Position numbers and translations under genes: made by a program. Below the pieces are notes generated by a model. It searched no databases and had not been told where the DNA came from. It was given only the letters and a program-made list of their open reading frames with translations. Positions 1-64,000 of a DNA stretch of 64,000 nucleotides are shown here, one piece after another. Every line of letters begins with the position of its first letter. Within the stretch, counting starts at the first letter, position 1. The stretch comes from Folioceros fuciformis (Eukaryota), in assembly GCA_049999805.1 (NCBI GenBank), contig JBNGIO010006113.1:1-64000 (forward strand), read 5' to 3'.

Positions 1-385
1 GGCTGCGGGGGCTTCGTGCATGACGCGCATATGTCGCGCGGGCGCGACGCCGCCAGCCCGGGGGAGCCATCGGACGTTAGCCCCGGAGCACATTGAGGCT
101 GCAGGCACCAGAGCGCAGCGAGACTGCGGACGTCGGAGCGAGATCAGACTGCGGTCGCTACGGGTGCCAAAGCGAGGGGCGCAGTGAGCACCGACGCCGA
201 GAGCGAAAGCACAGGCTCCAAACCGTCCCGGCCGCAAGGCAGCGAGATCTCAATCGGGGGATTTAGGGTCATCAAGTCGGCTTGTGGACAGCCGATTCAA
301 AACGAGAGTGAGGGTAACAGAATCTACATTTCAGTTCGACCACTTTCTAACAAGCCTTTTGGTTGATTTGCATCGATTTTGAAAC

Positions 386-2867
386 ATGACGTCCTCAGAA
401 AACGTCATGTTCAATATCGAGAAGTTAGATGGTACTAACTTCCCGTTTTGGAAAGAACAAGTGTATAATGTTCTAGTACAGAAGAAGCAGATCAAGCTGA
501 TAAAGTTGCTAGGAGTGAAACCTATTAGCATGACTCAGTATGAGTGGCAGGACCTAGATGAGCTTGCTAGGTCTACCATCATGCTAACATTGTCGAAGTC
601 GGTCTACTTCAACGTGAAAGACAAGACCACAAGCTACGAGCTAAGGCAGAAGTTGTGTGACTTGTACGAGAAGCAAAGTGCAGCTTCTCAGGTGTATTGG
701 TTGAAACAGCTGGTGGACTTGAAGATGAAGACGAAGATGAAGGGACGAGGATGTCTGATCGTCTGAACGAGTTCAATACCATTTTCAGCCAGCTCTCATC
801 TCAAGGTATCTCGTTCCCAGATTCCGTGAGAGCTATGTTTCTGTTGGTCACATTACCAGAGAGCTGGGACACCTTTAGTACACCTTTGAGTAATTTTGCT
901 CCTGCCAATGGTCTTACCATTGTAAATGTAGAAGGTAGCCTGTTAATAGAGGAGGTGAATAGGAAGAATATGGAACCTTCGAAAGGTTCCAATGCCCTCA
1001 CGGTGAGAGGAAGGTCCACTTCAAAGGGGAAGTACAAGGAGCGAAGTCGTACAAGGAGCGAAGTACCAAGATGCACAAGAAGCCTACTCCAACTATGGAA
1101 GTGCGACGGGTAATCTTTCAAGAAGATGGACTTGACCATCCCGCGCAGGTTGAACGTCGTGCTGTGCAGGAACAAGTTCCTCCACTTGTAGAAGAGGAAA
1201 GAGTGCAACCAGCTCCAGTCGAGGCGCCAGTACTTCGTAGGTCAGGAAGGATCTCACGTCCTCCTGACAGGTATGTTGCATCTCTTGATTATGTCATGCT
1301 GACAGATTGTAGGGAACCCTCTTGTTACCAAGAGACCATGTCAGTGACTGTTAAGGACAAGTGGGACAAGGCGATGCAGACACAGATGGATTCGCTCCAT
1401 AAGAACCAAACTTGGGAGTTGGTTTGGTTGCCTAGGGGCAAGAAGGCGTTGTCATGCAAATGGTTGTATAAGATGAAAGACATACCCCATTATGGCAAAC
1501 CCAAGTACAAGGCACAATTGGTTGCTAAGGGTTTTAAGCAACAGCAAGGTATTGACTTTGATGAGATTTTCTCACCGGTTGTCAAAATGACCACCTTGCG
1601 ATGTGTTCTTGGTTTGGTTGCGAAGAACGACATGGAACTTGTCCAGATGGATGTGAAGTCGGCATTTCTGCATGGTGATCTCCAGGAAGAGGTATACATG
1701 CAGCAACCACAAGGTTTCATTGAGAAGGGCAAAGAGAATATGGTGTGCAAGTTAAACAAGAGCCTTTATGGTTTGAAGCAGGCACCCAGGGAGTAGTATT
1801 TCAAGTTCCACTCATTTATGCTTTCTCAAGGCTACAAATGTAGCGATGAGGATCATTGCCTCTATACGAAGCAAGCTAAGGATGGAAGCTTGCTCATTCT
1901 GGTCCTCTATGTGGATGATATGCTAATTGCTGGGACTAACAGTGATGAGATTTCAACGTTGAAGTCAAAGTTGAATGCTCGTTGTGACATGATAGACTTG
2001 GGAGAGGCAAGCCATATTCTTGGCATGCGTATTCGTTGAGACAGACAAAAGGGTTTGCTTTACTTGTCTCAAACTGAATACATTAACAAGGTGCTTCAAC
2101 ATTTCAATATGGAGAAGGGGAAGGTATAGAGTACTCCGTTGCCTCCATATGTGAAACTTTCAAGCAAGGATTGCCCAACCTCTACGGAGGACAAAGCTGA
2201 AATGGAGAAGGTTCCATACTCATCAGCTATAGGGAGTTTGATGTCTGCAATGATTGCTACACGTCCTGACATTGCCTTTGCAGTGGGAGTGGTTAGCAGG
2301 TTTATGTCAAATTCTAGCAAGAAGCATTGGGCGGCAGTGAAAGGAGTTATGAGGTACTTGAATGGTACGAAAGCTTTGTGCTTATGTTTTAGTGGTGAAG
2401 ATGCATCTGTAGGGGGATATACGGATGCTGATTATGTAGAGGGTATGGACAAAAGGAGGTCCACATCAGGTCATGTCTTCATGTGCACTGGAGGGGCAGT
2501 CTCAGGGCGATCTCGTTTGCAATTGTGCATAACGCTATCTACCATAGAGGCCAAGTATGTTGCAGCAACTCAGGCTTGCAAGGAAGCCTTGTGGCTTGCT
2601 CGTTTAGTGGGAGATTTGGGGATCAAGGTTGAGCTGCCAGTGTTGCATTGTGATAGCCAGAGTGCTATCCAATTGGTGAAGAATCCAATGTTTCATGCGA
2701 AGACCAAACATGTGGAAGTGAAATATCACTTCATTCGAGAGGTGTTGGAAGACAAGAGGGTACAGCTTGCCAAAGTTCACACCAGTAAGAACCCTGTAGA
2801 TGTTCTTACCAAGGGGCTCTCTTCGGAGCAGTTCGAACAAGCTCGGACACTCATGGGCATGAGGTAG
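386..2867 (+). mobile_element. Ty1/copia retrotransposon A, degenerate internal region (gag, then RT and RNase H; protease and integrase deleted near 1070); 5' LTR lies outside the window
   Basis: gag IEKLDGTNFPFWK and [24 protein letters not shown] and LYVDDMLI; RNase H YTDAD, HCDSQSAI, HAKTKHVEVKYHFIRE; several stops and frameshifts. Confidence 0.93.
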
Positions 2868-2888
2868 ACCACTCTCCTATAAAGGTAA

Positions 2889-3142
2889 TGTTAAGGTTAA
2901 ATGCATTGTGTGCAGCTTCGTAGGGTAGATATGTTAGGGCAGGCTCGTTTTAGGGCACGTTTGGTGCCAAGAATAATATTAAGACATGAAACAATAAGAA
3001 CCCGCTGACCTAACCGTCGAATGTCAGCAGGCACGAACAAGCCGTTGCAACCTGCACCCAATAGGGGCTGTCGGCAGACATTCATGTGTGCTCTCTCATT
3101 TTACTAAGCATTTGTGTGCAATCTAAGTGTCCTAATTTAACA
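2889..3142 (+). repeat. 5' LTR of copia B
   Basis: TGTTAA...TTAACA termini; direct repeat of 15377-15630; followed by a tRNA-iMet PBS. Confidence 0.96.
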
Positions 3143-3923
3143 TGGTATCAGAGCACCATTAATCTGAGCTGCTGTGCGCCCTGGATTGAAGGTAGTGATG
3201 GAGTGGTTGTTGGTAGCCTGATTGGATGGAGCTGTTTGCTGCATTCCTAGAGAATCCACAAACTCGCAGGCGAAGGCAGCAGCACTATAGAAATCAGCGA
3301 CGAAAAATCTCTCAAATCTGCAGTCCCCACTGGAGCAGTCAGTCCAAGTAGGCGCTGCATACAAATCAAGGGAGGGCTGCAGAGAGATACAACCACCAAC
3401 AGCAATCTTACCCTCCATTTCCAGCAGTTTGTAGGCAGTGTAGAATTTCTGGGCATTTTTCTCAAGATTTTGATAGAGTGCGCGAGAGTCTTGTCAAATC
3501 ACCTATGTACAAGTCTAGGCCAACACCAAAATATCCTAGTCAGCACCGTGTAAAACAAAAAAGGGAGGAAATTGTGGTCAACAAGTTACAAGTACTTATA
3601 GATGCTGTCGCAAGCATATCAACACATCTCCAGAGTCTAGATACACACCTGCATGCACTCAATAGAAAGTTCTTCCTTCTGTTGCTCACTTATAAGACTT
3701 TCCTTGGGTCATGAGCAGTTCCACTAACAGGTCGGATTTACTAGACTACTACTAATTGTCTAGACTGCATTGTACACAGGCATAGCCATAAAGCAAAAAT
3801 AGCAAAAGTAGTTGAAGAAATAAGGAAGCAAGTGCTGGCAATGGCTGAGCCACACCAAGTTTGATGTGGTCGCCAAACTAGACCTTCTTTGGGAGCACTA
3901 GTGCATCAACTCTGACCAGAGAG

Positions 3924-5924
3924 GTGGTTGAGGAGACTATTGCAGCCCTGAGAAGGGGAGGCCTTCTGAACAAGGAGGCTAGGCTACCAAGTACGCTCAG
4001 CAGTCCAGCCAGAAGTGACAGTGTTTCCCTGAGTCCGGTGTTCCCTTCGGAGTTGGATACTACAACCTCAAACAAACCAACTCTGAGATCATCGACTGAA
4101 TACCTTGAATTTGAGTTTGATCATTTTTCTGGTCATATTGACGAACATTTGTTAGCTACAGAAGATGCTGCAGTTTTCTCAACAATTTCAAATGGCCAAA
4201 ATCACACATCAAGCTCTAATGCTCAAGTTCACATACTAGTAATTGCTGGTGTGCCTGCAACCACATCGGGTGGGTCCACAGCCACAGGAGGATCAGGAGG
4301 GTCAGGAGGACCAGGAGGGCCTGGTGGACCTGGTGCCCCCGGTGGACCTGTAGGGCCAAGACAGCATGCTGGTGGTGTTGGAGCACCTGCACCCTTAAAC
4401 ATGGCGGGTGCCTCAAGTACTGATTTTAAAGAAAAAGACCGTTTTGATGGAGCCAACTTCGATGTGTGGTCCTTAAGAATGGAAGTATCCCTAAAAAACA
4501 AAGAGCTTTGGGATGTAGTAGCAGGTGATCTAACGATGCCTGCTAATCCTGCAGTAGATCCCCAAGGAGCAGCTGCATTCACGAGAGCAAATAATCAGGC
4601 CTTGAATGTCATCCTAGGTGGCATTGCATCTGAATGGATGAGGAACGTACAGAGAAATCTTACAGCAAAAGCTCTATGGGACGCCTTTGCTCTTCAGTAT
4701 TCAAAGGCAAATATGATTTCTCAAGTTGCAGCGGACTACAAGCTTAGATCCCTACGCATGAAAGATGGAGAGTCAGCTGAAAAATACATTACAACATTCA
4801 AAGCAGCAAGAAATATGTTACATGCTGCAGGGGATGTAATCACTGACTTCCGAGCTGGGGATATTTTCTTAAACTCACTCTCACCTGCGTATCGCTCTTT
4901 TGTATCTACTCAGAATCAGGTCGTGCGAGAGGCTGAGAGTAGAGCAAGGGGAACACAAAATCCACTAGTTCTGGATCTCAGTGAGATGTTTGGTGCCTTC
5001 ATGCAAGAGGAAGCACAGATGGAAGGCATTGGTCAGAGTAAAGGACGTGATAAGGCACATGCGTTGTATGCTGATAAAGGAAAGCTAAAGAAGAGGTGGG
5101 GAGCAAAACCATACTCACCTGCATATACTGAAGGAACTTCTGCTTCTGGAGCTGGGCCATCGAAGAAAAGACAGGGCAACTGTAGGTGGTGTGGCTTGCC
5201 CAACCACTGGGAACGTGAGTGTCGGAAGAAGGCAGCAGGAGAACCTAAAAAGGAACTAGCTGGTAGCTCTCATGTTACAGTCAAGAAAGCAGCAAAAGGC
5301 TCACATGTGATACTCACTGTTTGCCTGACAATCTCAGCAGCTAGACAGAATGGGTGGTTCCTAGACTCGGGTGCAATTGCTCACATATGTCACAATAGAC
5401 AATGCTTTTCTGCATACGAAGAATCACCAGCTGGACAATTTGTGCTGCTAGGAGATGAGAGTGGTCTTGCTATCAAAGGAGTTGCTAGTGTGCCTATAGA
5501 GATGGCAGATGGCAACACAGTAGAACTCGAGGAGGTCCTGCATGTACCTACCATGATGAAGCATCTACTGTCAGTCCGACAATTGTGCAGGGGAGGTGTT
5601 CACACTGTGCATTTTACTAATAATGACTGTGAAATTAGACTAAAGAACGGCGAGCATGTGGTGACTAAGGGAACAGAACACATCGAGCTGTACAAGTTGG
5701 ACATTCGTCCCTTACTTCCTCCGAAGAAGTCTGCACATACTGTGGATGCTGGTGGAGTCTCAGGCACAAGTGAACCAACACCTGACAGCCCACATCAAAC
5801 ACCTGGTGGTCAGGTTACACAAACAAAGCTATGGCACCTAAGGTTGGGCCACACAAACAAAGCTATGGCACCTAAGGTTGGGCCACCCACATGCTCAGAG
5901 GCTCTACAAGCTGCCAACAAGTGA
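3924..5924 (+). CDS. Copia B gag-protease polyprotein (frameshifted before the GAG-pre-integrase region; true start uncertain)
   Basis: DRFDGANFDVWSLRM, CX2CX4HX4C zinc knuckle, WFLDSGAIAH protease, LWHLRLGH. Confidence 0.85.
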   Translation: MVEETIAALRRGGLLNKEARLPSTLSSPARSDSVSLSPVFPSELDTTTSNKPTLRSSTEYLEFEFDHFSGHIDEHLLATEDAAVFSTISNGQNHTSSSNAQVHILVIAGVPATTSGGSTATGGSGGSGGPGGPGGPGAPGGPVGPRQHAGGVGAPAPLNMAGASSTDFKEKDRFDGANFDVWSLRMEVSLKNKELWDVVAGDLTMPANPAVDPQGAAAFTRANNQALNVILGGIASEWMRNVQRNLTAKALWDAFALQYSKANMISQVAADYKLRSLRMKDGESAEKYITTFKAARNMLHAAGDVITDFRAGDIFLNSLSPAYRSFVSTQNQVVREAESRARGTQNPLVLDLSEMFGAFMQEEAQMEGIGQSKGRDKAHALYADKGKLKKRWGAKPYSPAYTEGTSASGAGPSKKRQGNCRWCGLPNHWERECRKKAAGEPKKELAGSSHVTVKKAAKGSHVILTVCLTISAARQNGWFLDSGAIAHICHNRQCFSAYEESPAGQFVLLGDESGLAIKGVASVPIEMADGNTVELEEVLHVPTMMKHLLSVRQLCRGGVHTVHFTNNDCEIRLKNGEHVVTKGTEHIELYKLDIRPLLPPKKSAHTVDAGGVSGTSEPTPDSPHQTPGGQVTQTKLWHLRLGHTNKAMAPKVGPPTCSEALQAANK

Positions 5925-7715
5925 CCTGTATACGGATAGAATTAAGGACAGGTTATCAGACCTCCCGCTGTGCGAAGCTTGCATTTTTGGTAAGCAGCAC
6001 GAACTTTAAGAATAAAAATGCTGAAAGAGCAACTGAGGTTCTGGAATTAGTCCATGCAGACATTTGTGGTCCCATTTCTAAGAAGTCCTTCTCTGGAGCT
6101 GAATATTTCATCTCGTTTATAGATGACTTTTCAAGATACACACATACCTACATAATGAAAAGGAAGTCAGAAGTATATCAGTGTTTCCTGGACCTAACGG
6201 CAAGGAATGGAGAGCTGCAGTCATTGATGAACTCAAGAGTTTGGAAGAAAATCTGTTAGGATAAATAATCGTTGATTATTTATATGCTAAGTACATAGTG
6301 TTTCATATTTAGATACACTTATAAAGTGAAGGGGCACCAAGCCCAATTGACACATACAATATACATTTTTGTTACATACATATACTACTTGCTGTGTTGC
6401 TGTTCTACTTGCTGTGTTGCTAGGACTACACCTCTCCTACGTTCAGAGCACAAAATGAAGTTTCTTGTCATGGTATCAGAGCCTAGTTGGGTCTGATCTA
6501 ATTAAAATCACAATGCGTTTCTTTGTTCTAGACTTGCTGATGCCAGTGGCGAAACCTTCAACTGGGCTCAGGACCCTGTAGTCATCACCCTTGATGGCTT
6601 CTGGTTTCTGTGCCCAGCAAGGCTTCACCGCCTGCACTACAGTCTTAGTATTTTGATAATCAACAAAGAAACTGTATTAATTTCCGCTGCGATTAAAACT
6701 GGCTACTAAAGGGTTATGTCCTTGAAGATGCCGAGACGCAGAGCATGCTTGCAGGCTCGGGTCAGAAACGAAGCTAATAAAAAGGCTGTTGACTCTTTTC
6801 AGCCCACCAAGACATTTGTTGTAGTCGGGCGAACCCTGCATCAACAAGAAGCCAAAAATTGCTTAGCACTTGCCAGCACGAGCTTCCTCCATCAAGAAGA
6901 TTGAACCCTACCAGATTAGTAGAACGTTGCGAACGTTGTTGTCTATCTGAGCAATTTTTTCCTCCCTTGCCTATAGATCTTCTTGGACACAATCATTCGT
7001 TAAATGAGCTACAAGTGCCTTCCTGCTTTAGCAAACAAAAGGAGGAAATAAAGCAAGTTAGTAGAAGAATATAGAATCTTGCGACAGATATACAAAACCT
7101 GAGCCGTTAACTGAGGGGATTCTCACGCTGGACTTAGGATCGCAAAGCAGGTGCTTGTGATCTTCAAATTTCTAAGATCTGTGTAATTCTTCAAGCGGTG
7201 GTAGCTCGCGCCAAGATTCTCCAGATTTCTTCTGCAAAATTGGGAGCTGCCAACTATTGCCTGCCGACGACACGCGCGGCATTTCCTCCAGCCAACTAAG
7301 CACAGACGATTCGCGATAGTCAGATTCTGTAAGAGGTGGTGCCCTCTGCATACACAAATCTGTATCAGCGTGAAGGGGGTTGTGACTTCAGTTATGAATC
7401 ATCATGTATGATGGGTCCTGCAAGTTATTTTCTGTAGCGTTTCAAAAACGTGCAGCCCTAAGCATTGAATAGGTTGGAAGGAGGAGCGGTTACTTACCCT
7501 GTCGCGATCCGGCTGACTTTCTAACCAACAGTGGTGTTATGGAGAACAGAGGTTTTCCTTTTTTTTTCTTCTTAGAAATATGAGATAAGGAGCGACGGCC
7601 ATCCTTAGCAATGAGCACCACACCGTCTACATCCTCATCACCGCTTCCCCCTGATACGCCTGGCGCCTAGAGACAGCGAACTCCTCCGCCACCTGGTTTC
7701 CCACCAACTGCTTTC

Positions 7716-9965
7716 ATGCAACCTGCATACACAGCCGACTTCAAGGAAAAGGATCGCTTTAATGGGACTAAATACGAGGTTTGGAGTGTGAGCATGCGTT
7801 CCGCTCTTGAGGCGCGGAATGTTTGGAGTGTGGTTTCTGGAGCTCTGCCTCCACCAAGCCTCATGGCGACTGATGCAGAAAAGGAACGATGGAGCAACGC
7901 AAACAACGTTGCCCGTGCCTTTCTGATCAGTGGTCTTGATGAGGTGCTAGTTCTAGATGTTGCTTATCTAACTAAGGCATTTGAGATATGGATTCAGCTC
8001 TCACAAACATATGAGGTGAAGAACATTCTTACCTTATGTGCTGTTCGTGGAGAGCTGTTCTCCTTGAGAATGAGAGAAGGGAAGAAGGCAACAACCTTTG
8101 TTGGCAAGTTCCGTCATCTCTGCTCTCAGCTAATTTCACTCGGTTCCACCATGAGTGAACTTGATGTTGTTGCTCAACTCTTAACAAGCCTGCCTGCGAG
8201 TTATCCGCCCTTCGTTTCTAGCTACGGAGCTTCTCTCCTTGATGCAGGAGCGGCTATAGCTGCAGGGCGACCAAGCACCATTAGTTTCACAGATGTAGTT
8301 GGTGCACTATTTCAGGAAGAGCAAAGCAGGGCCACTCATCATGGCCCGGGACGCACAAAGACAGACAAAGTATTGTATCCATCAAAAGGAAAACCACAGA
8401 AAAACAAAAACCTTCCTGCCTTTGGGACTGCGAAGACAGGACAGCCCAAGCGCTCAGGTTCTTGCAACTGGTGTGGTGCTCAGGGTCACTGGGAAAGGGA
8501 ATGCAGAAAGAAGAAATCTGGTGAACCACGGAAAGCCGAGAAGCTCTTTAAGCAGGCTGAGGCACACTCCTTCACCAAGGATCGGCCTACTTCGGCCAGC
8601 ACTTCTAAGCACCCTGTGGTTATGATTGTTTGTCTCTCCACATCCATAAGTGACTCTGACAGCTGGTATCTCGATTCAGGAGCTACCTCACACATATGCA
8701 AGGACAAGACTTTAATGAGTAACTTCACATCAGCTAGCGTAGCAGAGAGAGTGCTACTAGGTGATGAGCTTACTCATATCGGCCTCATGATACTTGGAAC
8801 TGGCACCTGTTCGTTTCGACTTGCCGATAACAATGTGCTCACCCTCGATCATGTCCTATATGTACCTACAATGGCAAAGCATTTAATATCAGTAAGTCAG
8901 TTTATGCATTTATGCCGCTTTGACCTATTGTTTACTTCGAACGGCTGTGCTCTTACCATTAAAGGCTCACCTACCAGTGTAGTGGCAAAGGGGGTGCGCA
9001 TTAATGACTTGTACAAGCTCCATGTGGTTTGCTGCCGTCCACCTAGTCTGCACCTGGCAGAGAAATCTCAAGTTGTTCAAGCACAGCTGTGGCACGCAAG
9101 GCTTGGCCATGTTAATCAACAGAAGCTGGTAAAGATGTCTACTATGGACTGCTACCGTGAACCCTTGCCCAAATGCTTCAAAGAACTCCCCGTGTGCAAT
9201 GCATGTGTGGTTGCTAAGCAAAAGGGGTTGCCCTTCCCGACTGCTCCTGCCTATCGCACTATGAGTGTCCTGGACCTGGTGCATGCTGACATTTTGGGCA
9301 AGATACATGTTTCCTCTCTGGGAGGAGCATTTTATTACCTTACGCTCACCGATGACTATAGTCGCTATTCCTGGACTTACCCTATGAAGGCAAAGTCTGA
9401 TACTTTCCCCATATTCCAGGAATGGGTGACTATGATTCATCGGCAAACTGGTCGCTTTCTGCGCTACCTGCAATCTGACAATGGCACTGAGTTTGTTCAT
9501 GCTCCTTTTGAGCAATTCCTTACAGCACAAGGGATAGTCAAACAGCTCATTGTTCCGTATACCCAGCAGCAAAACGGGGTAGTAGAACGACGTATTCAGA
9601 CTCTCCTGAGCATGACCCAAAGTATGCTACCTTGGTCAGGGTTGAGTAAATCTTACAAGGCAGAGGCCATTGTCACTGCTATGTATATCCTTAATCGGCT
9701 TATTACCTCTGCAATTGGTGGGAAGACTCCATATGCGCTCATCTGGGGACACATGCCGAGTATCTTGCTTCTTCGTGTTTTCGGTTCCCCTGCTTACGCC
9801 TATGTTCCTTCTGAGCTGCGTAAGAAGCTGCCTGATTGGGCCAAGCCTATGGTTTTTGCTAGTTATGGCGAGGAAGCTAAAGCTTATAAGCTCTATGATC
9901 CTCCCTCTCACAGATCCATCCTCGCTCGAAGTATCATTTTCAAGGAACTGTGGCAACCAGCTTAG
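7716..9965 (+). CDS. Copia C gag-protease-integrase polyprotein (premature stop; RT/RNase H remnants at about 11750-13300)
   Basis: CNWCGAQGHWEREC, WYLDSGATSH, LWHARLGH...CNAC, integrase DLVHAD, DDYSRY, SDNGTEF, QQNGVVER. Confidence 0.92.
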   Translation: MQPAYTADFKEKDRFNGTKYEVWSVSMRSALEARNVWSVVSGALPPPSLMATDAEKERWSNANNVARAFLISGLDEVLVLDVAYLTKAFEIWIQLSQTYEVKNILTLCAVRGELFSLRMREGKKATTFVGKFRHLCSQLISLGSTMSELDVVAQLLTSLPASYPPFVSSYGASLLDAGAAIAAGRPSTISFTDVVGALFQEEQSRATHHGPGRTKTDKVLYPSKGKPQKNKNLPAFGTAKTGQPKRSGSCNWCGAQGHWERECRKKKSGEPRKAEKLFKQAEAHSFTKDRPTSASTSKHPVVMIVCLSTSISDSDSWYLDSGATSHICKDKTLMSNFTSASVAERVLLGDELTHIGLMILGTGTCSFRLADNNVLTLDHVLYVPTMAKHLISVSQFMHLCRFDLLFTSNGCALTIKGSPTSVVAKGVRINDLYKLHVVCCRPPSLHLAEKSQVVQAQLWHARLGHVNQQKLVKMSTMDCYREPLPKCFKELPVCNACVVAKQKGLPFPTAPAYRTMSVLDLVHADILGKIHVSSLGGAFYYLTLTDDYSRYSWTYPMKAKSDTFPIFQEWVTMIHRQTGRFLRYLQSDNGTEFVHAPFEQFLTAQGIVKQLIVPYTQQQNGVVERRIQTLLSMTQSMLPWSGLSKSYKAEAIVTAMYILNRLITSAIGGKTPYALIWGHMPSILLLRVFGSPAYAYVPSELRKKLPDWAKPMVFASYGEEAKAYKLYDPPSHRSILARSIIFKELWQPA

Positions 9966-10160
9966 CCTCATTTTCTGGAAGCTGCTCCCTCCTCTTCGAC
10001 TGACCCTGCTAGCCCCTATGCTCCTGCAGAGTTACCAGATGCCCTGGACTCATATGTCTTCTTAGTTTATCCTCAGGATTCGCCCATTGCAGCTTCAGGG
10101 GGTGACCTTGATGAATATGCTCCTGTCGGAGTCGTTGAGGTTGATTCTACAGAACCAGCT

Positions 10161-11465
10161 TGTGGACTCCACATGCTAAATAGGTCCTTGGAAAATGGTA
10201 GGATTTCTCTTTTTGGGAATCTCTAAGTGAACCCTGTGGTGAAATAGTTAAAAGATTAGGTTAGATTAGTAGCTAGATTGATGGTGAGGCGAGATGTGTC
10301 TTTGAAGGGTTGCTGGAATGATTTGAGAGAGGAGGGAGAGGGTTGAGAGGCACTGACCATTTTGGTAGTCTTGAGAGGTTGGTCAATTTTGGTAAGGGCA
10401 CCCAGTGGTGTCCATGGGACACAACCCCTTTCATGTCAGAACTAGGTTTGGGTCAAAGTTAGGGTTAGGTCAGAGTTAGGTTTAGGTCAGAATTAGGGCC
10501 GGCTTAGGTCAGAGAGAGATTGCTGGGTGGTTGACTGAGGCTAACCCTAATAGATAAAGATGGAGGTTTGGGCCAAGGTAGTATAAGAGACTAGACCTGC
10601 CATTGAGGAGGGGGCTGTCTACGGTGCGATTTCCCTGGACCTTGGGTGCAGAACTCCTGGCTTAGGGCGCTGAGCTGGTTGAGACTAAACCAAGGTCTTG
10701 GTTTCCCTTGCCACTAGGGGAACGTGGAGGATCCCAAGACTGCCAAGATTCGTGTGGCCGGATCCGCAATGGCTGACCACCTTGCATGCTGGCTGAGGTG
10801 AGGTTGCAGGGCCGTAAGCCAAGGAGGCTACCCAGCCCTAGGCCTCGCCTTTGCCTTGAAGGCTGCAAGAGGGAAGGCTGTTGTGTTCCAAATTGCAGGA
10901 GAGAAGGGTTGAGTTGCAGATTTTGGAAGTGGAAGTGTTGAAGTGAGGAGTTGAGCTGAAGTAAGGGGCTGGAGGGTGAAGTGAAGTGCTGAAGTGAAGG
11001 ACTGAAGTGCTGAAGTGAAGGACTGAAGTGCTCAAGTGAAGTGCTGAAGTGGTGGAATAAAGTGTTGGAGCTGGAGTGAGGAGCTAGCTGAAGTTGAGGT
11101 TCTCGTTTAGCTGCGGAGGTAGCTAGCACTAGGTGCTGAGAGTTGGAAGCCAGACTTGGGGCCGGAGCCTCCTCTTAGCACTGAAGTGATTGATACTTGG
11201 AGCTGGAAATGAAGGCTGAAGACAATGCTGGAGTTCTCATTTTGTTGAGGCTGGGGTTGGTGTTGTGGTAGGAGCCAAAGACAGGACCGAGACTTCTGAC
11301 CTATTGCTGTAGCACTTGGTATATGCTGATAGATAGGGTGAGATTAGGGAGATGTAGGTAACCTTGACATTAGTTCACTCCCTTGGGAGCGAATCATAAG
11401 ACTGCAACGATAATAAGGGGAAGTGTGGCCCCTTGGTGGTTCTTGGGTGCAAGTTTCACTCCACA
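10161..11465 (+). mobile_element. Solo LTR D (1305 bp, probably gypsy) inserted between integrase and RT of copia C
   Basis: TGTGGA...TCCACA inverted termini; TSD CAGCT (10156-10160, 11466-11470); no coding domains; 3' end resembles LTR ends at 16128 and about 17639. Confidence 0.88.
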
Positions 11466-14400
11466 CAGCTCATGTCGAGGTTATTGCGGTCGATTTTGCT
11501 GAAGTCGATGAGACCAATTTTGCGGTCGCTTCCCAGGATGTTGTTGATTCAGCTGATGAGGCACCTCCAGCATTAGTTTTTGCTTCGCCTGAACGACGTT
11601 ATTCATCTAGAAATAGACCTCTTAGGGATCAGTGGCACGAAGTACCTTATGCAGCAACTGACTGGCGAGCTCCACGAATTGCTTCAGTTCGTCGCAACCC
11701 TGTCGATTTTGGTACTGGTTATCCTCCAGAGCCTCGTACATATTAGGAGGCGATTACAAGCGAAGACAAGGATCACAGGATTCCTTCTATCAAAGATGAA
11801 TATGATTCTCTAATAACAAACGAGACATGGGAGCTTTGTCCCTTACCTGCTGAGAGGAAAGCTATGAGCTGCAAGTGGGTGTTTAAGCACAAGCTTAATG
11901 CACAAGGCCAAATAGCTAGATATAAGTCTAGACTTGTGGCTCGTGGTTTTTCATAGGTTGCACGTGTCGACTACACAGAAACCTTCAGCCCTGTAGTCAA
12001 AACTCAATCTATTAGGCTCATACTAGCACTTGCATCTGCTCGAGATTGGGACTTAGAGCAGATGGACGTATCTACAATATTCTTGTACGGGGAGCTTGAA
12101 GAAGATATATTTATGGAGCAGCCTGAAGGTTTTATTGACCCTGAACATCCAACATGGGCATGTAAGCTGAAGAAGACTATCTACGGCCTAAAGCAGAGTG
12201 CACGTGAGTGGTACAAAACCATTGATGCTCACCTGAAGTCTATTGGTTTTCTCCAGAATCCCGCAGATGCCAACGTATATGTCTACTTTAAGGATGGGAA
12301 AATGGTACTATTAGCTCTCTATGTCAACAATGCGATTCTAGCATCAAACAATCGTGAGCTACTAACATGGGTTAAGGAAATGCTCCATAGACAGTATGAT
12401 ATGAAGGACATAGGAACACTTACTTTCGTGCTGGGAGTTCAATTGTTGAGAGACAGACTAAACAAGCTCCTGGTCCTACATCAGACAAAATTTTGTGAGC
12501 GAAACCCTCCGGCGTTTTAACTTACACAGTGCACGACCTGGAAACACTCCTGGCACTGTTGGTTTCAAGCTTACCTCTGAGCAATCACCCAAGGATGATG
12601 ACGAGATTGAAGCTATGTCCTCTGTTCCGTATCGGCTCGCAGTAGGATATCTGAACTATATTGCTTGCTGGACACGCCCGGATATACAACATGTTGTCAG
12701 CTCCGTTGCTCAGTTTCCGGAACGACCTGGCAAAGAGCACTAGGGCGCTGTCAAACGCATCATGCGTTATCTCAAGGGCACCGCAACATATGGACTGTGT
12801 TACAGAGGGGGCGCACCTGATGGTTTCACACTTGTAGGTTACGCTGATGCCGATTGCGCCTCAGACCTCGAAAGTAGACGCAGCCTGTCCGCCTACTGCT
12901 TCTTCCTCTCAGGCGCAGCTATCAATTGGAGTTCAAAGAAGCAGGCTTCTGTAGCTCTGTCCTCCACTGAGGCTGAGTACAAAGCCCTTATGGATGCAGC
13001 TAAAGAAACTGAATGGGAGAGGAGTTTCCTGGCCGGTCTTCATGTCTCATAGCCCTAGCCCACTACAGTCTTTTGTGACAACCAGTCCACCATAGCCCTT
13101 GTACGGAATCCGCGCTTTCATGCACGCACGAAACACATAGAAATCCAGCACCATTTCATGCGCCACTCTGTTGACAGGAAAGTAGTAAGAATTGAGCATG
13201 TATCAACTGACCTTAATGTCGCTGATCTACTCACGAAGACACTGCCTGGTCCTAAGCATACCTTTCATTTAGGACAGATGGGATTGGTAGATCACACCAA
13301 TGTCTTCTCTTCTCCTACCCTCCCACGTTAGGGTTCTTCAAATCTGGAGATTCTCTTCTCAGCTCTGACAACAGGTTGCCGCGGATAAAGCTTCAGCTCA
13401 ATATCAAATCGCTGCACAGTTGCACTGATTTTTATGCTGGCGAGAGGACATGCAATACCTCTGCCACTCAGCTTTTGGTGCTTCGTCACTTGCCCTGCCA
13501 CAACTACAAGTCTTCCAGTTCCACTGACAATTTGCAGATTGATTCTCAACCGTGAACTGTGGACGTTGAAGTGCACAATTATTACGAAACAGCTATGTCC
13601 TTAAGGGGGTGTGTTAGGATAAATAATCGTTGATTATTTATATGCTAAGTACATAGTGTTTCATATTTAGATACACTTATAAAGTGAAGGGGCACCAAGC
13701 CCAATTGACACATATAATATACATTTTTGTTACATACATATTATTATTCAGTCTACTTGCTGTGTTGCTAGGACTACATCTTAGAGGTCCTACGTTCACA
13801 ACACAAAATGAAGTTTCTAGTCAAAATCAGACCTGGTCATTGTATGACCTTCCTCGTGACCGCAAGCCTGTGGGCTCCAAGTGGGTCTTCAAAACCAAGT
13901 TGGATAAATTGGGAAATCTAACAAGACACAAAGCAAGGTTACTGGCGAGGGGTTTTACACAGATTATATTGAAACGTCTGCACCATCAGCCGTTCCGTAC
14001 AGTTATGGCAATCGCAGCCCATGAAGATCTCGAGCTCCACCAGCTGGATGTAAAGACCGCCTTTCTTCATGGAGTTCTTGAGGAAGAAGTTGATATGACA
14101 TAGCCACCTGGTTTTGAGAAGAAAGGAGTTGAGCACAAGGCATGTCGTTTGCACAAAACCATATACGGTCTGAAACAAGCACGAAGGGCGTGGAATTAGC
14201 GGATTCATGCCTTACTTGTCAAGCTGGGTTTCAAGCAAAGCGAGGCAAATGTTAGCTTGTACACGTTGAACAAGGGGAAGACATACCTGTTCTTAGTGCT
14301 ATATGTTGACGACATGCTGCTGGCCTCAAACTCTCTGCATCTTCTGATCACTATGAGAGACCTGCTCATGAACCAGTTCAAAATGACACATTTAGGTGAG

Positions 14401-15376
14401 GCCAGATACTGTGTTGGTATTCGCATTCAAAGGAACAGGCAAGCTAGAACTCTTTCACTAACACAAGAGAAGTACCTGCGGGAGTGTCTTGCATAGTTCA
14501 ACATGTTAAGCTACAAGCCGTGTTCCACACCAATGGTGGCTGGACAGAGGTTAACTAAGGCAATGTGCCCAGTAACTACTGAGGAGAAGGCAGCTATGGT
14601 TGGAATTCCCTATAGGGCTATTGTAGGTAAGATTTTGTATTCGGGAAATACAACTCGACCGGAAACCCTAGTTGCATCTGGGAACTAATCCTTGTTCCTA
14701 GAGAGTCCTGGAATGGCACATTGGGTAGCAGCCAAATGGGTCCTACGATACTTTGTAGGGACTCTGACAGTAGGGATTAATTTTGCAGGACAGATAGGAA
14801 GCATACTTACCTTGCAAATATTCTGTGACTCAGACTATGCTGCAGACATTGATACTCGGAGGTCAATCTCTGCATTTGTGTAAACCCTTGCAGAAGGTCC
14901 TCTAGACTGGCAATCGAGAAAGCAGCCTACAGAGGCCCTCTCAACTACTGAAGCAGAATATAAAGTCCTTACCGAAGGATCTAAGGCAGCAATGTGGTCG
15001 AGGCGGCTACTAGCAGAATTAGGACATGTTCAAACTGAACCTACGCTGCTACACTGTGATAACCAAGCCTTGGCTGTGGCTTTGGCAAAAAGCCCCGTCT
15101 TTCACTCTCAAACATGCCACATAGGAGTGCAGTACCACTTCATAAGAGAAGCCATTGATGCATAGGAGGTGGCAGTTACCTATGTGGCCACGGCTGATAA
15201 TCCAGCAGATGTATTGACCAAGCCCTTAGCACGGAAGCTACACTACAAGCATATGAAATCTTTGGGTCTCTTACCCACTCAGTCTGCTGCTACGGGAAGC
15301 CACTCGGCCAACTTGTGTATCACTCTGAGTCGAAGGAGTAATTGGCACATCTCTACCATCACGAGCTATGTGGGAG

Positions 15377-15630
15377 TGTTAAGGTTGAATGCATTGTGTG
15401 CAGCTTCGTAGGGTAGATATGTTAGGGCAGGCTCATTTCAGGGCACGTTTGGTGCCAAGAATAATATTAAGATATGAAACAGTAAGAACCTGTTGACCTA
15501 ATCGTCGAATATCAGTGGGCATGAATAGGCCGTTGCAGCCTGCACCCAAAAGGGGCTGCCGGCAGACATTCATGTGCGCTCTCTCATTTTACTAAGCATT
15601 TGCGTGCAATCTAAGTGTCCTAATTTAACA
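15377..15630 (+). repeat. 3' LTR of copia B
   Basis: Preceded by purine tract GTGGGAG; followed by TSD GGTAA. Confidence 0.96.
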
Positions 15631-15656
15631 GGTAAATTGGCCTTTAAGTGGGAGGT

Positions 15657-15930
15657 TGTAGGGTTATTAAAGCCCAATGTGCTTAGACTAATGTGTTTAG
15701 TCTAAGATTAGTGTCCAATTAAGTATCATTAGTTTAGATTAGCTTAAGCTAATCTGTAGGAAGCTTCTTACACAGCTTTCTGTGCGCTTCTTGTGAAGCT
15801 TCCTTGGGAGCTCTTCTAGAGGGTATAAGTACCCCCTTGAGCTCCCTTGCTATTGAGACATTGTGAGAGTGTGACCTCTCTTTCTCCTCTCCTCCTTCAC
15901 CATGTGGTTCCTCTAGTGATCCTTCACTAC
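15657..15930 (+). repeat. Probable 3' LTR of copia A (right end uncertain)
   Basis: Removing element B rejoins the A 3' UTR to a PPT-like AAGTGGGAGG (15646-15655), followed by TGTAGG at 15657 and a TATA-like TATAAG. Confidence 0.6.
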
Positions 15931-15934
15931 CTGG

Positions 15935-18100
15935 AGGTAGTAGTAGTTGAGCTGGTAGGTAGTAGGGACAATAGTGGATGAGTCCTGACTTAGGTAAGAG
16001 TCAGTAGTAGTAGAAGTCCACGTTACTTGGCACAAATCATTCCCTTGAGAGCGAATCATACGGCTACAACAACATAGAGGATGAATGTGGATCTCATGGT
16101 GTCCTCGGACACAACATTTCACTCCACATTCGTGCGCCGTTGCTGGGGAATGAATTGCTCTCAAGAACCCAAAATAGGCCAGAAATTATTGCATCTTAAA
16201 ATAGAACTTATATAAGGTTTGATAAAGATGATGTCTTGGACTTGATACCGCCCGCAATCAAGGGCACTCCGCAGATTGACCATTTTTAGACTAGACTTTA
16301 TGGCGGGTTGTGGCTCCCGCTCAAAAAACTTTTGTACAAAGAGGCCTGTTGGTGCCTCTTTAAGCAGCCAATATTGGAGACACTTCCCGGTCGAGATCCC
16401 CGCGTTGCCAAGGAGGATAGCATGCGCGAGAACCTCCTAGGAGAGGTCATGAGCATTGCTCCGCGACCGGTGTTGAGGGGGACGAATCTGGAGAACCTGC
16501 TAGCACAAGAGGTTCACCCTCCCCTATCCCTAGAGTTATCCGTCATGTCCGAAATTTGAGTGTGTGTGCAAGACCACCTTTATTGGGTTGAGATCCCCGT
16601 GCTGCAAAGGAGGATAGCGTGCGCAAGAACCTCCTAGAAGGAGTTGAGAACGCTGCTCTGTGGTTGGTAGTGAGGGGGATGAATCCACAGAAGTTGCTGG
16701 CACGGGAGGTCTCTCCTCCCTTATCCCCCGAACTAATGGTCGTGTTCCAAAATTCTAATTGTGAAAGCAGGCGAGGATGAAGGAGTGAGTTGAGTGAGTT
16801 GGGTGAGATGCGTGAGTAAGTTGAGCAAAGAAGATGAGAGAACGAGAAGGAGGGAAGTGAGGCCGATCATAGAACACAATGCGAGGTGTGAGGCAGGAGA
16901 CTGAAATGGAGACGATGGACTAGCTGAACTAATTGGAAGTGGAATGCGACTGCTGTGAGATCGGGGACGTTACTAGAGAGTGGGGAGGCCTTCTGGGGAA
17001 GCCTGGAAAGGTCTCTGAGCGTTGTGTGAGATTGCTGGAGACTTTTGGAGATTAGAGGGAGCTAGGGGAAAATTATTGAGAGGTTGCCAGGAATCTGTGG
17101 GTTGTATTAGAGGCCTCGGGAGTGGAGCCTAGGAAGGGCAAGTGTGCATCGGAGTTTTGCATGTGGGAGAGACTTGCGTGTGTCTGTGGGATAGTGGCTG
17201 GTCTGTAGGGTCCTGTCCTCTAAGGATCGGCGTTGGCATGTGTGGAAAGCATCTAATAAGACCAAATCGGTGAGTCTGGACGCTCTGGGGTAGGAGCCCG
17301 TGGCGGAGCTCCGAGGCGGCGCATACACTAGAAAGTACTAGTTAGGGGGTAGTGTGGGTCCCACCACGGTCATGGGGGCCGTTTTCAGTCGTGGAAATAG
17401 TGACTGCAGCTGTAGAGTAGGGTCCGTGGTAGCTGAGCTAACTGGGGGTAGTAGTAGTTGAGCTAGTAGGTAGTAGGGAGAATAGTAGGTGAGTCCTGAG
17501 TTAGGTAAGAGTCAGTAGTGGCATTATCCCACGTTACTTGGCACAAATCATTCCCTTGGGAACGAATCATACGACTACAACGATATAGAGGGTGAATGTG
17601 GACCTCACGGTGTCCCCGAACACAACATTTCCGTCCATAGCTACAAAGATGGGTAGCTCGATATTCTTGGAAGGAAGGCAAGCTATTCATCAAGGAACAT
17701 GGACTTTCTAAGGAAGTGCTTGCCCCAGCAAATAGGGAAGCGATTGTGACAAGAGTGCATGACATGATGGGACACTTTGGAGTGAAGAGAACCCACCACA
17801 TGCTTAAGATGACATTCTCATGGGCAGGAATGTACACTGATGTGGAGCGGGTGGTGGCTAGATGCGTTGCTTGTGATGTCGTGAAGGCGAGGTTTGGAGA
17901 ACTAGATCTAGTGCTGCACTCACTACCCATAAGAAGACTACTCTACAAGTGTTCGGTCGACCTGATGACTGTGGGTGGTTGGTTAGACGGCCTACGACTA
18001 AGCTAGGCTACAAGCATTGCATGCTTATGATTGAGCATTTTTCGAAGTGGGTGGAGATTGCATTGTTGTCTGCAAGAACAACTCATTACATGTCCAGAGC
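15935..18100 (+). mobile_element. Ty3/gypsy remnants: two related LTR 3' portions (about 15935-16128 and 17450-17639), a PBS-like site and an integrase fragment
   Basis: About 190-bp direct repeat; GTGCGCCGTTGCTGGGGA at 16132-16149 resembles a tRNA-Asp PBS; integrase HDMMGHFG...CVAC and IEHFSKWVE at 17716-18070. Confidence 0.75.
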
Positions 18101-19851
18101 TGTTAGCCCCAAAAATAATCATCGAAGGATTACTCTGATGTCTCACCGGACTCATCTATGGAGTCCGAAGGAAAGGCTTGGATTTTAATTAATGGGTATT
18201 TTCGGTGAACCCTGGTTCATCGGAGTAGAAGACATGCCGAACTCCAGGCCGCTAGAAGGACAACCGAACTGACAGTAAGGACAGTCCGTTCAAGATATGG
18301 TGCTCTTCCATCATGTAGAAAGTCAGGTGTAACCGTCTCAAACAGTTGCAGGCGTATTGGCGACATCGGGCATAAGGTCTTCTTTCGCTCCACTCCACCT
18401 ATGCTCACCTCACCCACTTGTTTCCGCTTTCTGGTTTTGCTTTCACTCATTCTCAGAGCACGGTTTAGGGTAACCACCCGTTGGTTCCTCCTTCACGTTC
18501 TAAGGCTTGTAGGACCTCTCCACCATGTCTCCCTGGTAGTTTTTTGGGATTGGCAGCACATGGAGCCTCAACACAAAGTAGATTCAATCGTGCTCCTATC
18601 CAAATTTTGCTCCTTGGATAGTGGCGGCAGGGGATCTCATGAAGCAATGGGAGTTGGGCATCTTCTAGTGCCCCTCGAGCATGAACTCCACGGCCACTGT
18701 TTGGGGATTCGCCCGGACCATGCTACAATATGCTCGCGGCAAGCCTACTTCCTCCAAGGTTCGAGACAATCCCATTATATGGACTGTCCTGATGATGGGC
18801 AAGGTATATCGACAGCCAGTAGAGGAGCGTGGCGGGCTCTATCTTAATTCACAGCGCAACAAGGACATGGTCAAGGAGGCAGCGGTACCGCTCTTGCAAG
18901 ACGACTCCACCAAAACCACCAATTGGTGGTTGATTCATTACCTTACGGACCCTCGGATCAGGGGAGTGGTTGTTGCACTATCTGGCTACACCACTTGCAC
19001 CTTGGGCCTTCCGTCTCTACTTAGGCCGAGCATATGCATCGCCTCCAGACTTGAGATCCATTGTTCCTCCAATCTTTGGAGTAGATGAGACTTTCCATCT
19101 CTTTTTCAATAATAGAAAATATTTCGTACCTTGTGAATGAAACCCTAAACCCTAAAACCCTACTTTATATTTTGGTGGCCTTTTTTTAATAGTGCATCTT
19201 CATCCTTCTATAAAGGAGCTTTGGTTTACCATGGTTTACAAGCTGGGAACCAATGCAACAAGTCTAGCGGCTTCAATACTACTTTATTATCTATTATCTT
19301 TAAGGATCATATTTATTTATTTATCATTAGGCGTATGCAGCCGTGAGGCTATGACGCCGGAACGTGAATCAAAACATGATTGAATGGACACTTTAGGAAA
19401 GTGCACAAGAAAGAGGATTAGAGCAAACAAAATAGCAAAACTAGATAGTTATGTCAGTAAGCCTAAGTTAAGTAATCGCCAATCACCTTGAAGTAAGAGA
19501 GAAGTTTTTTCCTGAGTTTGGGAACACTAAGAAGTTGGCGGATATCGTAGTAAGAGCCTTGAAACATCTGGATCCAAGTGTTGCGAGTGGCCATACATTG
19601 GCCAAGGATGTGGTGACGAGTTTCTTTTGAAGACCTGCATTTCCAACAAAATGGATCCTCTTCAATGTTGAATCTCTTAAAGTAAGCCCCAATAGCCATT
19701 TGCCCAGTCCGAAGCTGGGTGAGAAATGATGAGAGCTTACGGTCATGGAGACCAAGGCGTTGTAGCACCGAGGCCGAAGGGCCACCAAGCACCACCCTCT
19801 TAAGCGCAGAAGCCTTAGTTGAGGAAAGGTGGAGAAAGGTTCCATGAGAAA

Positions 19852-20277
19852 GGTCCCAGCAGGTATGCTCGCACTCAAACCTTTCACAGAAGATCATGGT
19901 CGGTCGATGGTGCTCCCCTTTTACGGGGATCCCACCTGTCAGGTTCCTTGCGCCTCAATGGGTTTGCCACCCACCGGCTCGCATACATGTTAGACTCCTT
20001 GGTCCGTGTTTCAAGACGGGTCGGATGGAAAGCTCAATACGCCAGCGTCCAGAGCGCGCAGGTGCCCGAGGGCCCGCCGAAAGGAGCGCGCTTCCTTCCT
20101 CGGCCAACACAACGGCATAGGCCGGCAACTGAAGCCGGCTCTTGTCCCGCCGCATCGGCCCACGCTGACCAGCGCCCCGCGCTAATCAGTGGACCAGCTT
20201 CTCGCCGTTCCGCATCAAACCGAGGCACACCCGCAGCTTCCATTCGCTTCCCTCTCAGCAATTTCAAGCACTCTTTC

Positions 20278-20323
<46 letters not shown>

Positions 20324-20667
20324 CGCTATCGGTCTCTTGCTAGTATTTAGCCTTGGATGGAATTTACCACCCGCTTAGGGCTGCATTCCCAAACAGCCCG
20401 ACTCGCCGATAGCGCCTCGTGGAGCAACAGGGTCCAAGCTCGACGGGGCTCTCACCCTCTCTGACATCCCGTTCCAGGAGAACTTGGGCTCGGTCCGTTG
20501 CAGAGGACGCTTCTCCAGACTACAATTCGCACAGCAACACCGTGCAATTTTCAAGCTGGGCTATTTCTAGTTCGCTTGCCGTTACTAGGGAAATCCTGGT
20601 TAGTCTCTTTTCCTCCGCTTAGTGATATGCTTAAACTCAGCGGGTAGCCTTGCCTGATTTGAGGTCA
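19852..20667 (-). rRNA. 25S/28S rRNA 5' fragment (about 815 nt), dispersed non-functional copy
   Basis: Reverse complements of conserved LSU motifs: GATATGCTTAAACTCAGCGGGT, CTCTTTTCAAAGT, GGTACTTGTTCGCTATCGGT, GGTCCGTGTTTCAAGACGG; ends abruptly at GGGACC. Confidence 0.95.
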
Positions 20668-20960
20668 GATTGGATGCCAGACCGGCGCGATCACCGCGCC
20701 CACCTGATTCGAGTACCTTCGGGCCGGCGCATGAGGACGGCCGCGCAAACAGTTTCCGCCCAGTCGGGCGAAATCACCTTGGCCGCGGGGCCTCGCCACG
20801 CCCTGCCCAGACTCCCTGCATTTTAGCCGACCGGGACACCTCCCTCCTTCGCCTTCGCGCTTTGGGGGGCTCCCGGACAGCCAGCCATTCACTTCGCCGC
20901 ATCTTTTCCCCCACCCCTCCGCCGGAGCAGCGGGTGAGGGGACGGGCGTTTGCGAGCACA
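20668..20960 (-). other. ITS2 of the rDNA fragment
   Basis: GC-rich spacer between the 5.8S and LSU sequences. Confidence 0.85.
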
Positions 20961-21117
20961 CGATGCTCAGGCAGACATGCCCTTGGAACAAGTCCTCGGG
21001 CGCAACTTGCGTTCAAAGACTCGATGATTCGCGGAATTCTGCAATTCACACTACGTATCGCATTTCGCTGCGTTCTTCATCGTTGCAAGAGCCAAGATGT
21101 CCGTTGCTGAGAGTAAA
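20961..21117 (-). rRNA. 5.8S rRNA (dispersed copy)
   Basis: TTGCGTTCAAAGACTCGATG, ATTCTGCAATTCAC and CGCATTTCGCTGCGTTCTTCATCG on the + strand. Confidence 0.96.
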
Positions 21118-21393
21118 CTTGCTTTAGTCTCTTTTTCTCGTTTGCGGCTTTTCAGCACGCACACGCTTCTTCAGGCTCCAACACGGAGCCTCCCGGCTCG
21201 TGCACACTTGTCTCTTGTGCTTTGAGGGCAAAAGGGGACCCCCGGCAGCCGCAGCTCCCGGGAGGAGGGGGTCCAACCCGGTCTCGCCCCATTGAGGGAC
21301 GGGACATACGCCACAGGGGGGGGGGTTGTCCCGACACACCGCATCGCCAAGGCCAGCGTGCGCTGACTGGCTTCCCTCGTCGCAAGCGACGGT
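21118..21393 (-). other. ITS1 (partial; no 18S 3' end present)
   Basis: GC-rich sequence 5' of the 5.8S; LINE coding sequence resumes at 21394. Confidence 0.75.
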
Positions 21394-23330
21394 AAACGCC
21401 ACTCCTGTAGACTTGCAGCATGAATTTGCTGGCGAGCTCTAGACTCTTATAGGATCCGGTCTTCGCGGGAAATGGGAAGAAGAGTGGCAGCCTTGGCGGT
21501 TACATTTGCATGCTCATTACCAACAATATTATGATGGCCCGGAATCCAGTGGAGATTAAGGGAAACCTCTGGATGAGCTACCGAGAAGGCATGGAGAGAT
21601 GTTCTAGCCTGGAGAGATATGGCTTGGGCTGGGCGAGCCGAAGTGTCCGTTAAAGACATGATAGCTGCTTGATTATCAAGGAAAATTGTAATTGACGAAA
21701 TCATGGGGATGGAAGCAAATAGGGTGGGTAGGCATGAAATTGCTTTGACTACATAGAGGAGTTCTGCCTCATAAACCCCATAGTATGTTTCTAAACCAAA
21801 AGATAATTGATGGACAATATCCCCTTTGAAGTAGAAAACAGCCGCGCCCCCGGCAAGACCATTCAGAAGAGAACCATTAGTGTAAATGGCAAGGGCATCA
21901 GGAGTCAAAAGATGTAGGGAATGTGAGGCAATAGTAGAAGTGGGAGATTGTAAAATTACGATGGTTGTGGGTAAAGAAAGAGGAGAGGACCAGGGAGGCA
22001 CGAGTCGAGGAAAAATAGTCTCAATGACAGTGGAGGTGGGCAGTCCTAAAGCGGAGTATAGAGTACTAGGGGAAAGAAGTGTGAGGCGATTGCGGATAGC
22101 ATTGTGGTAGCGTTTTTTGTAGTAAGTCGTAGGAAGAAAGACTTGATGGATGGGGTGAGAGGGAAGGCAGGAGACGTTGCAGAGGAGAGAATGGAGAGAA
22201 TGGCGTTGGAGGCGCAACTCCGTGGGCAGAAGAAAAGCTTCAAATTCCAGGGCATCAGTGGAGGTACTTCGAAACGCACCAGTAATGGCCCTACAGGCAA
22301 GACGCTGGACCTGTTGGAGGTGTTGAATGTGTGTACGACCTCCGTTGAACCAGACATTGCAGCCGTAATCGAGCTTGGGCAGGACAACACTGATGTATAA
22401 GTGTCAAAGAAGCTTGGCATTGAGGCCCCAAACTGAATTCCCAAGAGAGATTATAGCTGACAAAGTACGCATTGTGGAAGCCGAAACCTCATGAACATGC
22501 GTGTTCCAAGTTAACTTGGAATCCAAATAGAAGCCCAAAAACCTAATACACTCGGAGGGAGTGATAAGGGAACCATCGGGTAACGAAAGAGTCTTGGGTA
22601 CAATACTAGGTTGGCCCTTTATTATCTATTATCTCTAACGATCATGTCTTGGGTACAATACCGTGATTATCGAAGTGGGATTGGTGGAGGGTGGAGGCTA
22701 GTCCCATTCTTTGGCTTCAGCCGTATCTTGGTTTTCCTCTTGATGTTAGGGGTAGATGGTTTCTCATCATTGTTGTTTATTTTTCCAAATATAATATGTA
22801 AATTCACTAAAGAAATCTATATATAAAAGTAGAACTGACATATAAATAATTATACTTCACAAAAAATATAAATATGATTTGTAAATGTGTTTATAGTATG
22901 GAAAAAGAAACATGTGAAATAAGCGTAAATGCATTACCAATTTTAACCCACCACGATTGTTCAAAGTGCCACTTCATCTGCTGCTTGATTCTCCGTTGTT
23001 GAGTGTTTTGATTTGCCATGGCATAAGAGTTTGATGCAAGTAGAATTTCAACCGTTGGCTCACGGTAGTGGACTTCGGTAGGTGTAGGTGGATGCACGGA
23101 TGCACATGGGAGTGGTTTGGCGCGGAAGATGTGAGGTACATGGGTGCGGGAGCGGCAGGTTTTGGAAGTTTCCGAAGCGTATGGTGTAGGGAGCGCGCGA
23201 GGATCTAGGTTCGCATGCCTGGCCTGTTCATGTGTAGTACCAGTGGAGTAGGCATTTTGGCATTTTGGTGTGTGTTGTTGCGCAAGTTGCTAGGCATGGT
23301 GCCGCATCTTCCGACAGCGGTCTCTCAACG

Positions 23331-24790
23331 ATGGCCACAAGACAGTATTATGGCAAGTGGACCCCGTTTATGGACTCAACAAATTGAAATTGGTGCATTT
23401 GCAGTGATTGTTTGTACCAGGAGCTCCCGCTCACGTCATTGGAGGGAGTGAACCGGTGGCACACAATCTAGCTCCCAGCTGCAGCGGGATAAGGAATCCG
23501 TCAAGTCCAATTCCCAGAAAGTTTGTGGATGAGGAGGCGTTTCCAGCTGTGGTCGTCGCCAGGAGCAGGAGCAGTAGCAGCAGCATTTGCTGCACTTGCA
23601 CTTGCAGGAGCAGTTGCAACTTGGATATGAGTCAGCTGCGTACTTTGGGGACCATGGGTTGCGGAATGTATGCATCTAGAGGTGTGCCAGAGGAGGCCAT
23701 ATGGATGTGTTCACCAGGCTAGGCAAAGCACATGTTTCCCCATGCTCTTCCATCATCTCTGCATATGCTAAGCATGAGAAACCATGTTATGGAGGCCTTC
23801 CGATTGGACCATGACATGTGTAGGTGAGGAATAAAGGCGGATGCTCACGCCTTTGTAGCTGTCATTCACCTTTGAATGCGGTAGAAAAGTGCACGCTGAT
23901 GTCATGTGTTGGACACCGGAATTCCTCCTCCTCATTTGTTTGTTGGCAACTGCCTGGTGGACATGTATGCTAATTGTTGACAGCTGGGTATGCCCAGAAA
24001 GGCCTGGGACATGAGGCACTCGTTCTGTGTTGACTGGAGCTAGAAGGCTTGGTTCTGGCTGACGATGGTCACCTTACTTTTTGCAGGTCTGTGCACAAGC
24101 ACTGGTGCCTGGATATGAGGTGCTTGCTGTGTCCGGACAGATGTTGCAGGAGAGGAGAGCCTTCTTTTGGCTAACCGTGCGGCTCTTGCCTGCCTTGTGA
24201 GGGCCTGTGGAAGCACTGGTGCCTTGGAGGGGGGCAGGGAGCTGCACGCGATGATTGTGTCAGAAGAGTATTGTTGGATGATAGTGGTGGGCACCTCCGT
24301 GGGCGGCATTCGTGCAAAGTGTGTTGAACCGGAATGAATGATGCACGCCAGCGTTTCGACAGCTTGACCTGACCACAAAGGATGTGGCGATATGGAATGA
24401 CTTGATTTGTGGGTATGCAGGGCAAGGACTGAACCAAGAGGGGCCCCCTTATTGTGTGGGGACACATGGAGGAGTCGGGCTATATTCTGGCCGACCATGT
24501 TACCTTTCCTTGCCTTGTGAGGGCTTGTGGAAAGTATTCGTGCCTCACAGAAGGGCCAACTGCTGCACTCGCTGATAGTCGGAAAGTGACTGCTGGAAGA
24601 TGTAGTGGTGGGTAGCTGCCTGGTGGACGTGTACGCACAATCGTTACGCTGCGAACTAGAAGATGCACGCCTGCCAGGTTTTGAGGCTGCATGAACGCGA
24701 AGAATGTTGTGACATGTACCAGCAGCCCTGCCCTGATATGCTGGTATGGTTCTTGTGCTCAATGTCACAGGGCACTGCATACACATGTAG
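23331..24790 (+). pseudogene. Heavily decayed paralogue of the PPR cluster family (leader plus PPR remnants)
   Basis: DNA resembles the family leader (GGACCCCGTTTATGGACTCAACAA...GGAGCTCCCGCTCAC) and PPR motifs (GAGGCCATATGGATGTGTTCACCAGG, GGCAACTGCCTGGTGGACATGTATGC); no open frame. Confidence 0.75.
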
Positions 24791-26726
24791 CTTGTTTGAA
24801 GGAGAGGTTACATGCTGACTGAGCCTGGTACCAATTCAGCCTGATGATTGCCTCTTTTGGGTCGCGTTTTATTGGCATGCAGTTAATTACTGTAGGAGGG
24901 CCTAGTCGACGAGAGTGTGAGAAGCGCAAGTGAGCAAGTCCCACCGTTTGCTTCTGCGGGCCCACTGGTTAAAATGCGGCGCCAGCCCACCGCCGACTTC
25001 TCTACATTTAGGGTTAGGGCGTGTGCTACTTTTCAGGGGTTAGGGTGTCTGCTTTTGGCTTCTCAAAAGCCTGCGGGGTTGCGAGCAATGCAGGCTAATG
25101 AAAGTCCCCGTCCGCCGGGGAAAATTGTTGTCTACCCCCCAGAGCAGTTGGTTCTGGAGGCTTGTTGAGACTGTGCGGCCGACCTGTTGTTTTTGATTTG
25201 TCGTTGGAGGGGTGTAGCATGCGCCTTTTGTGCGCGTCTGGCCGTGAAGGCTGTTCCGTTTTCTGCTCCATATCTGGTGATGTTTGTACGTATCAAAGAA
25301 ACTACCGACGTCCCTGCGGACTGCTGTGGAAATCTCATGCTGAAGGCCATAGGCCCATCTCCGCTTGTGTGCTGGGGAAGCACGTAATCCTTTGTCTGTT
25401 GCCTACCTGTTACTTTATTGTGGCTGACTGAATGTCGTGGAAGGCACGGCACAACCTGGCTAGGCTGTGATTAAGTGGTCATTTCAGCATGGCAGAGGTA
25501 AAGATTACCACGGGGGGTTCAGGCTGTGTGGCTGTCGGACGAGCTGATGACTGAGTCGTGGTAATACCCGTCTGAAACGTGTGATAGGAGTCTTGCAGGT
25601 AGGACGCAGGTCAGTAATCACTCATTTGTTTGAGAGCTAGAAAAGTGTGTGATGTGTGACAACCAATATATCGTCTTGAGGCTCCTTCCTATTGCGCACT
25701 GCAGCATCGGTTTGGGTTGAGTGGTGAAGTCTTTGTTTGAAGGTTGCAAAGCTGTCCCTCTCACTGTGGAGGGTCATGGACGTGATGACAATTGTATCTG
25801 ATTTGCAGTGATGCCGAATTACAGACTACAATTCCCTGATCCATTTGGCTGCCTTGGCTTGGCAACGAATGTGTCTTTCCTGTGCTGCTGTTAATGCTCG
25901 TCGGGAACCGACGTGTCCTCGCGATGGGGGCTGCAGCACTGTACTTTGTGCTTGATGGAGGCTTGGCGGCGGTCGGGGCAACCTGAACTTGTTTCCGACC
26001 GTGTGGGATTGCGGATGCGGAGGTGTGATGGGATTCCCACTCTTGAATGTGGACTCGTGGTGGGACTCGGATTCGGATTCGGATTCCATGGGTTTAGATT
26101 AGAGGGGAAAGGAAAGAGGACTGAACCCTAAAACGACCAACACAGGCCTATATCAGAGCACAGCGAGGGAACAAAGGACAAGAAACGGAGAGTATTCGGG
26201 ACTTTCCGGGAGGTTCCTCATTCCATTCCATCCCATCCCAGTACAGGAACATTTAACCCAACGCTAGACTCAGGGCCACTTCGCATGAGTCTCAACACGG
26301 ACCCGGCATCTAACCCAACACAAGCCTAGTGCTCCTAAAGGCCGAGGCCGAGGTCGCGTGCAGAGGTTAGAGTTGCAATGCAGCACTTGGAGTTGCGAGT
26401 CGCCCTTCCGACCGTCGCAAAGCGAAAATTAAGGCCGTACCGATGCATCCTGACGGTCAACAGTGAAGGATTCCGTAATGGAGCCTCGGCCATTTGTAGT
26501 CCAATTCCAAGTTGAGGCCCAGGCAAGTCTAGGGGCGGTCGCGTCCCTTGGATGGGAAATGGGAATTTTGTGACCAAGGTGCTCAGCAGCGCCCGCTCTC
26601 TTCTACTGATCTGTATTGGAGGATTTGGCTGGGCAGTGGTCATGTGAGAGAGGAGATCGGAGCAAGGGAGAAGGGAACATATCGTATGTGTTGTCGCACC
26701 CATCACATCGCATCGGTGGTCTGGAA

Positions 26727-28952
26727 ATGGTGGATGTTCGAAAGGCCAGCAGCACTTCCAGGCGCAGCAGCAGCAGCAGCACATCACCAGCCGAGGACAA
26801 GGGTTCCGGAGAAGAAGCGTCGTCAGCCGTGTACCCTGTCAAACGCTTGTCCACGCTCTCCAAGCGGGCTTCTCAGCACAATCCAGTGGACGCAGGGAAT
26901 CCAGTGACCGGGGCCGTCGTCAGCCAGAAGCGGCCATCTAAAGGTGGCTCTTCAGCACGGTCGGAAGCCGATAATGCCCAGGAGTCTGCTGCGGCTGCGG
27001 CTGCTACCATTGCTGCAGCCGAAGTTGCCCGGCTCACAAAGGAAATCGCTTCCCTGAAGCAGGAGGCCCAACAAAGGTGCGCGGACTTGTCCACCCTGCA
27101 GCTCAAAGTGGACGAAAGAAGCGAAGAGGTGGCCACCTTGGAACTTAAAGTTGATGAGGCCAACCGGGAAGTCGGCAAGCTGAGGCAGCAGGTGGCAGAC
27201 AGGGACCAGGAGCTTGTCATTCTGCAGCAGGCCATCGGCAAGGAGGATTCAGCCAAGCCGTTGTTGGCGGTGAAGGGAGCGGAGGATGGCACTCCAGCCC
27301 TGAACTATAGTGGCGACGCACAAGATTCAACTGCGCAGTTTTTCGTTTCCCTGGAGGAATGCCTGAAATGCAGGGAATGCGGGAGGCCCAACCTGTACAC
27401 GGACAAGGACCATCCCTTGCTGCGGGCAGCCGAGGACTCCAACTGGTTGTCGGACGAACTGGAAATTTTGAGCCACAACAAGCAACTGTACCTGGAGATG
27501 GAACAGAGGCTGGTGCACATCAAGGAGCAGCTGGGAGCGCCGGATGACCAGCATGATGAATCCAAGCAGGAGCAGGAGCAGGAGCAGGGGCAGGAGCAGG
27601 GGCAGGAGCAGGGGCAGGAGCAGGGGCAGGAGCAGCGGCATCAGAAGCAGAAGCAGCCCTTCTTCCAGCCCATGCCCGGGACGGACAGCGCCAGCTTCTA
27701 CAAAGCTCGAGGGGTGGACCCGGCCAAGTGGAAGCAAGAACGCAACTTCTCCAAGGGAAAGAGAGGTAAGTCATTCCACTGTGCCCTCATTTTCACCGAT
27801 TGCACGCAAGTGGTGGACGTGAGCAACCCCCCCGCCGGGCTGGCCATCGAGGACATCCCCTTCTTCATGCACTCCGATATAGACCAGTTTTTGGTAGCCA
27901 GGGGGCTGCGACAGTTCGATGCCGGCGTGTACGACTGGTTCGTGGTCCCCGGGCTGCCCCTGGACCGGGAGGCCAGCAGCTTGGAAAAGGTGAGCAACGC
28001 GGCCATCGTCATCCAGCCTAAGGACCGCAACACCTTCTGGCACAAGAAGACGCTGCACTCTCAGCTCCGCCACTCCCTCAAGTACCTGGGCGACAAGACG
28101 GGCCAGCTGCTGCATCGCCTGCGGGTGCACGAGAACTGCATGGAGGCCCTTTGGCAAGAACGCTCCTACTTGACGAAAGAAGTGCTGAGCCGGCAGCTGT
28201 GGCCGGCGGATGCCAAGAGCGAGAAGGGAGCCAAGGGTTTGGTGGCCGGGATGGTAGCAGGCCTGAGGAAGGACGTGGTAGCGAAGGAGGAGGAGGTTCG
28301 CAGGCTGGAGGCTAGGTTGCAGGCGGCGGAGAAACGGGAGGAGCAGCAAGGAGCGGCGTTACACGAGGCCAAGACGCTCATGGGCAAGAAGGACGAAGCC
28401 CTATCGTACTACAACCACGCCCTCCAGACATGCCGAGGTCAGGTGAAGACGATCCAGAGCAAGAGCGAGGCGACCGAGTGTCACCTGTGGGCTCTCCGCC
28501 ACAAGGTTGCAGTGTTGGCGGAGCCCATGTGCAAGATCTGGGTGCGGACGTTCCTGGACTCGGTTCGCAGGCAGATCGGGCAGGAGCTGTGTGCCGCGTT
28601 CGCAGAGGTAGTTCCTTTCCAGGAGGCGTTGTCCAGCCCGCATTGTGGCAAGAACTGGAATGCCACCTTGTTTCAGATGTACCAGACTCCGGATGCCTGC
28701 GCACTCCTAGCTTCCAAGGGCCTGCACCGGGAACTCCTGGAGCTGACCCGGGTGGGTGGCCAGTACACGGACGGCCACCAGACGTTGCAGCAATTGGGAA
28801 ACGTGGCCTCCACCAGCGCCCGCAAGGCGGAGGTCGCAGAAGCCATCTGTAGCTTAGATGTGCCCGAGGCGTACCGCCACGCACTAAGGCAGCTCTACTC
28901 CTACGTCTACGGCCCCGATAGCGATGTCCAACACGATCGTCTGGGGTTCTGA
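26727..28952 (+). CDS. Intronless protein of unknown function (about 741 aa from the first ATG; frame open from 26616) with two coiled-coil regions, (EQGQ)n repeats and a CxxCxxC motif
   Basis: 2.3-kb uninterrupted ORF with GC-rich third positions; heptad-like stretches; no family recognised with confidence. Confidence 0.75.
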   Translation: MVDVRKASSTSRRSSSSSTSPAEDKGSGEEASSAVYPVKRLSTLSKRASQHNPVDAGNPVTGAVVSQKRPSKGGSSARSEADNAQESAAAAAATIAAAEVARLTKEIASLKQEAQQRCADLSTLQLKVDERSEEVATLELKVDEANREVGKLRQQVADRDQELVILQQAIGKEDSAKPLLAVKGAEDGTPALNYSGDAQDSTAQFFVSLEECLKCRECGRPNLYTDKDHPLLRAAEDSNWLSDELEILSHNKQLYLEMEQRLVHIKEQLGAPDDQHDESKQEQEQEQGQEQGQEQGQEQGQEQRHQKQKQPFFQPMPGTDSASFYKARGVDPAKWKQERNFSKGKRGKSFHCALIFTDCTQVVDVSNPPAGLAIEDIPFFMHSDIDQFLVARGLRQFDAGVYDWFVVPGLPLDREASSLEKVSNAAIVIQPKDRNTFWHKKTLHSQLRHSLKYLGDKTGQLLHRLRVHENCMEALWQERSYLTKEVLSRQLWPADAKSEKGAKGLVAGMVAGLRKDVVAKEEEVRRLEARLQAAEKREEQQGAALHEAKTLMGKKDEALSYYNHALQTCRGQVKTIQSKSEATECHLWALRHKVAVLAEPMCKIWVRTFLDSVRRQIGQELCAAFAEVVPFQEALSSPHCGKNWNATLFQMYQTPDACALLASKGLHRELLELTRVGGQYTDGHQTLQQLGNVASTSARKAEVAEAICSLDVPEAYRHALRQLYSYVYGPDSDVQHDRLGF

Positions 28953-29299
28953 CACCCGCATCGTTCTCGTACACTCGAATGAGTGACTCGTTGAGAGTGT
29001 CATACCAGTCATGAATCGCGGGACAATGACTGGAGGAAAAGAAAAAAACGATGTACAAGGAGAAGAGGCAGCGTGAGAGATCCAAACTCTCGGGCTCCGG
29101 CTCGGGCTCGGGCTCCAGGCTCGGTGGCGCTGTGCGCCCATACGCTCGCTTAGCTGGTAGTCGTCACTTGCACTCGCACGAACCACTCACTCACATAAGC
29201 TGCTGCTGCTTATATGGAAGGAAGGCATTACGGTAGCGGTAGGCAAAGCAAACTCCATATCAGTGCCACTGCAGATTCAACTCCGGGCAATGCACACAA

Positions 29300-30345
29300 G
29301 GAAGGAAGGAAGGAAGGAAGGAAGAAATGAAGGAAGGAAGGAAGGCGTCGTGTTATCATTAAGCGAAGCTTTCTTTCATATGGCTTAGGATTTTAGACAG
29401 CATCCATGAACACGATGAGTGTAGTGACGTGGGTGGACGGCGCTCATTGCTGGGGGTAGGAGGTAGAGAAAGGAGTCGGAGTCGGAGTCGGAGTCGGCGT
29501 CGGACAGGGAGGATGTGGTGGTGGGGTATGGACAACTGTAGAGAGCAAGAGGGCTGGCCTCTACTTTGGCTAGCGATGTCACTTTTGCTTGCGTAGCCTG
29601 TGCTGTGCAGCCTGCTGAAAGCACTGGAGTCTCTGGGCCTCATATCCCATACAAAGAAGGGCAGTCAGTAACTTGGGGGCGTTGGGAGTTCAACGCTAAC
29701 ACAATTCTGGCTCTGGCCACCGCCACCGCCACCGCTTCGATGCTGCATGAGGGGGAGGGGGGGAGTCACCATGCTATGCTATGCTATGCTATGGTCAAGT
29801 GATGGGCAAGAGCATAGAGAGAGGTATGTAGTGTAGTGTACATGTAGACGGAGTGACCGTGGAGGCCGGGCCTGGCCGGGCCGTGCGGACGGACACACGT
29901 GCCGGCCTTAATGGGCCATCGGGTATCCCATTTGCAAGCAAAGCAAGCACATGACCTAGTGGTATACTGTATATAGCTCCTGCCGCAACTTGCGTAAGGG
30001 CTTATCTCTCATTGGGTGAGCACAGATCAGTTCAGCGGAGCGGATGATGGATACCTGCAGAGGCTGCAGAGGCTAGGGAAGGGTAGGAGACGACTTGGTG
30101 GCCAAGGAATCAAGCGTGGCCTCTACTCCCTCCTACCTTACTGGATGAAAGTCCGCCTCAACTGTACCCTTTCCTTCCACGACACGGCCTACACTTTACT
30201 ACTGTATGAAGCGTAGGTTCTCGAGAATGTAACTTACAACGTGTTTCTGTCATGAAGATACCAGGGTGTGAGAGCCTCCTCACGAGTGTGGCTCGGCTCG
30301 ACTCCTCTCGGCTCCGCTCGGCTCGGCTCGGCTCGGCTCGGCTCT
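29300..30345. repeat. Microsatellite-rich intergenic region: (GAAG)n, (GGAGTC)n, (ATGCT)n, (GGCTC)n
   Basis: Simple repeats visible near 29300-29345, 29472-29496, 29771-29792 and 30290-30344. Confidence 0.8.
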
Positions 30346-30434
30346 GACTACGGATCACAAGCTGCACGCGCGTGTCGTCACTCCCATCTCCAAGGTTTAC
30401 AGCTGTGAGTGACTAATCGGATCCACCATCCAAC

Positions 30435-31726
30435 ATGGGGAGATCTGGCTTCGGACCAGATAATGGCGGCCAGCCCAACTTCCACTCACAGGGCGCCCCT
30501 GATGAAGCCAACTTCCAGCAGCAGCAGCAGCAGCATCCGCCGCTCTATGGACCTCCACAACAGCAGGCTTATGGGATCCCAGGGCAGCCTCAGCAGCAGC
30601 AGCCGCAGCCGCAGCCGCAGCCGCCGCCTTTGTATGGCGTGCAACACCAACCTCACTACGTCCCCCCATTCCAGCCTGTTCCTTACCCCCACCCACAGCA
30701 CCAAGCTCAGGTTCCGCCTTATTACTACCATCCGCAACCAGGGCTGCTGCCGCCCTCGCCCCCGCCCCCGCCCCCGCCCCCCCCCAATGCTCCCTATTCT
30801 CGGCCAGGGCCTCCCAACCCTTACGTACAGCAGCAGTACTGGACATCCGGCATCTTCGACTGCTTCAAGGATATGCAATCTTGTCAGTCTCCAAGAATCA
30901 CTAACTGCTAGGGTCTCTCTTCTCGTGTGACTGTGTGGTGTTGTGCGCAATTGGGTGTTGGTGGAGGAGCCTCATTAAGATGGAATACAAGTCATCCATC
31001 CCATGTCGCTTCCCACACTGTCCAACACATGATCCCCAGGCCTACGTTTCTGCCTTCCTCACCACCGCCTATCGTTTGCTATTGCTGCGCAGGTATCATC
31101 ACCTTCCTCATCCCTTGCATCACGTACGGACAAATCGCAGAAATTCTTGACCAAGGCACCACGGGTAAAAGCAGCTCACCCTCCTCCTCCTTCACCTCAT
31201 TCTCATCCTCACTCACTACGTTCAGCCTCCTCTTTCGTCTCCCACAAACTTGCACAACTTGCTCACACGGAATTTGATGGGTGTTTGGATCATGTGCAGG
31301 CTGTGTCCATAGCGGACTCATGTACTTCCTCATCCTCTCCTGCTTTGGCGTCCCCTGCTTCTACTCCTACACAGCGCGAAGCAAGCTTCGGTACAGGTAC
31401 TCGCTGCCGGAGGATCCCATGAGTGATCTGTGCACGCATGTCTTCTGCGAGGTGTGTGCGCTCTGTCAGGAGTACCGGGAGCTTAAGAATCGCGGCATGG
31501 ACCCTGCAATAGGTGCGTCACACGGCTCTAATTTCTCTGTCTCCAACTTGCAATTGCCGATTGCCCTTGCTGTCCCCAGGCCTCCGTGCCACGCTTGCTT
31601 TTGTAGTGATCGCTTCATGATTGTGTGTGCCCGGCCTGCGCATGCGCAGGCTGGACTGCCAATCAAATCAAGCAAAACCGAGAGATTATGATGATGGCTC
31701 CAACAGCGCCAACCATGGCCAGGTGA
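30435..31726 (+). CDS. PLAC8-family protein (Plant Cadmium Resistance / Cell Number Regulator-like); exons 30435-30882, 31093-31164, 31300-31512, 31650-31726
   Basis: GT-AG introns join WTSGIFDCFKD / CIITFLIPCITYGQIAEILDQG / RSKLRYRYSLPEDP..D.CTHVFCEVCALCQEYRELKNRG.DPAIGW in frame; Q/P/Y-rich N-terminus. Confidence 0.92.
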
Positions 31727-32885
31727 CCCTCGTGCATTCCCTCGACTTTCAAATCGGCCGAGGTTCTGGTCCTGCCAGGCTGTCCTGTTGCAACTTGCGC
31801 CAGCAACGTATACACTCCTTCACACCCAAGACCCAGACCCAGACCCAGACAGCCGCCAGCCGCCAAGCTGTTTGTTGCTCGCAGCCACTTCATGTCAGCG
31901 TAAGGAATCCTCCACATATTACCACACGATGGACTGGACACTAGTTTACCCACTGCGTGCCTATGTACTGTCAGGAAACTATGGGCAGTGCTTTTGAATT
32001 GAAGAGATGTGCCTGAGGGCCGAGCTGGTGACTTCAGTCATCATCAGCCTCGATTGTCCGGATCCAGTGGCGACATGTTCTCCAGGGCTATCCATTCCAA
32101 TCGTTAATTTTGGGAAGGCTACCTGCACTTAATGGCAGCACTTGTTTTGAAGACGTGGAAGGACTATGAGATGGGGGCTCCTCACAATTGTGTAACCTTG
32201 CTCTTGGGCTTCTATGTGTGCGCCTATCAATCAGAGTCTGATCTCGTCATGATAGTGTCTAGGTGTGAGTTGTTTGTGGAGGATGGATGTGGTACTGGCT
32301 GTTGCTTGTGGGCCAGGCAGTTTCTAGGGGCACAAGCACCACTCTCACACCTTGGCATGCGGGTCACCAAATTGTCCGGATCCTCACCTTGCTCGTCTGC
32401 TGCGTACTCTATGCAGCGGACCCGGAGCAGTCCATCTGTGAGTCGGCTATTTGTCCGTTGTCGTTCCTGGTGTGTGTTTTCCTTGTACAGTATCTGACAG
32501 TAGAAATCCGCCAAGCTGCAAGTCAGCCACCGTCCCTGGGCTCGCTTCCTGAAAGAAAAGCTTATGGGTTTCGTATGTCATCAGCGTGCTGGGGGCCTGG
32601 CCACAGGACGACGACTCCAGCAGTTTTCGGCCTAACGTCCGGATCCTCCTGTGATGAGATCCAAGGAAGACTTGTGGACCTGTCTCTGCAGTTTTTCCTC
32701 CACAATTGCGAGGCGTTTCACAAATGAATGTAGGATTCGTTACCCTGTCCTCGGTCACGATTCACGAGTCGGCGGCATTCGGATCCTACATTTTCCTCTC
32801 TCCCAGTGCTGTGATGAGGCACTTGTGGTCTGGGCTCGCTTGCCACAATGTCGGTAGTTGCTGGGTGTGATCCCTCCCTCCATCG

Positions 32886-35800
32886 TTGTGTGGGACCTCG
32901 GGGAACCGGATGGTACTTCTGTTCGCACTCGACGACGGTTCGGTTCGCGTGGCATCGAGTTGGTCAGCGCCATGGCTGTCTGGCGAGCTGTTGCAACCGG
33001 CCAGTGGGGGGAACGAGCGCATCTTCCTGACTCTCAGGAACCAAGTTTTTGGGTGCAGATTTCTCTTCGCACACAAGCAGCCAGCTAGTGTGGATGTGCG
33101 GCGTGCTGCTCCGCATATGAGGGTGGGTGGTTCTGCTTCCCACAGAGGCTTACTGGTTGCTGCTGTCCTTGTGAGCCCCGCGCCACCAGATGATGGGCGT
33201 GTAACCCCGGACACCGTGAGCAAGCTGTGTGGTGAGGGAAATCTCGCTGGGGCTGTTGAGGGTTTGGGACTTCTGGTGCAGACAACAGAATGTCGCGTTT
33301 CCAAATTTCTTTTCTATGCTGTACTCAAGGAATGTGTGGTCAGCAAGGATCTTGCTGGAGGTCGTCGTGTGCATGCCCTGGCAGTGATGGAGGGGTACCA
33401 CTCGGACATGTTCGTGGCCAACCACATACTTCGAATGTATGCCTCTCTCGGCAGCTTGCAAGAGGCGATGGATGTGTTCACCGCGGTTCCCCAACCAGAT
33501 ACCTTTATCTGGTATTCCATCATTTCCGCCCATGTCAAACACGGGCTAAACAAGCAGGCCATAGAGCTGTATCATCGGATGCGCAGGTTGGGTATGAAGC
33601 CAGATGGTAGCCATGTGTTTGTGGCAGCCCTGCAGGCTTGCGCAAGGGGTTCAGACTTGCAAGCTGGCCAGCAGGTGCATGCTGATGTTGTGACCAGTGG
33701 AGTGGAGCTGGATTTGTTTGTCTGCACTTGCCTGGTGGACATGTACGCAAAGTGTGGCAGCTTGGAGGATGCTCGGGGCGTGTTCGACGGACTCGGTCGG
33801 AAGAATGTGGTGACGTGGAATGCCATCATAGCAGGGTATTCACAGCACGGCAGGGGGCAGGAAGCCCTCCGTCTGTACCGGGCTATGCAAGATGAGGGCA
33901 TCGTGGAGCCCAACGCGGTGACATTTTTGTGCCTTTTGCAGGCATGTACGAGTGTAGGAACCCCAGCTCTGGAGTACGGCAAGCAGCTTCATGCACAAAT
34001 CGAGGCACTAGGACATCAAGCTGATGCGTTTGTCGCCAGTAGTTTGGTGAACATGTATGCGAAGTGCGGCAGCTTGGGAGAGGCTTACCGAGTGTTTAAC
34101 GGACTTCGTACGAAAGATGTTGTGACATGGAATGCCATGATCGCAGGGTATTCTCAGCAGGGCATGGGGCAGGAAGCCCTTCAGCTGTACAGGGTCATGC
34201 AGGATGACGGTATTGTTGCGCCCAACGCTGTGACATTCGTGTGCCTCCTGCAGGCATGTGCAAGCGTTGGCAGCCCTGCTCTGAGAAACGGGAAGCAACT
34301 TCATGCTCAAATCAGAGAATGCGGACATGAGGCTGACGTGTTTGTAGCCAACAGTTTAGTAAACATGTATGCGAAGTGTGACAACTTGGAGGCTGCTCAG
34401 AGACTGTTTGATGACCTTAGTGAAAAAGATGTGGTGACATGGACTGCGATGATAGCTGGCTATTCCCAACAGGGCATGGGCCAGGAAGCCCTTCATCTCT
34501 ACAGGGCTATGCAAGCAGAAGGCATCGCTGTGCCTGATCCGGTCACATTTGTGTGCCTTGTCCAGGCATGTGCAAGTGTCGGCTCTGTGGCGCTAGAGAC
34601 AGGGAAGCAGCTCCACGAGCAGATTAAAGAGCATGGACACCAAGCTGATGTGTTTTTAGCTAGCAGTTTGGTCAACATGTACGCCAAGTGTGGCAGTTTG
34701 CAAGATGCTCAGGGTCTGTTTGAGGAAATTGATGAAAAAACCGTGGTCACATGGACTGCCATGATATCCGGATATTCCCAACAGGGAATGGGCCAGGAAG
34801 CCCTTCGTCTTTATGGCGCTATGCAAGAGGAAGGCATCACTGTGCCTGATTCGGTTACATTTGTGTGCCTCCTGAGGGCATGTGCTATCGTGGGGACTAC
34901 GGCTTTGGAGAAGGGGAGGCAGCTCCACGCACAAATTAGAGAACAAGGACTTCAAACTGATGTGTTTGTCGCCAATAGTTTGGTGAACATGTATGCGAAG
35001 TGTGCAAGCTTGGCGGATGCTCGGGGTGTGTTTGATGGACTTGGTCATAAAGACGTTGTAACATGGAATGCAATGATAGCAGCATATTCCCAGCAGGGCA
35101 TGGGCCAGGAAGCTCTTCGGCTGCACACTTCTATGCAACAAGAAGGCATCGTTGTGCCAGATTCTGTGACCTTGGTGACCCTCCTGCAGGCCTGTACAAG
35201 TGTTGGCACCACGTCACTGGAGAAAGGGAAGCAGCTTCATGCGCAAATACGTGAAGAAGGCCTTGAAACTAATGTGTTTGTTGCCAGCAGTCTGGTAAGT
35301 ATGTATGCAAAGTGTGGCAGCTTGGACGATGCGCAGAGTGTGTTTGATGGACTTGGTGAGAAAGATGTGGCGACGTGGAATGCCATGATAGCAGGATATT
35401 CGCAGCAGGGAATGGGTCAGGAAGCCCTTCGTCTGTACGGTTGTATGCGAGAAGGAGGAATGACATTGCCTGATCCCCTGACATTTTTGTGCCTCCTGCA
35501 GGCATGTGCAAATGTTGCAGCTCTGCATCTGGGAAGACAGTTGCATGCCCAGATTGTGGAACAAGGGTGTCAAGCTGATACGTTTGTGGCCAACAGCTTG
35601 GTAGACATGTATGCAAAGTGTGGCAGCATGGTTGATGCCCAGCAAGTGTTTGATGCTCTGTGCCGAAAGGATGTTCTGGCCTGGAACGCACTGATTGCAG
35701 GCTACACCTGTCAAGGAGACGGCGACTTGGTTTTTGACCTTGTCCATCAGATGGTAGAAGATGGCGTAATGCCAGACAGGGTCACGTTCCTTTGTGTACT

Positions 35801-36413
35801 GACAGTTTGCAGTCATGCAGGTCTGGTGAACAAAGGACAGGAATACTTTGCGGCCATGACTAGATGCTATGACATCACTCCCGCACTAGAACACTACACG
35901 TGCATGGTAGATCTCCTAGGTCGTACGGGCCAACTGGATGATGCCCTTGCATTAGTGTGCACTATGCCTGATCGGCCTAATTCTGTGGTTTGGCACACTC
36001 TTCTAGGTGCTTGCCAAAAGTGGGGCAACCTGGAGATGGGACGGCATGCTTTTGAAGAAGCTGTGAAGCTAGACGAGCAAGATTCCGCAGCATTTGTATT
36101 GATGTCAAACATATACACAAGTGCTCAGATGGTGCAGCAGGCGGAGGAGCTGCAGGCCAGGAGAACTAAGATCAGGGCATTGAAGCAGCCAGGCCAAAGC
36201 TGGTGGGCAGACACAGAAGGATTTGTGCACAGTTTTGTAGTTTATCATTCCAAACAAGTAAGGCCGAGACAGGTCCTCCCCAATATGGCAAGTGAAGCAC
36301 TACCAGCAAGTATGTTGGACGGCATTGTGGGCAGGAAGAGCACTTTCGTGGTCAGCAGCAACAACTTTGCCATGGCGAACTTCTCACAAAACAACAGACG
36401 AGCGCAAATGTAA
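32886..36413 (+). CDS. PLS-class PPR protein with E1-E2 and a truncated WW-type DYW start, no deaminase core (start may be the ATG at 33117)
   Basis: Seven MYAKC-containing PLS units; P2-L2-S2 (CSHAGLV, EHYTCMVDLLGR); KQPGQSWWADTEGFVHSFVV; no HxE or CxxC follows. Confidence 0.9.
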   Translation: MCGTSGNRMVLLFALDDGSVRVASSWSAPWLSGELLQPASGGNERIFLTLRNQVFGCRFLFAHKQPASVDVRRAAPHMRVGGSASHRGLLVAAVLVSPAPPDDGRVTPDTVSKLCGEGNLAGAVEGLGLLVQTTECRVSKFLFYAVLKECVVSKDLAGGRRVHALAVMEGYHSDMFVANHILRMYASLGSLQEAMDVFTAVPQPDTFIWYSIISAHVKHGLNKQAIELYHRMRRLGMKPDGSHVFVAALQACARGSDLQAGQQVHADVVTSGVELDLFVCTCLVDMYAKCGSLEDARGVFDGLGRKNVVTWNAIIAGYSQHGRGQEALRLYRAMQDEGIVEPNAVTFLCLLQACTSVGTPALEYGKQLHAQIEALGHQADAFVASSLVNMYAKCGSLGEAYRVFNGLRTKDVVTWNAMIAGYSQQGMGQEALQLYRVMQDDGIVAPNAVTFVCLLQACASVGSPALRNGKQLHAQIRECGHEADVFVANSLVNMYAKCDNLEAAQRLFDDLSEKDVVTWTAMIAGYSQQGMGQEALHLYRAMQAEGIAVPDPVTFVCLVQACASVGSVALETGKQLHEQIKEHGHQADVFLASSLVNMYAKCGSLQDAQGLFEEIDEKTVVTWTAMISGYSQQGMGQEALRLYGAMQEEGITVPDSVTFVCLLRACAIVGTTALEKGRQLHAQIREQGLQTDVFVANSLVNMYAKCASLADARGVFDGLGHKDVVTWNAMIAAYSQQGMGQEALRLHTSMQQEGIVVPDSVTLVTLLQACTSVGTTSLEKGKQLHAQIREEGLETNVFVASSLVSMYAKCGSLDDAQSVFDGLGEKDVATWNAMIAGYSQQGMGQEALRLYGCMREGGMTLPDPLTFLCLLQACANVAALHLGRQLHAQIVEQGCQADTFVANSLVDMYAKCGSMVDAQQVFDALCRKDVLAWNALIAGYTCQGDGDLVFDLVHQMVEDGVMPDRVTFLCVLTVCSHAGLVNKGQEYFAAMTRCYDITPALEHYTCMVDLLGRTGQLDDALALVCTMPDRPNSVVWHTLLGACQKWGNLEMGRHAFEEAVKLDEQDSAAFVLMSNIYTSAQMVQQAEELQARRTKIRALKQPGQSWWADTEGFVHSFVVYHSKQVRPRQVLPNMASEALPASMLDGIVGRKSTFVVSSNNFAMANFSQNNRRAQM

Positions 36414-36940
36414 GTATTATCAAATGTATAATATTCCTCTGAAAAGAACTTGTCCGCGACCCCTTTTCTTATGGACGTTGTTCATCTTTGACCGGTTCAC
36501 CTGACCAAACTTTTGGCAACTTTTCCTTCTCTTTACTGTGACAAATTCTCCCGTTCTCTTCAATTCGAAGTATTGACGATGTTCCCCTTCTCACAATCCC
36601 ATCTTTTCTGGGTAGGGCTTAGGGTGTGCATTAGGGCGGGCGCCATCTCAATCCTGAATCTTAAACCCTAGAGCAGGGGCGCAGTCTGCGCTGCTGTTCC
36701 TCCTTGCCACCTTCATCCTCCTCCCATGCAAAAGTTTTGTGGATCTTCTGGGCCGAACTGCGGAACTTGATGAGGTACAAGCTTTAGTATCGTCAAAACC
36801 AGACTGCCTGCTGCTGCTGTTTGACATAACCTCATAGCACCTCGTGGAAAGTGGGGCACGGCATAGACTAGAGTCTACCTTCTGTTCGATTATCGCACGC
36901 AACAATTCTCAATGCAAGAACTGGACAATCTTCTTCACTC

Positions 36941-39900
36941 TCACGGCCGTCCATCGCAACTGCAGCAGATTGATGTACAAGGTAGCTATCCCTTACAAAA
37001 GCGCCCCTTTCAACCCTGGACTTCGTATCTGTGGCTGTCACCGCACATGCGTAGATCTTGGTTACCATTAAAGGTGTGCAACTCCGAGCGTTCAAGAGAC
37101 CAAACAGCAGAGCTAGCTTCTCTGAGCACGCCCGCAAAGCACATCTCTTCCTTTCTCTTCTCACCACATGGCTTCAACACCAACTTAGTGTCAGGCACAT
37201 GGCCCCCTTCCTGCTTCAGACGCGTACTCATACTCTCCGCCTTAAGCCGGGTTTCCCCCACCACAAATCTATGTACCTGCTGCTTCACCTCAATGGTCCA
37301 CACGGCAGGTTTCTTGTTGGCTCCAACTACCATTCTCTGCGCTTTAGTTTTCTCTACATCGTTGCACCTACCTGCATCTGCATGGGCATTGGCCATAAGC
37401 ACGTGTGGCGATGGACTGTGAGGTTCCAGTCTCACCAGACTTTCAAAGCAACCTGTCGCCTCTCTGCATCCCCGGCACTTGCAGGAACTCAGCAAAGACG
37501 TCCAACCCCACAATATTGATAGTAGCATATTCTCCGCCTCATCTAAATGGTCAGCACGACCAAGAAGATCAATCATGCAACTGTGACGCTCAATAGTAGG
37601 TCTCATGCCATGATCAGCCATGGAGTTGAAGTGCTTGAAGTCCTCATGCTCCGGCTCCTCATGACTGCATGCTGCCAAGAAGCCAGTAAAGGTAGTACCG
37701 GCGGCAAACATGTTTCGAAAACAAGCTCTTGCCTTGTGACCTTCATCACGAGTACAACACCCAGCCATCAATGCATCCCATTTTACCAAATTTTTGGTGG
37801 ACACGCTGTCAAAAATTTGGCGTGCACCTTCCAGCTGGCCACATTTTGCATATAAGTCCGCCAAGCAGGTTCCCAACACTACAACATCCAACAGTCCGCC
37901 ATCGACAATCTGAGAGCGCAGTTGCCTGCCCCTCTGTAAGGGACCCGTGGGTGCACAGGCCTTCAGAAGGCAAGCCAAAGCAACAAGGTCCGCAAAAACG
38001 AGGCCTTCTTGCTCCATTGGCCCACACAGAACAAGCGAGTCTTGGCTGAGTCCTTGTTCTACATATCCAACTATCAGGACGTTCCATGTCACCACATCCT
38101 TTGTGTCCATACTGTCAAAACCTGGCATGCATCGTCCAGTTGACCACATTTTGCATGAGGTCCACCAGGCAGTTGCCTAACCCTACATTATCGAGCAGTC
38201 CCCTTCCCACAATCTGTGAGTGCAGCTGCATGCCCTGCCATAAGGCACCCGTGCTTGCACAGGGTTTCAGAAGGAAGCAAACGTAACATGGTCAGCCAAA
38301 ACTAGGCCATCTTACTCCATTTGCTCATACAGCAGAAGCGCAACCTGGGCCGAGCCCTTGCTTTGCATAACCAGATAACACTGCATTCCATGTCACCACA
38401 TCCTTCGTGGGCAAGCGCTCAAATACTTCTCGGGCACATCCCCAGTCACCAAATTTCGCACACATGTCCACTAGGCAGTTACCAACCAGTAAGCTATCTA
38501 GCAGCCCTCGTTCAACGAGCTGTGAGTGCAGATGCCTGTCCTTCTGTAAAGCACCTGTGACTGCACAGGCTTTCAGAAGGCAAGCAAAAGTAAAATGGTC
38601 AGCCACAATTAGACCCTCCTGCTCCATCCGTTCATACACAACAAGGGCCTCTTGGCCGAGCCCTTGCTGTGCATACTCACCAATGATTGTCGTCCATGTC
38701 ACCACGTCCTTGTGGTCAATATTTCTAAAACCCCTCGTGCACATTCCAGTTCACCACACTTTGCATACATGTCTACCAGACAGTTGCCTAAGAGTGTCAT
38801 CGAGCTGCCCTCGTTTCACAATCTGTGAGTGCAGGTGCCCTCCCTTCTGTAAGGCACCAGGACTCGCACAGGTTTTGAGAAGGCAAGCAAAAGTAACTCG
38901 GTCACCCACAACCAGGCCCTCCTGCTCCATTCGCTCGAAAACAAGAAGCGCCTCTTGCCCGAGCCCTTGCTGTACGTACCCACCAATCAGCGCAGTCCAT
39001 GTTACCACATCCTTTGTGGCTAAGCTTTCAAAAACCTGGCGTGCATCTCCCAGTGCTTTACACTTCACATACATCTCAACAAGGCAGTTTCCGATGAACA
39101 AGTCAGGAGGAATGCCACTATCCAGGAAATCTCCGTGCACTTCCCTTCCTGATTCCAAGCCGGCAGCAAATGCACAAGCTTGAAGGGCAGCTACAAAGAT
39201 GTGGCCATCCGCCTTCACTCCTGATCTTCGCATTTCATGGTCCAGTTGTATGGCCTCGTTAGGCCTCCCCTGTTTAGCATGTGAAGAGATTACGGAAACC
39301 AGCATGAAGACATAAGGTGTCCCTGGTGGACACATCCATGGCCGCCTGCAGCCTACCTCCAGATACATACATGCGCAAGATATGACCCCAAATATGGATC
39401 CGACTCGTAGCCAAGTTCGACAACAAGGTCATGAACTCGTTGCCCCATAACCAGATCCTTCTTCGGTGTACACATTTTGGTACAGCATAAAGGAGAGACT
39501 GAGAAACGGCGGAGTCTGTCACAAAATCTCTGTTTTCTCCCACCACAAGCTTTCAGGAGGCAAGCAAAAATAACACGATCAGCCAAAATGAGGCCCTCTT
39601 TCTCCATTACCCATACAAGTCAAGTGCCTCTCCAGCGCGTCCGTGCCGTACACACCCATCAATCAGGGCCGTCCAGGTCACCACATCCTTTGCGGCCAAG
39701 TTGTCAAAGGCCTGGCGTGCGTCTTCCAATTCGCCACATTTGGCATACATGTCAATCAGGCAGTTTCCCACAAACAAGTATGGAGGAATGCCACCCTGCA
39801 AAACATCAGTGTACTTGCCTGCCAGATTCCAGGTCGACGGCAAATGCACAAGCCTGAAGGGCAGCTGCAAAGACATGACAATCCGCCTTCACCCCTGACT

Positions 39901-40760
39901 TCCGCATCTCATGATACAGTTCTATGGCCTCATTACGTTTGCCTTGCTTGGCGTAGGCGGAGATTATGGAAAACCACATGAAGACATTTGGTTTGTCCAC
40001 CCTGATGAACACATCCATGGCCTCCTGCAGCCTACCTCCATATGCATACATGCGCAAGATCTGGTTCCCCAAATACGTATCCGACTCGTACCCAAGTTTG
40101 ACAGCGAGATCATGAACTCTTCCCAGCAACCAGATCCTTCTTAGCTGCACACAGTTTGAGCACATTGAAAAACAGAGACTGAGAAATGGCAGGCTCTTTC
40201 TCCGCCAGAGACTCCAGGGATCCAACGGCTTCAGAGACCTTCTCCTGCTGACACAGCGTGGTCACGGCCACAGCAGATCCGAGGACCATTTCCGATCCTG
40301 CATGCCTACCAGGTCCAGGCCTATCCGGAGAGCTGGACTTGTAAGGAGAGGGATCATGACTCATCCGCACATCTAACTCCACGAGATGCTCGTCAACCCA
40401 AGCTGGCTGGCTTGAGTACGCTGTTTAACCACAGGACCTCCCTGGACCCCTTACGCCGGAAGTCAGGCGAGCGGGGAGAATTGTTTGAATCCAGGAAGAA
40501 TTGTTGCCACAATTGCTCTTGCTCCTGGCGACGATCATCACTAGAAAACGCGTCCCCGCCCAGGCATTTTTCAGGAGGCGAAAGTGCTGGGCTCTCCACT
40601 CTGGTGCACCTGGAGACCTGGTTGTTCGACAGAGGAGGGCTCCCTAAGGTGAGGCGATCGGGAGCTCTTGGTAGAATCTCTGCACACCCACCGCCTTTCT
40701 GGGTCCACAAAGGATCCGCTTGCCCTGGAATGAGCATGTTGCAGGGACCGCTGTCGAGAG
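36941..40760 (-). pseudogene. Decayed PDF-PLS-PPR-DYW:KP(GRP) pseudogene with an internally duplicated N-terminal PPR block
   Basis: Fragments LWQQFFLDS...PDFRRKGSREVLWLNS and KKPAVWTIEV; CSCDGRP* ends at 36941; many frameshifts; a second KKDLVMGQRVHDL start near 39500. Confidence 0.9.
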
Positions 40761-41049
40761 ACGAGGAGCACAGCAAACTACAGCAGGTTGGCGATGGCCG
40801 GGTATGGTGCATTGCCCACCCGTGTGCAGCCTGCACAACACAGGTGAAAGGAGAGCCAGCTTGGAGCCCACCCACAACATCGAGGTTGAGCACATTGACT
40901 TGGAGTGGCTCAGTTCATGCGCCTGCAACGCATTGACAGGGTGCTTAGGGCCCAGTTACGTGTATACAACTAAGAGCTAAGGGGCCTCCATTTGACCTTG
41001 CTTGCATCAGGGCTGGCCAGACTTGCTTACAATTTTTAGCTTGCCAACT

Positions 41050-42300
41050 AGGGAGAGTGCTATCATCAGGTTGATCACCAGAAGCAATCATCTCTTCGAA
41101 ACAAGCTACTGCTCTGTGACCTTTATCACCAGTACCATAACCAGCGAGCTATAAGGGCATTCCGTGTCACCACATTCTTTGAAGCCAAAGATGTCAAGAA
41201 CCTGGCGCGCAACTTCCACTTCGCCACATTTTGCATACATGTCCACCAGGAATGCTCCCAGCACCACGTTGTCCAGCAATCTGCTTTCAACATTCGGCAA
41301 GTGAGCTGCCTGCCCTTCTGTAAGGCTCCAATGCTACCACAGGCCTTCAGAGGGCAAGCAAAAGTAACATGGTTAGCCATCATCAGGCCATCTTGCTCCA
41401 TCTCTCCATACAGAAGAAGCGAACCTCTTAGCCAAGCCCTCGGTGAGCGTACCCTGCTCACAGTGAATTCCATGTCACCGCATCCTTTGTGGCCAAGATG
41501 TCAATAACCTGGCGTGCATCATCCAGCTCGCCACAATTTGCATTTTCGCCACATTCATGCTTCGCAAAAGCAGAGATTATGGAGAACCACATGAAGGCAT
41601 CTGGTTTGGCTACCCTCGTGAACACATTTATGGCCTCTCGCCGCCTACCTACAGATGCATACATGCGCAAGATATGATCTCCCAAGTATGCATCCGCCTC
41701 GTACCCAAGTTGGACAGCGAGATCATGAACTCGTCGCCCCATAACTAGGTCTTTCTTAGCTGCACACAGCTTCAGCACCGTGCAAAACAGAGAGTGGGAA
41801 ACATGAGAGTCTGTCTGCACCATAGAATCCAGTCCTCGAACGGCCTCAAAAAGCTTCCCCTGCTGACACAACGTGCGCACGGCTGCGGGCGTTACGACTG
41901 ATCCTGCAAGCTTGCGAGGTTGAGGGTCATCTGGAGAGCTCGGCTTGGAAAAAGATGTACCGTGACCCATCTCCAAATCTAACGACACGAGTTGCTCATC
42001 AAACCCAAGCTGTTAAACCACAGGGCCTCGTTGGATCCCTTACGACGGAAGTCAAGCGCACGAGAGCTCTTCTTATCTCGCCTGTTGTCCCAGCATATGG
42101 TAGGCTGCAAGTTCTCGCTGCACACTCCGTCTCGACCCACAAATTTGCTGGGCGTTGGGAGTGCAGGGCTCCTTACACTGCTACACCTGGAGGACTTAAT
42201 GCTTGCCAGTACGTGACAGCTTGAGGCGACATAGGAGGGGGCTCCCCGTAGAATCCCTGCTGGAGACAGACCTTTCTGTTGGGTCCACGACGGGTCCGAT
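41050..42300 (-). pseudogene. Internally deleted paralogue of the PDF-PPR family
   Basis: CWDNRRDKKSSRALDFRRKGSNEALWFNS remnant, LCQQGKLFEAV, PPR fragments; no DYW remnant seen. Confidence 0.85.
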
Positions 42301-42846
42301 TCTCATCGTCCACGAATCTCTGATGGACGATGAGTGCAAATACTGTACCCAGCAAAGTGCCTCGAGTTGGGGACAGAACGTCATCGCCACCTCAGGATGT
42401 AAAACGAATCTCGCTCAGATGTGTAGGGACCCACATTCTGTTCTAGCAGCTTTATTGCATACATGTATGTACTGTACATAGGGATGTCCTACGCTAAGGG
42501 CATAGCATCGCTACGGATGAGCGCCCCTGCGAGTACATGGTACGTGCATAGAGGGAGGACACGGTAAGAAACCTTGAGGCTCGCTAACGGTGAGCCTTGA
42601 TGGGCTTGTCGTCAAGTGTACAGTTCAGATCTCAAATGTTTGAGCGTGTCGGATACATGGCATCCTGGGTGCACCAGTGTGTCCACCTATCTGGCAACCA
42701 TATGAAACTGCATTCGAAATGCTTTGTTACTGTGTCTCAGGTGCTCAACGAAACACCGTCCGCACTACCCTTCAGGGTGGTGTGGTCATGCTCTGCACCT
42801 GGGCATCCTGTCACAGTTTGTTGTTAACCTCATCTGTGCTTGATCG

Positions 42847-45800
42847 ATGGCCACTATACGGCAACCGGACCCGTTGTGGACCCAACAAATTGATGTTTGC
42901 ACAGGGATTCTGCCAGGAGCTCCCGCTCGCCTCACCTTAGGGAGTCAACCTCTAGAACGAACCTGCAGGTGCAGCAGTTTGAGGAGCCCAGCACACTCGG
43001 CTCCCAGTAAATCTATGGATGGGGACCGATTTTGCAGCGACTGTCGTCGCCGCGAGCAGGAGCACTTATGGCAACATTTTTTCCTGGATCCTGCCTTGTG
43101 GTGGGACAACAGACGACATAAGAAGTGTTCCCGTTCCCCAGACTTCCGGCGTAAGGGGTCCAGCGAGGTCCTGTGGTTAAACAGCATGCTGACGCCAGCT
43201 TGGGTTGATGAGCAGCTTGTTGCTTTGGATGTACAGATGGGTCACGGTGGCTCTCGTTCCAAGTCAAGCTCTGCAGATAGTCCTCAACCTCGCAGGCGTC
43301 TAGGATCGGAAATGGGCGTCGTAACGCCTGTAACTGTGCGGATGTTGTGTCAGCAGGGGAAGCTTTCTGAGGCCGTTGGAGCCCTGGAATCTCTGGCGCA
43401 GACAGATTCTCCTATCTCTCAGTCTCTGTTTTTTGTAGTGCTTAAGTTGTGTGCAACAAAGAAGGACCTAGTTGTGGGGCGACGAGTTCATGACCTCACA
43501 GTCAAACTTGGGTACGACTCGAATGCATACTTGGGGAATCATATATTGCGTATGTATGCATCACTAGGTAGGCTGCAAGAGGCCATGGATGTGTTCACTA
43601 GGGTGGGCAAACCAGATGCCTTCATGTGGTTCTCCATAATCTCCGCATACACCAAGCATGGGAGACCTGCAGAGGCTGTACAACTTTACCAGGAGATGCA
43701 TAGGTCAGGAGTGAAGGCAGATGCCCACGTCTTCGTAGCTGCCCTCCAAGCATGTGCATTTACCGCTGACTTGGAGTCTGGCAGGAAAGTGCACTTTGAT
43801 GTGTTGCAGAGTGGCATTCCTCCTGATGTGTTTGTTGGAAATTGCCTGGTTGACATGTATGCAAAATGTGGCGAATTGGAAGCTGCACGTCTGGCCTTTG
43901 ACAGCTTGGCGACAAAGGATGTCGTGACATGGACGGCCCTGATTGCTGGGTACACACAGCAAGGGCTCGGCCATGAGGCTCTTGGTTTGTATGGACAAAT
44001 GGAGCAAGAGGGCCTCATTTTGGCTGACCGGGTTACTTTTGCCTGCCTTTTGAATGCCTGTGGAAGTACTGGTGCCTTGCAGAAGGGCATGCAACTACAC
44101 TCACAGATTGTGGAAAGAGGACTGCTGAATGATCTACTGGTGGGCAACTCGCTGGTGGACATGTATGCAAAATGTGGTGAACTGGAAGGTGCACGCCAGG
44201 TTTTTGACAGGTTGGCGACAAAAGATGTGGTGACATGGACGGCGCTGATTGGTGGGTATGCTCGGCAAGGTCTGGGACAGGAGGCACTTGCTGTGTATGG
44301 ACAAATGGAGGAGGAGGGCCTGATCGTGGCTAACCATGTAACTTTCTCTTGCCTTCTGAAGGCCTGTGCCAGCGCTGGTGCATTACAGATGGGCAGGCAC
44401 CTGCACTCCCAGATTGTTGAAAGAGGGCAGCTTGAAAACATATTGATGGGCAACTGCCTGGTAGACATGTATGCAAAATGTGGTGAACTGGAACATGCAC
44501 GCCATGTTTTTGACATGTTGGCGGCGAAGGATGTGGTGACGTGGAATGCACTACTAGCTGGTTATGCACAGCAAGGACTGGGCCAAGAGGCGCTTGCTCT
44601 ATATGGGCAAATGGAGCAAGAGGGTCTCATTTTGGCTGACCGCGTTACTTTTGGTTGCCTTCTCAAGGCCTGCGCAAGCACGGGTGCTTTACAGACGGGA
44701 AGGCAGCTACACTCGCTTATTGTGGAACGTGGGCATCTCGACGTATGGTTAGGGAACTGCTTGGTGGACATGTACGCAAAATGTGGCGAACTAAGAGATG
44801 CACGCCAGGTTTTTGACAGCTTGGCTTCGAAGGACGTGGTAACATGGAATGCCCTAATAGCTGGACATGCGCAGCAAGGATGTGGCCAGGAGGCGCTCGT
44901 TCTGTATGGACAAATGGAACAAGATGGCCTCATTTTGGCGGACGATGTAACTTTTGCTTGCCTTCTGAAGGCCTGTGCAAGCACTGGTGCCCTACAGACT
45001 GGCCGCCAGCTGCACTCTCGGATCGTGGAAAGAGGACTGCTGGATAAGGTAGTGTTGGGCAACGGCCTCGTGGACATGTATGCAAAATGTGGCAAACTAG
45101 ATGTTGCACGCCAGGTCTTTGACAGCTTGGCCACAAAGAATGTGGTCACATGGAATGCTCTGATAGCTGGATGTGGTGCTTGTGATGAAGGTCACAACGC
45201 AGTAGCTTGTTTTGAGGAGATGTTAGGTAGTGGCGTCCAGCCTGATGATACAACTTTTACTTGCCTTTTGGCAGCGTGCAGTCATCAGGGGCTGGTGCAT
45301 GAGGGTCGCAAGTACTTTAATTCCATGGCAGAAAAGCATGGCATCAAACCTTGTATCGAGCATTACACTTGTATGATCGATCTTCTTGGTCGTGCCGGCG
45401 AATTAGATGAGGCCGAGGACATGCTATTGTCATGTGATGACCGAAGCAATGTTGTGGGGTTGACATCCTTGCTAAATGCCTGCAAGACTCATGGGGATAT
45501 AGAAAGGGCGACGCGTTGTTTTGAAAGTCTGGTTAGACTGGAGCCTCAGAGTGCATCGCCTTACGTGCTGATGGCAAATGCGTATGCAGATGCGGGTAGG
45601 TGGAGCGATGCAGAGAGCATTGAAAGGCAGAGGATGGTGGCAGGAGCCAACAAGAAACCTGCGGTGGCGAGCATTGAGGTGAATAAGCAGGTACATTCAT
45701 TTGTGGTGGGGGAAAGCAGAGATGATCTCGTGCTGAAGACGGAGAGCATGAGTGCGCGTCTGAAGCAGGAAGGGGGCCACGTACCTCACACAAAGTTGGT

Positions 45801-46056
45801 GCTTAAGCCACTGGGCGAGAAGGAAAAGGAAGATGCACTTTGCGGGCACGCTGAGAAGCTGGCTCTAGCGTTTGGTCTGTTGAACACTCCCAGTGGCTCA
45901 CCTCTGGTGGTAACCAAGAATCTACGCATGTGCAGTGACTGCCACAGTTCGACTGAGATCATGTCAAGGGTTGAAAAGAGAGACATTGTCGTAAGGGATG
46001 GGTACCGTGTGCATCGATTCGCTGCTGGTGGCTGCAGTTGTAATGGTAGACCATGA
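42847..46056 (+). CDS. PDF-motif + PLS-PPR + E1/E2 + DYW:KP (GRP-type) protein, candidate U-to-C editing factor
   Basis: PDF motif 43066-43218; five MYAKCG units; KKPAVASIEV, HAEKLALAFG, CSDCH, CSCNGRP*. Confidence 0.95.
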   Translation: MATIRQPDPLWTQQIDVCTGILPGAPARLTLGSQPLERTCRCSSLRSPAHSAPSKSMDGDRFCSDCRRREQEHLWQHFFLDPALWWDNRRHKKCSRSPDFRRKGSSEVLWLNSMLTPAWVDEQLVALDVQMGHGGSRSKSSSADSPQPRRRLGSEMGVVTPVTVRMLCQQGKLSEAVGALESLAQTDSPISQSLFFVVLKLCATKKDLVVGRRVHDLTVKLGYDSNAYLGNHILRMYASLGRLQEAMDVFTRVGKPDAFMWFSIISAYTKHGRPAEAVQLYQEMHRSGVKADAHVFVAALQACAFTADLESGRKVHFDVLQSGIPPDVFVGNCLVDMYAKCGELEAARLAFDSLATKDVVTWTALIAGYTQQGLGHEALGLYGQMEQEGLILADRVTFACLLNACGSTGALQKGMQLHSQIVERGLLNDLLVGNSLVDMYAKCGELEGARQVFDRLATKDVVTWTALIGGYARQGLGQEALAVYGQMEEEGLIVANHVTFSCLLKACASAGALQMGRHLHSQIVERGQLENILMGNCLVDMYAKCGELEHARHVFDMLAAKDVVTWNALLAGYAQQGLGQEALALYGQMEQEGLILADRVTFGCLLKACASTGALQTGRQLHSLIVERGHLDVWLGNCLVDMYAKCGELRDARQVFDSLASKDVVTWNALIAGHAQQGCGQEALVLYGQMEQDGLILADDVTFACLLKACASTGALQTGRQLHSRIVERGLLDKVVLGNGLVDMYAKCGKLDVARQVFDSLATKNVVTWNALIAGCGACDEGHNAVACFEEMLGSGVQPDDTTFTCLLAACSHQGLVHEGRKYFNSMAEKHGIKPCIEHYTCMIDLLGRAGELDEAEDMLLSCDDRSNVVGLTSLLNACKTHGDIERATRCFESLVRLEPQSASPYVLMANAYADAGRWSDAESIERQRMVAGANKKPAVASIEVNKQVHSFVVGESRDDLVLKTESMSARLKQEGGHVPHTKLVLKPLGEKEKEDALCGHAEKLALAFGLLNTPSGSPLVVTKNLRMCSDCHSSTEIMSRVEKRDIVVRDGYRVHRFAAGGCSCNGRP

Positions 46057-47358
46057 GATTGAAGAATTGGCAAGTGCGCCGAAGGTGGACTGCTTGTTGC
46101 GTGGGGGAATCGGAAGTTGTTCCTAGAGGAGTAGACACAGGGACTGCGCTATCCCGCTTCGTACAAGCAGTCAGCAGGGTCTGCCAAATTGCAACACCAG
46201 GCAATTTGGCGTGCATCTGTGTAAGGCCAGTGCCTCACCAGGTCTAATGCTGGCCGAAAAGATCCATTCTGCAGGTTCAGCTGTCTTGCCTGTAAGGGAT
46301 GCAATGTTGTCAGCTCACACCCTAAGTGTCGGCCCCTATCTCATCAGATCTTGCACATGACTGGAGATTATCAGCATGCTAAGCGATGTGGCGCCAGTTG
46401 CCGGATCAGGGCAACTAACCATCCTCCTGACTTCCCGTCAGATGCGCCCCGACATTCTATACAGGTTCATCAAGCTACGGGCGGCATACATATCACCTCC
46501 AACCCCTTTTTCCTCAAGTCTCTGCTTATAACTACTCGAGGCGGCCTTGCTCTGTCACGCCTGAAGCAGTAAGCATACCGATACTCATTGCCTGCAGGTG
46601 CACGTCATGGAATTCGGCTCGGCAGCCCTCTTCCCCTGTGCAGCACTATGTAGACAAGTATGTTTTGAAAGAATTCTCTGCTGTAGGGACTGGATCCGCA
46701 CTCATAGCGAGGAACAGAAATGACTTGCACACTGCAAGTTAAAAATTCCGCTGAGTATTCTTCTGTAAACAAACGCTTCGTTCGAAGCGGTGGCGTCCAG
46801 ATAGTTGCAGCCATGTTCTACCCTTCAACAAAACCTATTTGAACTCCTGAATGTTGAACTACCTGTAGTCCGTCGCCTTGCCCTTGAGGGCAGAGACAGC
46901 AAAAAGCGAATTTCAGGTCTTACGCTGCCTGCCTATTGCTGTTCAAATGTAAACGAGCGGAACGAAATCCTGCAGAGTAAGCAGTTCGCCGAGGACGGAT
47001 GGATAGGTGAGGAACAGGATCCATCACCTGTTCTCCTTAGGGCTGAAATCTCCAAGTAGTCTTGTACAAAAGAGAGGCCAAGCCAATTCCCTTACCGTGG
47101 AAGGAGTATCTGCTACCCATTCCAGTTCCCTGAACTATCGGAGAGGGCCTGCAACAGGCAGAAGCAGCAAGTGCTCAGTTCGCAGGAGACTCGAGAGCAG
47201 AAGCAGAAACCTATTCACGTTGACAGAGTTGTACCTTTGGAACCTCCTGAACTCTAAATGCTTATCCGACAATTACGCAAGGAGAAGGAGCGGAGAGATA
47301 GACCAAGGACGACACCAAACCCTTTTCTTGCATCTCAACAACGTTGGCACGGGAGGGT

Positions 47359-47592
47359 TTAGAACACGCACGTCATGCAAGCGGAGGATGCTGGGAAGGG
47401 GAATAGAGCCGCAGCAGCTGATGATGATGGTGGCTCAAAAGCAGCAGCAGTGCTTGAATTGGCGGCGACGGTGGAAAAGCCCTGCCGCTGCTTGTGCTTA
47501 GCATTGGAGGCACACAAGACATACACCCTCCGCCTCCGCTTCACCACTCTGCAATGCTCGCAAAGCCTTTTCACAGCTGACCGCACCTTCAT
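47359..47592 (-). CDS. rpl36: Nuclear-encoded ribosomal protein bL36, probably mitochondrial, with a C-terminal extension (3' end may be spliced)
   Basis: [38 protein letters not shown] matches the L36 consensus with C-x2-C...C...H zinc ligands. Confidence 0.9.
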
Positions 47593-47876
47593 CCTGGTAG
47601 GAATTGCCGAACCTCGCCTGCACGACCTTGCCTTGCGACGTCTTCAACCGATCTCAACCGAGTTCAGACCTTTGCTGTGCTGCCTCAACAGTCTGAATGG
47701 TCCAATTGCACGGGGTCCACTCAATAAGAGCAGCTTGAATTAATCACAGTGATATACCTACATATTCCGCAGAGGCCACAGCGGTTTCTTTGTTGAAACC
47801 CGCTTGTTTGGATGACTCCTAAGCGGTTTCTTCATGCAGGCCCGGGCGTCATGTTGTAGGTACATCTTCCAGCAGC

Positions 47877-50795
47877 ATGCACGGAGCCTCACCTATGGCC
47901 ACTGTATGGCAAACAGATCCGTTGTGGACCCAACGAACTGGCGTGTCTCCAGGGATTCTTCGAGGAGATCCTGCTCACTTAACCTTAGGTAGTCAAGTTG
48001 TGACAAACAACCCAGCCCCTAGGTGCAGCAGTATAAGGAGCCCAGCACTTCCACTTTCGACGAAATGTGTCGGTGGGGACAGATTGTCTAGCGATCAAAG
48101 TCACAAGGAGCAGGAGCACTTGTGGCGACAGTTTTTCGTGGATCCTACCATGTGGTGGGACAACAGACGAGATAAGAAGAGCTCCCATTTGCCTGACTTC
48201 CGACGTAAGGGGTCCAATGATGTGTTGTGGTTAAACAGCATATCGAAGCCAGCTTGGGTTGACGAGCAACTTGTTTCTTTGGATATGCAGATGGAAAGTG
48301 GTGCCTCTCCGTCCAAGTGGCCCTCTCCAGAAAAGCCTGAACCTGGCACGCATGCAAGATCGGAAATGGGCGTCGTGACCGTGCGCACTTTATGGCGGCA
48401 GGGGAAGCTTTCGGAGGCCGTTGGAGCCCTGGAATCTCTGGCACAATCAGACTTTGTCATCTCTCAATCTCTGCTTTACAATGTGCTCAAACTGTGTGCA
48501 GCCAAAAGGGACATGGTTTTGGGTCGACGGGTTCATGACCTCATCGTCAATCTTGGGTGCGAGTCCGATACATACTTGGCGAACCATATCTTGCGTATGT
48601 ATGCATCTGGAGGCAGGCTACAGGAGGCCATGAATGTGTTCACCAGGGTGGGAAAACCCAATGCTTTCATGTGGTTCTCCATGATCTCTGCATATGCAAA
48701 GCATGGGAAACCTCATGAGGCCATACAACTGTACCATGAGATGCGTAGGTCAGGGTTGAGGGCGAGTCCTCACGTATTTGCAGCTGCCCTTCAAGCTTGT
48801 GCATTAGCTTCCGACTTGGAATCTGGCAGAAAAGTGCACTGTGATGTGTTGCACAGTGGCCTTCGTCCTGACTTGGTTGTTGGAAACTGCCTGGTGGACA
48901 TGTATGCCAAATGTGGCGAACTGGAAGATGCACGCCGGGCGTTCGACAGCTTGGCCACAAAGGACGTGGTGACATGGACGTCCCTGATTGCTGGGTATAC
49001 ACAGCAAGGGCTCGGCCAAGAGGCGCTCGTACTGTATGCGCAAATGGAGCAAGATGGCCTGGTTTTGGCAGATCGAGTTACTTTTGCTTGCCTTCTGAAG
49101 GCCTGTGCGGGCACTGGTGCCTTGCAAAAGGGCAGGCAGCTGCACTCACTGATTATCAATAGAGGGCTCCTACATGAAATACTGGTGGGCAATTGCCTGG
49201 TGGACATGTATGCAAAATGTGGCGAACTAGACGCTGCACGCCAGGTTTTTGAAGTGTTACCTAGAAAGGATGTGGTGACATGGACGACCCTGATATCGGG
49301 GTATGCAGAGCAAGGCCTCGGTGAAGAGGCTCTTGTTCTGTATGGACAGATGGAGCAAGAGGGGCTCATTTTGGCAGACCGTGTGACTTTTGCTTGCCTT
49401 CTGAAGGCTTGTGCTAGGACCGGTGCCCTACTGAAGGGCAGGCAGCTACACGCACTGATTGTGGAAAGAGGACAGCTGGACAGATGGCTGGGCAACTGCC
49501 TGGTGGACATGTATGCAAAATGTGGTGAACTGAGGGAAGCACGCCGGGTTTTTGACAGCTTAGCTTCAAAGGATGTGGTGACGTGGAATGCCCTGATTGC
49601 CGGGTATGCACAGCAAGGTCTTGGCCAAGAAGCGCTTGCCCTGTACGGACAAATGGGGCAAGACGGCCTCAGTTTGGCTGACGATGTTACTTTCTCTTGC
49701 CTGCTGAAGGCCTGTGCAAGCACTGGGGCCTTGCAGACTGGCCGGCAACTGCACTCAGAGATAGTGAAACGAGGACTGCTGGATAACGTAGTGTTGGGTA
49801 ACTGCCTGGTAGACATGTATGCAAAATGTGGCAAGCTGGAAGTTGCACGCCAGGTTTTCGACAGCTTGTCCACAAAGAATGTGGTCACATGGAATGCATT
49901 GATTGCTGGTTGTGGTGCTTGTGATGAAGGTTACAATGCAGTAGCTTGTTTTGAAGAGATGTTAGTTAGTGGTGTTCAGCCTGATGATACAACTTTTACG
50001 TGCCTTTTGGCAGCGTGTAGTCATCAGGGGCTGGTGTATGAGGGTCGCAAGTACTTCGATTCCATGGCTGAACAGCATGGCATCAAACCTTGTATCGAGC
50101 ATTACACTTGTATGATCGATCTTCTTGGTCGTGCCGGCGAATTAGACGAGGCTGAGGACATGCTCTCGTCATGTGATGGTCAAGGCAGTGTGGTGGGGTT
50201 GACATCTTTGCTAAATGCCTGCAAGACTCACGGGGATATCCATAGAGCGACGCGTTGTTTTGAAAGTCTGGTTAGACTGGAGCCTCAGAATGCATCAGCA
50301 TATGTGCTCATGGCCAATGCCTTAGTAGACGCAGGGAGGTGGAGCGATGCAGAGAGGATCGAAAGACAGAGGTTGGTAGCAGGAGCTAACAAGAAGCCTG
50401 CAGTGGCAGGCATTGAGGTGAATAAGCAGGTACATACATTTGTGGTGGGGGAGAACAGAGATGATCTTGCGCGCAAGGTGGAGAGTGTGAGTGTACGTCT
50501 CAAGAGGGAAGGGGGCCACGTGCCTCACACAAAGTTGGTTTTGAAGCCACTGGGTGAGAAGGAGAAAGAAGATGCCCTTTGCGGTCATGCTGAGAAGCTG
50601 GCTCTGGCTTTTGGTCTCTTGAACACTCCGAGTGGCACCCCTCTGGTGGTAACAAAAAACCTACGCATGTGCAGTGACTGCCACAGTTCGACCGAAATCA
50701 TGTCAAGGGTTGAAAGTAGAGACATTGTTGTAAGGGATGGGTATCGTGTCCATCGATTCGAGTCTGGTTTTTGCAGTTGTAAGGGTCGACCGTAA
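47877..50795 (+). CDS. PDF-motif + PLS-PPR + DYW:KP (GRP-type) protein
   Basis: PDF motif 48120-48272; four MYAKCG units; KKPAVAGIEV, HAEKLA, CSDCH, CSCKGRP*. Confidence 0.95.
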   Translation: MHGASPMATVWQTDPLWTQRTGVSPGILRGDPAHLTLGSQVVTNNPAPRCSSIRSPALPLSTKCVGGDRLSSDQSHKEQEHLWRQFFVDPTMWWDNRRDKKSSHLPDFRRKGSNDVLWLNSISKPAWVDEQLVSLDMQMESGASPSKWPSPEKPEPGTHARSEMGVVTVRTLWRQGKLSEAVGALESLAQSDFVISQSLLYNVLKLCAAKRDMVLGRRVHDLIVNLGCESDTYLANHILRMYASGGRLQEAMNVFTRVGKPNAFMWFSMISAYAKHGKPHEAIQLYHEMRRSGLRASPHVFAAALQACALASDLESGRKVHCDVLHSGLRPDLVVGNCLVDMYAKCGELEDARRAFDSLATKDVVTWTSLIAGYTQQGLGQEALVLYAQMEQDGLVLADRVTFACLLKACAGTGALQKGRQLHSLIINRGLLHEILVGNCLVDMYAKCGELDAARQVFEVLPRKDVVTWTTLISGYAEQGLGEEALVLYGQMEQEGLILADRVTFACLLKACARTGALLKGRQLHALIVERGQLDRWLGNCLVDMYAKCGELREARRVFDSLASKDVVTWNALIAGYAQQGLGQEALALYGQMGQDGLSLADDVTFSCLLKACASTGALQTGRQLHSEIVKRGLLDNVVLGNCLVDMYAKCGKLEVARQVFDSLSTKNVVTWNALIAGCGACDEGYNAVACFEEMLVSGVQPDDTTFTCLLAACSHQGLVYEGRKYFDSMAEQHGIKPCIEHYTCMIDLLGRAGELDEAEDMLSSCDGQGSVVGLTSLLNACKTHGDIHRATRCFESLVRLEPQNASAYVLMANALVDAGRWSDAERIERQRLVAGANKKPAVAGIEVNKQVHTFVVGENRDDLARKVESVSVRLKREGGHVPHTKLVLKPLGEKEKEDALCGHAEKLALAFGLLNTPSGTPLVVTKNLRMCSDCHSSTEIMSRVESRDIVVRDGYRVHRFESGFCSCKGRP

Positions 50796-51785
50796 GGATG
50801 AAGAAGTGGCTGGAGCGTCGAATGTGAACTGTGGGAGTGGCTAGGCGCTCGAAGAGGAGTGTGCTGTGCTTCACTGTCAAGATGCGCCTAGCATTGTGGG
50901 CCGAACGGCAGCATTTGGCAAGTTAACTGCCTTTGATCTTGCCAAAATGAAGTGAAGTGCTCCTGCTCGGCCCAGAAGGTCCACCACTCATGTGCATGAG
51001 TCCTTCACTGGAAGTGATGCGGTGTTTTTCTCGTCTACCCTCAGAGTTCAACATGACAAACAAGAGACAAACCACCAGACATGCAGACTCAGTGTACTAC
51101 ACAATGGGGTGCGGTCTGGCAGGAGGCGATTTTGGTGGCACGAGGCGATTTTGGGAGCACGTTCGTATCACTTCACCGTGTCCTTGACAAGATCAGGCTT
51201 CAATCTGGGTGTGCTGGGTGGCTATGTTTCTTATGTTCACCGCATCAACCTCCTGCAACGCGTGAACCCAAGCTCCCTGAGTTTCTGCGCATGGTAATCA
51301 AACTCTGGGCTACACCCACATGGCCATTCCTTGCTGTCCTGTGCATGGAGCCGTCTGTCAAGACGCAGATCGCAGAGGGAAGGCACCCACCCTATGGTAC
51401 CTTCACAGGACTGCTGCAAATGACAGCTATGACCTCTTCTTCGTTCACATTACCAGAGGGGCAAGGTCTACACAGCATACCCGTGATGTCGTGCTTTGTG
51501 GCACGGTTCCTTTCCAGCAAGTCCCTCTAGATTAAGGGGTTGTTTAGCCGAGCAGAAAGCTCTCACCGCCCCCAACGTTTAGCTGTCTCAAATCAACTAA
51601 ATCTCTTCTACTGTGAGGTTCAGAACGTGTATCCGGATCCGGATAGTTAGATGCAATTTTATATCTTTGAGACTGCAAACAACTAAATCATTTGGATGAA
51701 TGGGATACATGATTCAGAATTACTATGACAATCGCCTGCAATTGGAACGTCTCCCGTTCACGTGCGCGTGGCTAGTCCTCCGTCC

Positions 51786-54700
51786 TCACGGTCGACCCTC
51801 ACAACTGCAACTACCAGCTACAAATCGATGCACACGGTAAGCATCCCTTACAACGATATGTCGACTTTCGACCCTCGACATGATCTCGGTGGAACTGTGG
51901 CAGTCACTGCACATGCGCAGGTTCTTAGTTACCAGCAGAGGTGTACCACTCGGAGTGTTCAAGAGACCAAAAGCCAGAGCCAGCTTTTCAGCATGCCCAC
52001 ACAGCACATCTTCCTTTTCCTTCTCACACAAAGGCTTTAACACCACCTTCGTCTGGGGCACATGGCCCCTTTCCTTTAAGCTGCCTAACTTGAGTGCCAT
52101 GTCATCTCTTCTCTCTCCCACTGCAAACCTATGTACCTGCTTCTTCACCTCAACCGTCGCTACTGCAGGTTTCTTGTGAGCTCCAGCTACAGTCCTCTGT
52201 GTTTCTATCCTGTCAACATCGGTCCATCTACCTGCATCTGCATAAGCGTTGGCCATGAGCACATAGGCAGATGCACTCTGAGGCTCCAGTCTCAACAGAC
52301 TTTCAAAACAACGCCTCGCCCTGTCTACATCCCCGTGAAGTTTGCAAGCATTCAGCAACGACGTCAATCCCACCACATTGCTTTCACTCTCGCATGACAA
52401 CAGCAGGTTCTCGGCCTCATCTAAATGGCCTGCACGCCCAAGAAGATCTATCATGCCAGTGTAATGCTCCATGGTAGGTTCGACGCCATGCTCTTCAGCC
52501 ATGGAACCAAAATGCTTGCGACCCTCATGCACCAGCCCCTCATGACTGCAGGCTGCTAGGAGGCAAGTAAAAGTAGTTTTATCGGGCTGGATACCAGCGA
52601 CTAGCATCTCTTCGAAACACGCCACTGCCTTACGACCTTCATCACAAATACCGCAGCCGGCTATGAGAGAATTCCATGTCACTACGTTCTTTGTGGCCAA
52701 GCTATCAAACACCTGGCGTGCAACTGCCAACTCACCACATTTTGCATACATGTCCACCAGGCTGCTGCCCAGCACTACGTTATCCAGCAGTCCTCTTTCC
52801 ACCAGTCGTGTGTGCACCTCCCTGCCCTTCTGCAAGGCACCACTGCTTGCACAGGCTCTTAGTAGCCAAGCAAACGTGACATGGTTAGCCAAAACCAGGC
52901 CATCTTGCTCCATCTCGCCATACAGAACAAACGCCTCTTGGCCGAGCCCTTGCTGTGCATACCCGCCTATGAGGGAATTCCATGTCACTTCATCTTTTAA
53001 GGCCAAGCCGTCAAAAACCTGGCGTGCATCTCCCAGTTCGCCACATTTTGTGTACATATCCACCAGGCAGTTGCCCAACCATGTGTCGAACTGCCCTCTT
53101 TCTACAATCAGGGAATGTAGCTGCCTCCCCTGCTGTAGAGCATGAGTGCTTGCACAGGCATTCAAAAGGCAAGCAAAGGTAACATGGTCGGCAAAAATGA
53201 GGTCCTCTTGCTCCATTTGTCCGTACAGAACAAGAGCCTCCTGTCCAAGTCCTTGTTCTGCATATCCAGCGATCAGGGCATTCCATGTCACCACATCCTT
53301 TGTGGTCAGGCTGTGAAAAACTTGGTGTGCATCTTTCAAGTTGCCACATTTTGAATACATGTCCACCAGGCAGTTGCTCAACCATAAGTCACCTAGGAGT
53401 CCCCTTTCTACAATCTGTACGTGCAGGTGCCTGCCCATGTGTAAGGCACCAGTACTTGCACAGGCTTTCAAAAGACAGGCAAACGTAACAGGATTGGCCA
53501 CGATCAGGCCGTCCAGCTCCATCTGCTTAAACAGTGCAAGCGCCTCATTCACAAGCCCTTGCTGGGCATACCCAGCAATCAGTACAGTCCACGTCACAAC
53601 ATCCTTTGTGGCCAAGCTTGCAAAGACCTGGCGTGCTTCTTCCAGTTCACCACATTTTGCATACATGTCCACCAGGCAATTGCCCAACACTATGTCCCCC
53701 AGCCGGACGCCTCTTTCAACCATCTGTAAATGCAGCTGCCTGCCTTTCTGTACGGCACGCGCGCTGGCACAGGCCGTTAAAAGGGAAGCGAAAGTAACAT
53801 CGTTGGGCACAACAAGGCCCTCTTGCTCCATACGTCCAAACAAAACAAGCGCCTCTTCGCCAAGCCCTTCTCGTGCATACCCAGCTATCAGGACATTCCA
53901 TGTCACCACGTCCTTTGTGGCCAAGCTGTCAAAAACCTGGCGGGCATCTTTCAGTTGGCCACATTTTGCATACATGTCCACCAGGCAGTTGCCCAACACT
54001 TTTTTCTCTAACAGTCCTCGTTCCACAATCTGTGAGTGCAGCTGCCTGCCCTTCAGTAACGCCCCAGCGCTTGCACACGCATTCAGAAGGCAAGCAAATG
54101 TAACATGGTCAGCCAAATGTAGGCCCTCTTGCTCCATTTGTGCGTACAAAACAAGCGCCTCTTGGCCAAGCCCATGCTGTGTATACCCAGTTAACATTGC
54201 ATTCCAAGTCACGACATCCTTTGTGACCAAGATGTCGAAGGCCTGGCGAGCATCTTTGAGTTCTCCACATTTTGCATACATGTTCACCAGGGAGTTGCCA
54301 ACAAATAAGTCAAGGGGAATGCCACTGTGCAACACGTCACAATGCACTTTTCTCCCAGATTCCAGGTCACCGCCAAATGCACAAGCTTGAAGGGCAGCTA
54401 CAAAGACGTGAGCATCCGCCTTCACTCCTGCCCTGCGCATCTCATGATACAGCTGTATGGCATCATTAGGTTTACCATGCTTAGCATATGCAGAAATTAT
54501 GGAAAACCACATGAAGACATTCGGTTTCCCCACTCTGGTGAACACATCCATAGCCTCCTCCAGCCTTCCTCCACATGCATACATACGCAAGATATGGTTC
54601 CCCAAGTAGGCATCCGACTCGTACCCAAGTTTGACAACGAGGTCATGAACTCGTCGACCCACAACCAGGTCCTTTTGAGCTGAACACAGTTTCAGCACGA

Positions 54701-55292
54701 TGAAAAACAGAGACTGAGAAATAGGAGAATCCGTCTGTGCCAGGGATTCCAGGGCTCCAACTGCCTCACACAGCCTCCCCTGCTGACATAAAATGCGGAC
54801 GGTTACGACGCCCGCCTCGGATCCTGCACGGGTGCAAGGTTCAGGATTATCCGGAGAGTTTGACTGGGAAGGAGAGGCTCCATGACCCGTCTGCTTATCC
54901 AAAGAAAAAAGCTGCTCGTCAACCCAAGCTGGTTTGAGCATGCTGTTCAACCACAGGACCTCGCCGGACCCCTGAAGCCGGAAGTCTGGCAAATGGGAGC
55001 TCTTCTTATCTCGTCTATTGTCCCACCACGTTGTAGGCTTCAGAAAAAATTGGTGCCACGAGTGCTCCTGCTCCTGACGACGATCAGAACGGGAAAATCC
55101 AAACGCATCCTCACATTTTCTCAAAAGTAGAAGTGCTGGGCTCCGTACAAAACTGCTCCTGGAGACTTGGTTGCTTGCTGCAGGCTGACTCCCTAAGATG
55201 AGATGGGCAGGAGCTCCTTGTAGAATCCCTGTAACAGCATTACTCTGTCGGGCACACAGAGGGTCCGGTTGTAATACTGCGGCCATGTTCAA
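51786..55292 (-). CDS. PDF-motif + PLS-PPR + DYW:KP (GRP-type) protein, longest paralogue
   Basis: PDF motif 54909-55061; six MY(A/S/T)KCG units; KKPAVATVEV, HAEKLA, CSDCH, CSCEGRP*. Confidence 0.95.
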   Translation of the reverse strand: MNMAAVLQPDPLCARQSNAVTGILQGAPAHLILGSQPAASNQVSRSSFVRSPALLLLRKCEDAFGFSRSDRRQEQEHSWHQFFLKPTTWWDNRRDKKSSHLPDFRLQGSGEVLWLNSMLKPAWVDEQLFSLDKQTGHGASPSQSNSPDNPEPCTRAGSEAGVVTVRILCQQGRLCEAVGALESLAQTDSPISQSLFFIVLKLCSAQKDLVVGRRVHDLVVKLGYESDAYLGNHILRMYACGGRLEEAMDVFTRVGKPNVFMWFSIISAYAKHGKPNDAIQLYHEMRRAGVKADAHVFVAALQACAFGGDLESGRKVHCDVLHSGIPLDLFVGNSLVNMYAKCGELKDARQAFDILVTKDVVTWNAMLTGYTQHGLGQEALVLYAQMEQEGLHLADHVTFACLLNACASAGALLKGRQLHSQIVERGLLEKKVLGNCLVDMYAKCGQLKDARQVFDSLATKDVVTWNVLIAGYAREGLGEEALVLFGRMEQEGLVVPNDVTFASLLTACASARAVQKGRQLHLQMVERGVRLGDIVLGNCLVDMYAKCGELEEARQVFASLATKDVVTWTVLIAGYAQQGLVNEALALFKQMELDGLIVANPVTFACLLKACASTGALHMGRHLHVQIVERGLLGDLWLSNCLVDMYSKCGNLKDAHQVFHSLTTKDVVTWNALIAGYAEQGLGQEALVLYGQMEQEDLIFADHVTFACLLNACASTHALQQGRQLHSLIVERGQFDTWLGNCLVDMYTKCGELGDARQVFDGLALKDEVTWNSLIGGYAQQGLGQEAFVLYGEMEQDGLVLANHVTFAWLLRACASSGALQKGREVHTRLVERGLLDNVVLGSSLVDMYAKCGELAVARQVFDSLATKNVVTWNSLIAGCGICDEGRKAVACFEEMLVAGIQPDKTTFTCLLAACSHEGLVHEGRKHFGSMAEEHGVEPTMEHYTGMIDLLGRAGHLDEAENLLLSCESESNVVGLTSLLNACKLHGDVDRARRCFESLLRLEPQSASAYVLMANAYADAGRWTDVDRIETQRTVAGAHKKPAVATVEVKKQVHRFAVGERRDDMALKLGSLKERGHVPQTKVVLKPLCEKEKEDVLCGHAEKLALAFGLLNTPSGTPLLVTKNLRMCSDCHSSTEIMSRVESRHIVVRDAYRVHRFVAGSCSCEGRP

Positions 55293-55892
55293 GGACCTGT
55301 GCCTGACGTCAGGATGCGTGAGACCCCTGCTGTCCGGTTTGTTACCCCACCAGTCTAAGAGATCCTGGAAAAAGAGATGCCACAGCTGTTCCTGTCACTC
55401 TTTTTCTATTCCGTCGAGAGGCTTGGCCGCCTCCCACTTGGACAAGTGCGGGAGCGCAGAGCCAAGATGTGGCTGAAGAGCCACAAATTTTGCCACGAAA
55501 CAGCCCTGCCTGCATCATTGCCATGGCAGCCCTGATTTGGTTGCCTCCCTGGACTTGAAGGGCAGGCAAGGCAGGCACCTGATTAACGGTCCACATGTCT
55601 GTTGAACCGCTCGGTGCCAACACGTGCATGACCAAGGCCCCATCCCATTTGCATTTCACCAATTCTGTAAAGTGGCGACTCCAATCGAGAACGCGTAAGC
55701 ACCCACCGAGACACGGGTGGACAAACGACCCGTAGGAATTAGGGTTTAAGGCAATGGTGGCATCTACCAGGCAACCACCTTTGTTTTGGTGGGATTTTGC
55801 GAGCAACTGTCTTCCCGGGTGGTTTAATCATGCATGCCGACAGGAGTAGCTATAGTTTGTTGTGTCCTTGTTCCGACAGGGGTCCCTGAACG

Positions 55893-58499
55893 ATGGCCAC
55901 TACTCGGCCACCGGACCCTTCGTGGACTCAGCAACTCGCTGTGTCAACGGGGATTCTACGAGGAGGAGTTCCCGCTCACCTCACCTCAGCGAGTGAACCC
56001 GTGGCAAACACCAAAGCCTTCAGGTGCAGCAGTGTACCAAGCCCAGAATTTTCACTTTCGGGAAAATGTTTGGGTGGGGAGGGATTCTCCTGGGATGGTG
56101 CTCGCCGGGTGCAGGAGCACTTGTGGCAACAGTTTTTTCTGGATCCTACCAGGTGGTGGGACAACAGACAAGATAAGAAGAGCCCGGGTGTGCCGGACTT
56201 CCGGCGTAAGGGGTCCAGTGAGGTCCTGTGGTTAAACAGTTTGCTCAAGCCAGCCTGGGTTGATGAGCAACTGGTGTCTTTGAAGTTGCAGATGGCTCAT
56301 AGTGCGTGTCCTTCCAGTGCCAGCTCTGTGGACAATCCTAAACGTGGCATGCGTGAAGGATCGGAAATGGACGTCGTAACTCCTGTCAGCGTGCGCACAT
56401 TATGTCAGCAGGGGAAGCTTTCTGAGGCCGTTGGAGCGCTGGAATCTCTGGCACAATCAGACTCTGCCATCTCGCAGACTCTGTTTTACACTGTGCTAAA
56501 ACTGTGCACAGCTAAGAAGGATCTGGTTGTGGGGCGACGAGTTCATGACCTCACTGTCAAACTTGGGTACGAGTCGGATGCATACTTGGGAAACCATCTC
56601 TTGCGCATGTATGCATCACGAGGTAGGCTGCAGGAGGCCATGGATGTGTTCACCAGGGTAGGCAAACCAAATGCCTTCATGTGGTTTTCCATAATCTCTG
56701 CATATGCTAAGCATGGGAAACCTAATGTGGCCATACAACTGTACCATGCGATGCGTAGATCAGGAGAGAAACCGGATGATTACGTCTTCGTAGCTGCCCT
56801 TCAAGCTTGTGCATTCGCCGCCGACTTGGAGTCTGGGAGAAAGGTGCACTCTGATGTTCTGCACAGTGGAATTTCTCCTGGTTTGTTTGTTGGAAACTGC
56901 CTGGTGGACATGTATGCCAAATGTGGCGATCTGGAAGATGCACGGAGGGCCTTTGAAAGCTTGGCCAGGAAGGATGTCGTGACATGGACGGCCCTGATTG
57001 CTGGTTATGCACAGCAGGGGCTCGGCCAAGAGGCCCTTGTTCTTTATGGGCAAATGGAGCAACAGGGCGTCGTCGCTAACGATGTAACTTTCGCTTGCCT
57101 TCTGAATGCCTGTGCAAGCGCCGGTGCTTTACAGAAGGGCAGGCAGCTGCACTCACAGATTGTTGAAAGAGGACTGCTGGACAACGTAGTGTTGGGCAAC
57201 TGCCTGGTGGACATGTATGCAAAATGTGGCGAGCTGGCAGTTGCACGCCAAGTTTTTGACAACTTGGCTACAAAGAATGTGGTGACATGGAATGCACTGT
57301 TGGCTGGGTATGCACAGCAAGGGCTCGGCCAAGAGGCACTTATTCTGTATGGTCAAATGGAACAGGAGGGCCTCATTTTTGCTGACCGTGTCACTTTTGC
57401 CTGCCTGCTGAAGTCCTGTGCAAGCACTGGTGCCTTACAGACAGGTAAGCAGTTGCACTCAGACATTGTGGAAAGAGGACTGCTGCATGACATTGTGTTA
57501 GGAACTTCCCTTGTGGACATGTATGCAAAATGTGGCGAACTGGATGCTGCGCGCCGGGTTTTTGATAGCTTGCCCAGGAAGGATGTGGTGACATGGACGG
57601 CTCTAATATCTGGGTATGGTGTTTGTGACCAAGGGTACAACGCAGTAGCTTGTTTTCAGGAGATGTTGGTCGCTGGTATCCAACCTAATGATGCGACGTT
57701 TCTTTCCCTGTTAGTAGCATGCAGTCACGAGGGACTGGTGCACGAGGGTCGCAAGCACTTTGCATCCATGACTGAGCAACATGGCATCAGACCTACATCT
57801 GATCATTACAATTGCATGATTGATCTTCTGGGGCGTGCAGGCCATTTAGATGAGGCTGAGAGCATGCTCTTATCATGCGAGTGCGGAAGCAACGTTGGGG
57901 GACTGACGTGTTTGCTGAATGCGTGCAAGAGTCACGGGGATATAGAGAGGGCGATACGGTGTTTTGACAGCATTGTTAGACTGGACCCTCAGTGGGCGTC
58001 TGCATATGTGCTCATGGCCAATGTCTACGCGGATGCAGGTAGGTGGACCGATGTACAGAGGATTGAAACACAGCGGCTGGCAGCAGGAGCCAGCAAGAAA
58101 CCTGCTGTGGCGGGCATTGAGGTGAAGCAGGAAGTACATACATTTGTGGTGGGCGAACACAGAGCTGACATTGCTCTCGTTTTGGACAGTGTGAGTGCTC
58201 GTCTGAAGCAAGAAGGGGGCCACGTACCTCACACGAAGTTGGTGTTGAAACCAGTGGGTGAGAAGGAAAAGGAAGATGCGCTTTGTGGGCATGCTGAGAA
58301 GCTTGCTCTGGCGTTCGGTCTCCTGAACACTCCGAAGGGCACTCCCCTGATGATAACCAAGAATCTACGCATGTGCAGTGATTGCCACAGTTCCACTGAG
58401 ATCATGTCAAGGGTCGAAAACAGAGATATTGTAGTAAGGGATGGATATCGTGTGCATCGATTCTGGGCTGGTTGTTGCAGCTGTCAGGGTCGGCCCTGA
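55893..58499 (+). CDS. PDF-motif + PLS-PPR + DYW:KP (GRP-type) protein, shortest paralogue
   Basis: PDF motif 56121-56273; three MYAKCG units; KKPAVAGIEV, HAEKLA, CSDCH, CSCQGRP*. Confidence 0.95.
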   Translation: MATTRPPDPSWTQQLAVSTGILRGGVPAHLTSASEPVANTKAFRCSSVPSPEFSLSGKCLGGEGFSWDGARRVQEHLWQQFFLDPTRWWDNRQDKKSPGVPDFRRKGSSEVLWLNSLLKPAWVDEQLVSLKLQMAHSACPSSASSVDNPKRGMREGSEMDVVTPVSVRTLCQQGKLSEAVGALESLAQSDSAISQTLFYTVLKLCTAKKDLVVGRRVHDLTVKLGYESDAYLGNHLLRMYASRGRLQEAMDVFTRVGKPNAFMWFSIISAYAKHGKPNVAIQLYHAMRRSGEKPDDYVFVAALQACAFAADLESGRKVHSDVLHSGISPGLFVGNCLVDMYAKCGDLEDARRAFESLARKDVVTWTALIAGYAQQGLGQEALVLYGQMEQQGVVANDVTFACLLNACASAGALQKGRQLHSQIVERGLLDNVVLGNCLVDMYAKCGELAVARQVFDNLATKNVVTWNALLAGYAQQGLGQEALILYGQMEQEGLIFADRVTFACLLKSCASTGALQTGKQLHSDIVERGLLHDIVLGTSLVDMYAKCGELDAARRVFDSLPRKDVVTWTALISGYGVCDQGYNAVACFQEMLVAGIQPNDATFLSLLVACSHEGLVHEGRKHFASMTEQHGIRPTSDHYNCMIDLLGRAGHLDEAESMLLSCECGSNVGGLTCLLNACKSHGDIERAIRCFDSIVRLDPQWASAYVLMANVYADAGRWTDVQRIETQRLAAGASKKPAVAGIEVKQEVHTFVVGEHRADIALVLDSVSARLKQEGGHVPHTKLVLKPVGEKEKEDALCGHAEKLALAFGLLNTPKGTPLMITKNLRMCSDCHSSTEIMSRVENRDIVVRDGYRVHRFWAGCCSCQGRP

Positions 58500-58939
58500 G
58501 AACCAACAGAGAAAGCTTTCTCCGTTGCATTGTCGATTACGTAGCCATTTCCCATACGAGTTGGGCACCGTATTCGGCTCCCCTTTGTTCAAGGACTCGA
58601 TACTGTGTGCCAACTGGCAGCGTTTGTCAATTGGTCTTCATCGTGGAGAAGATAGAACCTCAGCAAGGTTTCCCGCTCTTCCCATAGTGTCCGGCACAAC
58701 GTGAGCATCTTCGTCTTGAGGTACGGAAAGCGTCACCAGCCTAGGGATTGGGAATCTGTTGGCGTAGGGCTAGTGCGACTTTTTGCGTGTTTGCGTGCGC
58801 TGCGCCCGCCCGTGTGCTGCTAAGTGCATAACAAGCAAGGACACCTGTGCCACATGAGTGGGTGCAGTCATCGCCTACCTCGTGCATGGCCTTCTTGGCG
58901 CAGTGCAGTACATGTACGTCGACGTTCAGGTATTTTGGA

Positions 58940-59480
58940 CAGAACGGGAGCTCAGCAAGCGAAAAGGGCCGACACCTCCTGCATGTGTTTCTTCAGCACC
59001 TGCTCTTTCCCTGCATGGCTTTGGGCAAGCTGACAAATCTCGGCATACCTCGTCCAATTCACCTCATGATAATTCTCTGATCGCCTTTCATCTTCCAGAA
59101 TTTCAACATCGGCTTGGAAGATTTGCAGACCATCCAACTTTGCAGCTGAATACACAGCTCAGAGATCACAGTCTGGATGGTCCGGCGTTTGTGTCAAACC
59201 TTGCAGCTCATCAGACGCGCACGCAGCGCCGGCCTCCCGTGTGATGCGAATCAAGTATGACGATCAGGATATGGTGCAAGGACGCATGCAGCCTTTCTTG
59301 CGGGATGTCTTCAGCACCTGTTCCTGGCCTGCAACCTTGCCTCGCTTCCAGTCTTCTCGGGGTAAGCTAACCAAAATCCCGGTGTGCCTCTTCCAGTTCA
59401 CCACATTTGTAAACATATGCACCAGGCAAATGGCAACCAGTGTGTCACTTAGGTGTCCTCCCTTGCACAAACAGACCTTC
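58940..59480 (-). pseudogene. Decayed PPR fragments
   Basis: Minus strand TGCCTGGTGCATATGTTTACAAATGTGGTGAACTGGAAGAGGCAC resembles the S-motif DNA; frameshifted. Confidence 0.6.
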
Positions 59481-59636
59481 ACATAGGGCCAAAGAAGCCA
59501 CAAGCATGCTCTACCGCTCCATTTACCCGTTTCTTCAAACAAGAGAGCCACCGGCCCTGTCATGCTTCCACCAGAGTTTTCGCTCATGCTAGACATGGAC
59601 TTGCAAGACGAGCAGAACAATGCGAACGACCGTCTA

Positions 59637-59900
59637 ACAGATAGAGTTGCAAGACCGACAGACGCTCCACCACTACAGGTAGAGTTGCCAGACCAACAGA
59701 CGCTCCAACACTACAGATAGAGTTGCCAGACCAACAGAAGCTCCAACACTTACAACCGTGAGGCCGGTATGCAAAGATCAGCACTAGAGCCCGTGTGGCC
59801 GGATGTACAGGGCAACACTTCAGCCGTGAGGCCGGATGTACAGGGCAACACTATAGCCGTGAGGCTGGATGTACAGGGCAACACTACAGCCGTGAGGCCG
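59637..59900. repeat. Compound minisatellite: three 38-bp units then about four 33-bp units; diverged partial copy near 60230-60375
   Basis: ACAGATAGAGTTGCAAGACCGACAGACGCTCCACCACT-like x3; GCCGTGAGGCCGGATGTACAGGGCAACACTACA-like x4. Confidence 0.85.
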
Positions 59901-60841
59901 GGACGCACACCTCAACCACATGCACAACTCACCGTTCACACTCGCGCAGGTCGTGGATACGCACTCTCCACGTTTCGCAAGGTAGCCCCATTCCAAAATC
60001 AGAAATGCAAAATTTCAGAATGCAAATTTCTAAAGTAGTGGCACAAGTGTATAGTCATGATACGGCGCTGGCTATGTGATAACGAAATGGACGCACGCTA
60101 CTGAGTTGCCCAATATGGGCTGATCTTTCTGGAACGTGAAGTCTGGACAGTTCCAGTGACAACCACATCCTATCCTGTCCTGTCATGGATGCTGATTGCC
60201 ACCTGCAGACCAAGAAGAGCAGGCCCTCTGACAGATAGAGTTGCAAGACGAACAGACGCTCCAAAACTACAGCCGTGGGGCCGGGATGCAAAGCTCAACC
60301 TCGCGGGTGGGATGCACAGCCCAACTACTATGAGGCGAGGCCGGATGCACAGGTCAACATTGCAGCCGTGAGGCTGGGATGGAATGCGAATCTCAACCGC
60401 ATGCACATGCACTGCTTAACGTACACACTCGGGCAACTCCTGTAATGCGCACTCTCAATGCTGTCTACAATTCATACTTTGGGGCCACCTTTTGCTAGGT
60501 AGACCCGTTCCACAATTGAATACTGCTGGATTCCAAACTTTACCTTCGCAACATTGAGTTTGAATAATGGCTGAAACAGTAGACATTGCCGGCGATATGA
60601 TGACGAAAATTATGCAAGCTCCTGACGTGCCCAATATGGGATTATTTGTGTGGAAGGTTGCAGTGACAACCACATCCTATCCAGACCCGTCCTGTCATGG
60701 ATGCTGATTGCCACACTCAATGAAGGTACCCGACTAAGGGGCTAGCCAACTACAGTACTGTCTCCACTAAGGATTCCTCCAACAAACTTGCAAGGATTGA
60801 ATCTCTCAGGTTCCTGGTCTTGTCATGTTAGGAGAGAAACA

Positions 60842-60872
60842 TGGTGGTGGTGGTGGTGGTGGTGGTGGTGGT
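60842..60872. repeat. (TGG)n microsatellite, about 10 units
   Basis: Directly visible. Confidence 0.9.
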
Positions 60873-62066
60873 CGCCTTCCCTTTCATCTGCTGCGGTACA
60901 TGTGCAGATGAACGTGCACATAAGGCGCAGAAAGAAGACTAGTGTTCATGTCTTCACTCCCCTGTAATAATATGTATAATTCCTCTTGCATGGCCCTGTC
61001 CTGCCCTACCATCCTTCTCCCATCCTTCTTCCAAGCTGCCAGACTTTGCACACAGATACTCGCCACCAATTGCAAATTATCTTGATGGCAACAATTCAGC
61101 ACATCACCTAAGCTTCATGACCTCGTTCTCTCTGATCCGCACTAGAAGCTGCTGCTGTAGCTGAACACTTGCAGACGGGACTCCCTGTTGGGAATTTCGT
61201 AGCCCGCTATATCATGGCAATCCATATCTTTCTCAGCAAGCTCGCCCAAGTTAACACTCTCGGCAGCGCTCCCAACCGGCAAGCTAGCAGAAACGGGCGG
61301 CATCTCCTGTGACGCCCTTGCCGTCTTCCAGAGCTAGTTTCTGCTCGTGTTAGACATGGCCAGCAGGCCCTCCAACAGTACAGTACAGTACAGTACAGTT
61401 GCACTACAGCAGTGCCGCATACACAGCTCAAGGCGCGTGTGCTGCTAGCAGGATACACAATCGCTCAAAGGCGAGTTGGCGGCCGTGTCGTGTGTTTGCC
61501 GCAAGGCCATGCGCATATGATATGTTCGGCAGGTAACAACACAATAATGTTGGCTGCAAAGACTGTTGACCTTGACGGCCAGGTGAAGGTGTGACTCGCT
61601 ATAAACCCGAGTTGTAGAAACGCGCGTCTCACGCGTCCTCGTGGTCCTGCCTACACTCGAATCGAATACAATACAATCCAATCGAATCAGCGCCTTTATG
61701 CTGCTTAGAATTGTTGGTTAGAGGCCACCTGTTGCAGCGAGTGAGTTCGCCCCATTCCGAAATCAGAAGATCAAAACCAGAAATATTGTGTGAACTGACC
61801 GAGAAGCAAGCATCAACCTTCGTTCCAAAATCACGATTCTAGAGGAAGCGACACAGGCCATATCATAGCGGAGTGTGTGCATGCTGTATACTTCCTTGAT
61901 GTGGGATAATTCTTTTATGATAATCTCTGGCAACATGAAGTTTGGGAAGATTCCCGTCGCGTCACGTCGCAACCACACCTCCTGAAGTGTGAACCGCTAC
62001 CGGGCCACTTGGTCTACATAATTTTCTCCAACAAGCTTGCAAGACTGACCGAATCTCTCCGGTTCC

Positions 62067-64000
62067 TGTTAGAGATTCAATCCTCTAGTATATTAGGATA
62101 TACTTAGGATATTGCACTCTCGAGTCTAGGGCTTACCTTCTCCATAATTGCCTAGCTTAAGGGCTATATATGTAGCACCCTATGCACCATATTGCCTTGT
62201 ATTGTTGAGCCTATCTAAGCCAGTGGTGCTATTGCGTGTGCCATCCATAGCCTCTGCTTGTGTCTACTAATTGCATCCATAGCCTCTGCTTGTGTCTGCT
62301 AATTGTGTTGATCCTATCCGTTGCCCAGGCTGTGTTGTGTCTGAGCTGTTTCTTTCATGGTATCATAGCAGGAACACTAATCGTGAGACTTGATAAGAGA
62401 GGATGGAGTTGTGATGGCGATGGACTTAATAACCACCGCGGCCTTGAGGACACGGGTGTTTGATGGAAAGGAGTTTCATGTATGGAAAAGGTCCGTGAAG
62501 GTTTTGCTGATGGCAAAGGATGTGTATGTCATTGCTAAGGGCAAAGAGCCAAAACCCTAAGATGAGGGGAGAGAGTAAAGAGAATGGATGCAGAGAGACC
62601 ACTAGGGTACAGCTCTCCTATATATGAATCTCTCTACGATAGTCCAGCTGAAGGTCGGAGAACCAGACAAGGGCACGGAGTACATTTGGAATCTTCTCGA
62701 TTAGAAATATGGCTAGAAGGGAGTAGGTGAAGTATTTCACTTGTTTTGTCGTGTGACAAAATTGAAGTATTCAGACGGAGGCGATTTGCGAAAGCACATC
62801 GACATCTTTCACGAATTTTTTACAGCGCTAACATCAGCTAGCGAGCGCTTTGCTATCCATGAGGACATACAGAAGATGTTTCTATATCGTTCTATGCCCA
62901 AAGCTTGGTCAGGGTTCATAGATTTCCTAATAGCCCAAAACACTCTCACATGGGAGGAGGTCACCTCTAAGATGTTGGTGAAGGAGACTTGCCAATTGGA
63001 CACAATGGCAAGATTTTCAATAGGTCCGGAGCATGCGATGTTCATCAAGGGGAAGGGATGGAACAACCGGAACAAGGACAAGCAGGGGGAGTCCTCGCAG
63101 GGACAGAAGGACAAGAGAATAGTGAAGAGGGGACAATGCCGGAAATGCTTCAAGTATAGTCATTATGAGAAGGATTGCAAGGATCGGAAGACCGCACATC
63201 TCATGGAGGGTGAGAGTAAAGGTGAGGTTGTAGAGGCAAGGCTCGCAAAAGAAGTATCGCACGTGTGCTACAATACACAAGCGAAATGATACCTGACGAT
63301 AGATTCTGCATGTGCATCCTTTATGGTGAAGGATAAGGAGCTCCTTCAAGACTAAAGGGGGGAGAAGATAGCGGTGCACCTAGGGAACGATAGTGAGATA
63401 AGCGTCGAAGGTGTGGGGGGATACAGGCTCAGATTGCTGGACGGCGAGGTCAAGGCAATGGAAGGAGCGCTGTTTGTACAACACCTACGTAGAAATCTCA
63501 TGTCCATGGCACCATGGACCGATGGAGGTTTGAAAGTCCTTTTTACGAAGAAGGAAGTTTTGTTTCTGAAGACTGGTCAGATGCACGGCGATGTGGTGGC
63601 AAAAGGTTACTGTACAGGGAACTTGTAACAGATGGAGGTTTTGACAGTGTCGGAGAAAGGTGGAAATGCCTTACTGTGGCATAGATGATTTGGGCATACC
63701 AACTTGAAGTTTCTCCTAGAGATGGAGCGGAAGAAGCTTGTGACAAGAATGAAGCTTCAAAAGGCAGAACTTGGTCTGTGTGACGCTTGTATGAGAGGCA
63801 AGCATTCCCGAAGATCTTATATTTCAATCACGAAGAGAGGAAAAGAAGTCTTGGAACTTGTCCACTCTAATCTTTGCGGACCGATGCAAGTGGAAGCAAG
63901 GATGATACATGCAAGATACTATATTTTGTTTATCAATGACTACAGCAGAGAACAGCGGTGTACTTCCTGCGGACGAAGAGTGACGCTCTCCAAACATTTC
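62067..64000 (+). mobile_element. Ty1/copia retrotransposon E, degenerate, running off the window; 5' LTR 62067-62357
   Basis: TG...CA LTR; PBS TGGTATCATAGC at 62358-62369; gag with CRKCFKYSHYEKDC; decayed protease and integrase (LELVHSNLCGPM); many stops. Confidence 0.88.

Follow-up and report, generated by a model that had tools for sequence, protein, structure and literature searches.

Why should a group of plant organelle editing factors carry, ahead of their pentatricopeptide repeat (PPR) arrays, a conserved motif that resembles a part of another protein family? This question was raised by a gene cluster of Folioceros fuciformis that lies in a stretch of 64,000 nucleotides (assembly GCA_049999805.1, contig JBNGIO010006113.1, positions 1 to 64,000 of the forward strand), which was analysed as a whole and is called the window here. 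The initial annotation had read the motif as the PDF motif of OSB proteins, joined to PPR proteins with a DYW:KP domain of the GRP type. We asked whether the motif is what it seems to be, whether it belongs to the working proteins and what it may do there.

The window holds four intact single-exon ORFs for PLS-class PPR proteins with an E motif and a DYW:KP domain (Table 1). The initial annotation had counted four intact genes, and to these we add two decayed copies on the minus strand of the same cluster. The paralogues could be aligned over their whole length, and with a PPR array, an E motif and a DYW-type deaminase domain (Pfam E values of 3e-102, 1e-11 and 1e-31 for PPR, E_motif and DYW_deaminase in gene 1) they are PLS-class PPR editing factors. 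The reading frame is unbroken from the conserved ATG in the PDF-PPR genes; in gene 2, this ATG is probably the second one, six codons in. Both decayed copies have lost the integrity of the motif, and copy B retains a PDF remnant at 40396-40914 with a 9-residue deletion and a DYW-type end at 36944-38359. We regard the cluster as tandem paralogues, four intact and two dead, from a family of nuclear genes that encode RNA-editing factors of organelles. A PPR ORF at 32910-36413 has no PDF motif. None of the sequencing runs containing the locus was recorded as RNA; the contigs of the best-matching run were identical to the window in the intergenic DNA too, so this run behaves like DNA.

Table 1. Positions of the genes, their terminal domains and the decayed copies in the window
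Feature	Position	Strand	Description	Basis
Decayed copy B	36944..40722	-	Full-length relative split across several frames	OB-linked PDF profile, E 1e-7
Decayed copy A	41038..42296	-	PDF remnant (41982-42302) and first PPRs; frameshifted, truncated	OB-linked PDF profile, E 1e-9
Gene 1	42847..46056	+	1069 aa; presequence, PDF, linker, PLS PPR array, E motif, DYW:KP (GRP)	Single ORF; Pfam
Gene 1 PDF motif	43066..43218	+	Residues 74-124	Translation; OB-linked PDF profile, E 9e-23; AlphaFold2
Gene 1 DYW:KP domain	45655..46053	+	133 aa; KP box, HAE at 65, Lys88, CSDCH at 93, C-terminal GRP	
Gene 2	47877..50795	+	972 aa; architecture as gene 1	ORF
Gene 2 PDF motif	48120..48272	+		Translation; OB-linked PDF profile
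Gene 2 DYW:KP (GRP) domain	50394..50792	+	133 aa	
Gene 3	51786..55286	-	1166 aa; architecture as gene 1	ORF
Gene 3 DYW:KP (GRP) domain	51789..52172	-	128 aa; 5 aa deleted ahead of HAE; Lys, HAE and CSDCH retained in register	
Gene 3 PDF motif	54909..55061	-		Translation; OB-linked PDF profile
Gene 4	55893..58499	+	868 aa; architecture as gene 1	ORF
Gene 4 PDF motif	56121..56273	+		Translation; OB-linked PDF profile
Gene 4 DYW:KP (GRP) domain	58098..58496	+	133 aa	

Each gene has one motif of about 51 residues, which begins about 70 residues from the N-terminus. Translation of the four coordinate ranges gave exactly the version that had been quoted in the initial annotation and three paralogous versions of it, all ahead of the PPR array. 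In an alignment of the motif region of the four genes (66 columns), the mean column identity was 84% and 36 columns were invariant. The motif had been described as better conserved than its flanks, and this was found again in the mean pairwise amino acid identity, which was 0.76 for the motif, 0.51 for the presequence and 0.49 for the linker. No Pfam model, PF00436 included, matched any of the four N-terminal parts.

Profile searches in both directions agreed that this is the PDF motif known from OSB proteins. Of 1.84 billion representatives, 740 proteins matched a profile of the four copies at E<=1e-3, and 210 did so at E<=1e-10; 79 of the 150 matches listed have an OB/SSB-like domain before their PDF repeats, and OSB3 of Euphorbia peplus and OSB3 of Amborella are among the matches. 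When an alignment was used as the query of a second, word-indexed protein search, many of the matches listed were named OSB1, OSB2 or OSB3 and carried PF00436, and a single-sequence query of the same search gave no match. The ESM Atlas gave no usable match. The reverse profile, built from 102 motifs of 71 OB-domain proteins only, was run against the window's 1292 six-frame ORFs; it matched the four genes at E values between 4e-24 and 2e-22, and besides them only the two decayed copies. These matches are far beyond chance. P35, D36 and F37 did not vary when the four window motifs were aligned with 11 motifs from the database, and all residues that are invariant in OSB proteins were retained in the window. 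At the level of sequence, the results demonstrate homology between the PDF domain of the window and the PDF motif of OSB proteins.

The two groups of proteins share the invariant W, F, P, WWD.R, K, PDF, LW, P.W and L positions as well as their reciprocal profile matches, and organelle targeting is probable for both. In OSB proteins, however, the PDF motif is C-terminal, often repeated and accompanied by an OB/SSB-like domain, whereas in the window proteins it is N-terminal, single and followed by the PPR array and a deaminase-like domain. Pfam found no OB-fold or SSB-like domain in the N-terminal parts of the four genes, and the four proteins are for this reason not OSB proteins. The OB profile and the PPR query had no matching protein in common.

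The PDF motif was defined as a motif of about 50 residues with a Pro-Asp-Phe signature (PMC6963530), and reviews describe that of AtOSB1 as sufficient, or responsible, for the binding of ssDNA (PMC6963530, PMC4166229). With a probability of roughly 0.55, we read the architecture of the four paralogues as an old fusion in which the PDF domain stays in the mature protein and, we infer, binds single-stranded nucleic acid without sequence specificity. The protein would begin with a disordered presequence of about 62 residues, probably a targeting peptide, followed by a PDF domain of about 60-70 residues that is predicted to fold independently as a helix, a small beta hairpin and a helix. A tether of about 25-35 residues, apparently disordered and fast-evolving, would then lead to the PPR array, the E motif and the DYW:KP domain. 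There the PDF domain would most likely play an auxiliary part in holding single-stranded nucleic acid. A PPR array lies on its RNA with the N-terminal end pointing to the 5' side, so that a tethered PDF domain would reach the RNA just upstream of the PPR footprint; alternatively, on its flexible tether, it may contact single-stranded DNA nearby in the nucleoid. In either case it could raise the affinity or the local concentration of the editor, while the PPR code would still set the specificity and the DYW:KP domain would still do the catalysis. OSB1 and OSB2 are reported to prefer ssDNA over dsDNA or RNA (PMC4166229), and a role on the RNA side is thus not the obvious default.

It is also possible, but in our opinion unlikely, that the PDF domain is mainly a module for protein-protein contacts or assembly, which docks the editor on OSB, PDF-bearing or nucleoid proteins or makes the editor oligomerise. 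Tandem arrays of up to 12 PDF motifs per protein occur among the database relatives and would fit roles in avidity or as a scaffold, AtOSB2 is described as a tetramer (PMC6963530), and the invariant aromatic residues that are abundant in the domain could make an interface. However, no partner is known, and ssDNA binding was the only functional statement on the PDF motif found in the accessible texts of PMC6963530, PMC4166229 and PMC13393729. Prediction of a complex from two PDF regions gave no answer (score 0.00) and counts neither for nor against this reading.

The binding of nucleic acid by the PDF domain presupposes that the domain is part of the working protein. Its position within the first 125 residues would also agree with a motif that is removed with the targeting peptide, lies upstream of the true start or is a decaying relic, and an in-frame Met directly after the motif in three of the four genes means that PDF-less isoforms are possible. 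Several results make such an exclusion from the working protein very improbable. Gene 3 has no downstream Met, and since the motif and the PPR array share one uninterrupted ORF, the motif is probably neither spliced out nor left upstream of the start. Over the six pairs among the four paralogues, dN/dS averaged 0.24 for the PDF motif and 1.12 for the adjoining linker, compared to 0.57 for the presequence, 0.19 for the PPRs and 0.14 for the DYW:KP domain. The motif is not evolving neutrally; it is under purifying selection and has been selectively maintained, and the conservation of all OSB-invariant residues argues in the same direction. The motif has the same N-terminal position in fern and lycophyte proteins, one of which, from a fern transcriptome ORF, has both PDF and PPRs.

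Structure prediction also argues against a loss of the motif with the transit peptide. The PDF domain alone was modelled by AlphaFold2 with a pLDDT of 85 and a pTM of 0.71. In a model of residues 1-340 of gene 1, the pLDDT was below 50 for residues 1-62 and 133-156, 72-93 for the PDF domain and above 87 for the PPRs, with a predicted folded module at about residues 63-132. The PDF domain is thus predicted to fold independently between a disordered presequence and a disordered tether, and is unlike the presequence before it. Among solved structures, a sequence search returned no relative but only short matches that look like chance (best E 0.55), and Foldseek found nothing in the PDB at E<=0.001 (best E 4.9). 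VIA-align was run on 48,161 chains; the highest Z was 4.0, and no row was set off from the others. The modelled module matches no known fold that we could name, which is no proof of a new fold.

To our knowledge, KP-type U-to-C editors are the only enzymes for the U-to-C reaction. The C-terminal signature noted at the outset was present in all four proteins, which have KPAVA at the start of the domain, HAE, KNLR, CSDCH and a CSCxGRP ending. Their assignment to the DYW:KP/GRP class also stood, as the domains fit the hornwort GRP subgroup as published (PMC9478123, PMC11845758), which is marked by a KP box and not a PG box, HAE and not HSE, a length of 132-133 aa, Lys88 and a C-terminal GRP; the length is 133 aa in three of the four genes and 128 aa in gene 3, which has the same residues. 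The hornwort GRP proteins on which KP2 and KP3 were based (PMC9478123) are similar to the window genes in the PLS PPR array, the E motif and a 133-aa DYW:KP domain with the KP box, HAE, Lys88, CxxCH and the C-terminal GRP. They differ in that no N-terminal PDF is described for them in the accessible text of that paper, and the designer proteins reported there have a thioredoxin/His tag at the N-terminus, unlike the window genes. U-to-C editing of the GRP type was shown in the literature for designer consensus proteins only, and the GRP-based ones worked poorly, with about 22-26% editing (PMC9478123).

The fusion occurs in other plants. PPR proteins with an N-terminal PDF made up 12 of the 150 matches listed, the named sources being Selaginella, Diphasiastrum, Adiantum, Ceratopteris and a Pteridium transcriptome, and 18 of the 120 matches listed in the second search were Diphasiastrum PPR proteins with 2-3 PDF copies. 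The fern transcriptome ORF joins PDF and PPRs in one sequence. Like the window genes, the fern and lycophyte proteins (e.g. hypothetical proteins of Diphasiastrum complanatum and the Selaginella 'PPR At3g09040-like') have an N-terminal PDF and then a PLS PPR array. Unlike them, they have one to three PDF copies and end in E, E+ or canonical DYW (PG box, HSE, DYW) but not in KP/GRP; those of lycophytes end in canonical DYW or in E motifs. Judging from these sequences, the fusion is not special to this window, to the GRP type, to DYW:KP proteins or to U-to-C editors, and because the PDF is found on canonical DYW and E-ended PPRs, its distribution gives no support to a link with U-to-C or DNA editing. 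The idea that the PDF redirects the editor to ssDNA, and that the DYW:KP domain alters bases in organelle DNA as well as in RNA, could appeal to the ssDNA preference reported for OSB PDF motifs (PMC4166229) and to the cited title of a work on designer PPR proteins binding ssDNA, but it deserves hardly any credence, since an N-terminal PDF on ordinary DYW and deaminase-less E-class PPRs is not tied to one chemistry and no sign of DNA editing appeared in this analysis.

The window motifs fell into a clade of 14 rows, all PPR-linked (SH-aLRT 96), in a motif tree of 66 columns in which 35 of the 59 inner forks were unresolved and whose rows were hand-picked from a sample itself retrieved with the window's motif. 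The fern members share this well-supported clade with the window. A tree in which all 27 PPR-linked motifs were held to one clade was not rejected (p-AU 0.89) and had the better likelihood, and PPR-linked motifs clustered apart from the OB-linked motifs of OSB proteins. Mere species relatedness was rejected as an explanation of this clustering, as the OSB motif of Diphasiastrum sits with the OB-linked motifs and not with the PPR-linked motifs of Diphasiastrum. In terms of the tree, the PDF domain of the window belongs to a PPR-linked group that is common to PLS-PPRs of ferns and lycophytes with several C-terminal classes. Because the PPR-linked motifs can form one clade, we infer that the PDF-PPR fusion is probably old.

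The initial annotation took the architecture to be possibly undescribed, and our search of the accessible literature likewise found no paper on it, though other papers or supplements may still mention it. The uses of 'PDF motif' in the accessible literature included OSB papers and none on a PPR fusion, and the accessible text of a 2026 survey of the OSB family (PMC13393729) has 0 mentions of pentatricopeptide, hornwort or fusion. PPRs with accessory domains, such as RRM-PPR (PMC13386178), are alike in that an extra nucleic-acid-binding module is joined to a PPR protein; OSB, PDF and single-stranded DNA each have 0 occurrences in the main text of that paper. Since no Pfam model detects the PDF motif, surveys based on domains would miss these fusions.

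PPR-DYW editors attract intensive study, on the one hand with regard to how organelle gene expression evolved and on the other as programmable RNA base editors. It appears that a conserved N-terminal domain, predicted to be folded and related to a known ssDNA-binding motif, has been overlooked on many editing factors of seed-free plants. A wider and rather doubtful proposal is that the PDF was an ancestral built-in helper of the PLS-PPR editors of land plants, which held them on single-stranded nucleic acid at the nucleoid and coupled editing to transcription; it would have persisted in the hornwort-like, fern and lycophyte lineages, which have no MORF proteins, and have disappeared from seed plants, in which MORFs assumed the part of helper. 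If this were true, native PDF domains might improve the weak GRP-type designer U-to-C editors. The fusion bears on how editing works in plants without MORF proteins, and for the biology of OSB proteins it shows the PDF domain to be a mobile module that is not confined to OSB proteins.

On sequence comparison, the motif near the N-terminus of the four intact PPR genes (genes 1-4) is the PDF motif of the OSB proteins, as the initial annotation had proposed. Translation of the four ranges to which the motif had been assigned reproduced exactly the version quoted and its paralogous versions. In a 66-column alignment, the motif region had 36 invariant columns and a mean column identity of 84%, and the whole N-terminal parts had a mean of 76%. 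A profile of the four window motifs, searched against 1.84 billion representative proteins, gave 740 matches at E<=1e-3, of which 210 reached E<=1e-10 and 19 reached E<=1e-30; among them are two proteins named OSB3, one from Euphorbia peplus (P0048, E 4e-22) and one from Amborella (P0014). Among the 150 matches listed (best 150 of 740), 79 had an OB/SSB-like domain ahead of at least one motif copy, as counted by an iterated HMM seeded on the retrieved protein P0035; 12 were PPR proteins and 59 were repeat-only proteins or fragments. Of ten proteins scanned with Pfam, five had SSB at E<=0.01, and two of these five passed the curated cut-off. Alignment A3, used as the query of a second search, retrieved 359 proteins at E<=1e-5 from 8000 candidates, and many of the 120 listed were named OSB1, OSB2 or OSB3, with PF00436. 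In the reverse direction, which the initial annotation had called for, an HMM was built only on motifs from OB-domain proteins (102 motifs, 71 proteins) and run over the window's 1292 six-frame ORFs; its only matches were genes 1-4, with E-values from 4e-24 to 2e-22, and the two decayed copies, with 1e-9 and 1e-7. Window and database motifs share a set of invariant residues, which includes the Pro-Asp-Phe triplet by which the PDF motif is defined and named (PMC6963530). These matches in both directions and the invariant triplet identify the motif. Pfam found no OB/SSB-like domain in the N-terminal parts of genes 1-4, and no protein matched both the OB profile and the PPR query; lacking such a domain, the window proteins are not themselves OSB proteins.

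Scanned in six frames with the HMM, the window showed four full motif copies and two decayed ones (table). In gene 1, Pfam recognized PPR (E 3e-102), E_motif (1e-11) and DYW_deaminase (1e-31); in none of genes 1-4 did the first ~200 residues match a Pfam family. Numbered from the KP box, the DYW:KP domains of genes 1, 2 and 4 are 133 aa long, carry HAE at 65, Lys at 88 (KNLR) and CSDCH at 93, and end in GRP; that of gene 3 has lost 5 residues ahead of HAE but keeps the same residues in register. Hornwort DYW:KP domains are described as comprising two subgroups, DRH and GRP, with Ser replaced by Ala in the HxE box, and designer GRP-based proteins as giving U-to-C editing of about 22-26% (PMC9478123). 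A domain length of 132-133 aa and a Lys88 essential for U-to-C editing are also reported (PMC11845758). The last domain of genes 1-4, judged by these residues, fits the hornwort GRP subgroup, and the KP and GRP class assigned at the outset agrees with the published description in HAE, Lys88, length and GRP. By this fit the source would be a hornwort. Upstream of gene 1 lies an ORF for a relative in which the HMM scan found no PDF motif and Pfam no DYW match, so that PDF-bearing and PDF-less relatives are adjacent in the window.

Features of the window
Feature	Position	Strand	Description
Copia-type LTR retrotransposon ORFs	1071-9965	+	Pfam: RVT_2, integrase and two gag/Pol_BBD ORFs; two or more elements or fragments
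Nuclear rDNA fragment	19856-21115	-	Complete 5.8S rRNA, 150 bits; LSU rRNA, first ~810 model positions in two pieces, no full LSU (Rfam)
PPR-like fragment	23623-24810	+	Short; 33-49% identity (tblastn with gene 1); overlaps 248-aa minus-strand ORF without Pfam match
ORF	26727-28952	+	741 aa, no Pfam match
PLS PPR ORF	32910-36413	+	1167 aa, E motif; from residue 117 on, ~50% identity with gene 1
Decayed copy B, pseudogene	36944-40722	-	Full length, several frames (tblastn with gene 1)
Decayed copy B, motif remnant	40396-40914	-	Six-frame HMM scan
Decayed copy A, pseudogene	about 41038-42296	-	Truncated (tblastn with gene 1)
Decayed copy A, ORF	41458-41970	-	Begins at the Met that follows the PDF
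Decayed copy A, motif remnant	41982-42302	-	Six-frame HMM scan
Upstream block GGTG...TCATGC	about 42780-42800		Partly conserved, ~50-90 nt upstream of common ATG; equivalents at genes 2 and 4
Gene 1	42847-46056	+	Uninterrupted ORF, 1069 aa, standard code
Met directly after PDF, gene 1	43237-43239		In frame; equivalent codons in genes 2 and 4, not gene 3
Antisense ORF	43686-44516	-	Across PPR array
Gene 2	47877-50795	+	Uninterrupted ORF, 972 aa, standard code
Antisense ORF	48791-49816	-	Across PPR array
Gene 3	51786-55286	-	Uninterrupted ORF, 1166 aa, standard code
Antisense ORF	53359-54390	+	Across PPR array
PDF-like stretch	55293-55394	-	Degenerate half motif, HMM score 18, E 1e-4
Gene 4	55893-58499	+	Uninterrupted ORF, 868 aa, standard code

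Nucleotide conservation among genes 1-4 turns strong at a common ATG, from which the reading frame is open through the PPR array. Mean Nei-Gojobori dN/dS over the six paralogue pairs was 0.57 for the presequence, 0.24 for the PDF motif, 1.12 for the PDF-to-PPR linker, 0.19 for both the first PPRs and the C-terminal PPR/E region, and 0.14 for the DYW:KP domain. The PDF is therefore constrained like known functional domains, whereas its flanks are not, and the comparison of motif with linker suggested by the initial annotation came out in favour of the motif. The Met after the PDF in genes 1, 2 and 4 is a possible alternative start for a PDF-less isoform. The block upstream of these genes, whose remaining upstream DNA is poorly alignable, is possibly a core promoter or 5' UTR element. 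The PDF-like stretch lies directly upstream of the gene 3 ATG, in frame and just past a stop codon, and was not detected upstream of genes 1, 2 and 4; it may be what is left of a further PDF copy in tandem, as in P0005 and the Diphasiastrum proteins. Antisense ORFs of 160-343 aa, including others beyond those tabulated, are most likely a by-product of repetitive, biased coding sequence. Elsewhere in the window, the rDNA looks like an isolated partial unit, and the most G+C-rich part (24-34 kb, 0.55-0.58) contains the 741-aa ORF.

The fusion also occurs in other plants. Among the best 150 of 740 matches, 12 were PPR proteins with an N-terminal PDF, and Pfam detected PPRs in 10 of these. They came from Selaginella (P0120), Diphasiastrum (P0137, P0099), Adiantum (P0066, P0059), Ceratopteris (P0138, P0122) and a Pteridium transcriptome (P0069, P0147), with P0005 (three PDF copies), P0108 and P0140 in addition. 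P0108 has the same architecture as genes 1-4, KP box and GRP end included, and the transcript-derived P0069 holds PDF and PPRs in a single ORF. The 120 matches listed of 359 (A3) included 18 PPR proteins of Diphasiastrum complanatum with two or three PDF copies; P0187, P0202 and P0209 have a canonical DYW end (PG box, HSE, DYW), most of the remaining 15 have an E-region end, and P0172 combines PDF, PPR, E and E+. Fragments P0113, which its source labels as a PPR protein, and P0139 cluster with PPR-linked motifs; the 90% cluster of P0139 has Sphagnum proteins, among which no PPR was found. No named seed-plant PPR protein was among the matches listed (150 of 740; 120 of 359). Two other proteins could be additional PDF architectures or else fused gene models: P0001 of Kingdonia (1160 aa) has 12 PDF copies, then a weak SSB match, and P0054 (1526 aa) combines three PDF copies with a kinesin motor domain.

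In a FastTree built from 329 unique motifs, three changes sufficed for the PPR-linked versus OB-linked label, compared to a mean of 54 with shuffled labels and 40 with whole proteins shuffled. For IQ-TREE, 62 of these motifs (66 columns) were chosen, 27 PPR-linked from 21 proteins and 35 OB-linked from 26, with unclassified rows left out. The label changed twice on this tree, and its starred branches force only one change. The window motifs fell in a 14-row clade, all PPR-linked and with fern members (SH-aLRT 96). The motif of P0165, a Diphasiastrum OSB, grouped with OB-linked motifs and not with the Diphasiastrum PPR-linked ones, indicating that grouping is driven by architecture and not by species. 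A tree with all 27 PPR-linked motifs constrained to a single clade was not rejected (p-AU 0.89), and its likelihood was 12.95 units above that of the free quick search; the tree is unrooted, with 35 of 59 forks unresolved on 66 columns. A single old fusion is the simplest reading, with which these motif trees are consistent without amounting to proof.

AlphaFold2 modelled the motif region (15 aligned sequences) with pLDDT 85 and pTM 0.71, as a helix at 2-17, short strands at 22-24 and 37-39, and a helix at 56-68. In a model of residues 1-340, pLDDT was below 50 at residues 1-62 and 133-156, 72-93 in the PDF blocks and mostly above 87 in the PPR region. The models predict a folded module between a disordered presequence and a flexible tether, with the PPR solenoid following. 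Among solved structures, no relative of the module was found by sequence search and none resembling it by Foldseek (best E 4.9) or VIA-align (48,161 chains, best Z 4.0).

The PDF motif of AtOSB1 is reported to be sufficient for ssDNA binding (review, PMC6963530), OSB1 and OSB2 to favour ssDNA over dsDNA or RNA (review, PMC4166229), and a 2026 OSB survey calls the PDF the domain mediating ssDNA interaction (PMC13393729). The motif in genes 1-4 is homologous to it, under selection, modular in its predicted fold and recurrent across C-terminal classes of PLS-PPR proteins, and by analogy we infer that its role in the mature protein is most likely an auxiliary one, the binding of single-stranded nucleic acid. 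Because PPR tracts run N-to-C along RNA 5'-to-3', a tethered N-terminal PDF would reach nucleic acid 5' of the PPR footprint, or neighbouring ssDNA in nucleoids. That the PDF is instead a protein-interaction module is rather unlikely, at perhaps one chance in five. A non-functional or cleaved segment is improbable, since the dN/dS of the PDF is that of a constrained domain. The PDF directing editing to DNA is the least credible reading: the same domain occurs on E-class and canonical DYW proteins, which makes a tie of its role to U-to-C chemistry or DNA editing unlikely.

In the literature searched, we found no description of the PDF-PPR fusion. A 2026 kingdom-wide survey of fusions in editing factors has no mention of OSB, PDF or single-stranded DNA in its main text (PMC13386178), and the available part of the 2026 survey of 182 OSB genes does not mention pentatricopeptide or fusion (PMC13393729). 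Pfam has no model detecting the PDF motif, and surveys that rely on domain models would therefore overlook the fusion. PDF-PPR proteins join known parts in an architecture that is evidently widespread and, in the literature searched, undescribed.

Follow-up and report, generated by a model that had tools for sequence, protein, structure and literature searches.

The window, by which we mean the whole 64,000-nt stretch of Folioceros fuciformis DNA that was analysed, carries a series of intronless PLS-PPR-E-DYW genes arranged in tandem; HAE is present in their DYW domains, which terminate in GRP. Two genes, A and B, are situated head to head on either side of the stretch with which we are chiefly concerned (Table 1). 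Gene A has Pfam matches to PF01535, PF20431 and PF14432, representing the PLS-PPR array, the E motif and the DYW domain, respectively, and its active site (GHAEKLA), MCSDC motif and C-terminus (GRP followed by the stop codon) are as given for the GRP subgroup in the available text of PMC9478123. Based on these features, gene A is a candidate for U-to-C editing of the DYW:KP class.

Table 1. Features of the head-to-head gene pair and of the stretch between the two genes.
Feature	Positions	Strand	Basis
Gene A: intronless PDF-PLS-PPR-E-DYW:KP (GRP type), QPDP clade, 1166 aa	51786..55286	-	ATG 55286
Gene A DYW domain, KP class, HAE, CxxC, ends GRP	51789..52067	-	PF14432, E 3.8e-32
Gene A intact PDF, 80-92 bits, positions 3-54 of 55	54906..55061	-	genome PDF profile
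Last 11 nt of QPDP-clade 5' flank	55287..55297	-	flank alignment, 29 loci
Truncated, decayed PDF (profile positions 1-32), L002-like; the motif of the earlier note	55298..55394	-	alignment, profile
TGA in frame, replacing Arg codon (CGG) of L002	55395..55397	-	L002 alignment
Decayed transit-peptide-coding region, same L002-like paralogue	55398..55584	-	L002 alignment
Short intergenic stretch, remnant to gene B (head to head)	55585..55892	.	ORF arrangement
Gene B: divergent QPDP-clade PDF-PPR-DYW:KP (GRP), PDF at 56115-56276	55893..58499	+	ORFs, Pfam, profile

Elsewhere in the window, several disrupted genes of the QPDP clade are found on the two strands (37010-42109; truncated PDFs lie at 40518-40396 and 42107-42009), and a plus-strand PLS-PPR-E gene has neither a PDF nor a DYW match (32871-36413). 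Off the array, weak matches to QPDP leader DNA were found at about 23300-23570 (E 2e-7), perhaps an isolated fragment. The sequence at about 19800-21100 is rDNA-like, judging from a visual inspection of ORF text and GC content, and is broken by retroelement-like ORFs, and Copia-like ORFs lie at 1-12500 and 62700-63300.

The minus-strand frame of gene A is open from 55394 to 51786 (1202 aa, first residues QEQLWHLFFQDLLDWWGNKPDSRGLTHPDVRHR) and is directly preceded by an in-frame TGA, just as an earlier note on this DNA had described. While the long frame is real, the position taken there as its apparent start, 55292, is a TTG and the actual ATG is at 55286; there is no in-frame ATG between the TGA and this position. 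The same note had read the upstream peptide as a degenerate full PDF, the motif known from OSB proteins. On a 55-position profile made from 27 PDFs of the genome, from which this locus, its best match and L018 were left out, a score of 41.9 bits, well above chance, was obtained for the first 33 residues, which have the N-terminal PDF pattern (W..FF..P..WWDNR, PDF), but the match extends only over positions 1-32 or 35. The C-terminal part of the motif (LWL..P.WV..L) is absent from the fragment: residues 34-52, the MAT..QPDPLWTQQ sequence that had been considered the tail of the PDF, score -1.5 bits on the profile, and for the genes at 42847 and 55893 the in-frame leader scores are -2.0 and -2.9 bits. 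Since the fragment matches positions 1-32 and its tail does not score, the motif represents about 60% of a PDF. Neither the fragment nor the QPDP leader matched any Pfam family, Pfam having no PDF model, and in a search of the genome with the fragment all 150 scored candidates matched, all except four at E<0.07.

The best genomic match of the fragment (69% aa) is locus L002, a PPR-DYW:KP gene from a different subfamily that has one PDF, HAE and an end in DRC. By blastn, the DNA from 55584 to 55298 is 72% identical to L002 over 308 nt (E 5e-40), the transit-peptide part being covered; the other loci align to the PDF-coding part alone. The alignment of the non-PDF part to L002 scores 184.5, whereas 200 shuffles reach 78 at most and the other 28 loci do not exceed 84. 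Within the fragment itself, 79 of 96 nt and 23 of 32 aa are identical to L002, whereas the alignment to the genome's own OSB gene, which had been suggested as a check, gave 49 of 96 nt and 11 of 32 aa; for the PDFs of the QPDP clade the identity is 48-59 of 96 nt (54 of 96 for gene A's own PDF). The region is decayed, as nine of 33 residues are changed compared to L002, including four in conserved columns (P, R and F, all invariant, and a near-invariant D), the position of the L002 ATG is occupied by GTG (55578), and the distance from there to the PDF is 184 nt vs. 204 nt in L002, which puts the two out of frame. The TGCAG that had been offered as a candidate splice acceptor near 55510 does exist, at 55514-55510, but the sequence before it is purine-rich and it aligns to a coding TGCAA of L002; moreover, because it lies upstream of the in-frame TGA, no exon spliced to it can enter the PDF frame.

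A phylogeny of the PDFs had also been suggested. In both free trees (L018 omitted; L020 and L053, a single gene, represented once) the fragment groups as sister with the PDF of L002, with support of 93/90 for protein and 99/97 for DNA, but AU tests did not reject a clade of the fragment and OSB (p 0.19 for protein, 55 aa columns; p 0.65 for DNA, 99 nt columns), and in the DNA test the constrained tree scored above the free tree. As these PDF alignments are short, the trees alone decide nothing and the L002 origin rests on the flank. With 72% identity, L002 is a relative and not the parent copy. A DNA search of the genome with the remnant returned the remnant itself and one PDF-only match; since even L002 was missed, this search is insensitive. 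Among the loci examined, the upstream fragment is found at this locus alone.

In the earlier note the fragment was instead explained as the eroded first PDF of an OSB gene with several PDFs, the 3' part of which had been fused to a PPR-DYW:KP gene, with MAT..QPDPLW as its tail. The fragment is indeed a PDF, the frame is open over the junction, the short alignments in the AU tests allow a grouping with OSB, and OSB proteins with several PDFs are established (PMC6963530 and PMC13393729, available text). We nevertheless consider this origin very unlikely, based on the lack of a PDF score for the proposed tail, the closer match to L002, the L002-type PPR transit-peptide sequence, without an OB-fold, in the upstream DNA, and the fact that the fragment is missing from the other paralogues examined. 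Likewise, the SSB profile had three matches in the genome, at two loci, and the one OSB detected consists of an OB-fold (PF00436) and a single intron-split PDF; its OB-fold, used as a query, found only itself (1/1 candidate, a lower bound). The window has no match to PF00436, and none to the OSB OB-fold either upstream of the fragment or elsewhere in it. In the available part of PMC13393729 (Table S1), the OSBs of Anthoceros punctatus and Marchantia have one PDF each and that of Selaginella has two.

The similarity to L002 stops at 55298 and that to the QPDP clade begins at 55297-55296, which marks this point as a chimeric junction. The frame is open across it owing to the displacement of a single base: the TGA in the flank of gene A (55291-55289) is one base nearer to the ATG than in most paralogues and is therefore out of frame. 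With high confidence we interpret the motif as a pseudogenic remnant at a chimeric junction, at which the decayed 5' end of an L002-like gene is joined to a gene of the QPDP clade. In the history that we propose, the minus strand would once have carried a single-PDF PPR-DYW:KP gene resembling L002, in head-to-head arrangement with gene B, until a deletion or ectopic recombination severed this gene within the PDF (about 55298/55297) and fused its 5' end to the last 11 nt of the QPDP 5' flank of gene A. The remnant would then have decayed through loss of its start codon, a frameshift and a stop. Gene A presumably starts at 55286 as its paralogues do, and may use the captured promoter, while the fragment is most likely untranslated and the open frame through the junction would be incidental. 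Gene A is of QPDP type over its whole body (its first PPRs are identical to those of the window paralogues at 124-136 of about 165 aa, and to those of L002 at 74 of 162) and no L002-like remainder lies downstream, which fits deletion or ectopic recombination. The overlap of 3-4 nt at the joint fits microhomology, although it is too short to count.

Two other histories were considered and rejected. An insertion of gene A into an L002-like gene does not agree with the absence of a 3' PDF half and of L002 similarity below 51786 (scores of 69.5 and 75.5, shuffle maximum 87); the match of the 3' flank to L002 (126.5) is due to overlap with neighbouring coding DNA, and the true intergenic stretch scores 70 vs. 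a shuffle maximum of 104.5. A segmental duplication of the head-to-head pair of L002 found no support, as the intergenic score is 43.5 and the shuffle mean 44.

The region could also be read as functional, if a non-AUG start or an unseen intron extended gene A by a partial PDF, or if the stretch served as a regulatory 5' leader with upstream ORFs. There are 36 open codons above the ATG, and five out-of-frame upstream ATGs open an ORF ending at 55342, short of the main ATG. A comparable arrangement is seen at L043, where a second decayed and frameshifted non-QPDP PDF, unrelated to the remnant in the window, lies on the same strand 300-150 nt above the ATG of a QPDP gene; captures of non-QPDP PDFs above QPDP genes may thus recur. 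However, the fragment has lost conserved PDF residues and the AGs that follow the TGA have no pyrimidine tract. An N-terminal extension displaces an N-terminal targeting peptide, and any extension of gene A would shift its own. A functional role for the junction is thus improbable in our estimation.

An assembly mis-join of two paralogues would also explain the junction, given that the assembly is fragmented (7240 contigs) and the family highly repetitive. We regard this as extremely unlikely, as the remnant is decayed, no near-identical second copy was found in the (insensitive) DNA search, and a 530-nt contig from run X1 covers 55116-55645 without difference. Run X1 covers 30 of 30 bins, intergenic bins included, and may be DNA; if, as may be the case, the assembly was built from this run, its contig is not independent support.

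Chimeric or promoter-capturing duplicates occur in tandem gene arrays. The pseudogenic remnant at 55298..55394 resembles them in that the 5' end of one paralogue is placed on the body of another and then decays, and nothing at this junction is different in kind. The stretch flagged in the earlier note reflects ordinary turnover of a tandem array, and there is no evidence in it for an OSB ancestor with tandem PDFs.

Weak similarity to the 5' flank of L002 extends into the intergenic stretch to about 55751. The minus strand at 55747-55739 reads AAACCCTAA, which we take to be a telo-box-like motif, and there is a near match to it in the L002 flank. The intergenic stretch is likely to be a shared promoter. 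Head-to-head PDF-PPR pairs, 0.6-2 kb apart, are frequent (window 55298-55893; G000:C6164:107180/109246; C5800:133354/134305; C5367:7947/8644), suggesting that head-to-head PDF-PPR genes share promoters. Inside one head-to-head PPR pair there is a tRNA-Leu-like sequence, noticed by eye (L085, G000:C6164, about 108770-108850).

To examine the leader of the QPDP clade, we searched the genome with it, and all 150 scored places, of 246 candidates, matched. Thirty of these at least 150 QPDP loci were read; one of them (L040) has no ATG and was left out of the ATG counts. The other 29 start with an ATG after a conserved flank, and an in-frame stop lies above this ATG within 35 codons in 27 of the 29 and within three codons in 16. 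By the profile, no PDF is in frame and contiguous upstream of the ATG in any of the 30 loci. The QPDP leader has weak out-of-frame matches to the PDF profile. At the DNA level, the leader consensus is identical to the clade's PDF at 58 of 91 columns (score 60, maximum of 1000 shuffles 50.5), and leader and flank together at 99 of 174 (67 vs. 48.5, but with looser gap costs only 83 vs. 81). With nhmmer (E<=0.1), 18 of the 30 leaders match a model of the clade's PDF and four match that of other subfamilies, while gene A's own leader has no match to the clade model. On average the leaders score 37.6 against QPDP PDFs, 28.7 against other KP PDFs and 22 against the PDFs of OSB and intron-bearing genes, with about 20 for shuffles and the control. 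In our view the QPDP leader probably goes back to an internal duplication of the PDF region in this clade, in which the ATG would mark the head of the copy and the frame would shift after VWQ. The idea that the start Met lies in an eroded PDF thus seems to be correct, with the difference that this Met would be at the head of the copy, out of frame, and that the copy would come from the clade's own PDF and not from OSB. Four QPDP genes have tandem PDFs (intact in L013, L035 and L056, broken in L052), and both copies are QPDP-type in each, with means of 113-139 of 165 nt identical to the clade vs. 72-99 to OSB, which indicates that tandem copies arise within the family.

The relationship of the family to OSB can be considered separately from the origin of the fragment. 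The PDF profile of the family matches both exons of the genome's OSB PDF, and a query with the OSB PDF exon matched all 150 scored places, of 286 candidates. Seven of 12 fetched loci have intron-split PDFs, namely the OSB and six others, the latter comprising four PDF-PPR-E/E+ genes, one double-PDF gene with a disrupted PPR frame, and one with a PDF and a DYW domain. In all eight split PDFs (the OSB and seven in the six loci) the predicted GT-AG intron is in phase 0, is 76-123 nt long and interrupts the motif at an identical codon. OSB proteins are thus like the PDF-PPR proteins in having the PDF motif of about 50 aa, and their intron position is common to the genome's intron-bearing PDF-PPR genes, but they have an OB-fold with the PDF C-terminal to it, whereas PDF-PPR proteins have no OB-fold and a PDF that is N-terminal to the PPR array (PMC6963530 and PMC13393729, available text). 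At L069/L080 (G000:C6232:175214-175707, plus strand) two tandem intron-split PDFs precede a PPR region with a broken frame.

In a search of 1.84 billion proteins, the PDF profile had 1069 matches (E<=0.001), and among the best 150 of these nine contain PPRs, 40 are also found with the OSB OB-fold query and 101 belong to neither group. Seven of the nine PPR-bearing proteins among these 150 are from Adiantum (two), Pteridium (two), Diphasiastrum (two) and Sphagnum (one); the Sphagnum protein has a complete DYW domain with HSE that ends in DYW, and three of the nine carry two or three PDFs among the matches listed. Seven of the library proteins (P0001-P0005, P0009 and P0016) have 6-13 PDF repeats, most of them with no OB-fold or PPR match.

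The occurrence of PDF-PPR proteins in a moss, a lycophyte and ferns indicates that the fusion extends beyond the KP class and is probably older than this class. The earlier note's proposal of a family derived from an OSB fusion is supported in part and in altered form: profile matches and the common intron identify the PDF as the OSB module, but the DYW:KP fusion was probably not the founding event, because the PDF is also present on E/E+ and DYW:PG-type proteins of other seedless plants. Based on the common intron and the spread, we propose, as the simplest reading, that the OSB module was joined to PLS-PPR genes by exon shuffling in early land plants and that intronless retrocopies then expanded as hornwort-type KP families; both the direction of the fusion and its single origin are presumed here. 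Loss of introns by retroposition has been described for hornwort PPR genes in general (PMC13386178, available text). Multi-PDF PPR genes occur among intron-bearing or non-hornwort members (L069; P0006, P0035 and P0094), and these make a multi-PDF ancestor possible for the PDF-PPR fusion as a whole.

No description of a PDF-PPR fusion was found in the open literature, in which a search for "PDF motif" with "pentatricopeptide" gave only a review of OSB and fusion phrases gave nothing; subscription surveys and bioRxiv supplements were outside its scope and may hold one. Gerke 2020 and Gutmann 2020 are the primary surveys of hornwort PPR proteins. Similar hallmark-domain fusions, RRM-PPR and RRM-DYW, also have an accessory nucleic-acid-binding domain on a PPR or DYW protein, but there are only a handful of these, according to the available text of PMC13386178, compared to the hundreds of PDF loci here. 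The terms "PDF", "OSB" and "SSB" occur zero times in the main text of that paper.

The PDF of AtOSB1 is sufficient for ssDNA binding (PMC6963530, available text). Our PDF alignment has 13 invariant columns among 26 copies (which were picked by similarity) in otherwise divergent leaders, and this conservation suggests selection. The domain model of the PDF has a pLDDT of 89; compared to the PDB, the fold had no Foldseek match at E<=0.001 and a best VIA Z of 2.6, and the sequence had a best E of 0.057 (CP29, chance level). A search for homologous proteins with one PDF as the query gave four candidates, none significant, and the best ESM Atlas score for the PDF, 0.86, provides leads only. Among possible roles of the intact PDF we favour, at about even odds, a sequence-independent grip on single-stranded nucleic acid next to the PPR array, which would help editing.

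An editosome without MORF partners has been proposed for the hornwort-type lineage. The genes here are like the hornwort PPR-DYW:KP GRP subgroup in their PLS-PPR array, E motifs, DYW domain with HAE and CxxC, and GRP end, but they also carry an N-terminal PDF, which is unmentioned for this subgroup in the available text of PMC9478123; the designer proteins of that study consist of PLS triplets and C-terminal domains, and those of the GRP type achieved about 22-26% U-to-C editing. Natural U-to-C candidates thus carry an N-terminal module that is absent from Pfam models and from designer KP editors. If the PDF raises activity or specificity, this would bear on natural reverse editing and on the design of base editors, and would link organelle DNA-maintenance proteins to RNA editing. 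More tentatively, and less likely than not in our estimation, these genes may be overlooked editing factors of seedless plants that have an OSB PDF ahead of the PPR array, hundreds of them U-to-C candidates in this genome. The PDF could be a built-in accessory that either grips or unfolds the RNA or ties the editor to nucleoid ssDNA or R-loops so that editing takes place during transcription, and in one large subclade the targeting peptide would derive from a frameshifted PDF duplicate. At one locus (L076, G000:C2365:3021, plus strand) an intron-split PDF is followed by an acidic/lysine-rich linker and then by a DYW domain with HSE and a DYW end, the frame containing no PPR, and the product of this locus is, from its architecture, a possible trans-acting PDF-DYW deaminase.
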